Shown here: positions 1-64,000 of the stretch, piece by piece
Layout: each line of letters starts with the position of its first letter
How positions within the stretch are numbered: the first letter of the stretch is position 1
Origin: Verrucomicrobiota bacterium
Lineage (GTDB): Bacteria > Verrucomicrobiota > Verrucomicrobiia > Limisphaerales > SXTU01
Direction: 5' to 3'
Assembly (NCBI GenBank): GCA_016235545.1
Contig: JACRKB010000191.1
Span: 1,078-65,077, forward strand
DNA length: 64,000 bases
The notes under the pieces: model-generated
Told to the model about the DNA's origin: nothing
Databases searched by the model: none
The model's input: only the letters and a program-made list of their open reading frames with translations
Position numbers and translations under genes: made by a program

Positions 1-1
1 C

Positions 2-295
2 GAGCTGCTGGATGAGGCCGCGAGCACCGCGCCGGACAACACCGCCGTGCGCTTCCTGCTGGTGAAGTGCTCGCTCAAGGCGGGCCGGCTCGACCAGGCG
101 CGCGCGGGCATCCAGTTTCTGCGCAAGAAAGGCTGGCAGCCCGAGGTGCTCGTCCCGTGGGAGGTGGAGATCGCATTCCTCGAGCGCGACTGGGAGCTGC
201 TGTCCACGACGTTGAAGAAGCTCGATGTCTCCGGCGCGACGCCCGCCGTGCTGCGCGGGCCGATGGAGTTCTGGCTGGCCCCGGCGAAAGGGTGA
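2..295 (+). CDS. 3' end of a gene entering from upstream; helical/TPR-like tail, PelE-like by position only
   Basis: Frame 2 is open from the window edge to TGA 293-295 (ELLDEAASTAPDNTAVRFLLVKCSLKAGRLDQARAGIQFLRKKGW...). It is co-directional with, and 123 nt upstream of, the PelF-like gene. No diagnostic motif seen. Confidence 0.5.
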   Translation, partial: ELLDEAASTAPDNTAVRFLLVKCSLKAGRLDQARAGIQFLRKKGWQPEVLVPWEVEIAFLERDWELLSTTLKKLDVSGATPAVLRGPMEFWLAPAKG

Positions 296-310
296 ATGAT
301 GCAAATGCCC

Positions 311-388
311 GCTCCCAATCTTAATCGTAATCTTACTCCTCTTCGCAAGGCCCAGGGGAGGAGCAGGATTACGATTAGGATTGAGAGC
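311..388. repeat. Family-A imperfect palindromic repeat, copy 1 (31-nt arms, 16-nt loop)
   Basis: Left arm GCTCCCAATCTTAATCGTAATCTTACTCCTC (311-341) pairs with right arm GAGGAGCAGGATTACGATTAGGATTGAGAGC (358-388) at 27/31 positions. The site is intergenic. The core GGAGCAGGATTACGA is shared with copies at 2112-2191, 17665-17756 and 33331-33364. Confidence 0.8.
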
Positions 389-418
389 AAGGGTAAGAGC
401 AGAAGGGCGAGCCGCTGA

Positions 419-2023
419 ATGCAACCTTCCGCCAAACCTGAACCCATCGCCGACGTCACCCTCTTCCTCGAGGGCACGTATCCCTACGTCCTCGGCGGCG
501 TTTCCTCGTGGGTTCACCAAATCATCACCGGCCTGCCGGAGCTGACCTTCTCGCTCTGCTACATCGGCGCGAAGGCCGACCCGCAGGCCAAGCAGCATTA
601 CATGCTCCCGGAGAACGTCATCACGCTCCGGGAAATCTACCTCCACAACGAGCTGTCCAAACGCGAGCAGAGGCGTCGGCGAATCCCCGCCGAGCTGCGC
701 ATCGCCCTCTACGACCTGCTTGAAAAGTTTTACCTCGCCACCACCGACGCCGAGCGGATGGCCTGCTTCTGGGCCGCGCTGGAGGGCTTGCAGGAAGTGG
801 AGAAGCGCTTCCGCTTCGGCAATCTGCTCCGCGACCGGGAGATGTGGGAAATCCTCGTCGCGGGCTACGAGGAGTTCTGCCCGGACGAGTCGTTCATCGA
901 CTTCTTCTGGACCGCGCGCTTCCTCCACCTGCCCCTCTGGAATCTCTGGAAGGCCCGCGACCTCGTGCCGCCCGCGCGCGTGTATCACAGCGTCTCGGCG
1001 GGCTACGCCGGCTTCATCGGCGCGGTCACAGCGCGTCGGCGCCACGCGCCTTTCCTGCTGACCGAGCACGGCATCTACACCAAGGAACGCATCGCCGAGA
1101 TCAGCCAGGCAGACTGGATTTATGAGCCGGACCGTTTCCAGATCAACTACAGCGAGGGCCTGGGCAAGCTGAAGCAGATGTGGATCAATCTCTTCATGTT
1201 CCTCGGCAAGGTCGCCTATGACCAGGCCGAGAAAATCATCACCCTCTACTCCGGCAACGCCGCCACCGAAGTCGAGTTCGGCGCGGACGAGCAGAAAATC
1301 TCCATCATCCCCAACGGCATCGAGCCGACTCGCTTCGACGGCATTTACCAGCAGCACATGGAGCGGTGGCAGACGAGCCCGGAAAAAAAATTCGTTGGCT
1401 TCATCGGGCGCGTGGTGCCCATCAAGGACGTGAAGACACTGCTCCGCGCAGCCCGCGTCGTCTGCGAGCGGATGCCGGAGGTCGAATTCCTCATCGCCGG
1501 ACCCTACGTCGAGGATCCTACTTACTTCGACGAGTGCCAGAAGATCGTAAAGCTCCTGCACATCGAGGACAAAGTGCATTTCCTGGGCATGAGCAAGATC
1601 ATGGAGGTCCTCCCGCGCATGGACGTGCTGGTGCTCACCAGCATCAGCGAGGGCCTGCCGCTCGTCGTCCTCGAAGGCATGGCCGCCGGCAAGCCCAACG
1701 TGTGCAGAGACGTCGGCGCATGCCGTGAACTCATGTTTGGCCGCACCCAGCCGGACCGGGCGTTGGGTCGCGCCGGCCGCCTCACAAAAATCATGTCCCC
1801 CGCCGAGACAGCCCACGCGCTCATCGGCATCCTCTCCAACCCGGCCACCTGCGTGAAGATGGGCGTGGCCGGACGCAAACGCGCCGAGCAGTTTTACAGC
1901 ATGACCACGATGCTCGACGATTATCGCGACCTTTACTGCCAGCTCTCCGGGAAGCCGAAGCAGCCTCCCGCGCCCGGCGCGATGGAGCCGAGGGCTCGCC
2001 GGCCCAAGGGCCTGCCGTCATAG
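419..2023 (+). CDS. pelF: PelF-like GT4 glycosyltransferase (DUF3492-type N-terminal region plus GT-B catalytic domain)
   Basis: 534-aa ORF. N-terminus IADVTLFLEGTYPYVLGGVSSWVHQIITGLPELTFSL matches the PelF/DUF3492 signature as I remember it. The C-terminal half has GT4-type motifs (GFIGRVVPIKD, TSISEGLPLVVLEGMAAGKP). Confidence 0.8.
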   Translation: MQPSAKPEPIADVTLFLEGTYPYVLGGVSSWVHQIITGLPELTFSLCYIGAKADPQAKQHYMLPENVITLREIYLHNELSKREQRRRRIPAELRIALYDLLEKFYLATTDAERMACFWAALEGLQEVEKRFRFGNLLRDREMWEILVAGYEEFCPDESFIDFFWTARFLHLPLWNLWKARDLVPPARVYHSVSAGYAGFIGAVTARRRHAPFLLTEHGIYTKERIAEISQADWIYEPDRFQINYSEGLGKLKQMWINLFMFLGKVAYDQAEKIITLYSGNAATEVEFGADEQKISIIPNGIEPTRFDGIYQQHMERWQTSPEKKFVGFIGRVVPIKDVKTLLRAARVVCERMPEVEFLIAGPYVEDPTYFDECQKIVKLLHIEDKVHFLGMSKIMEVLPRMDVLVLTSISEGLPLVVLEGMAAGKPNVCRDVGACRELMFGRTQPDRALGRAGRLTKIMSPAETAHALIGILSNPATCVKMGVAGRKRAEQFYSMTTMLDDYRDLYCQLSGKPKQPPAPGAMEPRARRPKGLPS

Positions 2024-2111
2024 GCCGAGCGGACCTCGTGCTGCCCCGCAGCGCGTGGATGAACACGGGGGCAGACGAAGCTCTCGCGCTTGAGTGAATG
2101 GCGAGCGCGCT

Positions 2112-2191
2112 CCTCCTGCTCTCAATCCTGCTCCGCTGATCGAAACGCGTGGGGAAGGAGCAAGATTAGGAACAGGATTACGAGCAGGAGG
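2112..2191. repeat. Family-A palindromic repeat, copy 2
   Basis: Left arm CCTCCTGCTCTCAATCCTGCTCC (2112-2134) pairs 20/23 with the outer right arm (2169-2191, ...CAGGATTACGAGCAGGAGG). The stretch 2131-2190 is 55/60 identical, in the same orientation, to 17696-17755. Intergenic between the pelF-like gene and the sulfatase. Confidence 0.8.
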
Positions 2192-2283
2192 AAAAAATAC
2201 CGCGTAGCAAGACACTGGGATGCGCCCCTCCCGTTCGGAGTCGCGGCTTTTCACGGGCGCTGGGAGCGGGTTACCCTTCCTCC

Positions 2284-3699
2284 ATGCACTTCACACGCCT
2301 GCTCGTGGTCGTTCTCGCCAGTCTGGGCGCGCTTTCCCCGCTGGCTCACGCTGCCCAGCCCAACCTCGTTTTCATCCTCACCGACAACCAGGGCGCGTGG
2401 ACTCTCGGCTGCTACGGCAACACGGACATCCGCACGCCGCACATTGACCGGCTCGCCGCCGAGGGCATTCGCTTCACGCGCGCGTTGAGCAGCAACCCGG
2501 TGTGCTCGCCCACGCGGGCGACGTTTCTCACCGGGCTGATCCCGTCGCAGCACGGCGTGCATTCGTTCCTCGACCCGAAGTTCATGATGGGGCCGCAGGC
2601 TTACAACACGCTGGCAGAGTTCACCTCTCTCGGCGAGGTGCTGCGCGACGCGGGCTACACCTGCGGGCTGAGCGGCAAGTGGCATCTCGGCGCGAACCTC
2701 ACGCCATCGGAGGGTTTTAGTTTTTGGGTTACGAAGCCCGACGGCTCGACGCGCGAGTTCTACGACCAGGACATCATCGAGGATGGCAGGGTGCGCAAGG
2801 AATCCGGCTACACGACCGATCTCTGGACCCGCAAGGGCATCCATTTCATCGAGCAGAACAAGGCGCGCCCGTTCTTCCTCTTCCTCTCCTACAACGGGCC
2901 TTACTCGCTCGGCCAACTGATGCTCAACCCGGCGCGCAACCGTCATGCGGAGTTTTACAAGGGCAAGCCCTTCGCCAGCTTCCCGCGCGACGCGATGCAC
3001 CCGTGGCAGCACGCGAACAAGCAGTTCCACAACGCGCAGGCCGCGATGGAACGCGTCGCCGCCGAGACGAGCGGCGTGGACGACGGCGTGGGCGAAATCA
3101 TGGCGACGCTCAAGCGCCTCGGCCTCGACGAAAACACTCTCGTGGTCTATGCGGCGGACCAGGGCTGGATGGGTGGACAGAACGGCATGTGGGGCATGGG
3201 CGACCACTTCCGGCCCATCGGCGCACACGACTTGATGATGCAGATCCCGCTGCTCTTCCGGCAGCCGGGGCGCATTCCCGCGAGCCGGACGAATGACTTC
3301 CTTGTGAGCAACTATGATTTCTTCCCGACCGTGCTGAGCCAGCTCGGCCTCGGCGACAAGATGCCGCAGAAGCCCAAGTCGCCGGGCCGCGACTTCTCCG
3401 CCGTGCTGCGCGGCGAGAAGCTCCCATGGGACAACACGGTGTTTTACGAGATGGAAAGCTGCCGCGCCATCCGCACCGACGACTGGAAATACGTCGCTCG
3501 ATTTCCGAGCGGCCCCAACGAGCTATACGACATGAAGGCCGACCCGCGCGAGCGCGTGAACCTCTTCGGCCAGCCAGGCACCGAGGCGAAGCGCGACGAG
3601 CTGTCGAAACGCCTCGACGCCTTCTTCCACCAGCACGCCGACCCGCAATACGACGTTTGGAACGGCGGCCGCTCGAAGGCCAGCCGGCTGGTGAAGTGA
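2284..3699 (+). CDS. Secreted formylglycine-dependent sulfatase (arylsulfatase family)
   Basis: 471 aa. Signal peptide MHFTRLLVVVLASLGALSPLAHA, PNLVFILTDNQG, the C-x-P-x-R FGly motif in SSNPVCSPTRATFLTG, and GKWHLG. Confidence 0.9.
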   Translation: MHFTRLLVVVLASLGALSPLAHAAQPNLVFILTDNQGAWTLGCYGNTDIRTPHIDRLAAEGIRFTRALSSNPVCSPTRATFLTGLIPSQHGVHSFLDPKFMMGPQAYNTLAEFTSLGEVLRDAGYTCGLSGKWHLGANLTPSEGFSFWVTKPDGSTREFYDQDIIEDGRVRKESGYTTDLWTRKGIHFIEQNKARPFFLFLSYNGPYSLGQLMLNPARNRHAEFYKGKPFASFPRDAMHPWQHANKQFHNAQAAMERVAAETSGVDDGVGEIMATLKRLGLDENTLVVYAADQGWMGGQNGMWGMGDHFRPIGAHDLMMQIPLLFRQPGRIPASRTNDFLVSNYDFFPTVLSQLGLGDKMPQKPKSPGRDFSAVLRGEKLPWDNTVFYEMESCRAIRTDDWKYVARFPSGPNELYDMKADPRERVNLFGQPGTEAKRDELSKRLDAFFHQHADPQYDVWNGGRSKASRLVK

Positions 3700-3712
3700 G
3701 CCGGAGCAGCCG

Positions 3713-5347
3713 CTACTTTTCCACCTTCACACCGAGCGCGATGAAGCCGTCCAGCTCGCGCGGCGGAAACAGCATCGGTGAAAAAATCCTTCGCAGCGCA
3801 GGCGTTGTCCGAGTGACGAGCCGGACTTCATTCTCACCAATCTTCGCCGATCCAATGATGCGGAAGTGGGCGAGCGAACCGGGCGCGGCACTCTCCGGCA
3901 ACGTCACCTTGAGCATTCCGTTCGTGGCCTTCTCCTTGATGATTTCATCCGCGAGCCGCGCGCCCTCGATGCCGAGGACCGAGAGCGTGACGGGGCCTGT
4001 GTAATCGCGGCGTGTGACGCTGACCTTTACGGTGAAACTTCCGCCCGGCACGGCCTCGACCTTGTCCACGTCGGCTTCGAGCATGAAGCCGGGCGTGAGC
4101 AGCTCGGCCACGATGCGGTAGGCATGCTGTGGTCCGCCGCGACGGATGAGTTCGTCCACGACGAGGAAGTAAGTGCCGTCTGCGGGAATGGTGTTCGTCA
4201 CCGAGCCTTCGCCCGCGTCATTCACAGACGAGCTGGAGATGGCGGTGCCCTTGGCGTCGCGGAGTTGCAGCATCACCTCACTCGCGGAGCCGATGCTGCG
4301 GGTCTGCGCGGTGAAGAGCACGCGCTGGCCTTTCCTCGCATCAAACTTCCAGAAGTCACGGTCCTTGGGCTTGAGGAAGCGCCCGTTCAACCCCGCGGGC
4401 AGCGTGAACGATGTGGCGGTCTCTGCGCTGTCGTTCGGCTCCGCGTCCGCGAACTCGGCCGTGTCACTCACGAGAGCGGAGACGAACGTGGACGACTTGC
4501 CGCCAGGAAACTTAGCGGAGAGAGCGAGCCGCATCGCGTCGAGCGGAGCGGTGGCGGTGACGGGCTTGAGCTTGTCCACCTGCGGGCCGACGAAGTCGAA
4601 CGTGCGCTGTGCGCCAGCCTTCACCGCTGCGGGGAAGGGCAGGCTCGCCAGCGGAAAATCACCGACACGCAGACGGAAGCGATAGTCGCCGCCGCCGCTG
4701 AAATTGATGTCGCGCACCTCGATGAGGTGGTCGCCACCCGCCGCAAAGACGTGAGCGAGGCGGCAGTCACCACCGAGGCCCGACTCGTCATCACAGAACG
4801 CCAACTCGCGACCCCGCAGGTCGAGCAGTCGCAGCACCGGGTCGAGCTTGGATCCGAGCCGCTGCGCAACGACCTCGATGGCGAGTCGGTCTCCAGCCTT
4901 CACGGTGACGCGGTAGAACTTGCAGCCAAGCGAGGCCGCCGCGCCATCCACGGCCACGGGCCACGCGAGAGGTTGCGCGTTTGTGCTGCGCACGTTGGCG
5001 GCCTTGTCCGCCACGCTGGGCAGGTCGTCCACCATCAACAGCAACGGGCTGGAACCGCCGTTCACCGACGCCACGCGCACGGCGTGGATGCCGACGGGCG
5101 TGTCAGCGGGCAATGAGACCTGGAATTTCGCCGCGCTCGCGTTCGTGGCGTTGGCGGAGAGAATCCTCGCGCCAAAGCCGGTCCAAAGATTCGTTGCGCC
5201 GAGGAGATTCGCGCCGTGAACAGTGAGTTCCTGCGCCTTGCCAGGCATGAGCGCGCCGGGCGATGTGTGCGTGAGGCTGGGGCTTTGGGCGAAGCCAGCC
5301 ACGGGTCCAGCCAGGACCACCAGCAGAAGCGCGCGAACATTGAGCAT
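3713..5347 (-). CDS. Secreted protein with two pre-peptidase C-terminal (PPC)-like domains
   Basis: I place the start at ATG 5345-5347, giving signal peptide MLNVRALLLVVLAGPVAGFAQ. The track's longer 5500 start runs through an inverted-repeat element. EPNDSAETATSF...DRDFWKFDARKGQRVLF...YRIV is PPC-like, and a second similar unit is KFYRVTVKAGDRLAIEVV...YRFRLRV. Confidence 0.7.
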   Translation of the reverse strand: MLNVRALLLVVLAGPVAGFAQSPSLTHTSPGALMPGKAQELTVHGANLLGATNLWTGFGARILSANATNASAAKFQVSLPADTPVGIHAVRVASVNGGSSPLLLMVDDLPSVADKAANVRSTNAQPLAWPVAVDGAAASLGCKFYRVTVKAGDRLAIEVVAQRLGSKLDPVLRLLDLRGRELAFCDDESGLGGDCRLAHVFAAGGDHLIEVRDINFSGGGDYRFRLRVGDFPLASLPFPAAVKAGAQRTFDFVGPQVDKLKPVTATAPLDAMRLALSAKFPGGKSSTFVSALVSDTAEFADAEPNDSAETATSFTLPAGLNGRFLKPKDRDFWKFDARKGQRVLFTAQTRSIGSASEVMLQLRDAKGTAISSSSVNDAGEGSVTNTIPADGTYFLVVDELIRRGGPQHAYRIVAELLTPGFMLEADVDKVEAVPGGSFTVKVSVTRRDYTGPVTLSVLGIEGARLADEIIKEKATNGMLKVTLPESAAPGSLAHFRIIGSAKIGENEVRLVTRTTPALRRIFSPMLFPPRELDGFIALGVKVEK

Positions 5348-5419
5348 GTGGCGATTGCGCCGGAGATCCGGCGGACACGGCAAGTTCATTCGCGTGACGC
5401 TGACCCGGTTATGGGCCAC

Positions 5420-5676
5420 GGATGGAACACGGAAGAAACACGGATGGGAAAGCATTGGTTGAGCCCGAACTCTGAAATGGAATGGCCGCAAAAAACGCAA
5501 AGAGACTCAAAGAGAAGAGATTGCGGCCAAGACTGCGCGCAGTGAAACAGTTCCGGGCAATGCGATGGAAGCGTCTGCCTGCTTCGCGTCTGCTTGCGCT
5601 CTTTGCGGCCAACTTCGGCAATCGGGTTCACCGCTGCACGCCTTGTCTTGATCCGTGTTTCTTCCGTGTTCCATCC
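5420..5676. repeat. 26-bp perfect inverted repeat pair enclosing 205 bp (MITE/REP-like structure)
   Basis: GGATGGAACACGGAAGAAACACGGAT (5420-5445) is the exact reverse complement of ATCCGTGTTTCTTCCGTGTTCCATCC (5651-5676). An inner 8-bp stem is GGCCGCAA (5484-5491) / TTGCGGCC (5521-5528). It lies in the divergent intergenic region between the PPC-domain gene and sua5. Confidence 0.85.
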
Positions 5677-5758
5677 GTAACTAAAAACACTTTCCTCGGT
5701 GGCCGGGTGAAGTTGTTGCGTCGCAGGCGGCGAGTTCGCAAGCTCACGGCGGATTTAC

Positions 5759-6781
5759 ATGAGCGGTTCCGCATCACTCGAAGTTTTGTCCACGCACACG
5801 CCCGAGCTGTTCGCGGCGGCGGTGCAGCGCGCGGCGGAGTCGCTGCGGGCGGGCGAGGTCGTCGCGCTGCCGACGGAGACGGTTTATGGGCTCGCGGCCA
5901 ACGCGCTCGATCCGCTGGCTGTGGCGAAGATTTACGAGCTGAAGGGCCGGCCCGCGCACAACCCCATCATCGTCCATGTGGACGGCTTGGAAATGGCGCG
6001 CGCGTGCGTGCGTGAGTGGCCCGAGGCAGCGCAGCGGCTGGCGGGCGCGTTTTGGCCGGGGCCGTTGACCATCGTGCTGCCGCGCGCTGCGGTCATATCC
6101 GACCTCGTCACAGCGGGCGGCGACACGGTGGGAGTGCGCTGGCCGCAGCATCCGTTCATGCGCGCGGTCATCCGCGCGTGCGGCTTCCCGCTGGCTGCCC
6201 CGAGTGCGAATCTTTCCAACCAGCTCTCCCCGACGAACGCTGATCACGTGTGCAGGCAGCTCGGCGGCCGGCTGCGGCTCATCGTGGATGGCGGGCACTC
6301 GAATGTGGGCATCGAGTCCACCGTGGTGGACCTGGCCGCGAACCCGCCGCGTGTGCTGCGACCGGGGATGATCCACGCGGAGTCGGTGGCCGCCGCGACG
6401 GGGAAGGAGATGGGAGATGGCAGATGGGAGATGGGGGAGGCAACGCTGAGGAGTCCGGGGATGTTGGCGAGGCATTATTCGCCGAAGGCGCGGCTGCTCG
6501 TGCTTGCGTGGAGGGATGAGGCGGAGTTGAAAGTGCGGCTTGCAGAACTCGGCGTGCCGCAAGGCAGCGTCTCGGTGCTGGCGCACTCGCACATTCCGCT
6601 GGGCGGCGGCTTTGGCTCCGTGTCGGTGATTCCGCATGATGCGGAGGCTTACGCGCGGGCGCTCTACGCGGAACTGCACCATTGCGACGAGCAGGGCGCG
6701 GAGTGCATCGTGGTGGAGTCGCCGCCGGACTTGCCAGAATGGCAGGGCGTCTCGGACCGGCTGCGGCGGGCGGCGGCGTGA
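5759..6781 (+). CDS. tsaC: L-threonylcarbamoyladenylate synthase, long Sua5/YwlC form (t6A biosynthesis)
   Basis: 340 aa. Motifs: ALPTETVYGLAANALDP, IYELKGRPAHNPIIVHV, SANLSNQLSPT, and the linker motif SPGMLARHYSP followed by a Sua5-type C-terminal domain. Confidence 0.9.
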   Translation: MSGSASLEVLSTHTPELFAAAVQRAAESLRAGEVVALPTETVYGLAANALDPLAVAKIYELKGRPAHNPIIVHVDGLEMARACVREWPEAAQRLAGAFWPGPLTIVLPRAAVISDLVTAGGDTVGVRWPQHPFMRAVIRACGFPLAAPSANLSNQLSPTNADHVCRQLGGRLRLIVDGGHSNVGIESTVVDLAANPPRVLRPGMIHAESVAAATGKEMGDGRWEMGEATLRSPGMLARHYSPKARLLVLAWRDEAELKVRLAELGVPQGSVSVLAHSHIPLGGGFGSVSVIPHDAEAYARALYAELHHCDEQGAECIVVESPPDLPEWQGVSDRLRRAAA

Positions 6782-6830
6782 GGAGTGCTTGTTTGACGCG
6801 GCGGGCGCGAATCCCCAAGCTCCGGGGCAC

Positions 6831-8324
6831 ATGCGAACCCGATTTCTTTCTGGCCTGGCTGTGGTTGCGCTTGCGATGTCGGCCGGCGCGCAGACCGCCG
6901 CTCCCCCCGCGCAGCGCGTCGTCACGCTGGCAGAGTGTGTCGCGATGGCGCTCGAGAAGAACCTCGACATCCAAATCCGCCGGATCCAGCCCGGCATTGA
7001 CCTTTACAACCTGGATTCGACGCGCGGCTACTACGACCTGGTGTTCAACCTGAATGCATCGCAACGCTTCAATTCCTCGCCCGGTTCGCCTGACCCGAAC
7101 AGCGCGCTCTTCCGCGTGGGCAGCGATTCATTCACCGAGAGCTACGGACCCAGCTTCACGCAGCAGCTCGGCACCGGCGGGCGCGTGACGCTCAACGGCG
7201 ACCTCATCCGTCGCAGCGGCTCGTCCTTCACCACGGGCTACAGCTACTCGACCGACGCGGGCATCAGCCTCACGCAGCCGCTGTTGAAGAACGCGTGGAT
7301 TGATTCCACCCGCCAGACGATTCTGCTGAACAGGCAGACGCTCAAGATTGACGAGCTGGCGTTGCGCAGCCAGGTGATGACAACCATCAACAGCGTGCAG
7401 CAGGCCTACTTTGAGCTGGTCTTTGCGCGCGACAACGTGCGGGTGCAGGAAGCCTCGCTCGGCCTCGCGGAGAAGCTCCTGGCCGACAACAAGCGGCGCG
7501 TGGAGGTCGGCGCACTTGCCCCGCTGGACGAGAAGCAGTCGGAATCGCAGGTGGCCGCGCGGCGCTCGGACCTGCTCTCGGCACGGCGCGATCTGGAGGT
7601 TCAGGTCAACAACCTCAAGAATCTCGTCGGCAACGATTTCAGCGCGTGGGCGACGACGGCGCTGGAGCCGGCGGACAAGCTCCTCGCCGTGGCGCAGGCG
7701 CTCAACGTGCAGGACAGTTGGCGACACAGCATGGCGCTGCGGCCCGACCTCCAGCAGGCTCGGGAGCAGATTGAGCGGCAGAACATCGTCCTGCGTTACA
7801 ACCACAACCAGCTCTTCCCTTCGCTGGACCTCACGCTCACCTACGGCCACAACGGCATCGGCCAGACGCTGCCCACCGGACTCAACGGCATTCAGCGCGG
7901 CAACAACCAGTTTTACTCCTACGGCATCGTGCTGAGTTTTCCGTTGAGCAACACGACGGCGAAGAACAACTACAAGTCTGGCAAGCTCACGAAGGAAGTT
8001 CTCCTGCTCGAATTCAAGAAGCTCGAGCAGACCATCATCGTGGAAATTGACAACGGGGTGAAGCAGGCGCAGACGGCCTACGAGAAGATTGAGGCCACCC
8101 GGCAGGCCCGCCTCTACGCCGAGGCGGCGCTCGACGCCGAGCAGAAGAAACTGGAGAACGGCAAGAGCACGAGCTTCTTCGTGCTGCAGCTCCAGCGCGA
8201 CCTCACCGCCGCGCGCTCCGCTGAAATCCGCGCGCTCGCAGACTACAACAAGGCTCTTTCCACGCTGTCCAAGAGCGAAGGGACGACGCTGGAAAAAGCG
8301 AACATCGGCCTGGAGTTCAAGTAG
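6831..8324 (+). CDS. TolC-family outer membrane efflux protein
   Basis: Start placed at ATG 6831, giving signal peptide MRTRFLSGLAVVALAMSAGAQT. LAECVAMALEKNLDIQI and two coiled repeat halves are typical of OEP/TolC proteins. The track's 6636 start would overlap sua5. Confidence 0.85.
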   Translation: MRTRFLSGLAVVALAMSAGAQTAAPPAQRVVTLAECVAMALEKNLDIQIRRIQPGIDLYNLDSTRGYYDLVFNLNASQRFNSSPGSPDPNSALFRVGSDSFTESYGPSFTQQLGTGGRVTLNGDLIRRSGSSFTTGYSYSTDAGISLTQPLLKNAWIDSTRQTILLNRQTLKIDELALRSQVMTTINSVQQAYFELVFARDNVRVQEASLGLAEKLLADNKRRVEVGALAPLDEKQSESQVAARRSDLLSARRDLEVQVNNLKNLVGNDFSAWATTALEPADKLLAVAQALNVQDSWRHSMALRPDLQQAREQIERQNIVLRYNHNQLFPSLDLTLTYGHNGIGQTLPTGLNGIQRGNNQFYSYGIVLSFPLSNTTAKNNYKSGKLTKEVLLLEFKKLEQTIIVEIDNGVKQAQTAYEKIEATRQARLYAEAALDAEQKKLENGKSTSFFVLQLQRDLTAARSAEIRALADYNKALSTLSKSEGTTLEKANIGLEFK

Positions 8325-8386
8325 GAGATCCGTTCAGCAGCGCAGACACCCATGTCCGCAGCAGCTTCCGCCCTGATTGGCCGGCA

Positions 8387-8404
8387 GCGGACGTGGGCGT
8401 CCGC
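8387..8404. terminator. Candidate bidirectional hairpin between convergent genes
   Basis: GCGGACG-TGGG-CGTCCGC (7-bp GC stem, 4-nt loop) lies between the TolC-like stop (8324) and the Sel1 lipoprotein stop (8411). There is no clear U-tract. Confidence 0.35.
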
Positions 8405-8410
8405 GCTCCC

Positions 8411-8683
8411 TCACTTCTTCTGAAAAAGCTCGGCGGCCTTCGTGTGCCAGCGCACTGACTCGACGTGGTCCTTCGGCACGCCGCGTCCGTGCTGGTAAAT
8501 GTCTCCAAGTTGCAGCGCCGCCTCGGCGTCGCCGCCGTTGGCCGCAGCCGTCAGCGCCTCAATGTTGTTGGTTCCCGCCGACCCGCCGCCGGAGGGCGTT
8601 TCACAGCCGGCAAGGAAGAGCGCGCCGGAACCGAGCACGAGGAGGAGCGAAAATTGAGCGGTGAGCTTTTGAGCTGTTTTCAT
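8411..8683 (-). CDS. Small Sel1-repeat lipoprotein
   Basis: 90 aa from ATG 8681-8683. Lipobox LFLAGC follows MKTAQKLTAQFSLLLVLGSGA. The Sel1-like unit is AEAALQLGDIYQHGRGVPKDHVESVRWHTKAA. The rest of the 281-aa track ORF is Arg/Pro-rich and not credible. Confidence 0.7.
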   Translation of the reverse strand: MKTAQKLTAQFSLLLVLGSGALFLAGCETPSGGGSAGTNNIEALTAAANGGDAEAALQLGDIYQHGRGVPKDHVESVRWHTKAAELFQKK

Positions 8684-8808
8684 GGCGGCGGACAGTATCG
8701 GGCCGCCGCCTCCGTGGCAACGGCGCAATTGTCCTCCAATTGTCGCGGGGCGCTTCCCAGTTTCTTGCGGCCGAATGGCCCCCACGACCGCGCAGCGGGC
8801 GGCTGCGC

Positions 8809-9549
8809 TCACGCCCAGCGCGCGATGCGGCTGTCGAGCTGGAAGAACTGGCCGGAGATGTTTTGCGTGGTGGCCAGAAAGGCGGTGAAGCGGGCGACTT
8901 CGGCGAGGTCGTTGAGGCGGCCCAGCGCGTTCGCGGCGGCGAAGGCGGCGAGCTGCTCCGGCGTGAGGCGCGCGGTCATCGGGGTGCGCAGGACGCCGGG
9001 AAGAATCGCGTTCACCCGGACGTTGCGCCTGCCGGCTTCCTTGGCGAGCGAGGTGGTGAGGCCCAGGAGCGCGGCCTTGGCGGCGGCGTAGTTGGCCTGG
9101 CCGCGATTGCCGGCGCGGGCGCTGAAGGAGGCAATGTTCAGGATGTGGCCGTCGCGCTGCTTGAACATCGGGCGCAGGACGGCTTGCGAGCAGAGGAACG
9201 CACCTTTGAGATGCACGTCGAGGACGCGCTGCCAGTCCTCGTCGGTGAGCTGCCACGAGAGGTTGTCAGCGGTGGTGCCAGCGTTGTTGATGAGCAGGTC
9301 AACGCGCTGCCAGCGGGAAAGGATTTGAGTGACGGCGGATTGGACGGCGTCGCTCGAAGTCACATCGAGCGGCAGCGGCAGAAGTGAATCACTTTCCGCG
9401 TGCGCGTTCTCTTGGTGGAAGCCGGCGGCGACGCGCCAGCCTTGCGCGTGAAACTCCGCGACAAGCGCGCGACCCAGGCCACCGGAGGCTCCGGTGATGA
9501 GGGCGACACGAGGGAATGGGGAATGGGGAACGGGAGGGGCCGACTCCAA
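8809..9549 (-). CDS. Short-chain dehydrogenase/reductase (FabG-like)
   Basis: VALITGASGGLGRAL (TGxxxGxG), NNAG and a YxxxK-type YAAAKAA motif. The start is uncertain. I use TTG 9547-9549 because the upstream sequence is made of heptamer repeats; alternatives are ATG 9621 and the track start 9657. Confidence 0.8.
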   Translation of the reverse strand: MESAPPVPHSPFPRVALITGASGGLGRALVAEFHAQGWRVAAGFHQENAHAESDSLLPLPLDVTSSDAVQSAVTQILSRWQRVDLLINNAGTTADNLSWQLTDEDWQRVLDVHLKGAFLCSQAVLRPMFKQRDGHILNIASFSARAGNRGQANYAAAKAALLGLTTSLAKEAGRRNVRVNAILPGVLRTPMTARLTPEQLAAFAAANALGRLNDLAEVARFTAFLATTQNISGQFFQLDSRIARWA

Positions 9550-9580
9550 GTGCGAATTGGAAATTGCGATCTGCGAATTC
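9512..9580. repeat. Two adjacent heptamer arrays (GGGAATG x about 4, then TGCGAAT-like x4)
   Basis: GGGAATG GGGAATG GGGAACG GGAGGGG (9512-9539), then TGCGAAT TGGAAAT TGCGATC TGCGAAT (9551-9578). Located in the amidohydrolase-SDR junction. Confidence 0.75.
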
Positions 9581-9625
9581 TCGGCGCGGGGGCGGCGGGC
9601 TCGTTGAGTTCGGGCGGCCATTGGT

Positions 9626-10891
9626 TCAGCGCGGTGGCTCGATGGCCCATTGGCCACCGATCATCACGCCGGCGATTTTTGGCGCGGCGTGGACGACTGT
9701 TTCCGCAGCGGATTCGATCGTGCAGTTCGAGCGGAGGACGAGCATGTCGGCGTGCGCGCGGCGGGTGAGTTCGCCGACCTTGCCGCGCTGGCCGAGGGCG
9801 GCGGCGGAGTTGCGGGTGACGAGATCAAGGAATTCCTCGGGCGAGAGGCCGGGCTGCCGCACGGTGAACGCACGGAGTTCTGCGAAGAGGTCTAGCTCGG
9901 GTTTGCGGCGCCCGTCCTTGCCGATGCTCGCGAGGCTGTCTGTGCCGAGGCAAAGGTTCACCCCGGCGTCGTGCAGCTCGGCGAAGGGGAATGGCGTGTG
10001 CCCGAAATAAGCGTGGCTGCGCGGGCAATGGACGACGTGGGCGCCCGCGCGGGCGAGGAGATCAGCGTCGCCAAGCGCGAGCTGGTTGACGTGGACGGCG
10101 AGGAAGCGCGAGTCGAGCAGCTTGAGGAAAGCGAGTTGCTGGACGGGCGAGCGCGAGCCGCAGTCGGCCATGTCGCGGCCGTTTTTGCGAAGCCAGTCGA
10201 ACATGGCTCCGCGCCCGTTGCGGAACATGCCGAACTCCAGGCCCGACTCCGCGACGTGCATGGTGAGCGGCCAGCGGGCGCGGCGGGAGATGCGGCGCGC
10301 GAGTTTAAGCAGCTCGGGGTTTGTGGTGTAGAGAGCGTGCGGCGAGAGCGCGGCGCGGCTGCGGCCCTCCGGAAGCTCGCGGATTTTTTGGACGGCCTGA
10401 CGGAGAAGCCTCGCGGGGCGCTGGCGGCGGCGGACGGAGATGATCTCGAGGAAGGAGAGGACGCGCAGCGGCGTGGAGGCCCACACTTCAGGGAGCAGTT
10501 CGGGCACTGCCTCTATGTCCGCGACGGTGGTGCAGCCCGAATGGAGAAGCTGTCGCACGCCGTTTAGCCAGGACTGCGCGAAGTCGGTGTAGCTCCACGA
10601 GGACTTGAGCGCGACGATACCCTGTATCCAGTCCAGGAAAGTCTTGGGTGGCAGGATTGCCCCTGCCATGTCGGTGTAATCGAGATGGCAGTGCGCGTTC
10701 ACAAGGCCAGGCAGAAGGATGGCCTCGCCGAGGTCGCGCGTCTCGGAGGGGGCGTTGCGGCGCAGGTCGCGCCAGCGCCCGACTGCGGCGATGCGGCCCC
10801 GGGAAATGAAAACCGCGCCGTCCTCAATCGCCGGCTGTGAGACCGGCAGGATGACTCGGGCGCGGAGCGCGAAGGACTTGGGTCCAGCCAT
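9626..10891 (-). CDS. Metal-dependent amidohydrolase (chlorohydrolase/nucleoside-deaminase-like)
   Basis: 421 aa. LLPGLVNAHCHLDYTDMAG (HxH metal motif), TMHVAES, and GTDSLAS near the C-terminus. The start ATG shares one nucleotide with the hpf stop (TGATG). Confidence 0.8.
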   Translation of the reverse strand: MAGPKSFALRARVILPVSQPAIEDGAVFISRGRIAAVGRWRDLRRNAPSETRDLGEAILLPGLVNAHCHLDYTDMAGAILPPKTFLDWIQGIVALKSSWSYTDFAQSWLNGVRQLLHSGCTTVADIEAVPELLPEVWASTPLRVLSFLEIISVRRRQRPARLLRQAVQKIRELPEGRSRAALSPHALYTTNPELLKLARRISRRARWPLTMHVAESGLEFGMFRNGRGAMFDWLRKNGRDMADCGSRSPVQQLAFLKLLDSRFLAVHVNQLALGDADLLARAGAHVVHCPRSHAYFGHTPFPFAELHDAGVNLCLGTDSLASIGKDGRRKPELDLFAELRAFTVRQPGLSPEEFLDLVTRNSAAALGQRGKVGELTRRAHADMLVLRSNCTIESAAETVVHAAPKIAGVMIGGQWAIEPPR

Positions 10892-11238
10892 CAGGAGGCG
10901 CGACGGCGTTCCTTGCTGCGGGCGGCCAGGCTGTGCGTCTTCGCCTTGGACTTGCTGTGCCGCTTGCGGATCTGCTGCTCGATCTTCTTGGTGACGGCAT
11001 CAATCGCGGCGTAGAGGTCGGCTTCGTGATCCTCCGCGAAGAGGTCGGGGCCGCGCACGCCCACACGCATGGAGCAGCCGAAGGCCTTGGCGGGGTCGCG
11101 GGTGTCGTCGTGCTCGATGGTGACGCGGGCATCAATGGTCCAGCGGTCGAAGTGCTCGAGCTTGTCGATCTTGGTGAGGATGTGCTCCTCAATGGCTTTG
11201 GTCAGCGTGACGTTGTGAGTGGAGAGAATCAACTTCAT
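10891..11238 (-). CDS. hpf: Ribosome hibernation promoting factor / RaiA family
   Basis: Start at ATG 11236-11238. MKLILSTHNVTLTKAIEEHILTKIDKLEHFDRW...ADLYAAIDAVTKKIEQQIRK is a typical sigma-54-modulation/S30EA fold sequence. Confidence 0.85.
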   Translation of the reverse strand: MKLILSTHNVTLTKAIEEHILTKIDKLEHFDRWTIDARVTIEHDDTRDPAKAFGCSMRVGVRGPDLFAEDHEADLYAAIDAVTKKIEQQIRKRHSKSKAKTHSLAARSKERRRAS

Positions 11239-11325
11239 GGCGAGAGCTTGGCGGCGAGGCTGCTGGAAATCCAGCCGGGAATTGTCGAAGGCTGCCCACG
11301 CGAACGAACACACCCAGATCAGAAG

Positions 11326-11411
11326 TGGTGGTAGGACCTGGATTCGAACCAGGGAAGGCGTGAGCCAGCAGATTTACAGTCTGCCCCCGTTGGCCACTTG
11401 GGTATCCTACC
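11326..11411 (-). tRNA. tRNA-Tyr: tRNA-Tyr (anticodon GTA), class II with long variable arm, CCA encoded
   Basis: The reverse complement reads GGTAGGATACCCAAGTGGCCAACGGGGGCAGACTGTAAATCTGCTGGCTCACGCCTTCCCTGGTTCGAATCCAGGTCCTACCACCA. Acceptor GGTAGGA/TCCTACC, anticodon stem-loop GCAGA-CTGTAAA-TCTGC, T arm CCTGG-TTCGAAT-CCAGG. It closely resembles E. coli tRNA-Tyr. Confidence 0.95.
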
Positions 11412-11648
11412 AGCCATCCCGGCGATTACTCGCGGGGGGCGGATTAAGCCAAACACACCCCAGCGGCTCAAGGGGAATCTTGGATCGACTGGAGCACGCG
11501 TTCGGGGCTCATCTCAGTTCCTTCCCATCGAGCGGCTTTCTGCTCCTGCCGCATTGCCCCGCAGGCGACTGAAAGGCTCCCTCTTGCGCTCGTTGTCACA
11601 GTTCCCATCTTGTAACTTCCCTGCATAACCGGGAGTCTCCCGGCACGC

Positions 11649-14600
11649 ATGAACTTGGTCCGCCTCGCCCTCCGCCGCCCGCTCACGATTGTCGTCGGCG
11701 TCATCGCGGTCGCCTTGGGCGCGTGGATTGCCCTCCAGCGCATGACGCGCGACGTGTTCCCGCCGCTGGGCATCCCGACCATTTACGTCGCGCAGCCCTT
11801 CGGCGGCATGGACCCGGCGCAGATGGAGGGCTACATCACCTACTTCTACGAATACCACTTCCTCTACATCACGGGCATCGAGCACGTGGAGTCGAAGTCC
11901 GTCCAAGGCGCGAGCATCATGAAGCTCCAGTTCCATCCAAACGTGGACATGTCGTCCGCGTTGTCCGAGGTGGTGGCCTACGTGAACCGCTCGCGCGCGT
12001 TCATGCCGCCGGGGACGCCCGGGCCGTTCATCACGCGCTTCGACGCCGGCAGCGTGCCGGTGGGCTATCTCGTCTTCTCCACGACGAATGCGAACCGCAC
12101 CGTCGGCGAGATGCAAAACGCCGCGTTGAATCAAGTGCGCCCGCTCTTCGCGCCGCTGCCGGGCGTGTCCGCTCCCCCGCCCTTCGGCGGCAGCGCACGG
12201 ACGATTCTCGTCAACCTCAAGCCCGACCGCCTGCGCAGCTACGGCATTTCCGCCGATGAAGTCGTCACCGCGATGGCCGCCGCGAACACGCTGAGTCCCT
12301 CCGGCAATCTCCCGCTCGGCGACAAGTATCCCTTCGTCCCCATCAACGCGGTGGTGAAGAACATTCAAGACCTCGCCGCCGTGCCCATCCGCACGGGCAC
12401 GGGCGCGGGCGGCGGCGCAGTCTTCGTGCGCGACCTCGGCGACGTGGCCGACGGCGCGGACCTCATCACCAGCTACGCGCTCGCGAACGGCAAGCGCACC
12501 GTCTATATGCCCGTCACCAAGCGCTCGGACGCGAGCACGCTCTCGGTGGTCGAGCTGGTGAAAGCAAACATCAAGAAGTTCAAAGAGGTGCTGCCCGACG
12601 ACATCGAGGTGACTTACGAGTTCGACCAGTCGCCCTACGTTGTGCGCGCCATCCGCGACCTCGTGAAGGAAGGTGCGCTTGGCGCGGTGCTGACGGGCTT
12701 GATGGTGCTGCTGTTCCTCCGTGACTGGCGCAGCGCATTCATCGTGGTCATCAACATCCCCGTGTCGCTGCTTGCCGGGACGTTCGCGCTGTGGGTGAGC
12801 GGACAGAATGTGAACCTCATGACGCTCGGCGGCCTCGCGCTGGCCGTCGGCATCCTCGTGGACGAGGCGACAGTGGCGATTGAGAACATCCACGTGCATC
12901 TCGCGCGCGGTCGTCCGCTCGCCCGCGCCGCGCTCGATGCCACGGTGGAAACGACTGGCCCGCGTTTCCTCGCGATGCTCTGCGTGCTGGCCGTCTTCAT
13001 CCCCGCGTTCTTCATGCAAGGCGCGGCCAAGGCGCTCTTCACGCCGCTCGCGCTGGCCGTGGGCTTCTCGATGGTCGCGAGCTTCGTGCTGTCCAGCACG
13101 CTGGTGCCGGTGTTGAGCGTGTGGCTGCTGCGCGGGCACGAGTCAGGCGTAAAGGAAGAAAAGGGCTCGCCAGCCTACGCCTCGCTCCTCCGCCCGCTTC
13201 TCGCGGCCCGCTGGCTGGTGCTGCTCGTTTATCTCGGCGTTGCTGCCGCCGCGCTCTGGTTCATCTTCCCGCGCCTTGGCACCGAGATTTTTCCCAAGGT
13301 GGACGCTGGTCAGATTCAGCTTCGCCTCCGCGCGCCGTCCGGCACGCAGTTGGAGAAGACCGAAGCCATCGCCCTCCGTGTGCTCGACCTCATCAAGCGC
13401 GAGGCCGGTCCGGACAACGTGCAGATGAGCATCGGCCTCGTCGGCGTCCACGCGGCGAACTATCCCATCAACCTCATCCACCAGTGGAACGCCGGCCCCG
13501 AGGAAGGCGTGCTGCAAATCCAGTTCAAGCCCGGCTCCGTCCGCACTGAACCGCTCAAGGAAAAGCTGCGGGCCATCTTCAAAGCCGAGCTGCCCGACGT
13601 GCTCGTGAGCTTCGAGCCGAGCGACATCGTCGAGCGCGTGATGAGCTTCGGCGCGCCGACGCCCATCGAGATTGCCGTGCAAGGCCAGAGCCTTCACGCG
13701 AGCAAGGAGTTCGCCGACAAAATCCGTGAGCGGCTGGCGAAGATTCCTTCGCTGCGCGACGTGCAGTTCGCACAGGTGCTCGACTACCCGACGCTCGACG
13801 TGAACATCAACCGCGAGCGCGCCGGCCTGCTCGGCGTGCGGATGAGCGACGCCACGAAGTCGCTCGTCGCCAGCACTGCGAGCAGCCGCTTCACCGTGCC
13901 GAACTACTGGGCCGACCCCGCGAGCGGCATCGCGTTCAGCGTGCAAGTGCAGGTGCCGCAAGGCCGCGTGACCACCGTCGAGGAGTTCAAGAACACGCCG
14001 GTCACCACCACCGGCGGCAAGGCCACGCTCCTCCGCAACATCGCGAGCGTGAGCGAGGGCACCGCGCCGCAGACCTACGAGCGCTACAACCTCGTCCGCG
14101 TCGTCTCGCTCACAGCGAACATCCACGGCTCGGACCTCGGCAGCGTGGCGAAGCAAATTCATACGGCTATCAAGGAAGCCGGCGCGCCGCCCGCGAAGAC
14201 CAGCGTCGCCGTGCGCGGGCAGATTCCGCCGATGGAAGAAATGTTCGCCGGACTCCGCAACGGCCTGGCGCTCGCCGTGGTCGTCATCTTCCTCCTGCTA
14301 GCCGCGAACTTTCAGTCCGTCCGTCTTTCGATCGTCGTCATCTCCACCGTGCCCGCCGTCATCGCGGGCGTGGCGCTGACGCTCTGGCTCACCCACACGA
14401 CGCTGAACATCCAGAGCTTCATGGGCGCCATCATGGCCGTCGGAGTGGCCGTCGCGAACGCCATCCTGCTCGTGACCTTTGCCGAGCGGGCGCGGGTGTC
14501 TGGCAGCGCGGACGCCAATGCCGCTTCGCTCGAAGGGGCCACGTCCCGCCTCCGCCCCATCCTCATGACAAGCTTCGCCATGATGGCCGGCATGCTGCCG

Positions 14601-14801
14601 CTAGCAATCGGGGCGGGCGAGGGCGGCGACCAGACCGCGCCGCTCGGCCGCGCCGTCATCGGAGGTCTCGCCGCCGCGACGCTCACGACGCTCTTCATCC
14701 TCCCGTCCGTCTTCGCCGTGGTGATGGCCGGCAAGCACACGCGCTCCGCCAGTCTTGACCCGGACGACGAGCAAAGCCCGCAGTTTAGCGCCGCCGAATG
14801 A
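11649..14801 (+). CDS. RND efflux transporter permease (AcrB/CzcA superfamily)
   Basis: 1050 aa. N-terminus MNLVRLALRRPLTIVVGVIAVALGAW, with the 12-TM and two large periplasmic loop layout visible in the translation. Confidence 0.9.
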   Translation: MNLVRLALRRPLTIVVGVIAVALGAWIALQRMTRDVFPPLGIPTIYVAQPFGGMDPAQMEGYITYFYEYHFLYITGIEHVESKSVQGASIMKLQFHPNVDMSSALSEVVAYVNRSRAFMPPGTPGPFITRFDAGSVPVGYLVFSTTNANRTVGEMQNAALNQVRPLFAPLPGVSAPPPFGGSARTILVNLKPDRLRSYGISADEVVTAMAAANTLSPSGNLPLGDKYPFVPINAVVKNIQDLAAVPIRTGTGAGGGAVFVRDLGDVADGADLITSYALANGKRTVYMPVTKRSDASTLSVVELVKANIKKFKEVLPDDIEVTYEFDQSPYVVRAIRDLVKEGALGAVLTGLMVLLFLRDWRSAFIVVINIPVSLLAGTFALWVSGQNVNLMTLGGLALAVGILVDEATVAIENIHVHLARGRPLARAALDATVETTGPRFLAMLCVLAVFIPAFFMQGAAKALFTPLALAVGFSMVASFVLSSTLVPVLSVWLLRGHESGVKEEKGSPAYASLLRPLLAARWLVLLVYLGVAAAALWFIFPRLGTEIFPKVDAGQIQLRLRAPSGTQLEKTEAIALRVLDLIKREAGPDNVQMSIGLVGVHAANYPINLIHQWNAGPEEGVLQIQFKPGSVRTEPLKEKLRAIFKAELPDVLVSFEPSDIVERVMSFGAPTPIEIAVQGQSLHASKEFADKIRERLAKIPSLRDVQFAQVLDYPTLDVNINRERAGLLGVRMSDATKSLVASTASSRFTVPNYWADPASGIAFSVQVQVPQGRVTTVEEFKNTPVTTTGGKATLLRNIASVSEGTAPQTYERYNLVRVVSLTANIHGSDLGSVAKQIHTAIKEAGAPPAKTSVAVRGQIPPMEEMFAGLRNGLALAVVVIFLLLAANFQSVRLSIVVISTVPAVIAGVALTLWLTHTTLNIQSFMGAIMAVGVAVANAILLVTFAERARVSGSADANAASLEGATSRLRPILMTSFAMMAGMLPLAIGAGEGGDQTAPLGRAVIGGLAAATLTTLFILPSVFAVVMAGKHTRSASLDPDDEQSPQFSAAE

Positions 14802-16165
14802 ACGCACCCATGAAAACCTACGCTTGGAGCGCGGACGCCCGCGTCCGCATAACCACATCAAACGAGAACGCATGCGTCCGCGCTGCCGCCACGCTCTCCT
14901 GCGCGCTCTTGCTGCTCGCCGCGCCGCTTCTCGCGGCGGACGGCCCCTCCGTTCGCGTCACCATGCCCACACGCGGCGACGTTCACCGCTTCGTCGCGCA
15001 GCCGGGCACCATCCGCCCGCTTCAGCAGGCCACGCTCTACGCGAAGGTTCCCGGTTACTTGAAGTCCATCGCCGTGGACAAGGGCGACGCCGTGAAGGCC
15101 GGAGCGGTACTCGCGCAAATCGAAGTCCCCGAGTTGCAGGCCGAGTTGCTTTCGCAACAGGCGCAGATTGCCAAGGCCAGCGCCGACGTCGCACGCGCAC
15201 AGTCCGAAGTCACCCGCCGCCAGGCCGAGGTGGCGCGGTTCGACGCGGAGCTGAACCGCCTCCGCGCCGTGCTGGAGAAGAACGAGGCTGAACGCGCCTT
15301 CACAGACTCCGAGCTGGACCGCCTCACCAAGGCCCGCAGGCAGGCCCCCGACCTCGTCACCGCGCAGCAACTCGACAAGGCCAGGTCCGACCGAGAAGTG
15401 CTCGCCGCCACTCTCAACGCCGCGCGCCAGACCGTCGCCGCCGCGCAGGCCGAGCAGCAGGCGGTTCGCGCGTCAGTGGATGTGGCCCAGCGGCTCGTGG
15501 CCGTCGCGCAGGCGGAGGCACAGGTGGCGGACGCCGGTTTGCAGCGCACGCGGACGCTGCTCTCCTACACGCGAATCACCGCGCCATTTGGCGGTATGGT
15601 CACCGCGCGCTTCGTGGACACGGGCACGTTCATACCCGCCGCGACCGCCGGCAACTCCGGCCAAAACGCCGCCATCGTCACCGTGATGGACTTCGACACC
15701 GTGCGCGTGCAGGTCGCAGTGACCGAGCTGGAAGCCGCGCTCGTCGTGAAGGGCCAGCCGGTGAAGGTCGCGCTCGACGGCCTGCCCGGCAAAACCTTCG
15801 AGGGCGCGGTCACGCGCTTCTCCGGCGCACTGGACGAGAACACACGCACCATGCTCGTCGAGGCCGAGCTGCCGAACCCCGGCCATGCGCTGCGGCCCGG
15901 GATGTATGCGATGGTCCGCGTGGGCGTGGAGAAGCACACGAACGTGATGCTCGTGCCAAGCGAGGCGCTGGTGATGGAGAAGACCTCTGCGTTCCTCTTC
16001 CTCGCCGACGGCGGCAAGGCGAAGAAGACGCCGGTGAAGATTGGCTTCAACGACGGCGCGAAGGTGGAAATCGTCTCGGGCCTCGGGGAGGCGGCGAAGG
16101 TGATTCTCGTCGGGAAGATGACCTTGGCCGACGGACAGGCCGTCAACGTGCAGGAGGGCAAGTGA
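14798..16165 (+). CDS. RND efflux periplasmic adaptor (MFP/HlyD family)
   Basis: 455 aa. ATGA overlap with the permease stop. Contains a long Ala/Gln-rich coiled-coil hairpin and beta-barrel motifs (RITAPFGGMVTARFVDTG, AIVTVMDFDTVRVQV). Confidence 0.85.
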   Translation: MNAPMKTYAWSADARVRITTSNENACVRAAATLSCALLLLAAPLLAADGPSVRVTMPTRGDVHRFVAQPGTIRPLQQATLYAKVPGYLKSIAVDKGDAVKAGAVLAQIEVPELQAELLSQQAQIAKASADVARAQSEVTRRQAEVARFDAELNRLRAVLEKNEAERAFTDSELDRLTKARRQAPDLVTAQQLDKARSDREVLAATLNAARQTVAAAQAEQQAVRASVDVAQRLVAVAQAEAQVADAGLQRTRTLLSYTRITAPFGGMVTARFVDTGTFIPAATAGNSGQNAAIVTVMDFDTVRVQVAVTELEAALVVKGQPVKVALDGLPGKTFEGAVTRFSGALDENTRTMLVEAELPNPGHALRPGMYAMVRVGVEKHTNVMLVPSEALVMEKTSAFLFLADGGKAKKTPVKIGFNDGAKVEIVSGLGEAAKVILVGKMTLADGQAVNVQEGK

Positions 16166-17562
16166 AGTATTCAGTGTTCAGTGTTCAGTGTTCAGTGCCG
16201 GCGTGCCGGCGACTTCCAGTCGCCGTCGGGCTTGGTGCGGATGCGGTGCGGCGGCTGGAAGCACGCCGGCACGGGCTGCTGGCCTTGGCGGCGTTCCTCT
16301 GCTCGGCCTTCCTCGCCGCCGCTCAGACAAACCAGCCCATTGACCTCCCCACTGCGCTAAAGCTCGCCGGCGCGCAGAACCTCGACGTGCAAATCGCCCG
16401 CGAGCGCTTGCGGGAGTCGCAAGCCGCTCACGACGCCGCGCTCTACAACTTCTTCCCGTGGGTCGCGCCCGGCGTCGGCTACAAGCGCCACGATGGACGA
16501 ATACAGGACGTGACTGGAAACATGTTCGACACGAGCAAGCAGCAGCTTGCGCCCGGCTTGAATGTCGAGGCGCGGCTGGAGCTGGGCGAGGCGTGGTTCA
16601 AGGCGCTTGCCGCGAAGCAGCTCGCAAAGGCCGCCGACCACGCCGTCGAGGCGCAGCGGCAGGAGAGCGTCTTCAACGCCGCGCACGGCTACTTCGACCT
16701 CGTGAAGGCCCGCGCCACCGCAGAGGTCGCGCAGGAGGCCTCGCGCATCGCGGGGGACTACGCTGACCAGCTCCAGCGCGGCGTCGAGCTGGGCCTCATC
16801 TTCAAGGGCGACGCCCTTCGCGCACGCGGGCAGGCCGAGCGCAACCAACTCGCCGTCCAGCAAGCCCGCGAGCAGCAGCGCCTCTCCGCCGCCCGGCTCG
16901 CGCAGGTGCTCCGGCTTGACCCATCGGTGGACCTGCTCCCCGCGGACATCGAATTGCTCCCGCTCAGGCTCACGGCGACGAACACCGCACTGGACACGCT
17001 CGTGGCCCAAGCCCTTGGCGCGCGGCCGGAGTTGAAGCGAGGATCAGCTCTCACCAAGGCGGCGAAGAAGAACCGCGATGCGGCGACCGTCGGCCCGCTG
17101 ATTCCCAGCCTCGGCGCGCAGGCGTTCTTCGGCGGGCTTGGCGGCGGACGCAACAACGACCTCGACCAGTTCGGCGGCACGGAAAGCGTCGCAATCACGC
17201 TGGGCTGGCGCATCGGTCCCGGCGGCATCTTCGACTCCACCCGCGAGAAGTTTGCCGACGCGAGTCTCAAGGCCGCCTCGCTCGCCACCGACAAGGTGAA
17301 GGACGACGTTATCCGCCAGGTCGTCGAGGCGCACACGCGAGTTCACTCGTTGGCCGCGCAGCTGGCGACGCTCAAGCGCGCACTTGCCACGGCGGAAGAG
17401 GCTTTCCGCCTCACCCGCGAGCGCAAGGAGCGCGGCTTCGGCGTGGTGCTGGAAAACATCTTCGCCGAGCAGGACCTCACCCGCGCCCGCAGCGACTACG
17501 TCGCCGGGATCGCCGAGTTCAACAAGGCGCAATACGGGCTGCTGCGCGCCACAGGCCGCTGA
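16162..17562 (+). CDS. TolC-family outer membrane factor of the RND operon
   Basis: LPTALKLAGAQNLDVQIARERL and the duplicated OEP architecture. The track start is GTG 16162 (GTGA overlap with the adaptor stop), but the first about 28 codons are repeat sequence. An alternative GTG at 16246 gives the signal peptide RRLEARRHGLLALAAFLCSAFLAAAQT. Confidence 0.8.
   Translation: MKYSVFSVQCSVPACRRLPVAVGLGADAVRRLEARRHGLLALAAFLCSAFLAAAQTNQPIDLPTALKLAGAQNLDVQIARERLRESQAAHDAALYNFFPWVAPGVGYKRHDGRIQDVTGNMFDTSKQQLAPGLNVEARLELGEAWFKALAAKQLAKAADHAVEAQRQESVFNAAHGYFDLVKARATAEVAQEASRIAGDYADQLQRGVELGLIFKGDALRARGQAERNQLAVQQAREQQRLSAARLAQVLRLDPSVDLLPADIELLPLRLTATNTALDTLVAQALGARPELKRGSALTKAAKKNRDAATVGPLIPSLGAQAFFGGLGGGRNNDLDQFGGTESVAITLGWRIGPGGIFDSTREKFADASLKAASLATDKVKDDVIRQVVEAHTRVHSLAAQLATLKRALATAEEAFRLTRERKERGFGVVLENIFAEQDLTRARSDYVAGIAEFNKAQYGLLRATGR
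16171..16197. repeat. Heptamer array TCAGTGT x about 4
   Basis: TCAGTGT TCAGTGT TCAGTGT TCAGTG sits immediately after the adaptor stop and at the 5' end of the OMP ORF. Confidence 0.85.
16202..16228. repeat. Family-C 27-nt hairpin motif, copy 1
   Basis: The reverse complement CGACGGCGACTGGAAGTCGCCGGCACG matches 25502-25528 at 26/27 positions. It contains a GGCGAC / GTCGCC stem with a 5-nt loop. Confidence 0.75.
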
Positions 17563-17664
17563 CGGATGGAAGGCGGCGGGGCCGGCTTGCCCGACTGAAC
17601 CCGCTTTGAGGGCGCATCTCAGTTTCTTGCAATCCAACAGTGGCGAGTGGTGCGCCTGGGCTGC

Positions 17665-17756
17665 CCTGCTGCTCGCGATCCTGATCCGGTTCCTGCTCCG
17701 CTGACCGAAACGCGAGGGGAAGGAGCAAGATTAGGTTCAGGATTGCGAGCAGGAGC
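17665..17756. repeat. Family-A palindromic repeat, copy 3 (about 35-nt arms, 22-nt loop)
   Basis: Left arm 17665-17699 pairs 27/35 with right arm 17722-17756 (GGAGCAAGATTAGGTTCAGGATTGCGAGCAGGAGC). Located between the RND operon and ftsH. Confidence 0.8.
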
Positions 17757-17856
17757 GGAGAGACCATTGCGTTGCGACGAACTCACCTGCGCCCGCCGCC
17801 TGAACCCGCTGTTGCCTCGGCCCATGCCGGGTGATACGGTCCGGCACCTTAGAAAA

Positions 17857-19899
17857 ATGTCTGACAACCAACGCAACCCGGAAAACGGCAAGAACGACCA
17901 GAACGACGAGACGAAGCTGGGGCCAAGGACCCTTCTGGTCTGGCTGGCCATCGTGGTGGCCATCGTGGCGCTGCTGACGCTCCGCACGCCCGGCCAGGTC
18001 GCGGCGAAGACTCTCTCCTACCCGGAGTTCATCCAGAAGGTGGACGACAAGCTCATCCGTGGCGGCAGGATCACCTACAACCCGCAGACCTCCGACTTGC
18101 GCGAGATTACAGGCCAATACGTCGAGGTTGGTGACAACGGCAAGCCTGTGCTCGTGGACGGCAAGGAGAAGGAAACGCCCTTCACCATCAAAATACCCAT
18201 CACCGACAAGCTCGTCGAAAAGCTGCTCGCCAGCGGTGCCTTCGTCACAAAGGAGCCGAACACTCTTTTGTGGTCTGTGCTCGCGAGCCTTTTGCCCATT
18301 CTACTGTTTGGCGCGCTCATCTACTTCTTCTTTATTCGGAATCTCAAGATGGCCGGGAAGAGCGCCATGAGCTTCGGCAAGAGCAAGGCGAAGATGCTCA
18401 ACAAGGACAAGAACAAGACTACCTTCAAAGACGTTGCGGGCGTGGAAGAGGCCAAGGACGAAGTCTGCGAGCTGGTCGAGTTCCTCAAGGACCCAAAGAA
18501 ATTCCAAAAGCTCGGCGGGCGCATCCCCAAGGGCATCCTGATGATCGGCGCTCCGGGCACGGGCAAGACCCTTCTGGCCAAGGCCATCGCCGGAGAGGCA
18601 GATGCCAGCTTCTTCAGCATCAGCGGCTCGGACTTCGTCGAGATGTTTGTCGGCGTCGGCGCGAGCCGCGTGCGCGACATGTTCGAGCAGGCGCGCAAGA
18701 ACACGCCGTGCCTGATCTTCATTGATGAGATCGACGCCGTGGGCCGCAGCCGCGGCATCGGCCTCGGCGGCGGCAACGACGAGCGCGAGCAGACGCTGAA
18801 CGCGTTGCTCGTCGAGATGGACGGCTTCGACACGACCGAGGGCATCATCATCATCGCCGCGACGAACCGCCCCGATGTGCTCGACCCCGCCCTGCTCCGC
18901 CCCGGACGCTTCGACCGCCAGATCACCGTCAACCTCCCCGACGTGCGCGGTCGCGAGGCCATCCTGAAAGTCCACGCTCGCAACGTGAAGATGGACCCCA
19001 CCGCCGAACTTTCTGTCATCGCGCGCGGCACCCCCGGTTTCTCCGGCGCGGAACTGGCGAACCTGCTGAACGAGGCCGCCCTCCTCGCCGCACGCCAGAA
19101 CAAGAAATCCGTCGGCATGACGGAACTCAACGAGGCCCGCGACAAGGTCCGCTGGGGCCGCGAGCGCCGCAGCCTCGCCATGACGGATGAGGAGAAACAG
19201 CACACGGCCTGGCACGAGGCCGGCCACGCACTCGTCAACGTCCTCCTCCCCCACACCCACCCCCTCCACAAAGTCACCATCATCCCCCGTGGCCGCGCGC
19301 TGGGCCTGACCATGATGCTTCCGGAGAAGGACGTCTTCAGCCAGCGCCGCAAAAACCTTCTCGACGACCTCGCCGTCACCATGGCAGGCCGCATCGCGGA
19401 GGAAATCGTCGCGGATGACATTTCCAGCGGCGCCTCCGGCGACATCCAGCAGGCCACGCAAATCGCCCGCGCGATGGTTTGCCAGCTCGGGATGAGCGAC
19501 AAGCTGGGCATGATCAACTACGCGGGTGAAAGCGAATTTTATGGCGGGCGCGAGCTGACCCGGCGCTCGGAGCACAGCGAGCACACGGCGATGGAGATTG
19601 ATGCCGAGGTGAAGCGCATCATCGACGAGAGCTACGCCGTGGCGAAGCGCATCATCTTGGAGAACCGCGACAAGCTCGAGTCCATAGCCAAGGCCCTGCT
19701 CGAGTTCGAGACTCTGGACGGCCCGCAGGTCGAGGAGATCGTGCGCACCGGCAAGATGACCAACCCGCCCCCGCCCGCAGCGCTCACCGCCACGCCGATG
19801 ACCGGCGCCCCCGCCGGCACGCCCGTGCCCGAGCCGCCGCGCCCCACCCCGCCCCCGCTCGAACCCGGCCTCGGCGCGCCCGCGCCCGCGCCGATTTGA
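17857..19899 (+). CDS. ftsH: ATP-dependent zinc metalloprotease FtsH
   Basis: Start at ATG 17857 ([13 protein letters not shown]...). Walker [19 protein letters not shown], Walker B IFIDEID, SRH region, and zinc motif HEAGHAL. The track's 17647 start crosses the family-A repeat. Confidence 0.95.
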
Positions 19900-19958
19900 G
19901 CGCCCGCCGGGTTTCCGTGGTTGCTTTCCCCGGCGACGAACTGCTTTCCTAGCCGCGC

Positions 19959-20492
19959 ATGGCCAGCAGCAGCGTGGGCGAACAACTCCGGAAAGCGCGC
20001 GAAACGCGCCGCTTCACCGTGTCCCAGGTGGCCGACGCCACCAAGATCAAGTCCGACCACATCGCCGCGCTTGAGGAAGGGGATTTTCATCCTTTCAGCG
20101 CCCCGGTCTATATCCGCGGATACACCAAGACGCTCGCACGCCATTACAAGCTCGACGTTCCCAACGTCCTGGCCGACCTCGATGCGGAACTCGCGCAGAC
20201 CAAGGAATTCGCCGAGCCGCCAAGCCTGATGCGCCGCGAGAAAGGCGTGCTCGACTGGATCACGCTCCAGCTTTCCAAGCTGAACCTCCGCCTACTCCTG
20301 CCCCTCATCGCCTTCGCCGTGCTCTTGTCGCTCCTGCTCTGGGCCTACACAGCGTGGCGACGCCACCAGTCCGTTGACCCGCTTTCCAACCTCGGCCCCG
20401 GCTATTACAAGTCGCCTCCCGAGAAGAGCGTCGTCGAGTATCTGCCCTTCCCGCCGGGGGCCGTGCCGACCAACACGCCGGCGCAAAAATAG
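19959..20492 (+). CDS. rodZ: RodZ-like HTH membrane protein
   Basis: 177 aa. VGEQLRKARETRRFTVSQVADATKIKSDHIAALEEGDFHPFSAPVYIRGYTKTLARHY resembles the RodZ N-terminal XRE-type HTH. A single TM helix follows (LLLPLIAFAVLLSLLLWAY). Confidence 0.6.
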   Translation: MASSSVGEQLRKARETRRFTVSQVADATKIKSDHIAALEEGDFHPFSAPVYIRGYTKTLARHYKLDVPNVLADLDAELAQTKEFAEPPSLMRREKGVLDWITLQLSKLNLRLLLPLIAFAVLLSLLLWAYTAWRRHQSVDPLSNLGPGYYKSPPEKSVVEYLPFPPGAVPTNTPAQK

Positions 20493-20534
20493 CCGGTGCC
20501 GGCCTGCGGCATCCCTTTGTTTGGCTGGTGAACT

Positions 20535-22280
20535 TTGCACCCTCGGTTGTTCCGAAACCCACGTCTTGTGACTGACAAATCCAAACCCGCTTCCGCCCGC
20601 CCCGTGCGCGTGGGCATGATCTCACTCGGCTGCGCGAAGAACCTCGTGGATGCCGAGATCATGCTCGGCTCACTCCTCAAGTCCGGCGCAGAAATCACCA
20701 ACGACCCCGCCGCAGCCGACGCTGTCATCGTCAACACCTGCTCCTTCATTGATGCCGCGCAGGAGGAGAGCGTGGACGCCATCCTCGACTCCGCCGCCGT
20801 CCGCGAGGCGAACCATCGCGGCCAGGCGCTCATCGTCTCCGGCTGCCTCAGCCAGCGCTTCCGCGAGGAACTGCCCAAGCTTCTGCCCGAGGTGGATGCT
20901 TTCATGGGCATTGATCAAGTCGCGCAAGTTGGCGAACTGGTGAAGGAAGCGATGGCGCGCCGGAGAGAAAAGTTGAACCTCCAACGCTCAACGTCCAACG
21001 CTCAACGCTCAAAGAAGAAAGTCCAGGCGCAGCTCGCAGACTTGGACAAAACCAAGCCCTCAGCCCACGCCGACGACGAATCTCTCAGAGGCAAAGATGC
21101 GTTCGGCAAAACCAAAACCGTCCTCAGTCGCGTCACGGAACACGCAACACGGAACACGCCCTCCACTCCGCTCCTCGATGTAACGGCGCGCCCCATCTAC
21201 ATCCCCGACTACGAGACCCCCCGCTTCCGCCTCACGCCGCGCCAATTCGCCTACGTGAAAATCGCCGAGGGCTGCAACCACCCGTGCAGCTTCTGCATCA
21301 TCCCCCGGATGCGCGGCAGCCACCGCAGCCGCACGCAGGCCGACATCGTCGCCGAGGCCAAGGCACTCATCAAAGACGGCGTGAAGGAGTTGAACCTCAT
21401 TTCTCAAGACTCGACCTACTACGGCCTCGACTTGCGCAAGAACCACTCGCGCGCCATCTCTTCGCCCGAGAAGTTCCGCGCGGCCGCCAGTTCGCTGCCC
21501 GCCGATGCCACGACGCTTTGCTCACTCCTTCGCGAGTTGAACGCGCTCAAAGGCGACTTCTGGATTCGCCTGCTCTACACGCACCCCGCGCACTGGACGG
21601 ACGAACTCATCCGCACCATCGGCGAGTGCCCCAAGGTTGCGCGCTACGTGGACATGCCGCTCCAGCACATCCACGACGACATGCTCGCTCGGATGCGCCG
21701 CGAGACCAGCGGCCAATACATCCGCGACCTCATCGCCCGCATCCGCGCCGGCGTGCCGGGCATCGCGCTGCGCACGACCTTCATCGTCGGCTTCCCCGGC
21801 GAGACGGCGGCGGCCTTCGACACCCTGCTCGACTTCATTCGCGAGACGAAGTTTGAACGGCTCGGCATCTTCAGCTACTCGCAGGAGGACGGCACCATCG
21901 CCGGGAAGATGACCAGCCAGCTCTCCGACAAGGTGAAGCAACGCCGTCGCGAGCTGGCAATGGCCGCGCAGCACGAAGTCGCCCGCGCTGTCTCGGAAAG
22001 CTTCGTGGGGCGCACGCTCAAGGTGCTCATCGAGGGTAGTGCCAGGGAACAGCAACTTCAGCAGGCCAAAGTCCTCTCGTGGGAGCACGGCCTCCTGCGC
22101 GAAGGAGAAACTCCAAACTCCAAACTCCAAACTCAGAACTTCTTGGTCGCTCGCGGCGAGGCCGATGCACCGGACATTGACGGCCGCGTCTATGTGCGCG
22201 GAAAGCTGCCCGTCGGCGGCTTCGCCCGCGTGCGCGTCATCGGCCACACAGATTACGACTTGATGGCGGAGCCGGTTTGA
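20535..22280 (+). CDS. rimO: Ribosomal protein S12 methylthiotransferase RimO, carrying repeat-derived insertions
   Basis: VGMISLGCAKNLVDAEIML (MTTase N domain), radical-SAM EGCNHPCSFCIIP, and a C-terminal TRAM domain (ADAPDIDGRVYV). The track start is TTG 20535; alternatives are GTG 20568 and ATG 20616. Confidence 0.9.
   Translation: MHPRLFRNPRLVTDKSKPASARPVRVGMISLGCAKNLVDAEIMLGSLLKSGAEITNDPAAADAVIVNTCSFIDAAQEESVDAILDSAAVREANHRGQALIVSGCLSQRFREELPKLLPEVDAFMGIDQVAQVGELVKEAMARRREKLNLQRSTSNAQRSKKKVQAQLADLDKTKPSAHADDESLRGKDAFGKTKTVLSRVTEHATRNTPSTPLLDVTARPIYIPDYETPRFRLTPRQFAYVKIAEGCNHPCSFCIIPRMRGSHRSRTQADIVAEAKALIKDGVKELNLISQDSTYYGLDLRKNHSRAISSPEKFRAAASSLPADATTLCSLLRELNALKGDFWIRLLYTHPAHWTDELIRTIGECPKVARYVDMPLQHIHDDMLARMRRETSGQYIRDLIARIRAGVPGIALRTTFIVGFPGETAAAFDTLLDFIRETKFERLGIFSYSQEDGTIAGKMTSQLSDKVKQRRRELAMAAQHEVARAVSESFVGRTLKVLIEGSAREQQLQQAKVLSWEHGLLREGETPNSKLQTQNFLVARGEADAPDIDGRVYVRGKLPVGGFARVRVIGHTDYDLMAEPV
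20980..21012. repeat. 14-nt (2 x 7) tandem repeat inside rimO
   Basis: TCCAACGCTCAACG TCCAACGCTCAACG CTCAA is translated in frame as LQRSTSNAQRS. A second short tandem, CACGGAACACG-CAA-CACGGAACACG, lies at 21134-21158. Confidence 0.8.
22108..22142. repeat. Heptamer array AAACTCC x about 5 inside the rimO TRAM region
   Basis: AAACTCC AAACTCC AAACTCC AAACTCA GAACTTC is translated as ETPNSKLQTQNF. Confidence 0.8.
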
Positions 22281-22323
22281 ACTGCGCCTTGCCACCACCG
22301 CCCGAGAAAGCCAGACTGCTGCC

Positions 22324-22512
22324 ATGAAAGCGAAGACGCCGATCCTGCCGTTGCCCGCTGTTGACATGACTGAACGCGAACTGTTGAAGGGCATCAACGC
22401 GATGCTGCGGGAGATTGACCTGACGCTGCGACGGTCGAGGAAGGTGAGCGAGGAAATCGAGCAGCTCAAGCTGGAGTCCCGCCGCATCCGGGCCGCACGC
22501 CGCGCCCTGTAA
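22324..22512 (+). CDS. Small hypothetical coiled-coil protein (62 aa)
   Basis: ATG start, co-directional with its neighbours. Charged helical sequence ERELLKGINAMLREIDLTLRRSRKVSEEIEQLKLESRRIRAARRAL. No family recognised. Confidence 0.45.
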   Translation: MKAKTPILPLPAVDMTERELLKGINAMLREIDLTLRRSRKVSEEIEQLKLESRRIRAARRAL

Positions 22513-22514
22513 CC

Positions 22515-22802
22515 ATGTTCCGCGCGATTTATGACTGGGTGGCCAGCCTCCTGAGCACCACGAGGGAACTGGACCAACTCCGCATACAGGTGCGCGAGTT
22601 GCGGCGCGACCAGTTGGAACAGGAAAAGGACATCCTCACCTTTCGGTTGGAGATGCAGGCCGCTCTCGCCAGGGAAACCGCCGAGCGCGAGAAGTTCATG
22701 CTCCAAGTCCAGAACCTACTGCTCCAGTGGGAGAAACGTCTGCCGCAGCCCGTTGGCAAGCCGCCCGAGAAGCGACGCAAGCGCGTCAAGCGCGGCGGTT
22801 GA
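22515..22802 (+). CDS. Small hypothetical protein: N-terminal hydrophobic segment plus coiled coil (95 aa)
   Basis: The ATG lies 2 nt after the previous TAA. MFRAIYDWVASLLS is followed by heptad-like RELDQLRIQVRELRRDQLEQEKDILTFRLEM and a basic tail. No family recognised. Confidence 0.5.
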   Translation: MFRAIYDWVASLLSTTRELDQLRIQVRELRRDQLEQEKDILTFRLEMQAALARETAEREKFMLQVQNLLLQWEKRLPQPVGKPPEKRRKRVKRGG

Positions 22803-22827
22803 GGTCGGGGCACCTCCGCCCACTGCG

Positions 22828-23436
22828 ATGAACCTGCCGAACCAACTCACCGTCTCGCGCTTCGTCCTCACGGGCTTGTTCCTCGTGGCGATGTTCTCGC
22901 GCTCGCCGGTCAACGACACCATCGCGCTGGTGCTCTTCAGCATCGCGGGGCTGACGGACTACTTCGACGGCAAGATTGCCCGCGAGCGGAAGCTCATCAC
23001 CAACTTCGGCATCCTGATGGACCCTCTGGCGGACAAGATTCTCACCTGCTCGGCGTTCATCGCGCTGGTCGAGCGCGCCAAGTTCAATCCCGACACCGGG
23101 GCGTTGCCGGCAGTGAGCGTTGAGGCGTGGATGGCCGTGCTGATTGTCGCGCGCGAGCTGTCCATCACGGGACTTCGGCTGCTGGCGGCATCCAAGGGCG
23201 TGACTCTCGCAGCCGAGCGCTTCGGCAAGCACAAGACCATCTCGCAAATCACCGCCGTCATCGCGCTCCTGGTGCTGGACGCGCACGTCGAGTGGTGGCC
23301 GTGGCTGCGGGACGCGTTCGCGCTGCTGCTGCCGTGGTTCGCGCAACTCTCGCTTTGGGTGACAGTGCTGCTCACGTTCACCTCCGGCGCGATTTATCTT
23401 TGGAAGAACCGGCAGATTTACTTGGAGGATATGTGA
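22828..23436 (+). CDS. pgsA: CDP-diacylglycerol--glycerol-3-phosphate 3-phosphatidyltransferase
   Basis: Start at ATG 22828 (MNLPNQLTVSRF). CDP-alcohol phosphatidyltransferase motif DYFDGKIARERKLITNFGILMDPLADK. Confidence 0.9.
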   Translation: MNLPNQLTVSRFVLTGLFLVAMFSRSPVNDTIALVLFSIAGLTDYFDGKIARERKLITNFGILMDPLADKILTCSAFIALVERAKFNPDTGALPAVSVEAWMAVLIVARELSITGLRLLAASKGVTLAAERFGKHKTISQITAVIALLVLDAHVEWWPWLRDAFALLLPWFAQLSLWVTVLLTFTSGAIYLWKNRQIYLEDM

Positions 23437-23948
23437 GCGGCTTCGACCCCGCCGTCTGGGTGGCGCAAGGCTTCGGCTCCGGTCGCCTCAAGCCCGGGCC
23501 GGGAACTTGGGGTTCAGTTGTTGGCCTGGCTTGGACCGCACTACTCTTGCTTCCTGAAAGTCTGCCTTGTTACCTGATTGGCATCCTAGGCGGCGTTGCG
23601 ACATCTGTATGGGTCTGTGGCCGTGCCGAGAAGTCGCTCGGCGAGAAAGATCCAAGCTCGGTGGTATTGGATGAAATCGTGGCCGTGCCCGCCTGCTTTC
23701 TCGTGCCGGTTGTGTTGTGCTCCGTCCTTCCGCACGGCAATCACTTTCAAGCTTCAGATCTCTGGGCGGACGGCATCTGGGGCTGGAAGCGAACGACGTT
23801 CGTATTCGCCGCGTTCCGCCTCTTCGACATCTGGAAGCCGTGGCCAGTGCGCCAAAGCCAGTCGCTCCCCGGCGGCTGGGGCGTGACGGTGGATGACCTC
23901 CTCGCGGCGCTCTACGTCAACTTGGTGAGCCTGCCGTTTCTCCCCTGA
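23433..23948 (+). CDS. pgpA: Phosphatidylglycerophosphatase A
   Basis: GTG 23433 overlaps the pgsA ATG-TGA end (ATGTGA). Motifs GFGSGRLKPGPGTWGS, DPSSVVLDEIVA and FRLFDIWKPWP are typical of PgpA. Confidence 0.8.
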   Translation: MSGFDPAVWVAQGFGSGRLKPGPGTWGSVVGLAWTALLLLPESLPCYLIGILGGVATSVWVCGRAEKSLGEKDPSSVVLDEIVAVPACFLVPVVLCSVLPHGNHFQASDLWADGIWGWKRTTFVFAAFRLFDIWKPWPVRQSQSLPGGWGVTVDDLLAALYVNLVSLPFLP

Positions 23949-23951
23949 AAC

Positions 23952-24037
23952 CCTGCCTCACGCCAAGGACGCTAAGAACGCAAAGCCGAATTTGTGCTGA
24001 ACCCTTTGCGCCCTTTGCGTCCTTTGCGTGAGGCAGG
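23952..24037. repeat. Long imperfect hairpin (34-nt arms built of 9-mers) between convergent genes; terminator-like
   Basis: CCTGCCTCACGCCAAGGACGCTAAGAACGCAAAG (23952-23985) pairs with CTTTGCGCCCTTTGCGTCCTTTGCGTGAGGCAGG (24004-24037) with about 4 mismatches and an 18-nt loop. It fills almost the whole gap between the pgpA stop (23948) and the propeller-gene stop (24044). Confidence 0.8.
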
Positions 24038-24043
24038 TTCCGC

Positions 24044-25357
24044 TCACTTCTCAATCCGAAACAGCGCCTTCGACGTGCGGACGTAGAGCGCCTTGCCGGC
24101 GGCGATCGGCGCGGCCTCGATCGAACCGTCGAGCTTGCTCTCGCCGAGCAGCTTGAACTCCCGGCCCGCGGCAAACACCACGCCCTTGCCCTCACGGTCG
24201 AAGGCATACACGTTGCCTTCCGCAGAGATCGGCGAGGCATACACCGCTTTCAGCACGCGCTCGGACCACAGCACCTTGCCCGTCTTGGCCTCGACCGCGC
24301 TGGCGAAGCCACCGTTGTCCACGAGCATCACCAAGTCGCCCTGCACGATAGGCGAAGGCGTCTCCGGCACACCCTTGATAAGCTTCCACGCGAGCTGCGG
24401 TTTGGTGGGGTCGGGATCGCTGTCTTTCGAGGCGTCGAGGATGTTGCCCGCCTTCCAAGCGGACGCGGGCGGCGGCTTGATCGCGTAGAAGTGGCCTTTC
24501 GAGAACCCAGCCGAGAAGTAGATCAAACCATGCGCGAAGATCGGCCGCGCACCGGTCGAGTGGAAAGGCTGGTTCTCCACCTGCCACAGCTCCTTGCCCG
24601 TGAGCGGGTCGTAGCCGTAATGCGCCTTCGCACCGTTGCTCAGGAGGACCGGCTTGCCCTCGATGGTCGCGATCTGCGGCGTGGCGTAGCCCTTGCGCAA
24701 GTCGCCCTCGGCTTTGGGCTTTCCGTCGGGACCAAGGTCGCGATAATCCGTCGAGCGCTTCACCCGCCACGCGTCTTTGCCCGTGCGCTTGTCCAGCGCG
24801 ACGATGAACTGGTCGTCCGCTCCATCGAACTGCAGGACGAGCAGGTTGCCATGCAGAATCGGCGAGGAGCCCGCGCCGCGATAGTGGTTGCACTTCAAGT
24901 CGCGTCGTTCCCACAGCTTCGCGCCCGTCTTGGTGTCGAGACACGCCGTGCCCGCCTCCCCGAAGCTCACATACACGCGGCCCTCCTCGATCACCGGCGT
25001 GGGAGAGGCGTAGCTGTTGTATTTCATCCACAGCTCCGGCTGCTGCGCGTCGAAGAGCTTCACGTCCCCTGTCACCTTGCCCGTGTTCTTGTCCAAAGTG
25101 AGCACGAAGAGTGCGGTGCCGTTGCTGGTCGCCGTGGTCAGCCAAATCTGGTCGCCCCAGATGACAGGCGAGGACCAGCCCTTGTCGTGGATGGGTGTCT
25201 TCCATTTCACGTTCTCGGTTTCGCCCCAGGTCACGGGGAGGCCCTTGGCGGCGGATTGCCCGTCGCCGGTCGGCCCGCGGAACTGCGGCCAGTTGTCGGC
25301 GGCGAAGGCAAGCGTGGTGGTGCACACGAGGGCGGACAGCAGCGAGGCAAGTTTCAT
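24044..25357 (-). CDS. Secreted PQQ-like (BamB-like) beta-propeller repeat protein
   Basis: Start at ATG 25355-25357, giving signal peptide MKLASLLSALVCTTTLAFA. DNWPQFRGPTGDGQS plus repeated W-containing blades (GKELWQ, GKVLWS, GAKLWE). Confidence 0.8.
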   Translation of the reverse strand: MKLASLLSALVCTTTLAFAADNWPQFRGPTGDGQSAAKGLPVTWGETENVKWKTPIHDKGWSSPVIWGDQIWLTTATSNGTALFVLTLDKNTGKVTGDVKLFDAQQPELWMKYNSYASPTPVIEEGRVYVSFGEAGTACLDTKTGAKLWERRDLKCNHYRGAGSSPILHGNLLVLQFDGADDQFIVALDKRTGKDAWRVKRSTDYRDLGPDGKPKAEGDLRKGYATPQIATIEGKPVLLSNGAKAHYGYDPLTGKELWQVENQPFHSTGARPIFAHGLIYFSAGFSKGHFYAIKPPPASAWKAGNILDASKDSDPDPTKPQLAWKLIKGVPETPSPIVQGDLVMLVDNGGFASAVEAKTGKVLWSERVLKAVYASPISAEGNVYAFDREGKGVVFAAGREFKLLGESKLDGSIEAAPIAAGKALYVRTSKALFRIEK

Positions 25358-25501
25358 TGGCGAGAGAGTAATAATCGTTTCCCCCGCAGCGCAAGCCAGC
25401 CGTGCGGAGGGCGCTTCGACGGCACGCGCGCGCAGGAAACTCAGCAGGAGAACACGTGTGCCGGCGGTTTGCAGCCGTCCCAGGGAACGTTGGTTGCCAG
25501 C

Positions 25502-25528
25502 CGACGGCGACTGCAAGTCGCCGGCACG
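25502..25528. terminator. Family-C hairpin motif, copy 2; candidate terminator or attenuator after the giant ORF
   Basis: CGACGGCGACTGCAAGTCGCCGGCACG. The stem GGCGAC/GTCGCC lies 7 nt downstream of the giant-ORF stop (25535-25537) on the minus strand. No U-tract. Confidence 0.4.
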
Positions 25529-25534
25529 GGCGTG

Positions 25535-28500
25535 TCACGCCTGCCGGCGCGCGGCGAAGACGGCGACGCCAATCCACAGCGCGAGGAAGCCACCGAGGAA
25601 AAGCGCGATGGGCTTGAGCCAGCCGCCGGCTTTCAGGTTGCGCGCGGTGAACTCGACGGTCATGGGCTTGTTGACCTCGGTCTGGAGGACTTGGGTGAAG
25701 GCGTGGCGCTGGCCGCGCAAGGGCAGGTTCACCCGCAGCGGCTGCACGGTGGCGACGGTCACTTCCTGCGCCTTCTGGAGCTTCTCCAATTGCTGCTCGG
25801 CGGCTTGCTCGTCGTAGACGAGGACCGGCTGGCCGGCCTGAACCTGCGCGCCCTTGCCCTCGTTGCCCGCCGCGAAGTATCCGTCCACGTTCACGCCTAG
25901 CTTCGTCGCGTTGTCCAAGGTATATGCCTGCTGCGCCTGCACCAAGTTGCTCGCCTGCGAGCGGCGGAGCTGCACTTCGACTTCTTTCAACTGCTTCATG
26001 TCTGCGTCGAAGTCCTTGCCGCCTTGGCCGCCTTGCCCACCGCCTTGGCTTGCGCCACTGCGTTTGTAGTTGAACCACTCGTTGTTCGCCTCGTTCAGTT
26101 TCCCGGACGAAAGCAGGCTGCGCAGGTTGCCCAGCGCGTAGGACCGGCCTGACTCGAAGGTGTCGCGATTCTTCGCCTCCTGTTTGGAATACTCCGCCGC
26201 CGAGTAGTTGACGGTCACCACGGGCGCGCCGCTCACGTCGCGGCCCATCGTGCCGGCGAACTCCGTGTATTCGTAGTCGGGCGGCAGCAGCAGCTCCCAG
26301 CGCGCGTTCTTCAGCGGCACGTCGAACTTCGGCGAGGCGAAGGCCACGCCGCCCTGGCGCTTCGGGAACTTGTCCGCCGCGACGTAGGTGAACTCAATCG
26401 GCAGCGGCGCGTCGCCACCGGACTGCTCCATCGGCAGCAGCAGCTTGCCGCCCTGCTTGGTCGGGCGCACCGGCTGGCCGTTGACGAACGCGCTCCACAC
26501 AATCGCGCCCTTGGGCAACTCCACTTCGAGGAACTGCCGGCCGTTGTTCCTTACCGACAACGACACCTCCGTCATCATCTGCCCGTCGTCGGCCACCACC
26601 GTCGTGAGCCGTGCGCTGTCCACCAGCGCCTGCAGGACCGCCGCCTCGGCGAAGCGCTGCGGCAGCACGCTGGCCTTCCAGCCGGGCCGCAGGTAACGCC
26701 ACGCGAGCACGACCTGCTCGCCCTTCGCACCGCTCGCGTGGCCTGCCGCCCACTCGGGCAGCTCGCGCGCGTCGATGCGCATCATCTCCGTGCTCGCGGC
26801 CTTCTCGGACACTTGCAGCGGCGGCTTGGCGAGGATGGCCACCGCGCCCGTCTCGCGCTCGACGCCCACGGCCTCGACCGCCGGCACGTCCACGAGCGCG
26901 GTGGACTTCGCGGCGCGGGCTTGCTCCCACGTCACCATGAACGTGTGCTGGCCGCGCAGCTTGTTCTGCAACTCCACGCGCCACACCTCGCCCGTCTGGT
27001 CGCGGCGGCGGATGTTCGGGCCGGTGATGTCCACGTTCGTGACCGTCAGCGGAATCTTCAGCCGGAACTCCTTCACCGGCGCGTTGGCGATGTCCAGCCG
27101 CACCAGCGCGCGCCCGCTGACGAGCGTCTCGGACACGCTGATGAGGTTCACGACCTCGGCGCGCACCCACGACTCAAGCTGCTCCGTCGCGACACTCAGC
27201 TTCCAGGCGGCGGCGGGTGTCGGGTCGGGGGAGAGGAACTTGAAGGCCAACGTCGCCTGCTCACTCAGGCCCTTGTAAATCCCCACGGGCGTCGCGGCCG
27301 CGGGAACTTCCGTCAAGCCGTCGAAGCTCGCCGTCTTCACCGAGATGCCCGCCTCGGTGGACACGGAGACGAAGCCGTTGAGCTTGTGGACGCCGAGCGG
27401 ATGCACCGCCGGGACCGCGAAGGTCTTCGGCGCTTCCTTCACCGTCTGCGCGAGGACGACCAGCAGCGAGACTTGACCCTGCGTGCGTTCGCGCAGCGGC
27501 ACTTCGAGCACGCGCACGCCGGCGTCGGTCTTCTCGGTCCAGTTGTTGATGGGCATCAACGCGCTGCCCCGCTGGCGCAACGCGGCGTCCACGTAGGCGA
27601 CCGTTTCAATCCGCCAGCCCACGGGAATCTGCGCGCGCAACTGGAAGATGCCGGCCTTCTTCACCGTGTAGCTCACCTCGGCCACGAGCGTGAGTTGCTC
27701 TGCGCCGAGGCGCAAACGCTGCATCACCACGGCCTCAATCTGCGGCTGGACGGCCTCGGCCTTCACGGTGAGTTGAAACGTGCTGCGCAGGTAGCGGAAC
27801 GCGCTGACGAGGTCGGTGTGGTTGAGCTTGCTCGCCCGGGTGAACTCCGCGAGGTCCACGCGCTGCAAGTCCTCCGCCGTCTCGACGGCCAGGCTCGTCT
27901 CCTCCGCGCCGCGCACGGCGACCAGGCCAGCCTCGCGGCGCACGTCCTGCACGATGGGCACTTCCACCTTCACCGTCGCAGGCAGAGTGGGCAGCGGCTT
28001 CTCGGTTTCGATGGTCAAGCGCCAGTTCGCGCTCACGCCCTTGAGCAAGTCCACGACGAGCGTTTCCGCACCCGCTTCCGTGAGCAGCTCCCACGTGCGG
28101 ATGCCCTCGCCCTCGACGCGCAGGAGCCGTTGCCCGGCGGGCAAACGCACCTTGGCCTGGCGCAACTCTCCTTGCGCAATCTGGTAGTCCACCACGGCGC
28201 GAGTGTTGACGACGCCGCCGCCCACGGTCACGAGCGTCGCGGTCTGCGCGAAGACGGTCGCGTCCATCTCGGCGATGCGTTTCATGCGCGGCGTCCACGC
28301 GAGGTCCACGCGGTCGGTGCTGCCGATGATGGCCTCGACGCGCGTCTGCTTGCCGGCGGACGTGCGCTTGAAGGCGACGGCGCTGGGAAACTCGACATCG
28401 GCGTCCTGCTCGTCAATGAGCGCGGTGAACTGGCTGGCCAGCGCGGGCGGCAGGCCGAAGCCCAGCCGGCGCTTGGTCACATCGCCATCGAGGCGGACGA

Positions 28501-31500
28501 ACAGTTTCAACTCCACCGTGACCGCGCCGCTCTTGGGCAACCACACGCGCGCCGTGCCGCCCTCGCGCACGAGCCTCGCCTCGCCGGTCTTGGCCGTGAA
28601 GCTCTGGATGGCCACGTCCCCGCCGAAGAGCGTGAACGTCTGGTTCGTGCCGGTGGAACTGAGCGCGAGCGTGGCGGTGAACTCGGCGGCCTTCTCGCGG
28701 ATGGTGCCGGTGTAGGCGGCGGATTGCAGGGTGACGGAGGGGGAAGTGATTAGTAAGTAGTGATTAGTGGGGAGTGCTTGGCCGAATGCGCTCGTGGTGA
28801 GGAAGGCGAAGAGGAGCAAGGCGGCAGCGGGAGGCACTGGACCGGAACCGCTGTCCGTCGGTGAAAGCTTCGCTTCAGCCGCCGGTGCCGCTGCGTCCGC
28901 CGCCTGACTAATTACTAAACACTTATCACTAATCACTTCCCGCTTCGGCCAGCAGCGCCAAGCCAGCCATACGAGCAACGCCGCCCCCACGACCGGCACC
29001 GCCCCGATAAGCACCCAATGCAGCGTCCTGGCCGACAGCCCCAGCCACACGACGCCCGCGAGCGCGAGCGCGAGGCCCAGCGCAATGCCGAAGCTGCTGC
29101 GCTCCGCCCGCCGCCACTGGATGAGCGCCCAGAGCAGGCCGCCGAGGAAGAGCGCGAGCTGCCCGGCGGACTGCGCCGCGCGGAACTTGCCCAGCGGCAT
29201 CAGGGACAGCTCGATGCCCAGCGCATCCTTGTTCAGGTTGAGCACCTTGGTGAACGTGAACGCCTGCCCGCTGCGCGGGATGTCAATGCGGATGGACCGC
29301 ATCCCCGCAACTGTCTGCGCGGCTTCGCCAGCAGCGTTCGCGAAACCGAGACCACCGCCCGGCGATCCACCGCCGCTGACTCCACCGGCGGCGAGCATCC
29401 CGAGTTGGAAGGCACCGGAGGTTGAAGCTGGATTCGCGGCAACGCCGTCGCTTGTTGCAAAGTTGACCGAGACGATCCCAGCCGAACCATTCGTTCGCTG
29501 AACTTGGATTGAGTTGACCACGCCGAAGCCTGTTTCTGTCGGCGGGGTGGCGGCGGCTATTGGGTTGCCCATCGGATCCAGCACCGGGGCGGGCATCGCC
29601 GCTGGCGGCGGCGTCATAGGCATTGGCGCGGAAGCAGCCTTCCGTCGCGCATCGGCTGCGCCACGGTAGAGCGCCTCGCCTTCCATTTTTGCTTTGGACT
29701 CGGACTTGGTCATTTCGGAGAGCTTGTCCGCGCGGTCCGACAGGTTGCGCGCGAACCGCTCGTTGGATTCGCGCTGTGGCGTGGCGGCTAAAGCGGACGG
29801 TTTGGCTGCCGGTAGGTTCAGTGCGCTTTCGCTGCGGATCGCCTCTTCAACAGGATTGGCCTGGCCCTTAGTGAGGGCGAGTTCCACTGCTGACTTCGGG
29901 TCATCAGCCGCCAATTCAGCGTAGACTGCTCTCTCCCCACGGCCCTCCCCACGAGTCAAGTTCTCTCCATCACCACCCAAACTATCCATCAACTTGTATC
30001 TACCGTGGAATGACGGCAGAGACATGGCCGCAAGCACAGCGAGGACTGCCACGAGTCCACCGAAGCGCATGAGCGCCTTAACTCCACCGCGTCGGCCCGT
30101 GACGATGGCTCCGTAAATCAACGCGATGATTCCCCCAAAGAAAAGCACGCCGCCGCCTTCGTTCCGCAGAAACACGCGGTAGTAAGCCACAAATGCACGC
30201 CAAGCATCGCCGAGTTCATACGTCGTCCCTCTTGCGATGCTCATGGTGCCGCCGAAGCTGGAGACGCGCTTGGTGGCGGGGACGAAGAGCTGCCATTCGG
30301 CGTAGGTGTTCGGCACGTCGGTGGCCGGCGCGGTGAGGACGACGGCTTGCGGCAGCCACTTGTCCAGTGCCGCGAGCTTCTGCGCATACACGATGTCCAC
30401 CGCGAAGGCCTCGTCGCGGTTCTCGCCGCGCGGCAGCGGGATTTGCAGCCAGTCGCCGTCGCGCTCGGCCTTGCTGGGCTGGTTGTTGACGTAGCAGCCC
30501 CAGAAGTTCGCGCCCGGCGGGAGCTTGAAGCGCTGATGCTGCTTCTCGTTGTTCTTCACCATGAAGCTGGCCTGCGTGAGCATCTCGCCCGCCTCGGTCA
30601 CGACGCTGGTGATTTGCGTGCGGTCGGCCACGGCGTCGAGCACGCGCTCCTCGTCGAAGCGCGCCGCGTCCGCCGTGAGCGCGTAGCCGCCGCCCGTGTA
30701 GCGATACGCCAGCAGCACGGGCCGCGTGATGAGCGCGCGGTCGGTCTCGGCCAGCTCGGTCTGGTCAATGGCCCGCAACGGCTCGGCGGCGGGCTTGGGC
30801 TGGAGTTTCAGGTTCGCGGCGGCGGTGACGGCGAGCGAACCGGTCTCGCGCTCGACGCCATCGCAATGCGCGCCCGCGAGGTCGAGCACGGCCTTCTTCG
30901 GGTCGAACTGGTAGTCGTAGGTGACGACGAGCGTGTAGCCGCCCCAGGCTTTGTCCTGGAGGGAGATGGTCCACACGTTCGTCGCCTGCTCCTTGCGCCG
31001 GATGTTCGGCCCGGTGAACTCGACGTTCTTCCAATGCGCAGGGAGCCGGACTTTGAACTCCTGCACGCCCTGATTCAGGATGCCGAAGCGAATGGTCGCG
31101 CTGCCGCCCACGAGGCCGTCGCCGACGGTGACGAGGTTGAAGACTTCGGCCACGACGCGCGCAGGCAGCCGCTCGGTGGCGAGGGCGAGCTTCCAGTCCG
31201 GCGCTTCGGCGGCGAAGGCGAGGGCTTCATCCCCAGCCCGCTGTGAGAGTTGCGCGATGGGAATCTCCCGCGCGCTGGTCAGCGTGTCCGTCTTGAGCCG
31301 GATGCCCGCCGCCGAGGCTGCGCCGATGAAGGCGGTCTCCTTCGTTGCGCCCGTGACGCGCACGGCCCCGATGGTGATTTGCGCCGGGAAGGTTTTGTTC
31401 GCCTGCTCCAGCGTGAGGTCGAGGCGATGCACGCCGAGCACGCGCTGGGTGAAGTTGACCTTCAGCTTGCCGGCGGTGGCCTTCCAGTCCTCCACGTTCC

Positions 31501-33397
31501 CGCCGCGCACATCAGTCACGTTGAAGTTCGTCGGGTAAGTCAGCTCCGCCGTGTAGATGCCGGCCTTGAGCACGCTGAGGTTCACCGCGTGGGCCACCAC
31601 GAGCCGCGATTCCTCCAGCCGTGCCGTGACGCGCACCGCCGTTTCCAGCACCGGCTCGATGCGCTTGAGCCGCGTCGCGATGCTGAAGGGCCGGGCATTG
31701 AAGCGCCACGCGAAGAGCGTGCCGGTGCTGGCGTTGACCTGCCGCACGCCGGTCGTGGACTCGACCTCGACCACGGTGTCGTCCGCCGCAAGGGTGAACG
31801 TGCCGGACTCGCGCTCGATGTCGAGCGGCTGCGCGATGGCGAGCGTGGCGACGAGCGGCGTGGACTCGACGGGCTGCTCGGTGGCGAGCGTGAGGGAGTA
31901 AGTTTTTTCCACCGGCTTGGCGAAATCTACGGTGAGCAACTGCCAGCCCGCCGGCAGGCCCGGCGCGGCCTTGGCGGCGGACCAGTCGCGGATGCCGTCG
32001 CCTTGGACGCGCGTGAGCGTGTGGCCCGGCGGCAGGCCGACGGTGAGCCGCGACACGCTGGCCTGGAGCAGCTCGTAGCGGAGCTGCGTGGTGAACTTGA
32101 TGACGGTGGGCGAGACCACCGCGCTGGCTGCGGTGTCCACCGTGATGAGGGACTTGCGCGCAATCTCCGTGGTCTTGCTCTGCCAGCGCAGCGCCACGAC
32201 GCGGTCGGCGCCGACGATGCCGGCAATGGAGGAACTCGCCTTCGCCGTCTCGCCTTCGAGCAGCGCGCCGTTGAGGAGTTCGAGTTCCACGCCGGTGTTG
32301 CCTTCGACTTTGAGGCTGGCGACCGACGCGGGCGGGCCGTTGAACGCGATTTGGTTCCACGGCTCGGCCTTGGTGATGCGCGCGATGACTTCGAGCTTGA
32401 GCGTGTGGACGCCGGGCTTGGTGCAGTGGAGGGAGTAGTAAGGCCGGTCAACACGCGACTTCGCCGTCGCAGCCCAAGTCGCCATTCGCGAAAGGCGAAT
32501 CCCCGCTGGCAACTCCGGCGCAAAGACCGCCACGTCACCTTGGAAGAGCACCGCGCTGACCTCGTTCGTCGTGAGCGACTCGACCTCGACCGTCGCCGTG
32601 AAGCGCGCCTCGGAGTCCGTGACCTTCCCCTCGTAGCGCACCTCGCGGACGATGAGGTTGGTGTAGGTCGCGGGCGGCGGGAGCGCGGCGACGCCGATGG
32701 TCTTGGGCGGGCTCGAGCCGCGGGAGATGATTTGCAGGCCGTTGAGCACCGCCACGCCACCGGGTCCGGGCGCGACTTCGATGACGACTGGCTTGCCAGC
32801 CTCCACCGGCACGTCGCGGAACACGATGAACTGCCGTCCCTCCTGCCAGCCCAGCGAAGCCTTCCAGCCCGCCGCCGAACCGACCGCCAGCGGCCCGAGC
32901 GCGTTCGTGCCGCTGCGGAGGGTGAACACCGAGTTCTGCTCTGCCGTCGCGTCCGGCTCGGCGTGGCCGTAAAGGTAGAAGTGGTAGCGCCCGGTTTCCA
33001 GCGCGCGGACGGTCACGACGATGTTCGAGCCGTTCTGCGCGAAGAGGAACGAGTCGAACATCGGATCACCGGAGGCATTGCCCCAGACGCCGGGAGCGTT
33101 GGAGACGGCGATGGACACAGCGGAGTCGGACTTGTCAGACAGCTTGAGGTTGGCAGTCGTGTGATTCGGAACCGGCGGCTGGCCGGGCGTGAAGCGCGGG
33201 TTGTAATGCGCGTGCAAGTTCCAGAAGTCATTCGTCGCGAGACCCGTCGCGGCGAAGCCCAGCTTCCCACTCGCCGCGCCGACGCCGAAGTCCACGTTCA
33301 AGAGGACGTGGGCGTGGGCCGGAGAGAGGCGGAGCAGGAATAGGATCAGGATTACGAGCAGGAGAGGGAACGGGCGGGGGGATGAGGGAGTCTTCAT
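25535..33397 (-). CDS. Giant (2,620-aa) polytopic surface protein built from two paralogous modules; family not recognised
   Basis: Uninterrupted frame. Start placed at ATG 33395-33397, giving MKTPSSPRPFPLLLVILILFLLRLSPAHA. Collinear motif pairs between the halves are offset by 3,990-3,993 nt. Several hydrophobic helices are present, including a C-terminal anchor IALFLGGFLALWIGVAVFAARRQA. Confidence 0.8.
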   Translation of the reverse strand: MKTPSSPRPFPLLLVILILFLLRLSPAHAHVLLNVDFGVGAASGKLGFAATGLATNDFWNLHAHYNPRFTPGQPPVPNHTTANLKLSDKSDSAVSIAVSNAPGVWGNASGDPMFDSFLFAQNGSNIVVTVRALETGRYHFYLYGHAEPDATAEQNSVFTLRSGTNALGPLAVGSAAGWKASLGWQEGRQFIVFRDVPVEAGKPVVIEVAPGPGGVAVLNGLQIISRGSSPPKTIGVAALPPPATYTNLIVREVRYEGKVTDSEARFTATVEVESLTTNEVSAVLFQGDVAVFAPELPAGIRLSRMATWAATAKSRVDRPYYSLHCTKPGVHTLKLEVIARITKAEPWNQIAFNGPPASVASLKVEGNTGVELELLNGALLEGETAKASSSIAGIVGADRVVALRWQSKTTEIARKSLITVDTAASAVVSPTVIKFTTQLRYELLQASVSRLTVGLPPGHTLTRVQGDGIRDWSAAKAAPGLPAGWQLLTVDFAKPVEKTYSLTLATEQPVESTPLVATLAIAQPLDIERESGTFTLAADDTVVEVESTTGVRQVNASTGTLFAWRFNARPFSIATRLKRIEPVLETAVRVTARLEESRLVVAHAVNLSVLKAGIYTAELTYPTNFNVTDVRGGNVEDWKATAGKLKVNFTQRVLGVHRLDLTLEQANKTFPAQITIGAVRVTGATKETAFIGAASAAGIRLKTDTLTSAREIPIAQLSQRAGDEALAFAAEAPDWKLALATERLPARVVAEVFNLVTVGDGLVGGSATIRFGILNQGVQEFKVRLPAHWKNVEFTGPNIRRKEQATNVWTISLQDKAWGGYTLVVTYDYQFDPKKAVLDLAGAHCDGVERETGSLAVTAAANLKLQPKPAAEPLRAIDQTELAETDRALITRPVLLAYRYTGGGYALTADAARFDEERVLDAVADRTQITSVVTEAGEMLTQASFMVKNNEKQHQRFKLPPGANFWGCYVNNQPSKAERDGDWLQIPLPRGENRDEAFAVDIVYAQKLAALDKWLPQAVVLTAPATDVPNTYAEWQLFVPATKRVSSFGGTMSIARGTTYELGDAWRAFVAYYRVFLRNEGGGVLFFGGIIALIYGAIVTGRRGGVKALMRFGGLVAVLAVLAAMSLPSFHGRYKLMDSLGGDGENLTRGEGRGERAVYAELAADDPKSAVELALTKGQANPVEEAIRSESALNLPAAKPSALAATPQRESNERFARNLSDRADKLSEMTKSESKAKMEGEALYRGAADARRKAASAPMPMTPPPAAMPAPVLDPMGNPIAAATPPTETGFGVVNSIQVQRTNGSAGIVSVNFATSDGVAANPASTSGAFQLGMLAAGGVSGGGSPGGGLGFANAAGEAAQTVAGMRSIRIDIPRSGQAFTFTKVLNLNKDALGIELSLMPLGKFRAAQSAGQLALFLGGLLWALIQWRRAERSSFGIALGLALALAGVVWLGLSARTLHWVLIGAVPVVGAALLVWLAWRCWPKREVISDKCLVISQAADAAAPAAEAKLSPTDSGSGPVPPAAALLLFAFLTTSAFGQALPTNHYLLITSPSVTLQSAAYTGTIREKAAEFTATLALSSTGTNQTFTLFGGDVAIQSFTAKTGEARLVREGGTARVWLPKSGAVTVELKLFVRLDGDVTKRRLGFGLPPALASQFTALIDEQDADVEFPSAVAFKRTSAGKQTRVEAIIGSTDRVDLAWTPRMKRIAEMDATVFAQTATLVTVGGGVVNTRAVVDYQIAQGELRQAKVRLPAGQRLLRVEGEGIRTWELLTEAGAETLVVDLLKGVSANWRLTIETEKPLPTLPATVKVEVPIVQDVRREAGLVAVRGAEETSLAVETAEDLQRVDLAEFTRASKLNHTDLVSAFRYLRSTFQLTVKAEAVQPQIEAVVMQRLRLGAEQLTLVAEVSYTVKKAGIFQLRAQIPVGWRIETVAYVDAALRQRGSALMPINNWTEKTDAGVRVLEVPLRERTQGQVSLLVVLAQTVKEAPKTFAVPAVHPLGVHKLNGFVSVSTEAGISVKTASFDGLTEVPAAATPVGIYKGLSEQATLAFKFLSPDPTPAAAWKLSVATEQLESWVRAEVVNLISVSETLVSGRALVRLDIANAPVKEFRLKIPLTVTNVDITGPNIRRRDQTGEVWRVELQNKLRGQHTFMVTWEQARAAKSTALVDVPAVEAVGVERETGAVAILAKPPLQVSEKAASTEMMRIDARELPEWAAGHASGAKGEQVVLAWRYLRPGWKASVLPQRFAEAAVLQALVDSARLTTVVADDGQMMTEVSLSVRNNGRQFLEVELPKGAIVWSAFVNGQPVRPTKQGGKLLLPMEQSGGDAPLPIEFTYVAADKFPKRQGGVAFASPKFDVPLKNARWELLLPPDYEYTEFAGTMGRDVSGAPVVTVNYSAAEYSKQEAKNRDTFESGRSYALGNLRSLLSSGKLNEANNEWFNYKRSGASQGGGQGGQGGKDFDADMKQLKEVEVQLRRSQASNLVQAQQAYTLDNATKLGVNVDGYFAAGNEGKGAQVQAGQPVLVYDEQAAEQQLEKLQKAQEVTVATVQPLRVNLPLRGQRHAFTQVLQTEVNKPMTVEFTARNLKAGGWLKPIALFLGGFLALWIGVAVFAARRQA
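28741..28940. repeat. Family-D low-GC inverted repeat (28-nt arms, 24/28) bracketing the module junction of the giant ORF
   Basis: GGGAAGTGATTAGTAAGTAGTGATTAGT (28741-28768) against ACTAAACACTTATCACTAATCACTTCCC (28913-28940). Both arms are translated in frame (NHYLLITSP / EVISDKCLVIS). Confidence 0.8.
33331..33364. repeat. Family-A half-element inside the giant ORF signal-peptide codons
   Basis: GGAGCAGGAATAGGATCAGGATTACGAGCAGGAG is 31/34 identical to the right arm of copy 2 (2157-2190). On the minus strand it encodes LLLVILILFLL. Confidence 0.8.
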
Positions 33398-33611
33398 GAT
33401 GCGAGTCCGGGTTGCGGGAGAGCGTAGCGAGTTCATGCGGGAGAAGTCATCGGGTGAAACACGGACAGTTGGTGCAGTGTTGGCACGGTGAATCATTGGA
33501 CGGGATGGCGGGAAGTTTGCTCCCGTGAAGGGTGCGTCGGAAGCTGCCGCCCAAAGGGATTTCCGCCAAAAGGATTGACTCGTCGCCGCACCGCCGGGAG
33601 CCTCACGCGCC

Positions 33612-34613
33612 ATGAATTGCAAAGGCAATGTCCTCGTCACCGGCGGCGCCGGCATGATCGGCTCAAACCTCGTCGGGCGCCTCGTCCGCGAGGGCTGGCG
33701 TGTCACCGTGGCCGACAACCTCTGGCGCGGGAAGCGCGAGTATCTGCTCGGCGACGACGGACAGCCGGTGATTGACCTCGACGCGCAGTTCTTCGAGGTG
33801 GACTTGGCGGTGCCGGACGCGCTGGAGCCGCACCTGGCAGGCGTGGATTACGTCTTCCACCTCGCCGATGTCGTGGCCGGCGTGGGGTTCGTCTTCGATC
33901 ACCAAGGGTTCACCTTCCGCCAGAACCTGCTGATCAACTCGAACGTCATCCATTCGGCAAAAAAGTTTCCGCTCAAGGGCTTCCTCTACGTGGGCACGGC
34001 GTGCAGCTTCCCGGCGCACCTGCAGACCGGCGTGGAGGCGGCCCCGCTGCGCGAGGCGGACCAGTATCCCGCCGCGCCGGAGTCCGCCTACGGCTGGAGC
34101 AAGCTGATGGGAGAATACGAGACGCTCCTGCTGGGCCGCGAGACTGGCATCCCGGTCGCCGTGCTCGTCTTCCACAACGTCTATGGCCCGCCGTGCGACT
34201 TCACGGCGAAGACCGGCCAGGTCATCCCGTCGCTCATTCGCAAGGCCATCGCGCACCCGGCGGAGCCGTTCGTGGTGTGGGGCAGCGGCAGCCAGGGCCG
34301 AGCATTCGTGCATGTGGACGACATCATTGAGGCGCTGATGCTGGCGATGCAGCGCGGCCTCGGGCAGGGCGTGATCCAGATCGGGCCGGACCGGTGCATC
34401 TCGATCCGCGAGATCGCCGAGACCATTGTGGAAATTTCCGGCAAACCCATCCCCATCGAGTTTGACACCACCAAGCCGGAGGGCGACCGGGGCCGGTGCG
34501 CGGACTTTGCGAAAGCCCGGCAGGTGCTCGGCTGGGAGCCGCGCGTGCCCTTGAGCGCCGGGCTGAAGCAGCTCTACGCGTGGATTGAACAGCGGATGGC
34601 CCGTTCCGCCTGA
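33612..34613 (+). CDS. NAD-dependent sugar epimerase/dehydratase (extended SDR)
   Basis: 333 aa. VLVTGGAGMIGSNLVGRL, and a YxxxK motif in SAYGWSKLMGE. Confidence 0.85.
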   Translation: MNCKGNVLVTGGAGMIGSNLVGRLVREGWRVTVADNLWRGKREYLLGDDGQPVIDLDAQFFEVDLAVPDALEPHLAGVDYVFHLADVVAGVGFVFDHQGFTFRQNLLINSNVIHSAKKFPLKGFLYVGTACSFPAHLQTGVEAAPLREADQYPAAPESAYGWSKLMGEYETLLLGRETGIPVAVLVFHNVYGPPCDFTAKTGQVIPSLIRKAIAHPAEPFVVWGSGSQGRAFVHVDDIIEALMLAMQRGLGQGVIQIGPDRCISIREIAETIVEISGKPIPIEFDTTKPEGDRGRCADFAKARQVLGWEPRVPLSAGLKQLYAWIEQRMARSA

Positions 34614-34673
34614 GCACGACGCGTCCGCGCAAGCGCTCGACGCCGTCCGCACTGCCCGCTAGTCTGCCGCCAG

Positions 34674-36539
34674 ATGAGCCACATCAAAGCTGTCTTCGCG
34701 TTCGGCTGGCCCTATATGCGCCGCTACCAGAGCCGGCTGTGGCTGGGCGTGTTGTGCGGCGTCCTGCTGGGCCTCTCGAACGCGAGCTTCATCTGGGCGA
34801 CGCGGACGATTTTTAGCCGGCTTTCCCCGGAGCCGGCGGCTGCAACTGCGACGACGGTGGTTCCGGCGGCATCCACGAGGGCGCTTGCAGAGCCGTTCAA
34901 GGAACGGCTCGATCAATTGCGTCAACGGGTCGAGACGACCGTTGACCCGTGGCTGCCGCTGGTGAGCCGGCCCATTGACGCGAAGCAAATCCTCGGCGGC
35001 TTTCTCCTGCTGCCGGTGATGGTGGGCATTCGTAGCATCTTGGGCTACTTCAGCACCTATTGCATGTGCTGGGTGAGCGAGCGCGTGATGAACGACCTGC
35101 GCATTGACGTGCTCACCAAGCTGAACCAGCTCTCGCTCGACTTCTTCAACCGCTCGACGATGGGCGACCTGATGACGCGGATCAACGGCGACACCGGCGC
35201 GCTTTACCGCTGCATGAGCCTGGGCTTCGCCGACCTCATCAAGGAACCGATCACCATACTGAGCGTCTTCGTCGGGCTGTGTCTGGTGGACTGGCAGTTG
35301 ACGCTGGTGGCAGTCGTGTTTGTTCCGCTGGTGCTCGTGCCGCTGCGCACGCTGGGCAAGAAGATGCGCAAGGTGACGCAGGCCGGGCTGAACGTCACCA
35401 TTAAGCAGTCCAGCTCGCTGTTGGAGGCGCTGGCCGGCATCCGCGTCATCCAGGCATTCGGGCTGGAAAGCGCGCAGATCGAACGGTTCCGGCAGAATTC
35501 CCGGCAGTTGATCCACTACGGCATGAAGGGCGTGCAGACGCGCGAGCTGGTCAACCCGATCACCGAGACCATTTCCATGCTGGGGCTGGGTTGCCTGGTG
35601 GTGTTCATCTTCTGGCAGCGGCGCAGCGTGCCGGACATGATCGGCTTCAGCACGGGGCTGGTGATTCTGTTCTCGCCGATCAAGAAGCTGGCCGCCTTGC
35701 ACGTGCTCTTCCAGCAGACGGCGGTGGGCGTGGACCGGCTCTTCCAGCTCTTCCGCGAGCAGCCGACGGTGCGGAACAAGCTCGACGCAAAACCGCTGCC
35801 CGGTTTCAAGGAAAGCCTCGTCTTCGAGTCGGTCAACTTCTCCTATGCCGCCAAGCCGGTGCTGCAAGACCTGAGCCTGGTCATCCCGCGCGGCATGAAG
35901 CTGGGCGTGGCGGGCGAAAGCGGCTCGGGCAAGAGCACGCTGCTGAACTTAATCTTCCGGTTCCATGATCCCACGAGCGGTGCGGTGAAGATTGATGGGA
36001 CAGACCTGCGTGACGTCGCGCTGGCCGACCTGCGCTCGCACCTGGCGCTGGTCAGCCAGGAGGTCGTGGTGTTTGACCAGACCATCGCGGAGAACATTGC
36101 GTGCGGAAAGCCCAACGCCACGCGCGCGGACGTGGAGGCGGCGGCACGGCAGGCGTTTGCGCACGAGTTCATCCTGCAACTGCCGCAGGGCTACGACACG
36201 CGTGTGGGCGAGCGCGGCGTGACATTGTCCGGCGGGCAGCGCCAGCGGCTCGTTATCGCCCGCGCCTTCGTCCGCAACGCGCCGATCCTCGTGCTCGACG
36301 AGGCGACCGCCGCGCTGGACTCTCGGGCGGAGGCGGAGGTGCAAAAGGTCATTGACGAGTTCGCGGCGCACCGCACGGTCGTCTGCGTGGCGCACCGGCT
36401 CTCGACGCTCGCCGCTATGGACCGGATTGTTGTGCTAGCCGAGGGGCGCATCGTCGAGCAGGGCAGCTTTCAGGAACTGCTCAAGGCCGGCGGCGCGTTC
36501 GCGCAGATGGCGCAACGGCAGGGCATCCGCGCGGATTGA
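34674..36539 (+). CDS. MsbA-like ABC exporter (fused TMD-NBD)
   Basis: 621 aa. Six-helix N-terminal half, Walker A GESGSGKST, signature LSGGQRQR, Walker B ILVLDEATAALD. Confidence 0.85.
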   Translation: MSHIKAVFAFGWPYMRRYQSRLWLGVLCGVLLGLSNASFIWATRTIFSRLSPEPAAATATTVVPAASTRALAEPFKERLDQLRQRVETTVDPWLPLVSRPIDAKQILGGFLLLPVMVGIRSILGYFSTYCMCWVSERVMNDLRIDVLTKLNQLSLDFFNRSTMGDLMTRINGDTGALYRCMSLGFADLIKEPITILSVFVGLCLVDWQLTLVAVVFVPLVLVPLRTLGKKMRKVTQAGLNVTIKQSSSLLEALAGIRVIQAFGLESAQIERFRQNSRQLIHYGMKGVQTRELVNPITETISMLGLGCLVVFIFWQRRSVPDMIGFSTGLVILFSPIKKLAALHVLFQQTAVGVDRLFQLFREQPTVRNKLDAKPLPGFKESLVFESVNFSYAAKPVLQDLSLVIPRGMKLGVAGESGSGKSTLLNLIFRFHDPTSGAVKIDGTDLRDVALADLRSHLALVSQEVVVFDQTIAENIACGKPNATRADVEAAARQAFAHEFILQLPQGYDTRVGERGVTLSGGQRQRLVIARAFVRNAPILVLDEATAALDSRAEAEVQKVIDEFAAHRTVVCVAHRLSTLAAMDRIVVLAEGRIVEQGSFQELLKAGGAFAQMAQRQGIRAD

Positions 36540-36618
36540 TTGCCAGACCGCGGCCCTTCTGCTACGCGTGCGCCGCCCGAACAACAATTTGCCAGCACCC
36601 ATCAACGCCGAATCACCC

Positions 36619-37455
36619 ATGTCGAGTCCCGCCCTGCCCCGCTGCCGCGTCATCGCCGAGTTCACCTCCAACCACCTCGGCGACGATCGGATCGTCACCG
36701 CCATGCTCACCGAGGCCAAGCGCGTAGGCGTGGACGTGGTGAAGTTCCAGTCGTGGCAGGCCAGCCAGTTGCGCAAGGACTTTGCGGACTACGATGCGAC
36801 ATTTGCGCGGCACAAGAGCGCCGAGCTGTCCGATGAGCAGCACCGCCGCATCATCGCGCAGTGCCGTGAGCTGGGGCTGGAGTTCCTCACGACCTGCTTC
36901 GACCTGAACCGCGTGGACTTCCTCGCCTCGCTCGGCGTGCTGGCGATCAAGGTGGCCAGCCCGGACGCGACGAGCTGGGCGCTGCTGCAGCAGCTCGCCG
37001 CGAAGTTTCAGACGCTTTACATCTCCACCGGCCTGATCTCGAACGCGGAGCTGGACGAGCTGCTGCGCCGCCTGGACCCGAAGCAGGCGGTCATCTTCCA
37101 TTGCATCTCGCTTTACCCGACGCCGCCGGAGCAGGTGAACCTCGCGCGCATGGAGTTCATCCGCGAGCGCGGCTTTCGCGTAGGCTTCAGCGACCACACT
37201 GAGGGGCCGGAGGCGGCGATGCTGGCCATCGCGCGCGGGGCAGAGTTCATTGAGAAGCATTTCACCTTGAGCCGCGCGCTGCCGGGCAAGGACCAGCAAA
37301 TGTCCGCGACACCCGACGTGTTTCAGCACATCTGCCGCTGGCGGGACCAAGTGCAGTTGATGATGGGCCAGCCGCAGCGGGAACTGACCGAGACCGAGCA
37401 GAAGATCCGCTCGGTTTACGTCGGCAAGTGGGGCGACAACCGCGCGGGGCGCTGA
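36619..37455 (+). CDS. NeuB-family (sialic-acid-synthase-like) TIM-barrel protein lacking the C-terminal SAF domain
   Basis: Start placed at ATG 36619. VIAEFTSNHLGD, VDVVKFQSW, IKVASPD and GFSDHTEG resemble NeuB/PseI/LegI motifs. The ORF ends about 15 aa into where the SAF domain normally begins, and a convergent gene stop lies 14 nt away. Confidence 0.7.
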   Translation: MSSPALPRCRVIAEFTSNHLGDDRIVTAMLTEAKRVGVDVVKFQSWQASQLRKDFADYDATFARHKSAELSDEQHRRIIAQCRELGLEFLTTCFDLNRVDFLASLGVLAIKVASPDATSWALLQQLAAKFQTLYISTGLISNAELDELLRRLDPKQAVIFHCISLYPTPPEQVNLARMEFIRERGFRVGFSDHTEGPEAAMLAIARGAEFIEKHFTLSRALPGKDQQMSATPDVFQHICRWRDQVQLMMGQPQRELTETEQKIRSVYVGKWGDNRAGR

Positions 37456-37468
37456 AAGGCGCGCTCCC

Positions 37469-38299
37469 TCACTTCAGCGGTTCAATCACGCGCCGACGGA
37501 AGCGCGCCCCGGTGAGGGAGTGAAATCGGCTGGTGAGCCGCATCCGCTGCTTTTGCAGGCTGCGGAAGAATCTGGAGAAAATGTCGTCCCCTTGGGGCGG
37601 ACAAGGCCGCCGCCAGAAATCGGGCTGAAGGTTGTGCTCCTTCAGGAACTCGATGGTCGGCGGTTTCCAGAACAGGCCCTTGATGGACTCGACATAGGTG
37701 ATGACAGTCGGTGCGCCGGGACCGAGGTAGAAATGGGCCTTTGGTTCCTGCACCGCCAGCGATTTGAGCCTCCGCTCCGCTGCCCAGATGTTCAGCCCAG
37801 GCTCGCATACCTCGCTGAGGTGACTTTTTCGCCAGAATGTCACGTTCAGCCCCACGCAGTTGTTCTCCGGCGTGACCTGCGAGAAGCAGGTGCCCGGCAC
37901 CGGCGTCCCCGGTTTGGCGAGGGTATCGAGGCCGAGATACTTCGCATCGAGCGCCGTGGCTTGCGCGCAAAACTCCACGATGCGCGCGTGGTCCACGGGG
38001 CGGTTTGGGAAGAAGTCGTCCAGCACCACCAGCATCCGGTCGCACGGCACCCGCTCCAGTCCGATTCGCACGTTGGCCGCCCACTGCCGGTCCTCGCCCA
38101 CCGCGATGGTCTGCACGCGCGGGTCGTTGAAGGTGGTGAAGTTCGAGATCAGATAAACTGGTGTCGGCACTTCTGGCCAGTAGCGGAAGAGGAAGTGAAA
38201 GAAGAACGGCCACGCGTCGTTGTAGGCGTCGCACGAGGGGATGACGAGCCGCCATGCGGGCGAGTCCGCCGACGGGGAAGTCTGCTGCGGGTCGCTCAT
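37469..38299 (-). CDS. Uncharacterised glycan-locus protein (possible GT-A-like), paralogue of 45198-46067
   Basis: ATG 38297-38299 (a GTG lies one codon upstream). PSCDAYNDAWPFFFHFLFRYW, VGEDRQW and LVVLDDFF align with TSCDWFYDVWVPFFYFFKRHW, VGEDKGW and LYVQEDQFF in the other copy. Confidence 0.6.
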   Translation of the reverse strand: MSDPQQTSPSADSPAWRLVIPSCDAYNDAWPFFFHFLFRYWPEVPTPVYLISNFTTFNDPRVQTIAVGEDRQWAANVRIGLERVPCDRMLVVLDDFFPNRPVDHARIVEFCAQATALDAKYLGLDTLAKPGTPVPGTCFSQVTPENNCVGLNVTFWRKSHLSEVCEPGLNIWAAERRLKSLAVQEPKAHFYLGPGAPTVITYVESIKGLFWKPPTIEFLKEHNLQPDFWRRPCPPQGDDIFSRFFRSLQKQRMRLTSRFHSLTGARFRRRVIEPLK

Positions 38300-38309
38300 C
38301 ACGCGCAGT

Positions 38310-39065
38310 TCACTCCACCACGAAATACGCCGTGCGCGAGGTGTGGCGCAGCCGGCGCAAGCGGACGTTGTTCAAGCCGAGCGTCTCCATCACTGCCAGC
38401 GTCTCGCCGGGCGCGTCCGGGTCGTTGAGTTCGTCGAAGCCCACCAAGCTGCCCTTCACCAGCCGGGGCCGGATCAACTCCAGACAGCGCTTGGTCGGCT
38501 CATAGAGGTCGAAGTCAAAGTAGGCGAGCGCGACAATCGTCTCGGGATGCTGCTCCAGATAGCGCGGCAGTGTCACGGTGGCGTCGCCCTTGACCAGCTC
38601 GAATTTGCGGATGTGCGCGAGAGGGGCCTCGGCCTCCTGAAACTCGAGCACCTGCTGGAGAAACTGCTCGTAGCCGGGTGTCACGGCGTAGTTGCCAGGC
38701 GTCATCATTTTCGACTTCCCGTCCTCCGCGCTCACGCCCGCGAAGCCGGCGAAGGTGTCGAAGCCGATCAGCTTGCGATGTCGGTTGAACGGCTCGTAGA
38801 TGCCGCGCAACGCGGCCCAGTGGCTCAGGTTCTGGCCCCAGCGCGTGCCGAATTCCATCACCACACCCGGCACCTCGACGATTTGTTCGTAGATGAAGTC
38901 CATGAACTTCAGGCGCGCGAGGGTCTTCCCGTTGAGGAACACGCCGAGGTTGTCGAGCAGCTCGGTGTCCGGAATCGGGTTGGTGCGCACGAGCTGCGCG
39001 AGCTGCTTGCGACGGTCGGATTCGGCGGGGCTGGCGTAGTGGACGACTTCGGGCGACTGGCTCAT
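38310..39065 (-). CDS. SAM-dependent O-methyltransferase, TylF/macrocin-O-methyltransferase-like
   Basis: Start at ATG 39063-39065. VVMEFGTRWGQNL and AYFDFDLYEPTKRCLELIRPRLVKGSLVGFDE resemble the TylF-type fold. Assignment from memory only. Confidence 0.6.
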   Translation of the reverse strand: MSQSPEVVHYASPAESDRRKQLAQLVRTNPIPDTELLDNLGVFLNGKTLARLKFMDFIYEQIVEVPGVVMEFGTRWGQNLSHWAALRGIYEPFNRHRKLIGFDTFAGFAGVSAEDGKSKMMTPGNYAVTPGYEQFLQQVLEFQEAEAPLAHIRKFELVKGDATVTLPRYLEQHPETIVALAYFDFDLYEPTKRCLELIRPRLVKGSLVGFDELNDPDAPGETLAVMETLGLNNVRLRRLRHTSRTAYFVVE

Positions 39066-39088
39066 GGCGGCAAGGGGTTGATGTGCTT

Positions 39089-40030
39089 TCAGACCGGTGA
39101 CCAGACGACCAGCGAGTGTCCCTCGATGAACAGGCTGCCCGTCCAGGTGCGGCGGGCGGCGTGGATGCGCACGCGGCCGCGACGCTCCCATTCCTGCAAG
39201 GTGGGCAGGAAGTTTTGGAGGTAGTTCCGCTTCCGAGAATAGGCGTTCGAGAGCCGGCCCAGCAGGGTGGTTTCGTCAAGCAACTCGTCAATGGGCTCGA
39301 TGTGAACGCAGACCGAAGGACGCTTGCGGCAGAGGAATTCCAGCAGTCGCTCATGCTGGTCGCCGATTTGCTCCAGTGCCGCAACACTGTAAATGCCCTC
39401 GCCCGGCTTCAGGTCGAGCGCCTCGTCCGGCTCGAAGAAGTTGAAGCGGTGCCCGCGCAGGTTGCTCACCAGCCCGCGCGTGACCATCTCGCGCAGGATG
39501 TTCTGTGATGCCGTCGTCCAGTCGAGGCCGACGAGCGGCTTGTCGGGAAAAAGTTTCCGCGCGCGCAGCAGGTGGTAGCCGGGGCCGCAGCCGAACTCAT
39601 AAATCGCGTCCGCGTCCGCCAGCCACGTCTCCAGCGCCCACTCCACCAGCACGGAGAGGATGAGATACTCGAAGTTGGGCGTGATCGGGTGCGCGAGGTC
39701 GCCGGCCCAGCGCACAATATGGTGCTTGCCGAAGTAGAGCGGCGTGACGGCATCCACGTTGCCGGCGCGAAGGAGAAGTTCGAGGTTTTCGCCCCAGCCC
39801 TTTTCCCACTGGTCGAGCCGGTGCGCGCCGGCGGCGACGGGCGGGTGGAGGATGGAGTTGAGGATGCGCAGCAGGTTTTCGTCGCGCTCTGGCTGGGTCA
39901 GCAGGCGGTATTGGAGGTTCAGTTCGCGCACCCGCGCGGCAAGGCAGGGGCTGAGACGGCCCTGCCAGCGCGCCTCGAGTTCGGCCACCGTGACTGTGCG
40001 CACGTCCGCTGACGAGTCAGGCGCGCTCAT
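39089..40030 (-). CDS. Class I SAM-dependent methyltransferase
   Basis: Start at ATG 40028-40030, in ATGA overlap with the fcl stop. SAM motif I is IYEFGCGPGYHL. Confidence 0.7.
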   Translation of the reverse strand: MSAPDSSADVRTVTVAELEARWQGRLSPCLAARVRELNLQYRLLTQPERDENLLRILNSILHPPVAAGAHRLDQWEKGWGENLELLLRAGNVDAVTPLYFGKHHIVRWAGDLAHPITPNFEYLILSVLVEWALETWLADADAIYEFGCGPGYHLLRARKLFPDKPLVGLDWTTASQNILREMVTRGLVSNLRGHRFNFFEPDEALDLKPGEGIYSVAALEQIGDQHERLLEFLCRKRPSVCVHIEPIDELLDETTLLGRLSNAYSRKRNYLQNFLPTLQEWERRGRVRIHAARRTWTGSLFIEGHSLVVWSPV

Positions 40031-40947
40031 TGGCGGATGTTGGGGTAATGCTCCTCGAACCATTCCACGGTCCGGGCGATGCCTTCGCGCAGCGGGGTGA
40101 ACTTGAAGTCGGGGAAGAGGCGCTTGAGCTTGGAGTTGTCCGAGGGCTTGCGGAACTGGCCGTCGGGCTTCGAGGTGTTCCAGACGACTCGGTTCGGAAA
40201 CTTCATCACATCCACGATCACCTCGACCATGTCGCGGATGCTGACCTCTTCTGCGGACGAGAAAATGATGGGCGTGTCCTCCTCATAGCGGTCCAAGGCC
40301 AGCAGGCTCAGGCGCGCGATGTCCTCCGAAAACACGAACTCTCGCAGCGGCTTGCCACTGCCCCACACCTCGAGGTCTTGACCGTTCTTCTTCGCCAAAA
40401 ACGCGCGGTGGATGAGCGATGGCAGGACATGGCCGCCTTCGAGGCTCCAGTCGTCGTTCGGGCCGTAGATGTTGGTTGGGATGGCGACGATGAAGTGGCA
40501 GTTCCACTCCTTGCGATACGCGGCGCTCTGCACCTCCAGCATCCGCTTGGCGTAGGCGTATCCGAAGTTCGACGGGTGCGGCGGGCCGTGATGCAGGTGT
40601 TCCTCGCGCAGTGGATACTCCGCCTTCTCGGGGAAGACGCAGGTGGACATGAACGAAATGAGCTTCTTGACGCCCGCCTGCCGCGCGGCTTCGAGCGTGT
40701 TCAGGTTGATGAGGATGTTGTTCCGAAAATACTCGCCCGAGTGGACGATCTGGCTGCCGAGGCCGCCGACGACCGCCGCCAGGTGGATGACGCGGTCCGG
40801 CTTGACTCCCTGGAAGTAAGCCTGCGCCCGTGGAAAGTCCGTCAGGTCCAGCTCCTCTCGGCGCGTATAGACCATGTCCGGCGGGTCCATCTCGCGAATG
40901 GCATGGCCCACCATGCCCGCCGCGCCCGTGACCAGCGTCTTGTTCAT
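40027..40947 (-). CDS. fcl: GDP-L-fucose synthase (GDP-4-keto-6-deoxymannose 3,5-epimerase/4-reductase)
   Basis: Start at ATG 40945-40947. MNKTLVTGAAGMVGHAI, NILINLN, STCVFPEKAEYPLREE, YAYAKRM and PTNIYGPND are typical Fcl/WcaG motifs. Confidence 0.85.
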   Translation of the reverse strand: MNKTLVTGAAGMVGHAIREMDPPDMVYTRREELDLTDFPRAQAYFQGVKPDRVIHLAAVVGGLGSQIVHSGEYFRNNILINLNTLEAARQAGVKKLISFMSTCVFPEKAEYPLREEHLHHGPPHPSNFGYAYAKRMLEVQSAAYRKEWNCHFIVAIPTNIYGPNDDWSLEGGHVLPSLIHRAFLAKKNGQDLEVWGSGKPLREFVFSEDIARLSLLALDRYEEDTPIIFSSAEEVSIRDMVEVIVDVMKFPNRVVWNTSKPDGQFRKPSDNSKLKRLFPDFKFTPLREGIARTVEWFEEHYPNIRQ

Positions 40948-40966
40948 ACGCAAAGTGTCCGGGCCG

Positions 40967-42001
40967 CTAAACCGTGGTGTAAAGGGATTTCTGCCACGCG
41001 ACGGTGCGCCGCACCCCTTCCTCCAACGGCACGCAGGGAGCCGCTCCGAACTCGCCTTCAAACCGCCCCATGTCCAGCCGCACATCATCCGGTGCCCCGG
41101 CCAAAGCCTGGCCAGCCGCCTCCATCGGGAAGCTCACCGGGACGTTTGTCACCCGCCCGATCAACTCCGCCAGCCCCCGGATCGTGGTGCGCGAATCGCC
41201 GCCGACGTTATAGACCACCTCGCGCCCATCCAAGAGGATGCGCCACATCATCCGCACCGCGTCGGCCACATAGCCGTAGGTCCGCCACGCGGTGCCATGG
41301 TCCATCATGCGAATCGCCCGCTCCGTCAGTGCGCGGCGGATGAAGGTGTTCAACACCCGCTGGTCGTCAGCCCGCGTGCCGGGCCCATACGCCAGCGCCA
41401 GCCGCGCCGCGCGTGCCGCGACTCCGCCCCTGCTCGCCGCGTGGCAGATGGCCTCGCCGCAGCGCTTCGCCTCGATGTAGCAGGCGCGCGCGTGGTCGGT
41501 GTTGGTGGTGCCGATCTGATCTTCGCGAAAAGGTGGGTCGGGCAGGCCGCTGTAAAGCTCGCTCGTGCTGACGAACAGAAACCGCCCAGCCGGTGTGAGC
41601 CGGTCCAGCAGTTCGCAGGTCGCCGCCGTGTTCAGCCGCAGCGTGGCCAGCGGGTTTTCCATGAACTTGCCCGGCTGCCCGTAACCGCCCGCGTGGATGA
41701 TCAGCCCCGCCGCCGGCAGCGTCCGGCAGAACGCCGCGTCGTGGAGCTCACCCGTAAGCAACGTGAAGCGCGGGTGAGTGAACATCTGCCGCAGATGCGC
41801 CGGCACTTCCCGGCGCGCCACCGCGAAGACCCGCTGTGGCGCGTGCGGCCCGTCCGCCAATTCGCGCAGCGTGGCAAGGAAGTAAGTCCCGACGATGCCC
41901 GTTGCGCCCGTGAGCAAGACAGTTTGTCCGGCGATTTTCTCGACCGGCAGCGAGGCCACCACCTCCCGTGCGTCGCGCTGGATTAGGTCAGGCTCCGTCA
42001 T
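40967..42001 (-). CDS. NAD-dependent epimerase/dehydratase family protein
   Basis: 344 aa. VLLTGATGIVGTYF and YIEAKRCGE (YxxxK). ATGA overlap with the transketolase C-subunit stop. Confidence 0.8.
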   Translation of the reverse strand: MTEPDLIQRDAREVVASLPVEKIAGQTVLLTGATGIVGTYFLATLRELADGPHAPQRVFAVARREVPAHLRQMFTHPRFTLLTGELHDAAFCRTLPAAGLIIHAGGYGQPGKFMENPLATLRLNTAATCELLDRLTPAGRFLFVSTSELYSGLPDPPFREDQIGTTNTDHARACYIEAKRCGEAICHAASRGGVAARAARLALAYGPGTRADDQRVLNTFIRRALTERAIRMMDHGTAWRTYGYVADAVRMMWRILLDGREVVYNVGGDSRTTIRGLAELIGRVTNVPVSFPMEAAGQALAGAPDDVRLDMGRFEGEFGAAPCVPLEEGVRRTVAWQKSLYTTV

Positions 42002-42876
42002 TGCAACACCGTGCTGATGCGCGCGCGCAGGCCGGCAGCGTCAAGTCCGCACGCCTGCTCGTGGTCGGCTAGCTTGCCGTAGTTGGTGAGGAACTGGCGC
42101 GGCACACCGCAGGAGATGAGGCGGGTCGATTGCGCCGAGAGCGCCGCGCTCACCTCGCCCGCGAGCGTGCCGGTGTAGAAAGGCTCAACCACGATGACAG
42201 TGCCACTCGTGTGCTTCGCCAGCGTTTCGCGGTCGAAAGGCGCAAGCGTCGTGTAGTGCAGCACGGTCACGTCGAGGTCAGCCGTCGCCGCTAGCACGGG
42301 CTCCAGCGACTGCGCCGCGACCACCACAGTCGCCCGCGTGCCGGTGCGCACCACCCGCGCGCGACCAAAGCTCACCGCCCCATCCTGCGTGTGCGCGCGT
42401 TCCGAGAGCCGGAAATACGTCGGCCCGCCGGAGTAGCTCTCGCGGAAGAGGGCGTCGAACTCGCGGGGATTTCCCGGCGCGACAATCCGCATCCCGGGCA
42501 CCTGCTGCATCAACGCCACGTCACCGGGACAATGGTGCGTGCAGCCGAGCGAGGCGTAGTCGAACGACGCGCCCACGCTCACGAAGCAGCCCGGCAGCCG
42601 CTGGTAGCCGAAGTCCACCTTGAGCTGCTCGAAGGCCCGCTCGACCACGAACGGGGCAATGCTGTGGAAGACGGGGATGAACCCCTCGCGCGCCAGCCCA
42701 GCGGCGAAGCTCACCGTCGCCTGTTCCAAAATGCCGATGTTCACCACGCGGCCGGGGAACTTGGCGAACGCGTTGCGGAAGCCGAACACGCCGATGTCGC
42801 CGAGCAGCAGCACCAGCCGCGGATCCTGGGCGAGCAGGTCCTCCACCGTCGCGACGAATTGCTGGCGGATGTTCAT
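41998..42876 (-). CDS. Transketolase, C-terminal (pyrimidine-binding) subunit
   Basis: 292 aa. LLGDIGVFGF, NIGILEQATVSFAAGLAREGFIPVFHSIAPF. ATGA overlap with the N-terminal subunit gene. Confidence 0.85.
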   Translation of the reverse strand: MNIRQQFVATVEDLLAQDPRLVLLLGDIGVFGFRNAFAKFPGRVVNIGILEQATVSFAAGLAREGFIPVFHSIAPFVVERAFEQLKVDFGYQRLPGCFVSVGASFDYASLGCTHHCPGDVALMQQVPGMRIVAPGNPREFDALFRESYSGGPTYFRLSERAHTQDGAVSFGRARVVRTGTRATVVVAAQSLEPVLAATADLDVTVLHYTTLAPFDRETLAKHTSGTVIVVEPFYTGTLAGEVSAALSAQSTRLISCGVPRQFLTNYGKLADHEQACGLDAAGLRARISTVLQ

Positions 42877-43652
42877 GTGAGCTGCGCGAGGATGCCGTCG
42901 AGTTCATCGGGCGTCGGAGCCTTGTGATGCCACGCCGGATTGCCCTCCATCGGCGGGCAGCCTTTGCCCTTGATGGTGGTGGCCACGATCATCCGAGGCC
43001 GCCCATCGGACGGCTGGGTCACCGCTTGGAAAATTTCCGCGTGGTCATGGCCGTCCACCGCCGCCGTGTGCCAGCCGAACGCGGCAAACTTTGCGGCGAG
43101 ATCGCCCGTGAGCAGCGCGCGGTCGCCGGAATGGTTGTAGTCGAGCAGGCAGCACAGGTTGTCCAACCGGTGATGCGCGCCCAACAGCGCCGCCTCCCAG
43201 ATCGCGCCTTCATTGGCCTCACCGTCGCCCGCCACGCAGAACACCCGCGCGGTGGATTGCTTGAGTTTCAGCCCGTAGGCGATGCCCGCCGCCATCGGCA
43301 AGCCGTGTCCGAGCGAGCCGGTGGACGCCTCGACGCCGGGAACCTTGTTGCTATCCGGGTGCCCGCCAAGCCGGCTGGTGAAGCCCGCGAAGGTCTGCAA
43401 CTCCTCGAATGGGAAGAAACCGTGGTGTGCCAGCACCGCGTAGAGTCCGAGGCTCGCGTGGCCCTTGCTGAGGATGAACCGGTCGCGTCCCTCCCATTTC
43501 GGCTGGTCGGCCTTGAAGCGCAGCACGCGCCCGTAAAGCACCCACAGCAGGTCAAGAATGGAGAAGGCGCTGGCGATGTGGCCCTCCCGCGCGGTGGTGG
43601 CCGCGAGGATGATGCGACGGCGCAGTTCCCGGAGTGTTTCGGCTTCGTTCAC
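42873..43652 (-). CDS. Transketolase, N-terminal (ThDP-binding) subunit
   Basis: 259 aa, GTG start. EGHIASAFSILDLLWVLY, ILSKGHASLGLYAVL, GSLGHGLPMAAG and GDGEANEG (ThDP motif). Confidence 0.85.
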   Translation of the reverse strand: MNEAETLRELRRRIILAATTAREGHIASAFSILDLLWVLYGRVLRFKADQPKWEGRDRFILSKGHASLGLYAVLAHHGFFPFEELQTFAGFTSRLGGHPDSNKVPGVEASTGSLGHGLPMAAGIAYGLKLKQSTARVFCVAGDGEANEGAIWEAALLGAHHRLDNLCCLLDYNHSGDRALLTGDLAAKFAAFGWHTAAVDGHDHAEIFQAVTQPSDGRPRMIVATTIKGKGCPPMEGNPAWHHKAPTPDELDGILAQLT

Positions 43653-43788
43653 GCGTGAATCAAGGCGGCTTTAGATACGGGCGCGGCTTGGCGCAGCGCA
43701 ACAAAAAATCCCGCCGCGCCCGGCCTTGCCTCACGCGTGGCGTTGCTCGCATCATTACCCGCCGGGCGCACCCGGCGAACTGACCAGC

Positions 43789-45186
43789 ATGAAGCTGCTG
43801 TTCCTGATCGACAACCTGCAGTTCTTTCGCGACGTGTTCCGCAGCACGGTGCTGCCGCGCCTGCTTGCCGACGAGGGCACGGAGGTGGTTGTCGCCAGCA
43901 CCTATTCGGCGGACGCCATCGCGCAGGAGTTCGCCCACCCGCGCCTGCGCGTCCATCCGCTCCAGCCACCGCCCGCGAACTGGCTGACGGACCTTGCCTA
44001 CTCGGTGGCCAAAGACATTTACGTGCTGGAGCGGCCTGATGGCAGCTTCGCGCAAAAGCGCTTCGTGGAGGCGGAGCAGCACGAGCGGCGATCGCTGGCG
44101 GCACGCATGGCGCTTGGGCGGGCGCTGCGCGCGATGGGCTTCACCTCACGAGGAGTGATGCGGTGGGTTGAAGGGATTGGCGTGGAGCCGGATTTCGACG
44201 CGCTGCTTCAGCGCGAGCGTCCGGACTTGGTTGTCTTTTCCACCATGCTGCCCGGGGTCAGCCCGTGGCTGAAGGCCGCGCGTCGGTCGCGCATTCCCAC
44301 CGTCCTCAGTGTCGCGAGCTGGGACAACCCAACCTCGAAAGGTCCGTTGCTGGTGCCGCCCGACCACGCGCTGGCATGGAGCGAGGAGATGAAACGCGAG
44401 CTGATGCACTTCCACTGGCTGCCAGCGGAGCGCATCGCGACCGTGGGCGTGCTTTACTTCGAGAGCTATTTTGCCGCGAAGGATTTGCCGGACCGCGCGG
44501 CGTTTTGCGCGGGGCTGGGCATTGATCCCGCGTGTCGCATCCTGCACTACGCGACGGGCGACAGCGCGTTGATCCGCTGCAACCAGGAGTTCATTCGCGT
44601 GCTCCAGCGGCTGATTGCATCGGGCCAACTCGGTGAGCCGTGCCATCTGCTCGTGCGCGTCAGCCCCAAGGACTTGTTCCATCTCTACAAAGAGTTCGAA
44701 GGCACGCCCCATGTGACCGTGCAGTATCCCGCCGGTTCGGGCACGCTCTACGGCGCGCACAAGTGGCTCCCCGCCGCCGGCGAGGAGCGTGAGCGCGCCG
44801 CCACGGTGAAGCACAGCGATGTCATCCTGAGCGTCTCCTCCTCGATGGTGCTCGACGCGTGCTGCTTCGACGTGCCGGTCATCAACCTCGCCTATGACGC
44901 CGGCCTGAAAGTCCCGCCGTGGGAGTCGGTGGACCGCTTCTACGCCTACTCCCACTGTCAGCCCGTGTTGAAGTCCGGTGCCACCTGGATCGTGAAGCGC
45001 GAAGCCGAACTGCTGGAGTCGCTCCAGCTCACGCTGCGCGATCGTTCGGCGAAGCAAGGTGAACGGCGCGAACTGCTCGAACGGCTGGTCGGGCTCACCG
45101 ACGGGCAGACCAATGAGCGATGGGTGGCGGCGATGCGAAACATCGCCCGTCAGGAAAGCATTCCCGTTTCCAAGCCAGCGCGTTAG
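43789..45186 (+). CDS. Hypothetical protein, possibly a GT-B-fold glycosyl/phosphoglycosyl transferase
   Basis: Start at ATG 43789 (MKLLFLIDNLQFF). The layout looks two-Rossmann-like (VVVASTY..., LVVFSTMLPG, SVASWDNPTSKG, SDVILSVSSSMVLDA). No family named with confidence. Confidence 0.55.
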   Translation: MKLLFLIDNLQFFRDVFRSTVLPRLLADEGTEVVVASTYSADAIAQEFAHPRLRVHPLQPPPANWLTDLAYSVAKDIYVLERPDGSFAQKRFVEAEQHERRSLAARMALGRALRAMGFTSRGVMRWVEGIGVEPDFDALLQRERPDLVVFSTMLPGVSPWLKAARRSRIPTVLSVASWDNPTSKGPLLVPPDHALAWSEEMKRELMHFHWLPAERIATVGVLYFESYFAAKDLPDRAAFCAGLGIDPACRILHYATGDSALIRCNQEFIRVLQRLIASGQLGEPCHLLVRVSPKDLFHLYKEFEGTPHVTVQYPAGSGTLYGAHKWLPAAGEERERAATVKHSDVILSVSSSMVLDACCFDVPVINLAYDAGLKVPPWESVDRFYAYSHCQPVLKSGATWIVKREAELLESLQLTLRDRSAKQGERRELLERLVGLTDGQTNERWVAAMRNIARQESIPVSKPAR

Positions 45187-45197
45187 CTTCCCGAACA

Positions 45198-46067
45198 ATG
45201 AGCCAAGCAAATCCGCCCGACCTCGCGCAACTGCGGCCATCGGTGACGATCCTGGTCACGTCGTGTGACTGGTTTTACGATGTCTGGGTTCCCTTCTTCT
45301 ACTTCTTCAAGCGGCACTGGTCGGACAACCCGTTTGCCGTCCGCTTGATCACCAACCGCTTCCGCTTGGATGAGGGTGACGTTCGTGAGCTGCCCGTGGG
45401 CGAAGACAAGGGCTGGGGTGGCAATCTGATTGCCGCGTTGCGCGAAATCAGCTCCGACTACGTTCTGTATGTGCAGGAGGACCAGTTCTTCACCCGTTCG
45501 GTGGACACGACGGAGTTTTGCAACGACCTGCGCCACTGCCTGACGCACGGCGTGGATTATCTGGCTTACCGCGCTTCGCCGGAGGACGAACCGGGGTTCA
45601 AGCCGGTCAACGACCGCTTTGGCATCATCGCGGCAAACTCCCCACACCGGGTGAAGGCCGATCCAGCGCTCTGGAAACGCACGACGCTGCTGCAAATGCT
45701 CCGGGCGGACGACTCTCCGTGGCATTTCCTCAACACGGGCAGCGAGCGCTGCCGGGATTTGCTGTTCATGCGCTACTGTCGGCAGACCTCGTCCACGGTT
45801 GATTACTTGCCGGGCTCGGCGATCCGGCGTGACCTGTGGCGCAAGGAAGGGCTGGCAATGATGCGGGCGCATGGCTTGACGCCGGAGCCGGGTTATCGCC
45901 GCACGCACATCAAGATGAAGAGCCTGCTGACGCAACTGCGCCGCACCCTAACGCGCCGCCGCTTCCGGGCCGACATCCGCCGCCAGCCCGACCGCGTGGT
46001 GCCGGTGAACCGCTCCGTGGCGACGGCGCTGACCGCCACTGGCCGGGCGGTCAGGAAAGTGAATTGA
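45198..46067 (+). CDS. Uncharacterised glycan-locus protein, paralogue of 37469-38299
   Basis: Start at ATG 45198. For the shared motifs see the entry at 37469-38299. The basic C-terminal tail is absent from the paralogue. Confidence 0.6.
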   Translation: MSQANPPDLAQLRPSVTILVTSCDWFYDVWVPFFYFFKRHWSDNPFAVRLITNRFRLDEGDVRELPVGEDKGWGGNLIAALREISSDYVLYVQEDQFFTRSVDTTEFCNDLRHCLTHGVDYLAYRASPEDEPGFKPVNDRFGIIAANSPHRVKADPALWKRTTLLQMLRADDSPWHFLNTGSERCRDLLFMRYCRQTSSTVDYLPGSAIRRDLWRKEGLAMMRAHGLTPEPGYRRTHIKMKSLLTQLRRTLTRRRFRADIRRQPDRVVPVNRSVATALTATGRAVRKVN

Positions 46068-46151
46068 TTTGGCTGGTGAATTCTGCGAGTTGTGCGCGGT
46101 GTTCCCGATGCCGGCATGGCCCGGTTCATTGAAACGCGCGGTCGCAATATC

Positions 46152-46925
46152 ATGAAAGTAGTCATCCTGTGCGGCGGATTGGGCACGCGGTTGCGTGAAG
46201 AGACGGAGTTCCGTCCCAAGCCGATGGTGCCGGTGGGCGGGCGGCCCATTCTCTGGCACATCATGAAGTATTACGCCCACTTTGGGCACAAGGACTTTAT
46301 CCTCTGCCTGGGCTACAAGGGCGAGTTCATCAAGGACTACTTCCGCAACTACCATTGGAACACGAGCGACGTGACGCTCAAGCTGGGCCGCAATCCCCAG
46401 ATCCGCTATCACAACACCCACGCCGAGGAGGACTGGACGGTCACGCTGCTCGACACCGGTGCGGAGACGCAGACCGGCGGACGCCTGCGCCGCGCGCTGG
46501 CGCACGTCGAGGAGGACACCTTCCTATTAACCTACGGCGACGGCCTGACGAACAGCAACATCAACTCCTCAATTGCCTTCCACAAGCGGCATGGGGCCAT
46601 CGGCACGGTCACGGCGGTCAAGCCCGGGGGGCGGTTCGGCGAGTTGGCCATGGACGGCGAAACAATCCAGTCTTTCCGCGAGAAGCCGGAGAAGGAGGCA
46701 GGCTTCATCAGCGGCGGCTTCTTTGTCCTGAACAAAACCATCGGGAAGTATCTACCTGGCGATGATTGCGTTTTGGAGAAGCAGCCGCTCACGAGTTTAG
46801 CCACGGAGGGCCAGCTCAAGGCGTGGCGGCATGATGGCTTCTGGCAGTGCATGGACACGCTGCGTGAAACGGAGCACCTGAACAAACTCTGGGCTACCGG
46901 CAGTGCACCGTGGAAAATCTGGTGA
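46152..46925 (+). CDS. rfbF: Glucose-1-phosphate cytidylyltransferase
   Basis: Start at ATG 46152. MKVVILCGGLGTRLREETEFRPKPMVPVGGRPILWHIMKYYAHFG is the classic RfbF/DdhA N-terminus. Confidence 0.9.
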   Translation: MKVVILCGGLGTRLREETEFRPKPMVPVGGRPILWHIMKYYAHFGHKDFILCLGYKGEFIKDYFRNYHWNTSDVTLKLGRNPQIRYHNTHAEEDWTVTLLDTGAETQTGGRLRRALAHVEEDTFLLTYGDGLTNSNINSSIAFHKRHGAIGTVTAVKPGGRFGELAMDGETIQSFREKPEKEAGFISGGFFVLNKTIGKYLPGDDCVLEKQPLTSLATEGQLKAWRHDGFWQCMDTLRETEHLNKLWATGSAPWKIW

Positions 46926-48040
46926 CCATGTTCGGCGGCTACTACCAAGGCAAACGTGTCCTCGTCACCGGGCACACCGGTTTCAAAGGAGCGTGGCTCT
47001 CGCTCTGGCTGAGGCAGCTCGGTGCCCAAGTCTGCGGCCTCGCGCTGCCACCGGAGAACGCGCCCAATCTCCACGAACTCATTCAGCCGGGGACGTTCGC
47101 GGCGGCATCCATCGTGGACATCCGCGACGCCGACGCGGTGGCGGAAGTCGTGCGGGCCGCAAAACCTGACTTCGTCTTCCACCTCGCCGCGCAGGCGCTC
47201 GTGCGGCGCTCGTATGCCGCGCCGGTCGAGACGATGCAGACGAACGTGCTGGGCACCGTCCACATGCTCGAAGCCGTCCGCCAACTCCGCCGCCCCGTGC
47301 CCATGCTCGTTGTCACCACGGACAAGTGCTACGAAAACCACGGCTGGGACCACGGCTATCGCGAGACCGACGCGCTCGGCGGCCACGATGTTTATGCCGC
47401 CAGCAAAGCCGCGTGCGAAATCGTCGTGGGCGCGTGGCAGCGCTCCTTCTTCCAGCCGGACGCGAAGCTCGGCAACGTCGCCACCGCCCGCGCCGGTAAT
47501 GTGATTGGCGGCGGTGACTTCGCCACGGACCGCATCGTGCCCGACTGCGTCCGCGCGCTTGCCAGCAAAGCTCCCATCCGCGTCCGCAACCCGCACGCCA
47601 CGCGCCCGTGGCAGCATGTGCTGGACTGCCTGAGCGGTTATCTCTGGCTCGGCGCGTGCCTCGCGACCGCGCCGAAAAACTCGCCGCTGGCCGGCGCGTT
47701 CAACTTCGGCCCCGCCTTACAGGCCAACCGGACCGTGGGCGTGCTCGTCGAAGAGCTGCTTCGCCACTGGCCCGGCCAATGGCTTGAAGCCTCCGACCCC
47801 AAGGCCCCGCATGAGGCCGGTCGCCTGCACCTCGCGATAGACAAGTCAGCCGCGCAGCTCGGCTGGCAGCCAACGTGGGACTTTGCCGACACCGTGAAGC
47901 ACACCGCACTCTGGTATCGCCGCTTCGCGGCCTGCGGCGGGCGTGGTTCGCGCGCCTTCACCGTGAAGCAGATTGCGGACTTCAGCCGTGCCGCCAAGAC
48001 GCAGGGACAGGCCTGGGCCGCCGCTGGGAAAGCGACATGA
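46910..48040 (+). CDS. rfbG: CDP-glucose 4,6-dehydratase
   Basis: GKRVLVTGHTGFKGAWLSLWL, YAASKAA (YxxxK) and RPWQHVL. The start is either 46910 or ATG 46928. Confidence 0.9.
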   Translation: MENLVTMFGGYYQGKRVLVTGHTGFKGAWLSLWLRQLGAQVCGLALPPENAPNLHELIQPGTFAAASIVDIRDADAVAEVVRAAKPDFVFHLAAQALVRRSYAAPVETMQTNVLGTVHMLEAVRQLRRPVPMLVVTTDKCYENHGWDHGYRETDALGGHDVYAASKAACEIVVGAWQRSFFQPDAKLGNVATARAGNVIGGGDFATDRIVPDCVRALASKAPIRVRNPHATRPWQHVLDCLSGYLWLGACLATAPKNSPLAGAFNFGPALQANRTVGVLVEELLRHWPGQWLEASDPKAPHEAGRLHLAIDKSAAQLGWQPTWDFADTVKHTALWYRRFAACGGRGSRAFTVKQIADFSRAAKTQGQAWAAAGKAT

Positions 48041-49269
48041 GCGAGGCCACTTTCACATGCCGCTCCTGCGGGAGCGTGGGGGGACAACTCGTGCTCGACC
48101 TCGGCGTCCAGCCACTGGCCAACAATCTTCTCCGCCCGGAAGACCTCGGGAAACCGGAACCGCGCTTTCCACTGCGCATCTTCTTTTGCCCGCAGTGCTG
48201 GCTGCTGCAAATCACCGACCTCGTCCCGCCGGTCGAGCTGTTCACCGAATACCTCTACTTCTCCTCGTTTTCGGACACGATGCTGCGCCACGCGCGTGAG
48301 GCGGCGCAGCGCTACGTCCGCGACTTCAAGCTAGGTGCGGACAGTCTGGTGGTCGAGATCGCCAGCAACGACGGCTACCTGCTGAAGAATTTCCGCGATG
48401 CGCGCGTGCCTTGCCTGGGCATCGAGCCGGCGGCGAACATCGCCAAGGTCGCGCGTGAGCAGGGAATTGAGACACGCGTCGAGTTCTTCGGCGCGGAGCT
48501 GGCCCGCAAACTGGCGGGCGAAGGGCGGCGGGCAGACTTGATTCTGGGCAACAACGTCTTCGCCCACGCGCCGGACACGAATGACTTTGTGGCTGGCCTG
48601 AAGCTGCTACTCCAACCGCGCGGCCGAGTGGTGTTGGAATTTCCGCACGGCCTGGAGCTGCTGGAGAGGACCGAGTTCGACACGATTTACCACGAGCATG
48701 TCTTTTACTTCACGCTAACCGCGTTGCGCCCGCTGTTCATCCGGCACGGGCTGGAGGTCATCCGCGTCGAGCGGTTGCCGATCCACGGCGGCTCGCTGCG
48801 CGTCTTCGCAGGCCACGCGGGCGTGCATCCGGTGGACGACACGGTGGCGGCGTTTCTCGCGGAGGAGCACGCGCACGGCGTGGATTCGCCGGCGCGCTAT
48901 GCGGCGTTTGCCGGACAGGTGCAGGCGATTCGGGGCGCGTTGGTTCAACTCGTGACGGAGTTACTCGGGCAGGGGAAAAGTGTCGCCGCCTACGGCGCGT
49001 CGGCGAAGGGCAGCACGTTGCTGAACTATTGCGGCCTCGACCACCGGCAACTCGCCTTCGTGGCCGACCGGAGCACTTACAAGCAGGGCCGACTCACGCC
49101 CGGCACGCACATCCCGATTGTTGGGGCGGAGGAACTGGCCCGCCGCCAACCCGATTTCACGCTCCTCCTCACTTGGAATTTCACCGACGAAATCCTGCGC
49201 CAGCAGCAGGCGTATCGGGATGCGGGCGGGAAGTTCATCGTCCCGATTCCGGAGGTGCGCGTCGCATGA
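48037..49269 (+). CDS. NDP-hexose C-methyltransferase (TylCIII-like; Zn-ribbon, SAM-MT and C-MT domains)
   Basis: ATGA overlap with rfbG. CRSCGS...CPQC zinc-ribbon, SAM motif VVEIASNDGYLL, and the C-terminal domain motif VAAYGASAKGSTLLNY. Confidence 0.75.
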   Translation: MSEATFTCRSCGSVGGQLVLDLGVQPLANNLLRPEDLGKPEPRFPLRIFFCPQCWLLQITDLVPPVELFTEYLYFSSFSDTMLRHAREAAQRYVRDFKLGADSLVVEIASNDGYLLKNFRDARVPCLGIEPAANIAKVAREQGIETRVEFFGAELARKLAGEGRRADLILGNNVFAHAPDTNDFVAGLKLLLQPRGRVVLEFPHGLELLERTEFDTIYHEHVFYFTLTALRPLFIRHGLEVIRVERLPIHGGSLRVFAGHAGVHPVDDTVAAFLAEEHAHGVDSPARYAAFAGQVQAIRGALVQLVTELLGQGKSVAAYGASAKGSTLLNYCGLDHRQLAFVADRSTYKQGRLTPGTHIPIVGAEELARRQPDFTLLLTWNFTDEILRQQQAYRDAGGKFIVPIPEVRVA

Positions 49270-49805
49270 AGTTCACTCCCACCAAGCTGGCTGGCGTATG
49301 GCTCGTGGATCAGGAGCGGCGCGGAGACGAGCGCGGCTGGTTCGCCCGGACATGGTGCGCGGAGGAGTTTATCAAGCACGGGCTGAATCCGAAGCTTTCG
49401 CAGTGCAGCGCCTCCTTCAACCAACGACGCGGCACGCTGCGTGGGATGCACTATCAGGTCGCCCCCCTCGAAGAAGCTAAGCTGGTGCGCTGCGTGCGTG
49501 GCGCGGTGTTCGATGTGGCGCTGGACTTGCGCCCGGCGTCACCGACGTTCCGCCAATGGGCCAGTGCGGACCTGACCCCCGACAACGGCCGGGCGCTCTA
49601 CGTGCCGGAAGGCTGCGCCCACGGCTTCCAGACGCTCGCGGACGACACAGAAATCCTCTACCAAATCAGCGCTCCCTGGCAGTCCGCCAGCGCGCGGGGG
49701 GTGCGGTGGAACGACCCTGCCTTCGGCATCGCCTGGCCGCTCGCGGGGGAAGCCCTGCTCAACGACCGCGACCGCGACCTGCCCGACTTTCCCGGCCAAC
49801 CATGA
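49266..49805 (+). CDS. NDP-4-keto-6-deoxyhexose 3,5-epimerase (RfbC/RmlC cupin family)
   Basis: ATGA overlap with the upstream gene. DERGWFARTW, RGMHYQ and GCAHGFQTL are RmlC-type motifs. Confidence 0.85.
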   Translation: MKFTPTKLAGVWLVDQERRGDERGWFARTWCAEEFIKHGLNPKLSQCSASFNQRRGTLRGMHYQVAPLEEAKLVRCVRGAVFDVALDLRPASPTFRQWASADLTPDNGRALYVPEGCAHGFQTLADDTEILYQISAPWQSASARGVRWNDPAFGIAWPLAGEALLNDRDRDLPDFPGQP

Positions 49806-50692
49806 GAATCCTGCTCACCGGGGCCACGGGCTTCATCGGGGCGGCCTTCCTGCGGGAGGCGACGCTGGCGGGCCACGAAGTCGCCGCGCTCGTTCGGCCG
49901 GAGCGCGTGGCCGCACTGACGGGGCAAGCTTCCGTCCGTCCGCTGACCGGCACGCTGGCGGACGCGCCCTGGGGCGACATCACCGCCTTCGCCCCCGACG
50001 TGTGCGTTCACACCGCGTGGGTCACGACGCCGGGAAGTTACCTGGAGTCGCCGGAGAACGAGCTGTTCCTCGCCTGGAGCCAGGCCTTTTTGCGCCGGGC
50101 GATGGACGCCGGGGTGGCGCACCTCGTGACGCTGGGGACGTGCATCGAATACGCGATGACCGGCACGCCCTTGTCTGAGACGGCCACCCCGCTCGCTCCG
50201 GTCTCGCCCTACGCGGGGGCGAAGGACGCGCTCCGCCGCTGGCAGGATACCAAAGCCGCCGCGCGCGGCGTGCGCGCGGCCTGGGCGCGGGTGTTTTATC
50301 CCTACGGCCCCGGCGAGCATCCGACCCGGCTGGCCACATCGATCGTGCAGCGGTTGCGCCGGGGCGAACCGGTCACGCTCAAGACGGCGGCGAGCGTGAA
50401 GGACTACCTCTTCATCAGCGACCTGGCCACCGCGCTCCTGACCGTCGTGGCCGGCCGCTTTCACGGCCCCGTCAATCTCGGCACCGGCGAGGGTGTGACC
50501 GTGGGCGCGCTGGCCGGCGCGATTGCCGGCCAACTGGGCCGACCAGATTTGCTGCGCGTCGCGGAGCCGGGCACGCCGGATCCGTATGCATACGTGGTGG
50601 CGGACGCGGCGCGGCTGCGGGCGCTGGGCTGGCAGCCCCGCGTTTCCCTCGCGCAAGGCGTGGCGCAACTCCTCGGACACCTCCCCGCATGA
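49802..50692 (+). CDS. NAD(P)-dependent epimerase/reductase (candidate 4-ketoreductase)
   Basis: ATGA overlap. MRILLTGATGFIGAAF and YAGAKDA (YxxxK). Confidence 0.75.
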   Translation: MRILLTGATGFIGAAFLREATLAGHEVAALVRPERVAALTGQASVRPLTGTLADAPWGDITAFAPDVCVHTAWVTTPGSYLESPENELFLAWSQAFLRRAMDAGVAHLVTLGTCIEYAMTGTPLSETATPLAPVSPYAGAKDALRRWQDTKAAARGVRAAWARVFYPYGPGEHPTRLATSIVQRLRRGEPVTLKTAASVKDYLFISDLATALLTVVAGRFHGPVNLGTGEGVTVGALAGAIAGQLGRPDLLRVAEPGTPDPYAYVVADAARLRALGWQPRVSLAQGVAQLLGHLPA

Positions 50693-51840
50693 AACCTCGC
50701 ACCACGTGTCCCGGCTGCGGGGGCATCCAGCTTTCGCCCACATGGCGCATTCCCCGGCAGCCGGTGGTGTTGAACTACCGCTTCGCCACCGCCGCCGCCG
50801 CGCTGCGCGTGCCGCGCCGTGACTTGCGGCTGGCGCAATGCGGCGGCTGCGGCCTCATCTTCAACGCGGTCTTCGACTCGGCCGTGATTCCTTACGACGA
50901 ATGCTACGAAAACCGCCAGGGCTGCTCGGCGGCGTTCCAAGCCCACCTTCAGGCGCAGGTCCGCCGGCTGGTGCGCCGACTGCCGGCGCGCGACGGGCGC
51001 GTGCTGGAGGTGGGCTGCGGAAAGGGCGATTTCCTCCGGCTGCTGTGCCGGGAGGCGGGGGCGCGCGGCGTTGGCTACGACACGTCGTATGAGGGGCCGC
51101 CGGTGGCCGAGGATGGGCGCGTGCGGTTCGAGCAGCATTACGTGTCGGCGCGCGAGGTGGAGTCGCCGTTCGACATGGTGGTCTGCCGGCACGTGGTCGA
51201 GCACATCGGGGAAATCGGGAGCTTTCTCCGGGAGCTGCGCGCCATCGCGGCGGCGGCGGGTGATCCGGTGGTGGTCATCGAGACGCCGGCCTTCGAGTGG
51301 ATCGCGGCCCATGACTGCTTCTGGGATGTGTTTTACGAGCACTGCAATTACTTCCCCCGCCCGAGCCTGGCGCGGCTCTGCCGGCTGGCCGGCTTCAAGG
51401 TCGAGCGCCAGACGGCGGTGTTCGGCGGGCAATACCAGTGGCTGGAACTACGGGTGCGGCAGCGGTGCTGGCCGGCCTGCAAGGCCGCCACCGTGGTGCG
51501 CCTGAGTCCCTTCGCGAAGCGGGCTGAACGGATGGTGCAGGCGCTGGAAAAGCGGCTGCGGCAGCACGGGGCCGCGCGCGGCTGGGCCATCTGGGGGGCG
51601 GGGGCCAAGGGCGTGGCGCTGGTGAACCGCCTGCACCGCCTGCCGCCCGCGCTGGTCGTGGATAGCAACGCCGCCAAGCAGGGGGGCTTTATCCCTGGTT
51701 CCCGCGTGCCCATCGTCGCCCCGGACGACCCGTGCCTGCGCGACCTCTCGCTGGTGCTCATCGCGAATCCGCGTTATGCGCCTGAGATTACTTGCGCGTT
51801 GCGGCAGGCGGGTATCGCTCCTACGATCCTCACCACCTGA
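50689..51840 (+). CDS. Second TylCIII-like C-methyltransferase-type protein
   Basis: ATGA overlap. CPGCGG...CGGCG zinc-ribbon, SAM motif VLEVGCGKGDFL, and the C-terminal motif WAIWGAGAKGVALVNRL. Confidence 0.7.
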   Translation: MKPRTTCPGCGGIQLSPTWRIPRQPVVLNYRFATAAAALRVPRRDLRLAQCGGCGLIFNAVFDSAVIPYDECYENRQGCSAAFQAHLQAQVRRLVRRLPARDGRVLEVGCGKGDFLRLLCREAGARGVGYDTSYEGPPVAEDGRVRFEQHYVSAREVESPFDMVVCRHVVEHIGEIGSFLRELRAIAAAAGDPVVVIETPAFEWIAAHDCFWDVFYEHCNYFPRPSLARLCRLAGFKVERQTAVFGGQYQWLELRVRQRCWPACKAATVVRLSPFAKRAERMVQALEKRLRQHGAARGWAIWGAGAKGVALVNRLHRLPPALVVDSNAAKQGGFIPGSRVPIVAPDDPCLRDLSLVLIANPRYAPEITCALRQAGIAPTILTT

Positions 51841-51844
51841 GTTC

Positions 51845-52612
51845 ATGCGCATCACCATTGACACCGAGGCGGCCACGCTCGCCCACGACGACGGGGCAGG
51901 GCTGCAAACCTTGCCGCTGTATTCCGACGCGGCCTTCGAAATCCTCTCCCGCCAGTGGGTGAAGGTCGGCTGGGACCGGAAATACTCCTATACCTTCACC
52001 TGGCTGGGCCGGCCGTTGATTCAACTGCCGGAAGATGTGCTGCGGATTCAGGAAGTCATCTGGGCGATGCAGCCGGACGTGATCATCGAGACGGGCGTGG
52101 CGCATGGCGGCTCACTGATTTTTTACGCCAGTCTGTGCAAGGCCATCGGCAAGGGGCGCGTCATCGGCGTGGACATTGAAATCCGCCCGCCCAACCGGCA
52201 GGCCATCGAGGCCCATCCGCTGGCTGGCGCGATCACGTTGATCGAGGGCGACTCCACCGCGCCCGCCGTGGTGCAACGTGTGCGCCGGCTGGTGCAGCCG
52301 GGCGAAACCGTGCTGGTCATCCTCGATTCCTGCCACACACGCGCCCATGTGCTGGCCGAGCTGGAGGCGTATCACCCGCTGGTCACGCCCGGCTCCTACC
52401 TCGTGGCGACGGACGGCATCATGCACGACCTGCACGACACGCCACTGGGCCGGCCGGAGTGGACCGGGGACAACCCGACGGTGGCGGCGCGGGAGTTTGC
52501 CGCGCGGCATCCCGAGTTTCAGCACGGGCCGCCGCCTTGGCCGTTCAACGAGAGCACGCTCCACCAAAACGTCACCCACTGGCCGGAGGCGTTCCTGCGC
52601 CGGGTTCGTTAA
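51845..52612 (+). CDS. Cephalosporin-hydroxylase (CmcI) family methyltransferase
   Basis: Start at ATG 51845. WLGRPLIQLPEDVLRIQEVIWAMQPDVIIETGVAHGGSLIFYA is typical of the CmcI/rhamnosyl-O-methyltransferase family. Confidence 0.75.
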   Translation: MRITIDTEAATLAHDDGAGLQTLPLYSDAAFEILSRQWVKVGWDRKYSYTFTWLGRPLIQLPEDVLRIQEVIWAMQPDVIIETGVAHGGSLIFYASLCKAIGKGRVIGVDIEIRPPNRQAIEAHPLAGAITLIEGDSTAPAVVQRVRRLVQPGETVLVILDSCHTRAHVLAELEAYHPLVTPGSYLVATDGIMHDLHDTPLGRPEWTGDNPTVAAREFAARHPEFQHGPPPWPFNESTLHQNVTHWPEAFLRRVR

Positions 52613-52632
52613 TCCGCGCCCGCCCACCACCC

Positions 52633-53823
52633 ATGAGCCAGCCGAAGTTCACCATCCTGCTGCCGACCAAGAACCGGAGCTTCCTCGTCGGCGGAGCCAT
52701 TCGCAGTGTGCTGGCGCAAAGCTTCCCTGACTGGGAACTGATCGTGGCCGACAACGATGACACGTCCGCCACGCGGGAAGTGGTCGAGCCGTTCAAGGAT
52801 CCCCGGATCAAGTATCTTAAGACCGGCGGCCTGAGCATGCCGGACAACTGGGAGGCGGCCGTGCGCGGGGCCCGGGGCGATTTCGTCCTGTTTCTGGAAG
52901 ACAAGCAGGCGCTCAAGCGGCATGCCCTGGCCCGACTGGCCCAGGTTGCGGATGGCCCGCTCCAGCCCCGGTGCATTTCCTGGCCCTACGATGTGCTGGA
53001 TGAAGAGCATCGTGTGCCCGTGGTGAAACGGATGATCGGGTCGGGCCGCGTCACGAAGGTGCCCGCCCGCCAGTTGATTGATCTGTTCGTGCGCTGCCAG
53101 CGCTCCGCGTATCTCTACCTGTTTCCGCGCGGCATCAACTCGTGCGTGCATCGGGAGGTGCTGGGCCGCATCCGCAGCGGGCCGGTGGGCCGTGTCTGTC
53201 CGCCCGTGACCCCGGACTTCAACCTCGCGTTCCAAACCCTCGCGTTCGTCGAGCAAATCGTCCATGTGGAGGAATCGCTCGTGGTCTTCGGGGGCATGAG
53301 CCACAGCAATTCCCGCAGCTTCAAGCTCAAGCGTCCGCTGGCGGCGCAGTTTCTCAAAGAGCTGGGCGGAGACGAATCCATCTATTTCTGCCACCTGCCG
53401 GTGAAGGTGCCGGTCCTCAGCCTGCTGCTGTTCAACGACTACGCCTTCATGCGGCAGCGCTATCCGGAACGGTTCTCTGACTACCCGCTGGATCCGGTGG
53501 TGCTGCTGGAAGATTCCCACACTGAGATCGTTGCGCGCCGCAAGCTGGGCGTGGACATGAGCCATGAACAAACCGCTTGGGACACCGCCCTGGCGGAGCA
53601 GCCCACCGCGTTGGCCGCCGAGGTCCGGCGGCGGCTTGCCACCAAGCCGGCGGCTGACTTGCTTCAACTCGGAGCAAACTACTTCGTGAAGGCGATCCGC
53701 AGCACCAAGTTCAAAGACTTGGACAGCTACCTCGCCTACGACGCCGTGGCCCGCGTTTACTACGATCCGGTCTGGCAGGCGGCCCACCGCCTCAAACGTA
53801 TGCTGTCCCGCCGGCGCCGGTGA
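52633..53823 (+). CDS. Family 2 glycosyltransferase
   Basis: Start at ATG 52633. FTILLPTKNRSFLVGGAIRSVLAQSFPDWELIVADNDD and FLEDK (DxD-like). Confidence 0.8.
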   Translation: MSQPKFTILLPTKNRSFLVGGAIRSVLAQSFPDWELIVADNDDTSATREVVEPFKDPRIKYLKTGGLSMPDNWEAAVRGARGDFVLFLEDKQALKRHALARLAQVADGPLQPRCISWPYDVLDEEHRVPVVKRMIGSGRVTKVPARQLIDLFVRCQRSAYLYLFPRGINSCVHREVLGRIRSGPVGRVCPPVTPDFNLAFQTLAFVEQIVHVEESLVVFGGMSHSNSRSFKLKRPLAAQFLKELGGDESIYFCHLPVKVPVLSLLLFNDYAFMRQRYPERFSDYPLDPVVLLEDSHTEIVARRKLGVDMSHEQTAWDTALAEQPTALAAEVRRRLATKPAADLLQLGANYFVKAIRSTKFKDLDSYLAYDAVARVYYDPVWQAAHRLKRMLSRRRR

Positions 53824-53838
53824 CGGACTGGCGCCGGG

Positions 53839-54735
53839 TCAATCGCTGGCCCCCGACCGTCGGAGCCACCGCGTGTAGAGCTTGTAGAGCTGCCGCCGCC
53901 AGAACGCCGGCCGGATGCCGGGATAATGCCGGAGCAGCTTCGGCAACACCTGCAACTGGAACCGGCCCAGCGGGAGCTTGTGCCACACCAGCCGGTTGCA
54001 GCCCTCCAGCACGAGCGTGCCGTCGTAGAGCTGGAAGAGCGTGAGCCGATACTTCGAGTCGTCCCGCATAGCGGCCGGAGAGTTGTCCGGGATGTTGAAA
54101 CGCGCGTAGTCCTGCGCCGCCACGTAGATCGCGTTCTTGTCCGTGATGCAGATGAGTTCGTAGCCCTTGGCTTTCCCCAGCCGGGTCAGGGCGGCCAGCG
54201 AATTGCCCTGGTTGAGGCTAATGTCCTTGGGTTGCACGAAATCAATCGTGTCGGGAATCGCCGGGTTGAACTCGATGATCACCACCCGGGGGCGGCAGCG
54301 GACGACGGAGTCCCAGAAGTGGTAATCGTTCCCGTCCACGTCAATCGAGAGCAAAGCGAAATCCTCCGGGATCGGCGTGCGGGCCAGGATGCTGTCCAAC
54401 GAACCGGGCCCGGTAAACTGGACATACTCGTTGAAGCTGTGGACGCGTGGCGTGTCCCGAAACCGGGCCAGCAAGTCCTGAAAGCGTGCGGTGTCCGCCT
54501 CGATATAGACCCCGGACCAGCCGTGATTCACCACCAGGTTCCAGGTGTTGCTCAAGTGCTTGCCGTCCCACGCGCCAAACTCAACTGCCCAGCCTTTTTC
54601 GACGCCCAAGACCGAGAAGATCTTTTCCAGCACGCCGTCTTCCCCCGCCTTGGAGGCCTCGTTCCGGGCATGGTTCATCAGCCAGTTGTTTTTCGCGCGC
54701 GGGTCGGCGGGGCTGCTCTGCGTTGGTTCAGACAT
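53839..54735 (-). CDS. Methyltransferase-like protein (FkbM-like, tentative)
   Basis: 298 aa. GVLEKIFSVLGVEKGWAVEFGAWDGKHLSNT and LLSIDVDGNDYHFW. Family assignment is tentative. Confidence 0.5.
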   Translation of the reverse strand: MSEPTQSSPADPRAKNNWLMNHARNEASKAGEDGVLEKIFSVLGVEKGWAVEFGAWDGKHLSNTWNLVVNHGWSGVYIEADTARFQDLLARFRDTPRVHSFNEYVQFTGPGSLDSILARTPIPEDFALLSIDVDGNDYHFWDSVVRCRPRVVIIEFNPAIPDTIDFVQPKDISLNQGNSLAALTRLGKAKGYELICITDKNAIYVAAQDYARFNIPDNSPAAMRDDSKYRLTLFQLYDGTLVLEGCNRLVWHKLPLGRFQLQVLPKLLRHYPGIRPAFWRRQLYKLYTRWLRRSGASD

Positions 54736-54748
54736 GGGGCAAGTCTGG

Positions 54749-55459
54749 TTAATTGGCGGGGGCCACGCAAGCCGCCGTCGGCTTCCGCGCGAGAAAGAGC
54801 GCGCGCTTCATCCGTTGGTGCAAGCGCGGCCAGACTGCCAGCGCGAGCTTCTCACCGAGCCGGAGAATCCCGCCGCCGAAGTAAAGATTCTCGCCGCCCC
54901 GGATGCGCTGCAGCTCGAAGCCCGCCTCCTTCAGGAAGCCACTCACCTCCGCGACCGGATACCAATGATCGTCCACCGGCTGGTAGCGGCGGCGGCGCGT
55001 ATTGTATTCCTCGTAGCGAAACCAGTCACGGTTCGGCACGGTCATCAGGAGCCAGCCGCCGGGCTTCAGAATGCGCCCGACCCCGCGCAGCGCAGTGACG
55101 GGCTGACCGAGGTGTTCCAGCACCTCGGTCATCACCACGCCGTCAAACTGGTCGTCCTTGAAAGCCAAGTTCTCCGCGTCGCCGGTGATGACTTGCGCGC
55201 CGGGCACGTTCTGCCTCGCGATCTCGACCAGCTTCGGTGAAATGTCCAGGCCGTGCAGTTCCGCCTGCGGCAGCGCGGCGCGAAACTCCGCCAGCAACCG
55301 GCCCTGTCCGCACCCGACATCCAGCAGCACGCTGCTCGGCGCAAGTCGCGGCGCGAGCAACCGGCGGCAGAGCCGGTAGAACTTCGGCGACATCGCCAGC
55401 TTGTCGGCGATCTGATCGTAGCCGGCGGCAATCTCGGTTTTTGAAAGCGGTTCGGCCAT
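54749..55459 (-). CDS. Class I SAM-dependent methyltransferase
   Basis: 236 aa. SAM motif VLLDVGCGQGRLL and post-I acidic residue GLDISP. Confidence 0.8.
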   Translation of the reverse strand: MAEPLSKTEIAAGYDQIADKLAMSPKFYRLCRRLLAPRLAPSSVLLDVGCGQGRLLAEFRAALPQAELHGLDISPKLVEIARQNVPGAQVITGDAENLAFKDDQFDGVVMTEVLEHLGQPVTALRGVGRILKPGGWLLMTVPNRDWFRYEEYNTRRRRYQPVDDHWYPVAEVSGFLKEAGFELQRIRGGENLYFGGGILRLGEKLALAVWPRLHQRMKRALFLARKPTAACVAPAN

Positions 55460-55468
55460 GGTCGCAGC

Positions 55469-56698
55469 TCAGTTGGCGGGCGTGGCGGCCTTCGTGTAGT
55501 GCAGGCGCTTCTGGATGTAGGGAGTCAATCGCGCGACCTGCCGGGCAATCGCCCTGGCCACGCCAGGCTGGCCGTAGATAGTGGAGGCCGCGTAACGCCC
55601 GCGCGCCAGTTGCGCCCGCACTGCCGCCTCGATCTCCGCCGCGTGCGGTTCCACCCGCCGGACGGACGGCGACCACTCGCGTCCATCCTGTCGCGAGCCG
55701 ACCAACACCACTGGAGTGCCGAGGAAGGAAGTTTCCCGCACGAAGGAGGACGAGTTGCCGATGCAGCACGCCGCGTTCTTCAGCAGCGGCAGATAGACTT
55801 CCGGCTCCAGGTTCTTGTAGGCGTGCAGCGGAAAGTCGTGGTGAAACTCGCGGAAGCGCCGGATGGCCTTCGAGATGCGGTCGGCCCCAGCGTCAATGTT
55901 CGGCCAGAGCAACACCGTCTGCGTGCCGAGCTTCTCCACGACGGTAAGCACCTCCTTCATCTGGTCCTCCTGGTGGCCGTAGTCGGTCGTCACTGGATGG
56001 AAGAGCGCCAGCAGAAATGGCTTCGCGAAATCAATTGGCATCCCCACGCCGTAGCGGGCGAGCACGTCGGCGGGCAGCTGCTTTGTCGCCTCGGCCACCA
56101 CGTCGCAGCACGGGCAGCCCAGCGGGAATACCGTGGCGGGATCCTCGCCCATCGCCACGATGTATTCGCCCGCGCGCCTCGTCGCCGGGAAGTGGTAATG
56201 GGCCAGTTTCGTGATGGCGTGGCGGGTGGACTCGTCAATCGAGCCGGACACCTCGCCGCCTTGCAGATGGATGAGGCAAAAGTTCTGGTAAACTGCCGCC
56301 ACCGTCGCCGCCAGCGCCTCGTAGCGGTCGCCGATCACCAGCACGAAGTCCGGCTTGAGCCGCTGAAACTCCGACGCGAACTCGATCACGCCCAAGCCGA
56401 TGCCCTTGGTCATGGTGATCGGCACCGAGCCTTCGACTTCGAGGTAGATTTCCGATGCGATGGGGAAACCGTCCTTCTCGACCACATCGCGCGCGCGACC
56501 GAAGCGCTCCAGCAGCATGGTGCCCGCGCAGACCACCTGCAATTCCACCTCCCCTTGCCGTTGCAGCTCCTGCATCACCGGACGGAGGCGCGCATAATTG
56601 GCGCGGTCCACCAGCACAACGGCGATTTTTTTCTTGGTCACGCGGGCAGGATGATAATCTGGCGGCGGCGGGGCGGGCAATGGGGAAACCCGAATCAC
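55469..56698 (-). CDS. neuC: UDP-N-acetylglucosamine 2-epimerase, hydrolysing (NeuC/LegG type)
   Basis: GTG start in GTGA overlap with the neuA stop. DRYEALAATVAA and HLQGGEVSGSIDESTRHAITKLAHYHF match the NeuC signature. Confidence 0.85.
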   Translation of the reverse strand: MIRVSPLPAPPPPDYHPARVTKKKIAVVLVDRANYARLRPVMQELQRQGEVELQVVCAGTMLLERFGRARDVVEKDGFPIASEIYLEVEGSVPITMTKGIGLGVIEFASEFQRLKPDFVLVIGDRYEALAATVAAVYQNFCLIHLQGGEVSGSIDESTRHAITKLAHYHFPATRRAGEYIVAMGEDPATVFPLGCPCCDVVAEATKQLPADVLARYGVGMPIDFAKPFLLALFHPVTTDYGHQEDQMKEVLTVVEKLGTQTVLLWPNIDAGADRISKAIRRFREFHHDFPLHAYKNLEPEVYLPLLKNAACCIGNSSSFVRETSFLGTPVVLVGSRQDGREWSPSVRRVEPHAAEIEAAVRAQLARGRYAASTIYGQPGVARAIARQVARLTPYIQKRLHYTKAATPAN

Positions 56699-57408
56699 CA
56701 GCCCTTCACATCCGCGAGGAACCGGGCGAACTCCAGGTCCAGTGACTCATCAATGTTCACCAGCTCGCGCTCCACCAGCAGCCCGCGCGTGTTCTCGGTG
56801 AAGATCACCTGCCGCTCCAGCAGGCAGGCGCGCGCGAGGGCGTAGCACGCGCCGTTGCGGAAGTAGAGCGGGCGCAGCGACTGCCGCTGCTTCACGGCCG
56901 CGCCCGCCGGGTCGTAGAAATCCAGCCGTCCTTCGTCCAGCACCAGCACCTTGTGCGGGTGAAACTTCGTGTCCACCCGCGAGACCGTCACGACCGAGTC
57001 CGCGCCGGACTCCGTCAGCAACTTCGCCGCGCCAGTCACGTCTTCCGCCCGGCGGAACGGGCAGGTCGGCTCCACGATGAGCACGATGTCGTAGCGCACG
57101 GAATCGTGCTGCTCGGCGGCACGCAGCGCATGAACCAGCGTCTCCACGGCGCCCGCCGTGTCCGTGCTCAACTCCGGCGGGCGCAGGAAGGGCGCGGCCA
57201 GCCCGTGCGCCTCCGCCTCCGCCGCGTAGGCGGGTGCGTCGGTCGAGATGATGGCACGGTCAATCCACGCGCACTCCGGCGAGCGCAGCAGCCGCGCGGC
57301 CCGGGCGATGAGCGAATAGCCCCCAAGCTGCTGAAGGTTCTTGTCTTGGATGCCCTTGCTCCCGCTGCGGGCGGGCACGACGGCAAGCACTCGTTGGTTG
57401 GCAATCAT
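56695..57408 (-). CDS. neuA: Acylneuraminate (nonulosonate) cytidylyltransferase
   Basis: Start at ATG 57406-57408, in ATGA overlap with the upstream stop. VLAVVPARSGSKGIQDKNL is the CTP_transf_3 signature. Confidence 0.85.
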   Translation of the reverse strand: MIANQRVLAVVPARSGSKGIQDKNLQQLGGYSLIARAARLLRSPECAWIDRAIISTDAPAYAAEAEAHGLAAPFLRPPELSTDTAGAVETLVHALRAAEQHDSVRYDIVLIVEPTCPFRRAEDVTGAAKLLTESGADSVVTVSRVDTKFHPHKVLVLDEGRLDFYDPAGAAVKQRQSLRPLYFRNGACYALARACLLERQVIFTENTRGLLVERELVNIDESLDLEFARFLADVKGW

Positions 57409-58403
57409 GGTGTGAGCAGCACGGCGCGACCACTGGTGGAACTTTCGCGGCACGCATCCACGACTTGCAACGCGCGAATCCCGTCGGCCACCGAGCACGT
57501 GAGCGGCGCCGCCGAAGTGCCGCGCACCCGCGCCAGAAGCTCCTTCGCCGCCCCGACGAACATCTCATTCCGCTCGCACGTAAACGTCTCGCGCTGCCAG
57601 TTCGCCGCGCCCTCGCGGCAGAGCTTGATGGCGTTCTCCTCATACACGTAGGCGAGCGTGCCGCCCTCGCCCATCGCCGTGATGCTGCGCTCGTGCGGGC
57701 GGCCCAGCAGGTCCAGGTGCAGGTTCACGCGCAGGCCGGACGCGTAGCTGACGAGGATGTCCACGTTGTCGTCCGCGCTGATTTCGAGGGAGGAAATCTT
57801 TTCGACCTGCGCATAGACCTTCGCCGGCCAGCCCGCGATCCACAGCATCAGGTCAATGAAATGGCTCTCGTCCAGCAGCGCGCCGCCGCCTTGCTCGCGG
57901 TTCGCCATGAAGAAATCCTGGTAGCGCTCCCACGGATGCCAGTCCGCCAGGTGCGCGCTCATCACGAAGCGCAGTGTGTGCAACGCGCCGATCTCGCCCG
58001 CCTGCAACCGCTCGCGAAACCGGCCCAGCGGCGGCCACCAGCGATACGTGTAGCCAAGCAGCACGCGGCCCGCGACCGGCTCCAGCCGCCGCGCCGCGGC
58101 GCCGGTGACGGACAAGGGCTTCTCACAAAGAATCCAGCGCTCGTGCCGCGACGCGATGGCCAGCACTTGGTCCACGTGAAAGACCGGCGGCGACGCGATG
58201 ACGAAGCCGTCGTAGCCGTGCGCGCCCAGCGCGACGTCCACTTTCGTGTGCGTGGAAAACAGCGGGCCTTCCGTCGCCGCCTCGCCCAGCCGGTCTTCGC
58301 GTGGGTCGAAGGCGCTGACGCGGCAGCCGAGCGCGCGGAGGTTGCGCGAGTGGCGCTTGCCGGCAGAACCGGCTCCGAGCACGAGAATATGTGGTGAGTC
58401 CAT
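57405..58403 (-). CDS. Gfo/Idh/MocA-family oxidoreductase
   Basis: Start at ATG 58401-58403. ILVLGAGSAGKRHSRNL Rossmann motif and the EKP motif in ILCEKPLS. Confidence 0.8.
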   Translation of the reverse strand: MDSPHILVLGAGSAGKRHSRNLRALGCRVSAFDPREDRLGEAATEGPLFSTHTKVDVALGAHGYDGFVIASPPVFHVDQVLAIASRHERWILCEKPLSVTGAAARRLEPVAGRVLLGYTYRWWPPLGRFRERLQAGEIGALHTLRFVMSAHLADWHPWERYQDFFMANREQGGGALLDESHFIDLMLWIAGWPAKVYAQVEKISSLEISADDNVDILVSYASGLRVNLHLDLLGRPHERSITAMGEGGTLAYVYEENAIKLCREGAANWQRETFTCERNEMFVGAAKELLARVRGTSAAPLTCSVADGIRALQVVDACRESSTSGRAVLLTP

Positions 58404-59956
58404 CAGCGGAGAAGTTCGGTTTGCTGGTTGTAAGCGTCGGCGTCCAACACGCATTCCAACAGCGCCGGGCCGGGCTGGCGCGACCACGCTTCGAGCCAGC
58501 GGGTGAACTCGCCTTCGTTCGTGACACGACCGCTGGCGAGGCCCATCCGTTCCGCCACGGCGGGAAAGTTCCGCTCGGCCATCACGAGCGGCGCGCGCGT
58601 CCAGCCCTGCGACTCCGCGCGTCCGCGCACGCTGCCGAACCAGCCGTCGCGCATCACGAGCACCAGCAGCGGCCAACGCCTCTCGGCGGCAAGGCTTAGT
58701 TCGCTGAAGAACGCGCGCAGCCCGCCATCGCCAATCCACAGCACGACCGGCTGCCGGCCCGCCACCGCCGCCGCGCCCAGCGCGTAGCCGATGCCCAGCC
58801 CGAGGTAGCGCCCGTTCGGCGTGCCGAGGATTTGCCGCTCGTGCCGTGCACGCAGGCAATGCTCGCCCACCACCGTGAAGTTACCGGTGTCGAGCACATG
58901 GGTCGCGTCGGGCAGCACCGTCTGCGCGACCTGTAAGAGCCGCGCCGTGGCCCACGGCCAGCGGTCGAGAGCGCGCTGCAATTCGGCGTGCGCCTTTGCG
59001 ACCAAGTCCGCGCCCCACTCGTGCTTCGCCAGTTCGGCCAGCACCTCGGCGATGGTTGCAGGGGAAAGAAAGCTGCGCGTGGGACCGGGTTGCAGCGGCG
59101 GAAAGACGGCGCGGCCCCGCACTTCGGCAGTCTCAACCCAGAGCGTGCGCGCGTGCGGTGCGGCTGGATTCAGTATCTCACCGGGCCGGACGCCGAGCAT
59201 GAGCACGAGATCAGCCTGCGGAAGCAGGTTCTTCTCCGGCGTCGCAGGCTTGCCGTCGCCAGTGTAGATGCCGGCGGCGAACGTGCCGTCCTCCGCAAGC
59301 ACGCCCTTCGCGGCGGGCGTGGTGAAGACGGGCACCCGCAGCGCGCCGAGCTGCCCCCGCCACGCCGCGCGCAACCCCAGCGAGCCGACCACGAGCGCGG
59401 GCCGTTGCGCCGCGCGGAGGGCGGCGATGATTTCCGCCGGGTCGTCCGCCGGCGTGGATGGCAACGGCGCGTTGGGCAGCGCGCCGCTTTCAACAAGGTC
59501 CACCTGCACCGGCCCCGGAAACTCGGTGCGAGCTTCCGTCAGGCACGACTCGAAAAAGCCAGGTGACGGCGAAAAGGCGCGGCAGCTCTTGAGGAACTCG
59601 CCCGCCAGCCGCGCGTGGTCGAGCCACTTGTGGCGGCGGGGGCCGGGCTTCGCCGTGTCATACGCCTCGGAGATGGAGAGCATCGGCAAGCCCTCGTAGG
59701 CATTGGCAAGCAGGCCGGGCGCGAGGTTGGCGAAGCCGGGGCCTTTGACGGTGACGGCCAGCGAAGGCGCTCCGGTTTGCCGGGCAACCGCTCCGGCCAT
59801 GAGCGCGGCGGTGGTTTTGTGGCCGGTGGTGATGAACTGCGCGCCTTGCTTCGACAGCGCGTCCACGAGCGCGAGGCTCGGTCCGCCGCCCGGCACGCCA
59901 AAAGCGAACTTGCCGCCCTGCCGCGCGAACGCCTCGCTGAACGCGGTGAAGTTCAT
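58403..59956 (-). CDS. Thiamine-diphosphate-dependent enzyme (acetolactate-synthase-like)
   Basis: 517 aa. FGVPGGGPSLALVDAL, TVKGPGFANL, and ThDP motif WIGDGGLRAF...VMRDGWFG. ATGA overlap with the upstream dehydrogenase stop. Confidence 0.8.
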   Translation of the reverse strand: MNFTAFSEAFARQGGKFAFGVPGGGPSLALVDALSKQGAQFITTGHKTTAALMAGAVARQTGAPSLAVTVKGPGFANLAPGLLANAYEGLPMLSISEAYDTAKPGPRRHKWLDHARLAGEFLKSCRAFSPSPGFFESCLTEARTEFPGPVQVDLVESGALPNAPLPSTPADDPAEIIAALRAAQRPALVVGSLGLRAAWRGQLGALRVPVFTTPAAKGVLAEDGTFAAGIYTGDGKPATPEKNLLPQADLVLMLGVRPGEILNPAAPHARTLWVETAEVRGRAVFPPLQPGPTRSFLSPATIAEVLAELAKHEWGADLVAKAHAELQRALDRWPWATARLLQVAQTVLPDATHVLDTGNFTVVGEHCLRARHERQILGTPNGRYLGLGIGYALGAAAVAGRQPVVLWIGDGGLRAFFSELSLAAERRWPLLVLVMRDGWFGSVRGRAESQGWTRAPLVMAERNFPAVAERMGLASGRVTNEGEFTRWLEAWSRQPGPALLECVLDADAYNQQTELLR

Positions 59957-60897
59957 GCGGCGGCCTTGGCGAAATGCTCCCGAACGCGCGCGGCGGTGTG
60001 TCGCAGCACGCTGGCCAGCGCGTCCGGGCTGAAGCCGCCAATGTGCGGGGTGATGGTGACGTTGTCGTGCGTCTGGGCGTATTGCCAGAGGCGGCTGTCG
60101 CGGATGTCGGGCTCACCTTCAAGCACGTCCACGCCGAGAGCGGCAGGCTTGCCGGCGGCGAGGCCGGCGAGCAGTGCCGACTCATCCACGATGGCACCGC
60201 GTGAGGTGTTGATGAGCGCGGCGCCGTCCTTCATCAACGCGAGTTCCTTCGCGCCGAGCAGCCCGCGCGTGGCGCCGGAGAAATGCACATGGATGCTGAC
60301 GAAGTCCGCGCTCGAAAGAAGTTCCGGCAGGCCGACCGCCCTCACCTCGACGGGAAACTCGCTCAAGAAGGGGTCATGCCCAATCACCGTCATGTCGAAC
60401 GCGCGGGCATAGCGCGCCATCCAGCCCCCGATGCGCCCACAGCCAATGAGGCCGAGCGTGCGCCCGCGCAGCATCGTGCCGGGGAACAACTCGCGATCCC
60501 AGCCGCCTTGCTCGACGTGCCGCAGCGCGGCGCGCAACCGGCGCGCGCAAGCCAGCAGCAGCAGCCAGCTCAACTCCGCTGCGGGCGTGATGCCGCGCAG
60601 GAATTCGCGCTCCGTCTTGAGCGTGAGCAATGGAATTCCGCGCTCCGCCAGCGCTGCGGAATCAATGTGGTCGGCCCCGGTGGTCGCGGTGATGACGAGC
60701 CGAAGCCCCGGCGCAGCATCAAGCAACGCACGGTCCAGCCGCACCTTCATCGAGGCGTCGAACACCACGGCGGCATCGCGCATCTCCTTGAGCACCGTGT
60801 CGCGCTCGGCGCGGACGTGTTGCACGGAGAAGCCACCGCCCAATTCGTCCGCCACGGTCTGCCGACCAGCCTCAGGGCCTAGATAGAGAACTTTCAC
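59953..60897 (-). CDS. D-isomer-specific 2-hydroxyacid dehydrogenase (PGDH-like)
   Basis: Start placed at GTG 60895-60897 (VKVLYLGPE). GLIGCGRIGGWMARYA NAD motif, NTSRGAIVDE and TPHIGG. Confidence 0.8.
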   Translation of the reverse strand: MKVLYLGPEAGRQTVADELGGGFSVQHVRAERDTVLKEMRDAAVVFDASMKVRLDRALLDAAPGLRLVITATTGADHIDSAALAERGIPLLTLKTEREFLRGITPAAELSWLLLLACARRLRAALRHVEQGGWDRELFPGTMLRGRTLGLIGCGRIGGWMARYARAFDMTVIGHDPFLSEFPVEVRAVGLPELLSSADFVSIHVHFSGATRGLLGAKELALMKDGAALINTSRGAIVDESALLAGLAAGKPAALGVDVLEGEPDIRDSRLWQYAQTHDNVTITPHIGGFSPDALASVLRHTAARVREHFAKAAA

Positions 60898-60958
60898 GCG
60901 AAGTGCGCGAAGCGTAGCGAATCGCTGCGAAGGCCAGCAACGGAAAAGCCCCGGCGGC

Positions 60959-61000
60959 GGGAAAGTGATTCGTCCGCCGGCCGACCGCCCACTAATCACT
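60959..61000. repeat. Family-D related low-GC hairpin (GGGAAAGTGATT ... ACTAATCACT)
   Basis: AGTGATT (60964-60970) pairs with AATCACT (60994-61000). The sequence resembles the arms at 28741 and 28913, and it overlaps the TAG stop of the methyltransferase gene. Confidence 0.55.
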
Positions 61001-62101
61001 CAGCACTGATCGCTTCTTTCCACCCGCCGCGAGCGCCTCGATCTGGGCGGTGTGGAAATCCACGCGCTTGGTGTTCCGGCCTGTGAGCTTGTAGCCCGCC
61101 CGCACCAGATGATTGGCCAGCCGGCCAATTGCCGGGACGCGGTAGAGCGCGGTAAGGCGCGCGTAGTGTTCGTCCCGCGTCTGCGCGGCGGCCAGCAGGG
61201 CGGCGGATTCACCGGGTGCGTCGCCGGTGCCCGCATGCGCGTGCGCTTCGGCGAGCGAGACTTCGGCGGTCTTGCGGCCCAGCACGTCCAGTTCGCCAGA
61301 CCAGTAATTGCCCGGGCGCAAGGCGTCGGAGGTGGACAGCATGGCGGGACGCCGTCGCGCCGCGACGATTTCAAAGCCGGCCTTGCGCAAGAGACTCGTG
61401 AGTGTGGCGAGAGTGAAATAGTAAGTGTGGACCAGCTTGAAGTAGCGCGGCGTGCCCTTGCGCAGCACGAGCGCATGCAGGTCCGGCGTCTGGAGATAAA
61501 CGAACCCGCCGGTGCGCGTGATGCGGTTCGTCTCCACGAGAGCTGCGAGCGGGTCGGAAAAGTGCTCGATGATGGCGAGGCCGGTGACGAGGTCGAATCG
61601 GCCAGCGTCGTAGCCGTTCGCCAGGAAATCGCACTGCCGGACCTCGACTCCGAAGCGCTCGTTTGCCGCACGCGCCGCTGACTCGGACTGCTCAATGCCC
61701 AGCAGCCGGTTCGAGCGGTCGAAGTGCCGGAGCCATTCGCCGTAGCCGCAGCCGATGTCGAGGATGGACCAGTTTTTCACCGGCGGCAGGTGTGCGAGCA
61801 ACCACGGCAGCAGGATGGTGCGCTGCCAGTCCTTCTCCTTCATGCGCGCCTCCGCACTGATGGGCTTGGCGTCCGCGTAATACTCCCGTTCGTAGAAGCG
61901 CTGCAACGCGGCGGGCGTGGGCTGCGGGTTCAGGAAGGTGAGACCGCACCGGCCACAGACGACCACGCGCAAGGGCAAGCCATGCAAGTGCCCGCGGTGC
62001 GTGACGCGGGTTTCGATGAGCAGGCGGTGCTGCTCCGGCCCGGCGTCGCAGTTGGCGCAACGAATGGGCTGGAACAACGGGTCGGCGGTGGTGGAATTCA
62101 T
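60992..62101 (-). CDS. Class I SAM-dependent methyltransferase with N-terminal Cys-rich (zinc-ribbon-like) segment
   Basis: Start at ATG 62099-62101, in ATGA overlap with the GT9 stop. CANC...CGRCG and SAM motif ILDIGCGYGEWL. Confidence 0.8.
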   Translation of the reverse strand: MNSTTADPLFQPIRCANCDAGPEQHRLLIETRVTHRGHLHGLPLRVVVCGRCGLTFLNPQPTPAALQRFYEREYYADAKPISAEARMKEKDWQRTILLPWLLAHLPPVKNWSILDIGCGYGEWLRHFDRSNRLLGIEQSESAARAANERFGVEVRQCDFLANGYDAGRFDLVTGLAIIEHFSDPLAALVETNRITRTGGFVYLQTPDLHALVLRKGTPRYFKLVHTYYFTLATLTSLLRKAGFEIVAARRRPAMLSTSDALRPGNYWSGELDVLGRKTAEVSLAEAHAHAGTGDAPGESAALLAAAQTRDEHYARLTALYRVPAIGRLANHLVRAGYKLTGRNTKRVDFHTAQIEALAAGGKKRSVLSD

Positions 62102-63144
62102 GAAGGAGGAGTGAAGCGTTGGGCAATGGCGGCCTGCACCTCGGCCAGCGTGATGGCCGAGAGACATTCCACCACGCGGGACTTGTCGCATTGCGGCCCG
62201 CGCACGGCCAGACAATGGCAGTTGCCGACAACGGCGTGGTGTTGCGCGCCGTAAGGCCGCCAGCGCGCGAGTTGCGACGGGCCGAAGAGAACAATCGCCG
62301 GCGTGCCCACGGCGGCGGAGAGATGCATGGGCGCGGAATCCATCCCGAAGAAAAAACGCGCCTGCCGGAGGAAGGCCGCGAGTTCGCGGAGGTTCAAGTC
62401 ACCCAGCCGCATCGGAGGCGGACGGCGGCAAAGCTGGAGAATCGCCTGCGCCCGGTTCAGTTCCTCAGCGGACGGCCCGCAGGTCATCATCGGTTGCCAG
62501 CCGCGTTCCGCGAGCCAGTCAATCAGCGCGGCGACTTTGACGTCGTTCCAGCACTTGAACAACCAGCGTGACGTGGGATGCACGACGACGAGCCGCTCCC
62601 GGCGAATGCCCTGCGCGCCGAGCCACGCCTGCGCGGCAGCCTCTTCGGCGGGCGTCTCGGGAAAGAAAAACTCCGGCTCGTAGTGCGGAAGCCCGGCCTG
62701 CACGAGAAAGTTCCGCTCGTGCTCGATGACGTGCCACGACTTGTCGGGCTTGGTGCCATGGCGGTTGAAGACATGCGGCTTCAGGCGCGAGCCGGCGGTG
62801 ACTTGGATGGCCCAGCTTTCGCGCGCACGGCTCAGGAGCGCGTAGCCCATCGCGCGGTCGCTCCAGGTGAAATCCACAAAGAGGTCGTAGCCCGCCAGCG
62901 CGATGTCCTTCGCGACACGCAGCTCGTCACGCAGTGTCGTCAATCCGCGTCCCTTTCGCGGAGCTTCGATGACCCGGTGAATCCAGTCGAAGCCCTCCAC
63001 CAGGCTGCGCGTGCCTGGCGTGACGAGCACGTCGAGCTGCGCCTGCGGGAACGTCCGGTGCAGCGCCCAGAACGCCGGCTGGCTCAGCATGATGTCGCCG
63101 AGGTGCGTGTTCTTGACGGCGAGGATACGGCGCGGCGCGTTCAT
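62098..63144 (-). CDS. Family 9 glycosyltransferase (heptosyltransferase-like)
   Basis: Start at ATG 63142-63144, in ATGA overlap. ILAVKNTHLGDIMLSQPAFWALHRTFP and the C-terminal FFGMDSAPMHLSAAVGTP are GT9 signatures. Confidence 0.8.
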   Translation of the reverse strand: MNAPRRILAVKNTHLGDIMLSQPAFWALHRTFPQAQLDVLVTPGTRSLVEGFDWIHRVIEAPRKGRGLTTLRDELRVAKDIALAGYDLFVDFTWSDRAMGYALLSRARESWAIQVTAGSRLKPHVFNRHGTKPDKSWHVIEHERNFLVQAGLPHYEPEFFFPETPAEEAAAQAWLGAQGIRRERLVVVHPTSRWLFKCWNDVKVAALIDWLAERGWQPMMTCGPSAEELNRAQAILQLCRRPPPMRLGDLNLRELAAFLRQARFFFGMDSAPMHLSAAVGTPAIVLFGPSQLARWRPYGAQHHAVVGNCHCLAVRGPQCDKSRVVECLSAITLAEVQAAIAQRFTPPS

Positions 63145-64000
63145 GCGGGCTTGAGTCGCGCGCACAAGGGCGCGAGTTCCGGCAGCGCGAGGAGCTGCGT
63201 GAGCTGGGCGCGGAAGGCGGCCACGGGGAAGGTCCAGTTGCCGCGCGATTCCCCGGCCTCGCCGTTGTAAAGCGTCACCGCCTGGTTGCCGCAGATGAGC
63301 GCGAGCTGCGTGCCGTGGCTGCTGGCGTAAATCTCATTCTCCGGTGTGCCCGGTGCAAGCGTGACCAGCAGGTTGCCCTCGGCGAAAAGCACGTTGCAGA
63401 TGCCCTGCCCGATGGGGCCGAGGATGACCGGCGCGCGGCGGAAAGCGACGATTTGGTCCTCCAGCGTCTTGTCCTTGAACTCGAACACGTCCAACTCGCC
63501 CAGCAGCTCGCGCGCGGCGGCGATGAGTTCATCCTCATTCTCAACGCGCTTGTCCGGCGCGTCGCGGCGGGTGACAAAGATGGGCCGGGCCGGGCCGGGG
63601 GGCTGTCGGCGCTCGACCTCCGCCGCGCGGTCGCGGATGAAACGGTAATGGTCCGGCGGGCTGAGGGCGTTGGAGCCGTAAGCCAGCGGCACGTGCAGCA
63701 GGCGCTCCGCGCGCAGCGTGCCTTGCGAGCCTTCCACGACGCGCGACTCGTCCTCGCCGATGAGCCGCAGAAAATTCTTCTGCCAGCGTGCGTGCCCTGG
63801 TGCAACGAGGATGCGGTAGTCACCGAGTTGTTCCAGCACTGGCCGCGCGTTGAGCAGGCGAGAGAGATGTTGGAGCAGGAAGTGGCCTTTGTTCTCGTGG
63901 TTGCGGCCCGTCAGGTGGAACAGCGTCCCGCTCTCTCGCCGCGCCAGCCACGGCACCGGGCGGCGGATGCGCATAATCCCCAGCCGCTCCTGGTGCGGGT
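63141..64000 (-). CDS. Family 61 glycosyltransferase (DUF563), 5' end probably outside the window
   Basis: GHFLLQHLSRLL, IFVTRRDAPDKRVENEDEL and GPIGQGICNVLF. The frame stays open upstream of the first ATG (63974) to the window edge. Confidence 0.7.
   Translation of the reverse strand, partial: PHQERLGIMRIRRPVPWLARRESGTLFHLTGRNHENKGHFLLQHLSRLLNARPVLEQLGDYRILVAPGHARWQKNFLRLIGEDESRVVEGSQGTLRAERLLHVPLAYGSNALSPPDHYRFIRDRAAEVERRQPPGPARPIFVTRRDAPDKRVENEDELIAAARELLGELDVFEFKDKTLEDQIVAFRRAPVILGPIGQGICNVLFAEGNLLVTLAPGTPENEIYASSHGTQLALICGNQAVTLYNGEAGESRGNWTFPVAAFRAQLTQLLALPELAPLCARLKPA

Follow-up and report, generated by a model that had tools for sequence, protein, structure and literature searches.

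Sugars that carry a methyl branch on a ring carbon are regarded as rare, with antibiotic producers and a small number of pathogens as their sources. The locus described here, from a bacterium of the Verrucomicrobiota, combines genes of a CDP-hexose pathway with three methyltransferase genes, and it raises the question of which sugar is produced and how closely this sugar resembles vinelose. CDP-vinelose of Azotobacter vinelandii, known from the chemistry of the 1960s, is a CDP-linked, C3-methylated, and O-methylated 6-deoxy-L-hexose. The analysis covered a stretch of 64,000 nucleotides, denoted as the window. With a probability of roughly 0.6, the cassette harbored therein yields a CDP-activated, C3-methyl-branched 6-deoxyhexose with one or two further methyl groups, which a family 2 glycosyltransferase (GT2) installs on a surface glycan.

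Operon architecture and gene identities

The operon consists of eight co-directional genes on the forward strand (46152-53823; g1 to g8 in the following), all at the coordinates assigned by a first-pass annotation; it is real and tightly packed. Translational coupling had been predicted from four ATGA start/stop overlaps, and all four are present (48037, 49266, 49802, and 50689). The remaining gaps measure 2 nt (g1/g2), 4 nt (g6/g7), and 20 nt (g7/g8). GC3 ranges from 0.82 to 0.87 across the eight genes, the coding signature of a 65% GC genome. Since every gene has close homologues elsewhere, the genes are considered real. A simple scan for promoters and terminators inside the operon revealed none above shuffle expectation.

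The family assignments made beforehand for g1 to g8 agree with the TIGR and Pfam profile scores. The entry into the pathway is encoded by g1 (46152-46925, 257 aa), the glucose-1-phosphate cytidylyltransferase RfbF, and g2 (46928-48040), the CDP-glucose 4,6-dehydratase RfbG. Both match their equivalog models over the full length, g1 with 365.5 bits to TIGR02623 (cutoff 300.25; also PF00483) and g2 with 452.9 bits to TIGR02622 (cutoff 278.45; also PF16363 and PF01370). They are predicted to generate CDP-D-glucose and CDP-4-keto-6-deoxy-D-glucose, respectively. Orthologues of g1 (48-94% identical) head the cassette in related loci. The RmlC-type 3,5-epimerase g4 (49266-49805, 179 aa) scores 163.6 bits against TIGR01221 (cutoff 155.75) and 207 bits against PF00908, and its PDB matches comprise RmlC (down to E 2.6e-40) and NovW (4.9e-32). 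Alignments to RmlC structures show that the RG(M/L)HYQ, KLV, and LY motifs are kept, with the cupin core and the catalytic His/Tyr region conserved. With a C3-methylated substrate, epimerization is expected at C5.

The extended SDR g5 (49802-50692, 296 aa; PF01370, 100.7 bits), presumably a CDP-4-keto-sugar 4-reductase, displays GATGFIG and YAGAK motifs, and nearly every related locus has it immediately 5' of g6. Its PDB relatives are remote only (MoeE5, GalE-like proteins, and GDP-fucose synthase, E about 1e-17 to 1e-14); none is a close characterized relative, and the best matches are epimerases, not 4-ketoreductases. The CmcI/RMNT-family methyltransferase g7 (51845-52612, 255 aa), presumably a sugar O-methyltransferase, matches PF04989 with 251 bits (profile positions 2-206 of 206) and the CmcI structure with E 8e-11. 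It is encoded directly 3' of g6 in most related loci (41-93% identity). Assignment of g7 to the mycobacterial rhamnosyl 2-O-methyltransferase equivalog NF045824 was rejected (88.3 bits, cutoff 400). The last gene, g8 (52633-53823, 396 aa), encodes a GT2, the presumed CDP-sugar transferase, with an N-terminal GT-A domain (PF00535, 50.5 bits, residues 7-107) and an uncharacterized C-terminal part of about 270 aa. GT2 genes with 24-38% identity to g8 come after g7 in about 15 related loci, and in some Verrucomicrobia a YfhO-like membrane protein follows the GT2.

Two TcaB9-like methyltransferases

Judged by its sequence, g3 (48037-49269, 410 aa) is a bona fide enzyme of the TylC3/TcaB9 clade, i.e. 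an NDP-hexose 3-C-methyltransferase. It shows the matching architecture of a Zn ribbon, a class I SAM domain, and a C-terminal nucleotide-sugar domain (PF08421, 78 bits; PF13489, 50.6 bits; PF08484, 198 bits). Full-length matches in the PDB are MtmC (E 7e-95, 42% identity), KijD1 (6e-88), and TcaB9 (7e-80, 37% identity). Phylogenetic placement against TylCIII-type enzymes had been proposed as a check, and in a neighbor-joining (NJ) tree g3 indeed clusters with MtmC and TcaB9, inside the characterized 3-C-methyltransferase clade. All five catalytic residues of TcaB9 (Y76, H181, Y222, E224, and H225, each probed there by mutation; PDB titles confirm the names of the mutants) are conserved in g3 as Y72, H177, Y218, E220, and H221. 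Because g3 belongs to this clade and retains the catalytic residues, a CDP-6-deoxy-3-C-methyl-hexose is a reasonable core product. The position of g3 between rfbG and the epimerase gene of a CDP operon supports the prediction that it methylates C3 of a CDP-4-keto-6-deoxyhexose. The CDP-6-deoxy-3-C-methyl-L-hexose, possibly O-methylated, that the first-pass annotation had put forward thus keeps its C-methyl core by homology of g3, but its stereochemistry is not readable from sequence.

The second gene that had been termed C-methyltransferase-like, g6 (50689-51840, 383 aa), encodes a divergent NDP-sugar methyltransferase with PF13489 (91.5 bits) and a weak PF08484 match (35.4 bits); the PF08421 model gave no score in the Pfam scan. 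KijD1, TcaB9, and MtmC are its only PDB matches by sequence (E about 1e-15). According to its AlphaFold model (pLDDT 89.3), g6 shares the fold and domain order of the TylC3/TcaB9 enzymes, since it superimposes on MtmC, KijD1, and TcaB9 over the full length (TM 0.80-0.81, about 400 columns), followed by matches with TM of at most 0.35. Invariant features of the g6 family are four cysteines at the Zn-site positions (7, 10, 51, and 54), an LEVGCGKGDF motif, H172, E217, and H218. The equivalents of TcaB9 Y76, H181, E224, and H225 are retained, and Y222 is replaced by F215. With 21-24% identity to g3, MtmC, and TcaB9, g6 falls into a separate deep clade of the NJ tree together with alphaproteobacterial paralogues. 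By this position, g6 stands outside the clade of characterized 3-C-methyltransferases, and with F215 its catalytic set is incomplete; the earlier designation holds for fold and domain order. As a TcaB9-fold protein, g6 should bind the nucleotide-sugar itself; its activity may be C-methylation, O-methylation, or even reduction.

Conservation of the seven-gene cassette

A species-representative genome collection contains relatives of g6 in no fewer than 509 stretches. Among the loci that could be evaluated (52, from different species and many phyla), 30 encode the complete set of seven sugar genes, 21 of these 30 in the order seen in the window, and the flanking genes vary between loci. A set and order conserved across phyla while the flanks differ argues for the cassette being one functional unit. 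Its steps are not obligatorily linked, as variants exist without g3 (loci L051, L055, L072, and L039, the last also without g7), without g4 (L048, L052, and L061), or without g7 (four loci).

At the gene level, the data contradict the rarity of branched C-methyl sugars implied by the first-pass annotation: searches with g3 give more than 8000 homologues below E 1e-30, and the cassette spans many phyla and hundreds of bacterial species. Genes for CDP-linked C-methyl sugars are common in environmental bacteria, among them Verrucomicrobiota, Acidobacteriota, Planctomycetota, cyanobacteria, and Bacillota, and similar clusters of rfbFGC with a 'C-3 methyltransferase' have long been known from Synechocystis and S. 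meliloti. The present deoxysugar operon is of an ordinary kind and represents an uncharacterized, widely conserved variant. As one more copy of this cassette, it is of modest individual significance. In the literature searched, no biochemical assay of any cassette enzyme or of any CDP-specific C-methyltransferase was found.

The predicted sugar and its alternatives

In the order of steps that we infer, CDP-glucose supplied by RfbF would be converted by RfbG into CDP-4-keto-6-deoxy-D-glucose. By TylC3/TcaB9 chemistry, g3 would then deprotonate C3 beside the 4-keto group and transfer the methyl group of SAM. Inversion of C5 by the RmlC-like g4 would lead into the L series, and the SDR g5 would reduce the 4-keto group. 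The enzymes g6 and CmcI-family g7 would add further methyl groups, with at least one O-methylation among them, at positions that are presumptive, as are the configurations at C3 and C4, and g8 would transfer the finished sugar to its putative acceptor glycan. All enzymes from g3 to g7 would thereby act on CDP-linked intermediates. The proposed product class is that of vinelose and nogalose, i.e. 6-deoxy-3-C-methyl-O-methyl-L-hexoses.

The logic of 4,6-dehydration, C3 methylation beside the 4-keto group, 5-epimerization, and 4-ketoreduction is shared with the actinomycete dTDP pathways for mycarose (TylC3/MtmC), tetronitrose (TcaB9), and kijanose (KijD1), whose methyltransferases have the same three domains as g3, the Zn-binding Cys4 site, the same five catalytic residues, and 37-42% identity to g3. 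Those pathways belong to antibiotic clusters, whereas the window contains a CDP-dependent (RfbF/RfbG) surface-glycan cluster of a Verrucomicrobiota genome, without 2-deoxygenation or amination genes and with the divergent g6 in addition. Nogalose is a 3-C-methyl, multiply O-methylated 6-deoxy-L-hexose. Its pathway (SnogG2 plus O-methyltransferases) and that of noviose (NovT/NovW/NovU/NovS) likewise employ an RmlC-like epimerase, a TylC3-family C-methyltransferase, a 4-ketoreductase, and later O-methylation, but both are specific to actinomycetes and run on dTDP-linked intermediates, and their O-methyl groups are added once the sugar has been transferred, by methyltransferases of unrelated families. 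On CDP substrates, the succession of cytidylyltransferase, 4,6-dehydratase, 3,5-epimerase, and NADPH-dependent C4-reductase was demonstrated biochemically for CDP-6-deoxy-L-altrose and CDP-D-fucose of Campylobacter jejuni HS:41, including the 3,5-epimerase and C4-reductase activities on CDP-4-keto-6-deoxyglucose; this pathway has a pyranose-furanose mutase and no methyltransferases (PMC12369002). A C3 methyl branch on a lipopolysaccharide (LPS) sugar is also found in virenose (6-deoxy-3-C-methyl-gulose) of the Coxiella burnetii O-antigen, for which the TylCIII homologue CBU_0691 was proposed to act on an NDP-4-keto-6-deoxyhexose (PMC3539893). The virenose pathway differs in that it is predicted, is proposed to start from GDP-mannose, and comprises a single methyltransferase and no O-methylation.

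A further comparison is A. vinelandii, where a search for homologous operons had been proposed. In strain DJ, rfbF-rfbG-rfbC are annotated as Avin_27780-27760 (rfbFGC locus, Hausman 1998, Avin_27720-27780), followed by genes for a COG0500 methyltransferase, a hypothetical protein, a 'cephalosporin hydroxylase' (a CmcI-family name), and a '6-deoxy-L-hexose 3-O-methyltransferase'. At the level of annotation, this locus supports the vinelose analogy, as it combines rfbFGC with genes named for a COG0500 methyltransferase, for the CmcI family, and for a further sugar methyltransferase. The gene order differs, with rfbC directly after rfbG, and the annotation contains no recognizable SDR. A. vinelandii was not among the best 80 loci of the genome-collection scan. 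Its locus abuts fliC and a TPR glycosyltransferase according to the annotation, a neighborhood that suggests flagellin glycosylation, whereas the context of the window resembles LPS or another polysaccharide.

That the product is vinelose itself, CDP-6-deoxy-3-C-methyl-2-O-methyl-L-talose, is considered unlikely. Either g6 or g7 alone would methylate O2, and the other would serve a different substrate, play a regulatory or structural role, or act after transfer. The gene set covers each step that vinelose requires, the CmcI/RMNT family includes a rhamnosyl 2-O-methyltransferase (Pfam and NCBIfam descriptions), and the A. vinelandii locus, as annotated, carries rfbFGC, a 'cephalosporin hydroxylase', and other methyltransferase genes. 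Yet vinelose carries two methyl groups and needs two methyltransferases, and the operon has three (g3, g6, and g7). Both g6 and g7 probably act in the pathway, since they are conserved side by side in most cassettes and g6 retains the catalytic dyad within a TcaB9-type architecture for binding nucleotide-sugars. With one methyltransferase too many, the product is probably not identical to vinelose; the vinelose-like product proposed beforehand agrees in class with the one predicted here, but the third methyltransferase speaks against identity, and neither the 2-O position nor L-talo as opposed to manno configuration is inferable from sequence. It is quite doubtful that g6 is instead a second C-methyltransferase acting, like NovU, on C5 of the 4-keto intermediate, which would yield a 3,5-di-C-methyl-6-deoxyhexose to be O-methylated by g7. 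In its favor, the g6 fold is shared, among characterized enzymes, by C-methyltransferases only. Members of the g6 family invariably keep the proposed base dyad E217-H218 as well as the counterparts of H181 and Y76, and g6 is the sole TcaB9-like enzyme in the cassettes L051, L072, and L080. Other cassettes with g3 and g6 dispense with the epimerase (L059, L048, and L061), which would fit a non-stereogenic C5, and the matches of g4 include the noviose-pathway epimerase NovW. Most cassettes with g3 and g6, however, retain an epimerase gene, although the enzyme would serve no purpose with C3 and C5 both quaternary. In addition, g6 lacks the equivalent of TcaB9 Y222 (F215), and NovU is more similar to the TylC3 clade than to the divergent clade of g6. 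To our knowledge, 3,5-di-C-methyl sugars are undescribed.

The routes to 3,6-dideoxyhexoses branch off from CDP-4-keto-6-deoxyglucose, and with a view limited to 64 kb of the genome, an E1/E3 pair or an aminotransferase encoded outside the window might divert the cassette to a 3,6-dideoxy or amino sugar. This is highly improbable. In line with the earlier claim for the window itself, the Pfam scan, which covered nearly all sizeable GC3-supported open reading frames (ORFs) of the window except a 2727-aa ORF at 25535-33718, detected no DegT/PMP-type E1 (PF01041), E3-type reductase, or aminotransferase, also in the 30-kb glycan region. The lack of E1 (DdhC/RfbH) and E3 (DdhD/AscD) next to rfbF and rfbG, as in all scanned ORFs, speaks against a pathway to abequose, tyvelose, paratose, or ascarylose. 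Among the loci compared here, the compact seven-gene block recurs across distant phyla and is accompanied by no further conserved partner. Chemically, an intermediate that g3 has methylated at C3 could not also be deoxygenated at this carbon.

For the favored C3-methyl-branched, further methylated sugar, the characterization of a single cassette would put a name to a surface sugar of hundreds of species and give a function to the unstudied clade of TcaB9-like methyltransferases. The genes behind CDP-vinelose would probably be identified as well; although this nucleotide sugar has been known since the 1960s, no genetic assignment was found in the literature searched. There is a slim chance that g6 represents a phylum-spanning TcaB9-fold clade with regiochemistry other than C3, e.g. 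C5, and that the cassette thus leads to a new, widely distributed surface sugar. C5 methylation would make this a 3,5-di-C-methyl sugar not known to have been described, with A. vinelandii vinelose, possibly a flagellin glycan, as one chemical relative. Cultured strains that bear the cassette include Cohnella endophytica and Paenibacillus sp. L3-i20.

Gene content of the operon and its probable product

Eight co-directional genes occupy 46152-53823 on the plus strand, exactly as the first-pass annotation described them, and the four consecutive stop/start overlaps that it claimed are found as ATGA at 48037, 49266, 49802, and 50689. The remaining junctions measure 2, 4, and 20 nt. Third-position GC amounts to 0.82-0.87 in all eight genes (genome, 65% GC), a bias typical of real genes. 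A scan inside the operon for sigma-70 promoters and intrinsic terminators yielded no promoter, and terminator-like sites only at shuffle level; this is consistent with, yet no proof of, a single transcription unit.

The first two genes encode RfbF, the glucose-1-phosphate cytidylyltransferase (g1, 46152-46925; NCBIfam equivalog, 365 bits against a cutoff of 300), and RfbG, the CDP-glucose 4,6-dehydratase (g2, 46928-48040; 453 bits, cutoff 278). The product of g3 (48037-49269) harbors three Pfam domains of sugar C-methyltransferases and is matched by no NCBIfam model. Its closest solved relatives in the PDB are MtmC (E 7e-95), then KijD1 and TcaB9. Phylogenetic placement, proposed in the first-pass annotation, puts g3 inside the characterised 3-C-methyltransferase group: it shares 42% identity with MtmC and 37% with TcaB9, clusters with both in a neighbour-joining tree, and is identical to TcaB9 at all five positions of mechanistic mutants (Y76, H181, Y222, E224, and H225). 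An RmlC-type epimerase follows (g4, 49266-49805; equivalog 163.6 bits, cutoff 155.75), whose alignment to RmlC and NovW structures runs along its length. The next gene, g5 (49802-50692), codes for an extended SDR that shows the motifs GATGFIG and YxxxK, g6 (50689-51840) for a second C-methyltransferase-like protein, g7 (51845-52612) for a member of the CmcI/RMNT family (Pfam, 251 bits), and g8 (52633-53823) for a GT2 domain within its first 120 residues (Pfam). Against the mycobacterial rhamnosyl O-methyltransferase equivalog, g7 reaches 88 bits (cutoff 400) and is thus no equivalog.

The solved relatives of g5 are remote only, mostly epimerases and GDP-fucose synthase (PDB). A role as epimerase was set aside, since the pathway has no other 4-keto reduction and g5 carries Arg, not Asp, after the second beta-strand. 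In SDRs, this exchange favours NADPH as a rule of thumb.

The core of the earlier reading, a CDP-linked sugar branched at C3 with neither C3 deoxygenation nor amination, is well supported by the homology of g1-g3 and by a scan of the window. Pfam scans of nearly all other sizeable GC3-supported ORFs, a 2727-aa ORF excepted, revealed no DegT/PMP-type E1 and no E3-type iron-sulfur flavoprotein of 3-deoxygenation (RfbH/DdhC, DdhD), and no aminotransferase; the claimed absence of these enzymes thus holds for the scanned ORFs of the 64-kb window, not beyond. The 2727-aa ORF (25535-33718, minus strand) directly precedes the glycan region and has a coding-type GC3 of 0.86.

Going by the equivalog matches, RfbF and RfbG would form CDP-4-keto-6-deoxy-D-glucose, which g3, on strong homology, would methylate at C3 via the enolate beside the 4-keto group. 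C3 is quaternary once methylated, and g4 would presumably invert C5. C4 would then be reduced by g5, the sole candidate reductase, the Arg residue suggesting NADPH. Both g6 and g7 are predicted to methylate the sugar while it is still nucleotide-bound, g6 because of its fold and g7 because its position is kept inside the sugar cassette, not beside a transferase, and g8 would transfer the sugar. For the epimerase and reductase steps, CDP-level 3,5-epimerase and C4-reductase activities of Campylobacter jejuni HS:41 are a direct precedent (PMC12369002). The product class is most likely a 6-deoxy-3-C-methyl-L-hexose with one or two further methyl groups, to which vinelose, with one O-methyl group, and nogalose, with several, can be compared.

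The divergent C-methyltransferase-like protein g6 and competing products

A PDB search with the g6 sequence picks up KijD1, TcaB9, and MtmC alone, and weakly (E ~1e-15); its identity to any 3-C-methyltransferase compared is 21-24%. The AlphaFold model, for which 22 family members were used, has high confidence (pLDDT 89.3) and superposes full-length on these three structures (TM 0.80-0.81), while the next matches are generic single-domain methyltransferases with TM of at most 0.35. The family invariably keeps the SAM motif LEVGCGKGDF, four cysteines at the Zn site, and residues equivalent to TcaB9 H181, E224, and H225. The Y76 equivalent is kept in all family sequences compared, and Phe replaces TcaB9 Y222. 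The first-pass description of g6 as a second C-methyltransferase-like gene is borne out for the fold; in the tree, g6 falls outside the 3-C-methyltransferase clade into a deep clade of its own, which also takes in paralogues of Sinorhizobium meliloti pSymB and Leisingera plasmids. This family is without any studied member. In the Holden-laboratory structures, the C-terminal domain of TcaB9 reportedly anchors the nucleotide of the substrate; as the modelled g6 has the same domain, it should by analogy act on a nucleotide-sugar rather than on a finished glycan.

CDP-vinelose was isolated from Azotobacter vinelandii. According to the annotation tables in two papers, the gene order in strain DJ is fliC (Avin_27700), a TPR glycosyltransferase (Avin_27710), a 'dTDP-6-deoxy-L-hexose 3-O-methyltransferase' (Avin_27720), a 'cephalosporin hydroxylase', a name also borne by CmcI structures (Avin_27730), a hypothetical protein (Avin_27740), a conserved hypothetical COG0500 SAM methyltransferase (Avin_27750), rfbC (Avin_27760), rfbG (Avin_27770), rfbF (Avin_27780), and UDP-glucose 6-dehydrogenase (Avin_27790). 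Going by annotation, A. vinelandii has a CDP-6-deoxyhexose cluster with three methyltransferase-like genes, one of them with a CmcI-family name. In contrast to the LPS-like setting of the window operon, the A. vinelandii cluster adjoins fliC, which suggests a flagellin glycosylation island there; vinelose may decorate the flagellin of this species.

This annotation backs the analogy by which the product had been called vinelose-like and leaves it plausible, but the assignment is under-determined, and the operon holds one methyltransferase more than vinelose needs. Vinelose itself would result provided that only one of g6 and g7 works on the sugar, which we consider rather unlikely. The chance is smaller that g6 is a C5 methyltransferase, like NovU in noviose synthesis, which would lead to a 3,5-di-C-methyl sugar not described so far. 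Such an activity is compatible with cassettes that lack g3 and with those that have g3 and g6 yet no epimerase, whereas retention of the epimerase in most full cassettes speaks against it. Participation of unseen E1/E3 genes is very unlikely: in distant phyla the cassette forms a compact, self-sufficient unit, and C3 methylation and C3 deoxygenation are mutually exclusive. The 6-deoxy-3-C-methyl-L-hexose with one or two additional methyl groups is the preferred product.

Distribution of the cassette

More than 8000 database homologues of g3 score below E 1e-30. None of the 120 best falls under 69% identity, and most of these come from Verrucomicrobiota metagenome bins. The cassette (g1-g7) was surveyed in one genome per species by scanning with two g6-specific peptide motifs, which matched at least 599 stretches, at least 509 of them encoding a g6 relative. 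From the best 80 of these at least 509 stretches, 52 loci had enough flanking DNA to be evaluable. All seven genes are present in 30 of the 52, 21 of these 30 showing the exact window order on one strand. Only g5-g6-g7 occur in six of the 52, and incomplete cassettes lack g3 (n = 3), g4 (n = 3), or g7 (n = 4); a fourth g3-less locus, L039, lacks g7 as well. In almost all compared loci g5 and g6 are adjacent, usually with g7 next. Carriers among the 80 top-ranked stretches, out of 509 or more, belong to the Verrucomicrobiota, Acidobacteriota, Chloroflexota, Planctomycetota, Myxococcota, Gemmatimonadota, and Methylomirabilota, and further to cyanobacteria (Okeania, Trichodesmium), Beta- and Gammaproteobacteria, and Bacillota (Paenibacillus, Cohnella); A. 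vinelandii is not among these 80.

Of these 80 out of 509 or more, the closest genome is a Limisphaerales (Verrucomicrobiota) MAG (L005), with cassette proteins 74-93% identical. The glycan-region neighbours are common only to this MAG, and other loci place the cassette among different genes. As it recurs across phyla amid differing neighbours, the operon is, judged by these comparisons, a conserved and horizontally mobile cassette and no innovation confined to this Verrucomicrobiota genome. The rarity implied by the first-pass annotation was not upheld: the window holds one copy of a very widespread, uncharacterised cassette.

Verrucomicrobiota loci with g5-g6-g7 but without g1-g4 within 10 kb are L018, L019, L025, L029, L033, and L036, to which L002 (11937-15655) is added. 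The isolated trio often precedes a GT2 and a ~910-aa YfhO-like membrane protein, as in several Verrucomicrobia; the layout is reminiscent of three-component (lipid-carrier) glycosylation systems.

Parts of the cassette have been sighted before. An rfbF-rfbG-rfbC arrangement in A. vinelandii is attributed to Hausman et al. (1998) in a passage of PMC3769361. In Synechocystis, a 'putative C-3 methyltransferase' comes after rfbF-rfbG-rfbC, and PMC4053727 reports ddhA, ddhB, and an 'NDP-hexose 3-C-methyltransferase' on S. meliloti pSymB. The pSymB locus of S. meliloti 1021 (L003, 688000-712000; annotated by hand with Pfam) and a Leisingera caerulea plasmid locus (L004) each have, in addition to rfbF-rfbG, one g3-like C-methyltransferase and a pair of g6-like paralogues. 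Near this alphaproteobacterial cassette no RmlC epimerase, SDR reductase, or CmcI gene was found (pSymB by Pfam), and the variant has no evident means of 4-keto reduction. The searched literature contained no biochemical study of the A. vinelandii, Synechocystis, or S. meliloti clusters and no match to 'vinelose', and CDP-linked C-methyltransferases appeared there only in in-silico virenose work and actinomycete papers. The cassette has long been given generic labels by genome annotators and is uncharacterised as a class.

Glycan genes around the operon

The stretch from ~33.6 kb to the window end is a glycan-biosynthesis region that also holds an MsbA-like ABC exporter, several methyltransferases, and GT4, GT9, and GT61 glycosyltransferases. 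A GT4-like gene (43726-45186) and a 315-aa ORF without Pfam match (45120-46067, 85 nt from g1) precede rfbF on the plus strand; both are kept only in the closest Limisphaerales MAG and thus lie outside the mobile cassette.

Nonulosonic-acid genes flank the operon on both sides: a NeuB-like synthase, NeuC (TIGR03568, 339 bits), and a PseF-like cytidylyltransferase are located at 36568-37455 (plus strand) and 55469-57498 (minus strand). The lack of an aminotransferase points to an acid of the Neu5Ac/KDN type rather than legionaminic or pseudaminic acid. The cytidylyltransferase shares a minus-strand run with a GFO/IDH/MocA oxidoreductase (in 57405-60999), an acetolactate-synthase-like ThDP enzyme (58403-59956), and a D-2-hydroxyacid dehydrogenase (59953-60999). 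A YerE-like role in sugar branching is conceivable for the ThDP enzyme, as is one in modifying the nonulosonic acid.

Divergently transcribed from the GT4 and operon side is a minus-strand block (40027-43652) with a split transketolase (N-terminal half 42873-43652, C-terminal half 41998-42876) and two subsequent SDR genes, one GDP-fucose-synthase-like. The block may extend a keto sugar by two carbons or give it a two-carbon branch. As a conserved part of the pathway it was rejected; besides the window, only L005 and two Prosthecobacter loci combine it with the cassette.

Follow-up and report, generated by a model that had tools for sequence, protein, structure and literature searches.

The window, a 64,000-nt stretch of a contig from a Verrucomicrobiota bacterium, holds the late block of a widespread gene cassette, set within a surface-glycan operon. 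The conserved cassette consists of NeuC, NeuB, often a methyltransferase, a 2-hydroxyacid dehydrogenase (2-HADH), a ThDP enzyme, a Gfo/Idh/MocA dehydrogenase (Gfo) and NeuA. We consider it fairly probable that the cassette yields a CMP-activated derivative of sialic acid that has been remodelled through ThDP chemistry.

The seven minus-strand genes from the 2-HADH to the FkbM-like gene (Table 1) are co-directional and mostly overlapping, with GC3 values of 0.81–0.85. Domain matches and the shared direction bear out the gene order and family identities given in the initial annotation, and the junctions it listed could be read directly (ATGA at 59956, TGATG at 58405–58401, ATGA at 57408 and GTGA at 56698). 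In the long form of NeuC, residues before position 23 lie outside the match to the NeuC model, which favours the GTG at 56641 as the start. The operon had, however, been drawn too short: it is an 11-gene surface-glycan operon that starts upstream with GT4, GT61, GT9 and zinc-ribbon methyltransferase genes. The GT4 gene comes first, upstream of GT61, as seen in the contig extension (L087), and the GT61 protein, 386 aa in full, starts at window-equivalent position 64301, beyond the window end. The zinc-ribbon methyltransferase gene overlaps the stop codon of GT9 in an ATGA and belongs to a family (c6 in our clustering) that is found beside the cassette in 36 loci. Behind it lies the 94-nt gap, where a weak hairpin and T-run at 60962–60949 do not rise above chance (4 terminator-like sites found vs. 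8.9 expected). At the other end of the operon, the class I methyltransferase is lineage-specific and confined to close relatives, and the FkbM-like gene is common only to locus L009. The order of the genes does not fix the order of the enzymatic steps.

Table 1. Features of the operon and of related genes in the window (window coordinates).
Feature	Position	Strand	Evidence or remark
GT61-family glycosyltransferase	63141..64000	-	PF04577, 2e-15; contig extension L087
GT9 heptosyltransferase-III-like glycosyltransferase	62098..63165	-	TIGR02201, 184.8 bits vs. cut-off 170.2
SAM methyltransferase, N-terminal CxxC...CxxC ribbon	60992..62101	-	PF13489, 1.6e-18; start analysis; clustering
94-nt gap, sole real intergenic space of the operon	60898..60991	-	
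D-isomer 2-HADH	59953..60897	-	PF02826, 1.6e-50
Acetolactate-synthase-like ThDP enzyme	58403..59956	-	PF02776, PF00205, PF02775
Codon 47 of the ThDP gene, AAA (Lys)	59816..59818	-	Relatives all GAA or GAG (Glu)
Gfo/Idh/MocA NAD-dependent dehydrogenase	57405..58403	-	PF22725, 1e-16; PF01408
NeuA-type CMP-ulosonate synthetase (CTP_transf_3), 237 aa	56695..57408	-	PF02348, 3.4e-15
NeuC, hydrolysing UDP-GlcNAc 2-epimerase	55469..56641 (alternative GTG start 56698)	-	TIGR03568, 339 bits vs. cut-off 235.9
Class I SAM methyltransferase	54749..55459	-	PF08241, 1.2e-24
Weakly FkbM-like protein, last gene of the operon	53839..54735	-	PF05050, 24.1 bits vs. cut-off 22.7, over 49 residues
TagF/TarL-like GT-B protein	43726..45186	+	Family c8
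SAF-less NeuB-family synthase	36568..37455	+	16 kb from cassette
MsbA-like ABC exporter beside NeuB	34674..36539	+	Family c10

Eighty loci were fetched, and the counts given here are restricted to 42 of them, from at least 10 phyla, whose flanks reach at least 7 kb upstream and 5 kb downstream. The ThDP gene is accompanied by 2-HADH in 42/42 of these loci, by Gfo and by NeuA in 40/42 each, by NeuC in 34/42 and by NeuB in 29/42; all five are present in 28/42, and 2-HADH, ThDP enzyme and Gfo are directly adjacent in 32/42. All 12 genomes inspected that have no nearby NeuB carry a strong NeuB elsewhere. The same gene set was already present in the first three contexts, from Gammaproteobacteria and Prosthecobacter. 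All genes are under purifying selection (dN/dS 0.06–0.17), and apart from deviations in the ThDP enzyme and NeuB described below, the cassette proteins keep the near-invariant columns of their families. The initial annotation had named a lack of conserved linkage between the ThDP/2-HADH pair and neuA/neuC in other genomes as grounds for refutation, and the outcome supports the annotation, since the linkage is seen across many phyla. It is thus extremely unlikely that the ThDP enzyme, 2-HADH and Gfo serve some unrelated part of metabolism and merely lie beside neuA and neuC. The one point in favour of a separate module is that canonical sialic acid synthesis has no recognised place for this trio, whereas the synteny of the trio with NeuA, NeuC and NeuB, the start/stop overlaps that join it to neuA and the presence of NeuB in every carrier genome tested all speak against such a module.

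NeuC and NeuA had been taken to indicate a Neu5Ac-like route to a CMP-nonulosonate, and this assignment stands. NeuC exceeds its equivalog cut-off, and the best solved relative of NeuA is the CMP-NeuAc synthetase of Neisseria meningitidis (3.2e-22); its score against the PseF model is 107.8 bits vs. a cut-off of 205.7. The legionaminic and pseudaminic acid pathways have NeuC/LegG-, NeuB/LegI/PseI- and NeuA/LegF/PseF-type enzymes in common with the cassette, but their set of 4,6-dehydratase, aminotransferase and N-acetyltransferase is absent from both the contig and the conserved cassette. No DegT-type aminotransferase was found on the 68.5-kb contig, in agreement with the lack of Pse/Leg genes first noted.

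The NeuB was missed in the initial annotation. It is the only one in the genome and is not of the cassette type, being ≈30% identical and deviating at 18/47 near-invariant columns. SAF-less NeuB and the ThDP cassette co-occur within the genus (G000, G004, G012, G016, and G037). The family of the adjacent exporter adjoins NeuB in 15 cassette loci, and that of the TagF/TarL-like GT-B protein, a candidate transferase for the CMP-activated product, adjoins the cassette in 18. Both the CMP-Neu5Ac pathway (SiaA/SiaC/SiaB in N. meningitidis, and E. coli K1) and the cassette have NeuC, a NeuB-family TIM-barrel synthase and NeuA. Unlike that pathway, the cassette has 2-HADH, ThDP enzyme and Gfo wedged between the synthase genes and neuA, and the NeuB here lacks the SAF domain, is encoded 16 kb away and scores only 205.7 bits vs. 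a cut-off of 399.65.

The ThDP enzyme is a three-domain protein of 517 aa in which the GDGG...D Mg-ThDP motif can be read intact. Among solved relatives, its family profile scores 209 bits against catabolic acetolactate synthase, 182 bits against carboxyethylarginine synthase and 112 bits against the FAD-containing JanthE, a YerE-like ThDP enzyme (PMC12188165). By sequence the enzyme is therefore rejected as YerE-type, and the YerE-like branching suggested in the initial annotation survives as a possible mechanism. The catabolic acetolactate synthases of Klebsiella pneumoniae (ALS) and Bacillus subtilis (AlsS), its best solved relatives, share with the family the three-domain layout, the glutamate of the HE motif and the Mg-ThDP motif. 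The family nevertheless differs from them in scoring 114–117 bits with the acetolactate synthase equivalog models, far under the cut-offs of ≈510, in a Lys at the position of AlsS Gln124 and an invariant Arg in the C-terminal part, and in its fixed gene neighbourhood with sialic-acid genes.

The 2-HADH is PGDH/glyoxylate-reductase-like (138 bits to PGDH, 120 bits to glyoxylate reductase), falls under every NCBIfam equivalog cut-off and shows no deviation at 64 near-invariant family columns. Gfo has the EKP and D-x2-H motifs and no deviation at 72 such columns. Of its solved relatives, NAD-dependent sulfoquinovosidases come closest, but with a score of only 58 bits, which leaves the site of oxidation to guesswork.

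In the literature we found neither a description of the cassette nor an assay of any step of the trio. In the pathway we propose, NeuC would convert UDP-GlcNAc to ManNAc by hydrolysis and epimerisation, and the NeuB-family synthase, in this genome the SAF-less one, would condense ManNAc with PEP to a Neu5Ac-type acid. Gfo, acting on the sugar or on its nucleotide precursor, would turn a secondary hydroxyl into a ketone, and 2-HADH would supply a 2-oxo acid, e.g., hydroxypyruvate or 3-phosphohydroxypyruvate. The ThDP enzyme might then decarboxylate this acid and transfer the acyl-anion unit onto the ketone, a branching of the YerE/ErwE type by an enzyme of another ThDP clade. The methyltransferases would decorate the sugar, NeuA would add CMP, and neighbouring transferases would place the sugar on a surface glycan. 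Enzyme identities and conserved linkage are established, whereas the chemistry is deduced, and we give this particular course of the Gfo, 2-HADH and ThDP steps less than even odds.

Enzymes of the acetolactate synthase superfamily also occur in the glycan clusters of the YerE/YerF (yersiniose), ErwE, MMAR_2332, and MyGE pathways, where they join dedicated 2-oxo-acid donors to keto sugars; these clusters and the cassette both include oxidoreductases, a SAM methyltransferase and an enzyme able to provide a special 2-oxo acid (PMC9306805). In contrast to these pathways, the acceptor route of the cassette is not an NDP-3,6-dideoxy-4-ketohexose, the ThDP family is ≈517 aa long, and the nucleotide is CMP on an ulosonic acid. 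E1/E3 genes, already reported as absent, were not seen among the genes annotated at 33.6–64 kb of the window.

YerE-like enzymes also take aldolase-made C4–C8 4-hydroxy-2-oxo acids as donors, and such clusters hold a reductase and a SAM methyltransferase (PMC9306805), parts that have their like in the cassette. The nonulosonic acid itself might thus be the donor, with NeuB as the aldolase of an erwiniose/caryophyllose scheme: the decarboxylated 2-keto-3-deoxy acid would pass a polyhydroxy C8 acyl chain onto a carbonyl acceptor, either a keto sugar from Gfo or a 2-oxo acid from 2-HADH, to give a long acyl-branched or chain-extended higher-carbon sugar. We regard this as unlikely. Decarboxylation would destroy the alpha-keto-acid group on which a NeuA-type enzyme depends, although no partner is linked to the trio more tightly than NeuA. 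If the 2-oxo acid were remade after ligation to glyoxylate, the N-acetyl group would by our reasoning fall at the position of the pyranose ring oxygen. Moreover, an NDP-hexose 4,6-dehydratase is not universal in the cassette, and the 562 family clusters include no named Magnetospirillum protein.

2-HADHs and ThDP decarboxylases acting in succession are a classical combination (sulfolactate/sulfopyruvate, mandelate/benzoylformate), and in the alignment the HK active-site pair of the ThDP family matches the HQ pair that acetolactate synthases have. The trio might accordingly shorten or cleave the carbon skeleton to a truncated C7 or C8 sialic-acid analogue. As in the mandelate pathway, 2-HADH could form a 2-oxo acid, the ThDP enzyme an aldehyde, and Gfo oxidise or reduce it; alternatively, Gfo could oxidise the glycerol side chain ahead of a transketolase-like ketol cleavage. 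In 13 loci the cassette has nearby a UDP-sugar 6-dehydrogenase, an enzyme that could generate a 2-hydroxy acid at the chain end, but it is absent from most cassette loci and was not seen in the annotated region of the window (≈33.6–64 kb). Nucleotide-sugar decarboxylation is normally the work of SDR enzymes, and to our knowledge no truncated natural sialic acid exists, which makes carbon loss quite improbable.

It is likewise doubtful that the trio supplies a small building block of its own while the sugar keeps an unaltered Neu5Ac skeleton. Candidates for such a block are a glyceroyl, glycolyl or lactyl-type group, or a cytidylyltransferase-activated alcohol phosphate for the TagF-like transferase. 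The kinship of the 2-HADH to PGDH and glyoxylate/hydroxypyruvate reductases, the loci that pair the cassette with a TagF/TarL-like protein, and the closeness of carboxyethylarginine synthase, an enzyme that uses triose phosphate to build a side chain, are consistent with such a role. The conserved core, however, has no acyltransferase, CoA ligase or carrier protein, most loci have a single cytidylyltransferase, of the CMP-NeuAc synthetase type, and the trio is tied to NeuA, not to any transferase.

The ThDP enzyme of this genome departs from its family at a position that the initial annotation overlooked. Position 47 corresponds to the glutamate that activates the cofactor in ThDP enzymes and aligns with the HE-motif Glu in the acetolactate synthases of K. 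pneumoniae and B. subtilis. Here it is Lys, through one G-to-A change at 59818 and new for this genome, whereas Glu is found in 74/74 orthologues and in 13/13 near-identical proteins read from the 90% cluster. Judged from the sequence, Lys47 probably disables the enzyme, and if the base call is right, the ThDP step is probably skipped or blocked in this strain. The exact protein is known from one contig of one metagenome-assembled genome, and the ThDP gene is under ordinary purifying selection like its neighbours (dN/dS 0.13–0.17); that Lys47 reflects a mistake in the consensus or the assembly, or else a minority variant in an organism with a normal enzyme, is thus possible but less probable. 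Assembled contigs seldom contain single-base consensus errors, and positions 70 and 337 of the protein differ from near-invariant residues as well. In addition, the ThDP gene of the congener G012 independently carries a 188-nt frameshifting deletion while all neighbouring genes are intact, so that loss of the step seems recurrent. Lys47 and this deletion together suggest that the ThDP step may be lost in some strains. Since the cassette joins sialic-acid genes to a ThDP enzyme and two dehydrogenases, it probably makes an undescribed surface sugar.

The minus-strand operon around neuC and neuA contains the seven genes that the initial annotation had assigned to it. According to Pfam and NCBIfam they encode a D-2-hydroxyacid dehydrogenase (2-HADH), a three-domain thiamine diphosphate (ThDP) enzyme, a Gfo/Idh/MocA oxidoreductase (Gfo), a CTP_transf_3 cytidylyltransferase (NeuA), NeuC, a class I methyltransferase and a weakly FkbM-like protein, and each of the seven ORFs has a GC3 of 0.81–0.85 in a GC-rich window (63–70%). 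The junctions ATGA, TGATG, ATGA and GTGA were the same when read directly in the sequence. The extent of the operon had been underestimated, as further genes precede the seven: a ribbon-type methyltransferase, upstream of it GT9 and GT61 genes, and a GT4 gene, which is the first gene of the operon and lies past the window on the contig. Followed on the contig past the window, the GT61 protein has a full length of 386 aa. The longest ORF for the ribbon methyltransferase (TTG at 62215) is too long compared with the start that overlaps the GT9 stop. The family model favours the GTG at 56641 as the start of NeuC over the overlapping GTG at 56698. The only real spacer in the operon is a gap of 94 nt ahead of the 2-HADH gene; a scan for promoters and terminators gave nothing beyond chance level, and the same applies to a weak hairpin in this gap.

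Features of the cassette region and its surroundings in the window
Feature	Position	Strand	Remarks
NeuB	36568-37455	+	Only NeuB of the genome; neighbours: MsbA-like ABC exporter, SDR
Family c13 protein	37469-38302	-	Paralogue of 45120-46067
Transketolase/SDR module	38310-43652	-	
TagF/TarL-like GT-B protein, 486 aa	43726-45186	+	PF04464 in 11/14 family members; adjoins the cassette in 18 loci
Family c13 protein	45120-46067	+	Paralogue of 37469-38302
Seven-gene set	53839-60897	-	
NeuA	56695-57408	-	
Gfo	57405-58403	-	
ThDP enzyme, 517 aa	58403-59956	-	
Codon 47 of the ThDP gene	59818-59816	-	AAA (Lys)
2-HADH	59953-60897	-	
Methyltransferase, N-terminal CxxC...CxxC ribbon	60992-62101	-	ATG at 62101, ATGA overlap with the GT9 stop; upstream of 2-HADH

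The proposal of a CMP-nonulosonate pathway of Neu5Ac rather than Pse/Leg type proved sound. NeuC is a hydrolysing UDP-GlcNAc 2-epimerase (TIGR03568, 339 bits against a cut-off of 235.9), and NeuA belongs to CTP_transf_3 (PF02348, 56.9 bits against 22.6) with the CMP-NeuAc synthetase of N. meningitidis as its best solved relative (3.2e-22). No DegT-type aminotransferase is found on the contig, which supports a predicted precursor of Neu5Ac type rather than Leg/Pse type.

The NeuB of the window matches PF03102 (198.7 bits). Unlike the NeuB of the CMP-sialic acid pathway, which is of equivalog rank and has a C-terminal SAF domain, it has no SAF match and scores under the equivalog cut-offs of both NeuB (TIGR03569, 205.7 bits against 399.65) and PseI. 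Its best solved relative is the SAF-less synthase 6ncs of 290 aa, and it differs from the NeuB typical of the cassette at 18 of 47 near-invariant columns. The ThDP gene was found in six of 41 related genomes, five of which have a short NeuB of ≈200 bits, twice on the same contig, whereas the cassette-free genomes have either a full-length NeuB of ≈300 bits or none. Since the short NeuB co-occurs with the ThDP gene, the SAF-less enzyme is the predicted synthase of the cassette in this lineage.

The initial annotation had left room for the ThDP and 2-HADH genes, which form a trio with Gfo, being a metabolic module unrelated to neuA and neuC. In three first contexts, a Sedimenticolaceae chromosome, a gammaproteobacterial MAG and a Prosthecobacter MAG, the ThDP gene lies between 2-hydroxyacid dehydrogenase and Gfo/Idh/MocA genes, beside CTP_transf_3, NeuB and Epimerase_2. 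A total of 80 loci were fetched from species-representative genomes, their ORFs were clustered, and partners were counted by tblastn in the 42 loci whose flanks reach ≥7 kb upstream and ≥5 kb downstream. The dehydrogenase is present in all 42 loci, Gfo and NeuA in 40 each, NeuC in 34 and NeuB in 29; all five partners occur together in 28, and in 32 the genes of the trio follow one another directly. Stand-alone four-gene units are flanked by unrelated housekeeping genes, and a strong NeuB was identified elsewhere in the genome in 12/12 tested genomes without a nearby NeuB, which also disfavours synthesis of an ulosonic acid by the four-gene unit independently of NeuB. The partner counts, together with these distant NeuB genes, argue against an unrelated module, and the link of the trio to sialic-acid genes is strongly supported.

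The common gene order outside Verrucomicrobia is NeuB, NeuC, (methyltransferase), 2-HADH, ThDP, Gfo, NeuA, while in Verrucomicrobia it is 2-HADH, ThDP, Gfo, NeuA, NeuC, methyltransferase. According to the record titles, some of which are clearly mislabelled, the hosts belong to Verrucomicrobiota, Alpha-, Gamma- and Deltaproteobacteria, Nitrospira, Acidobacteria, Gemmatimonadaceae, Rokubacteria, Planctomycetales, Omnitrophota, Giovannonibacteria, Bacillota, Caldithrix and Bacteroidota. Three loci (L007, L008 and L031) are named Akkermansia muciniphila, Klebsiella and Bifidobacteriaceae, yet their protein is 56–91% identical to that of the window cassette, and the labels look wrong. Apparent ThDP-Gfo fusions in L053 and L066 were artefacts of ORF calling, the two genes lying in separate frames divided by a stop, and the gene inserted in the Gfo-less locus L036 encodes an MBOAT acyltransferase and not a substitute oxidoreductase. 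We found no description of the cassette in full-text literature linking sialic or nonulosonic acids with thiamine, acetolactate synthase or hydroxyacid dehydrogenase.

Several other genes accompany the cassette. The TagF/TarL-like GT-B protein is a possible transferase for the CMP-activated product. The glycan region of the window also contains another thiamine-dependent module, which consists of a transketolase split over two genes, two SDRs and methyltransferase-like genes; most Verrucomicrobia loci with the cassette have it too, as does one gammaproteobacterial locus (L046). The two paralogous c13 proteins, neither of which has a Pfam or NCBIfam match, are repeatedly found beside the cassette in Verrucomicrobia loci. 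Frequent neighbours elsewhere are sulfotransferases, polysaccharide deacetylase, NusG/RfaH-like and wHTH regulators and PLD-like genes. In the gammaproteobacterial loci L003 and L004 (15866-21551), a cassette with a PLD-like insertion adjoins a sphingolipid-type set of ABC exporter, class I/II aminotransferase, acyl carrier protein, SDR and AMP-binding ligase, with a DAGK-like kinase also present in L003.

The ThDP enzyme has the PYR, middle and PP domains (PF02776, PF00205 and PF02775) and has kept the Mg-ThDP motif GDG-X(26)-D/N, with GDGG 409–412 and D437 aligning with the motif of acetolactate synthase. Its HK pair at 109–110 aligns with the HQ pair of acetolactate synthase, and the final residue of the family is an invariant Arg. 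Its relatives form a distinct family of ≈515 aa, the edge of which is marked by a fall in score from 264 to 216, 157 and 130 bits. Of the families that the initial annotation had brought up for this enzyme, acetolactate synthase is the closest: the family profile matches catabolic acetolactate synthases best (203–209 bits), followed by carboxyethylarginine synthase (182 bits). The enzyme is nevertheless no acetolactate synthase proper (AlsS/IlvB), for which it scores only 114–117 bits against equivalog cut-offs of ≈510, and it comes near no NCBIfam equivalog cut-off. The comparison with YerE-like branched-sugar flavoenzymes was made with JanthE (8rph) as their representative and gave 112 bits; JanthE is an FAD-bound protein of 619 aa (PMC12188165), whereas the present family of ≈517 aa is closer to acetolactate synthase. 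Phosphonopyruvate and sulfopyruvate decarboxylases have a two-domain or split architecture, unlike this protein of 517 aa with its middle domain, and their models were absent from the best 25 of its 49 NCBIfam matches.

2-HADH has catalytic and NAD-binding domains (PF02826, 1.6e-50, and PF00389), its translation contains the motifs SRG, DV..EP and TPHIGG with the catalytic Arg/Glu/His set, and it has no deviations at 64 near-invariant columns; its nearest relatives are short phosphoglycerate dehydrogenases (138 bits) and glyoxylate reductases (120 bits). Gfo (PF01408, PF22725 and PF02894) has the N-terminal Rossmann domain, CEKP with the EKP lysine and LLDESH (D-x2-H), and no deviations at 72 near-invariant columns. 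Its nearest solved relatives, NAD-dependent sulfoquinovosidases and 3-dehydrogenases, score only 40–58 bits (PMC10755693).

The ThDP enzyme of the window deviates at residue 47, which is Lys. In alignment, this position falls on the HE-motif glutamate of acetolactate synthases, and Glu is found in 74/74 orthologues from the fetched loci and in 13/13 members read from the 90% cluster of the enzyme, with GAA or GAG as codon 47 in relatives of 83–91% identity. In ThDP enzymes this PYR-domain Glu activates the cofactor via N1' of the pyrimidine ring. The window copy thus lacks a residue that is characteristic of the decarboxylase/acetolactate-synthase superfamily and that the family overall has kept, and the exact Lys47 protein occurs in one contig only. 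An old pseudogenisation was ruled out by dN/dS, which is ordinary for all genes and for the ThDP gene like that of its neighbours. Near-invariant sites show no deviation in 2-HADH, Gfo, NeuA and NeuC (NeuB, tested separately, deviates). Because dN/dS is ordinary and these four partners show no such deviation, Lys47 is best read as either a recent change or an error. Independently of Lys47, the ThDP gene of the congener G012 (G012:C451, locus L088, 4326-5691) has an internal deletion of 188 nt with a frameshift, and the genes for 2-HADH, Gfo, NeuA, NeuC, methyltransferase, GT9, GT61 and SAF-less NeuB are intact in this genome. That the ThDP gene has separate lesions in two of six carriers suggests loss of the ThDP step in some strains, and both lesions are probable natural knock-outs of this step.

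The cassette probably makes a derivative of sialic acid that is activated with CMP and remodelled by ThDP chemistry. Our proposal for the order of events is tentative and draws on analogy: Gfo would put a carbonyl on the sugar, 2-HADH would provide a non-abundant 2-oxo acid, and the ThDP enzyme would couple this acid to the sugar carbonyl. If all three steps hold, each member would keep its canonical chemistry. The same logic was demonstrated for yersiniose, and for erwiniose, caryophyllose and gastriose it has been proposed with support in vitro; such clusters contain a dedicated enzyme for supply of the 2-oxo-acid donor, along with a reductase and a methyltransferase (PMC9306805). Rival readings are that the nonulosonate itself serves as the ThDP donor, that the trio carries out C-C cleavage or one-carbon shortening, or that it makes a separate small substituent, a role that the initial annotation had also considered. 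Homologation of Neu5Ac with glyoxylate was set aside by reasoning on ring closure. Magnetospirillum gryphiswaldense has CMP-activated C10 ulosonic acids, and no link to these was established; they have two N-acetyl groups, unlike the NeuC/NeuB product, and neither a named Magnetospirillum nor any cultured organism is among the best 120 of 562 ThDP family clusters. In its most far-reaching form, the coupling of a 2-oxo acid to the sugar would make the cassette the first to form a carbon-carbon bond on sialic acid by ThDP-dependent chemistry, giving a C-branched or chain-extended (C10–C11) CMP-activated ulosonic acid widespread in uncultured bacteria of many phyla, with the E47K and deletion variants in the genus as strain-level switches between remodelled and plain sugar; we consider this possible, yet rather doubtful.

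The cassette is a variant of the sialic-acid-type pathway, a kind of pathway already known, and what is new for this genome is the type of the partner NeuB, how far the whole operon extends and the probable natural ThDP knock-outs. In biocatalysis, ThDP enzymes that take sugar-sized substrates are wanted for tertiary alcohols. With six or seven genes the set is compact and therefore amenable to direct testing by heterologous expression and mass spectrometry, and the two natural ThDP lesions provide ready comparison strains. Nonulosonic acids are key surface sugars for host, phage and immune recognition, and to our knowledge their known routes are confined to epimerase, dehydratase, aminotransferase, acyltransferase, synthase and cytidylyltransferase chemistry. 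A conserved step that depends on thiamine would, if true, be a new kind of reaction for nonulosonic acids and would predict a sugar that structural surveys have so far left unassigned.
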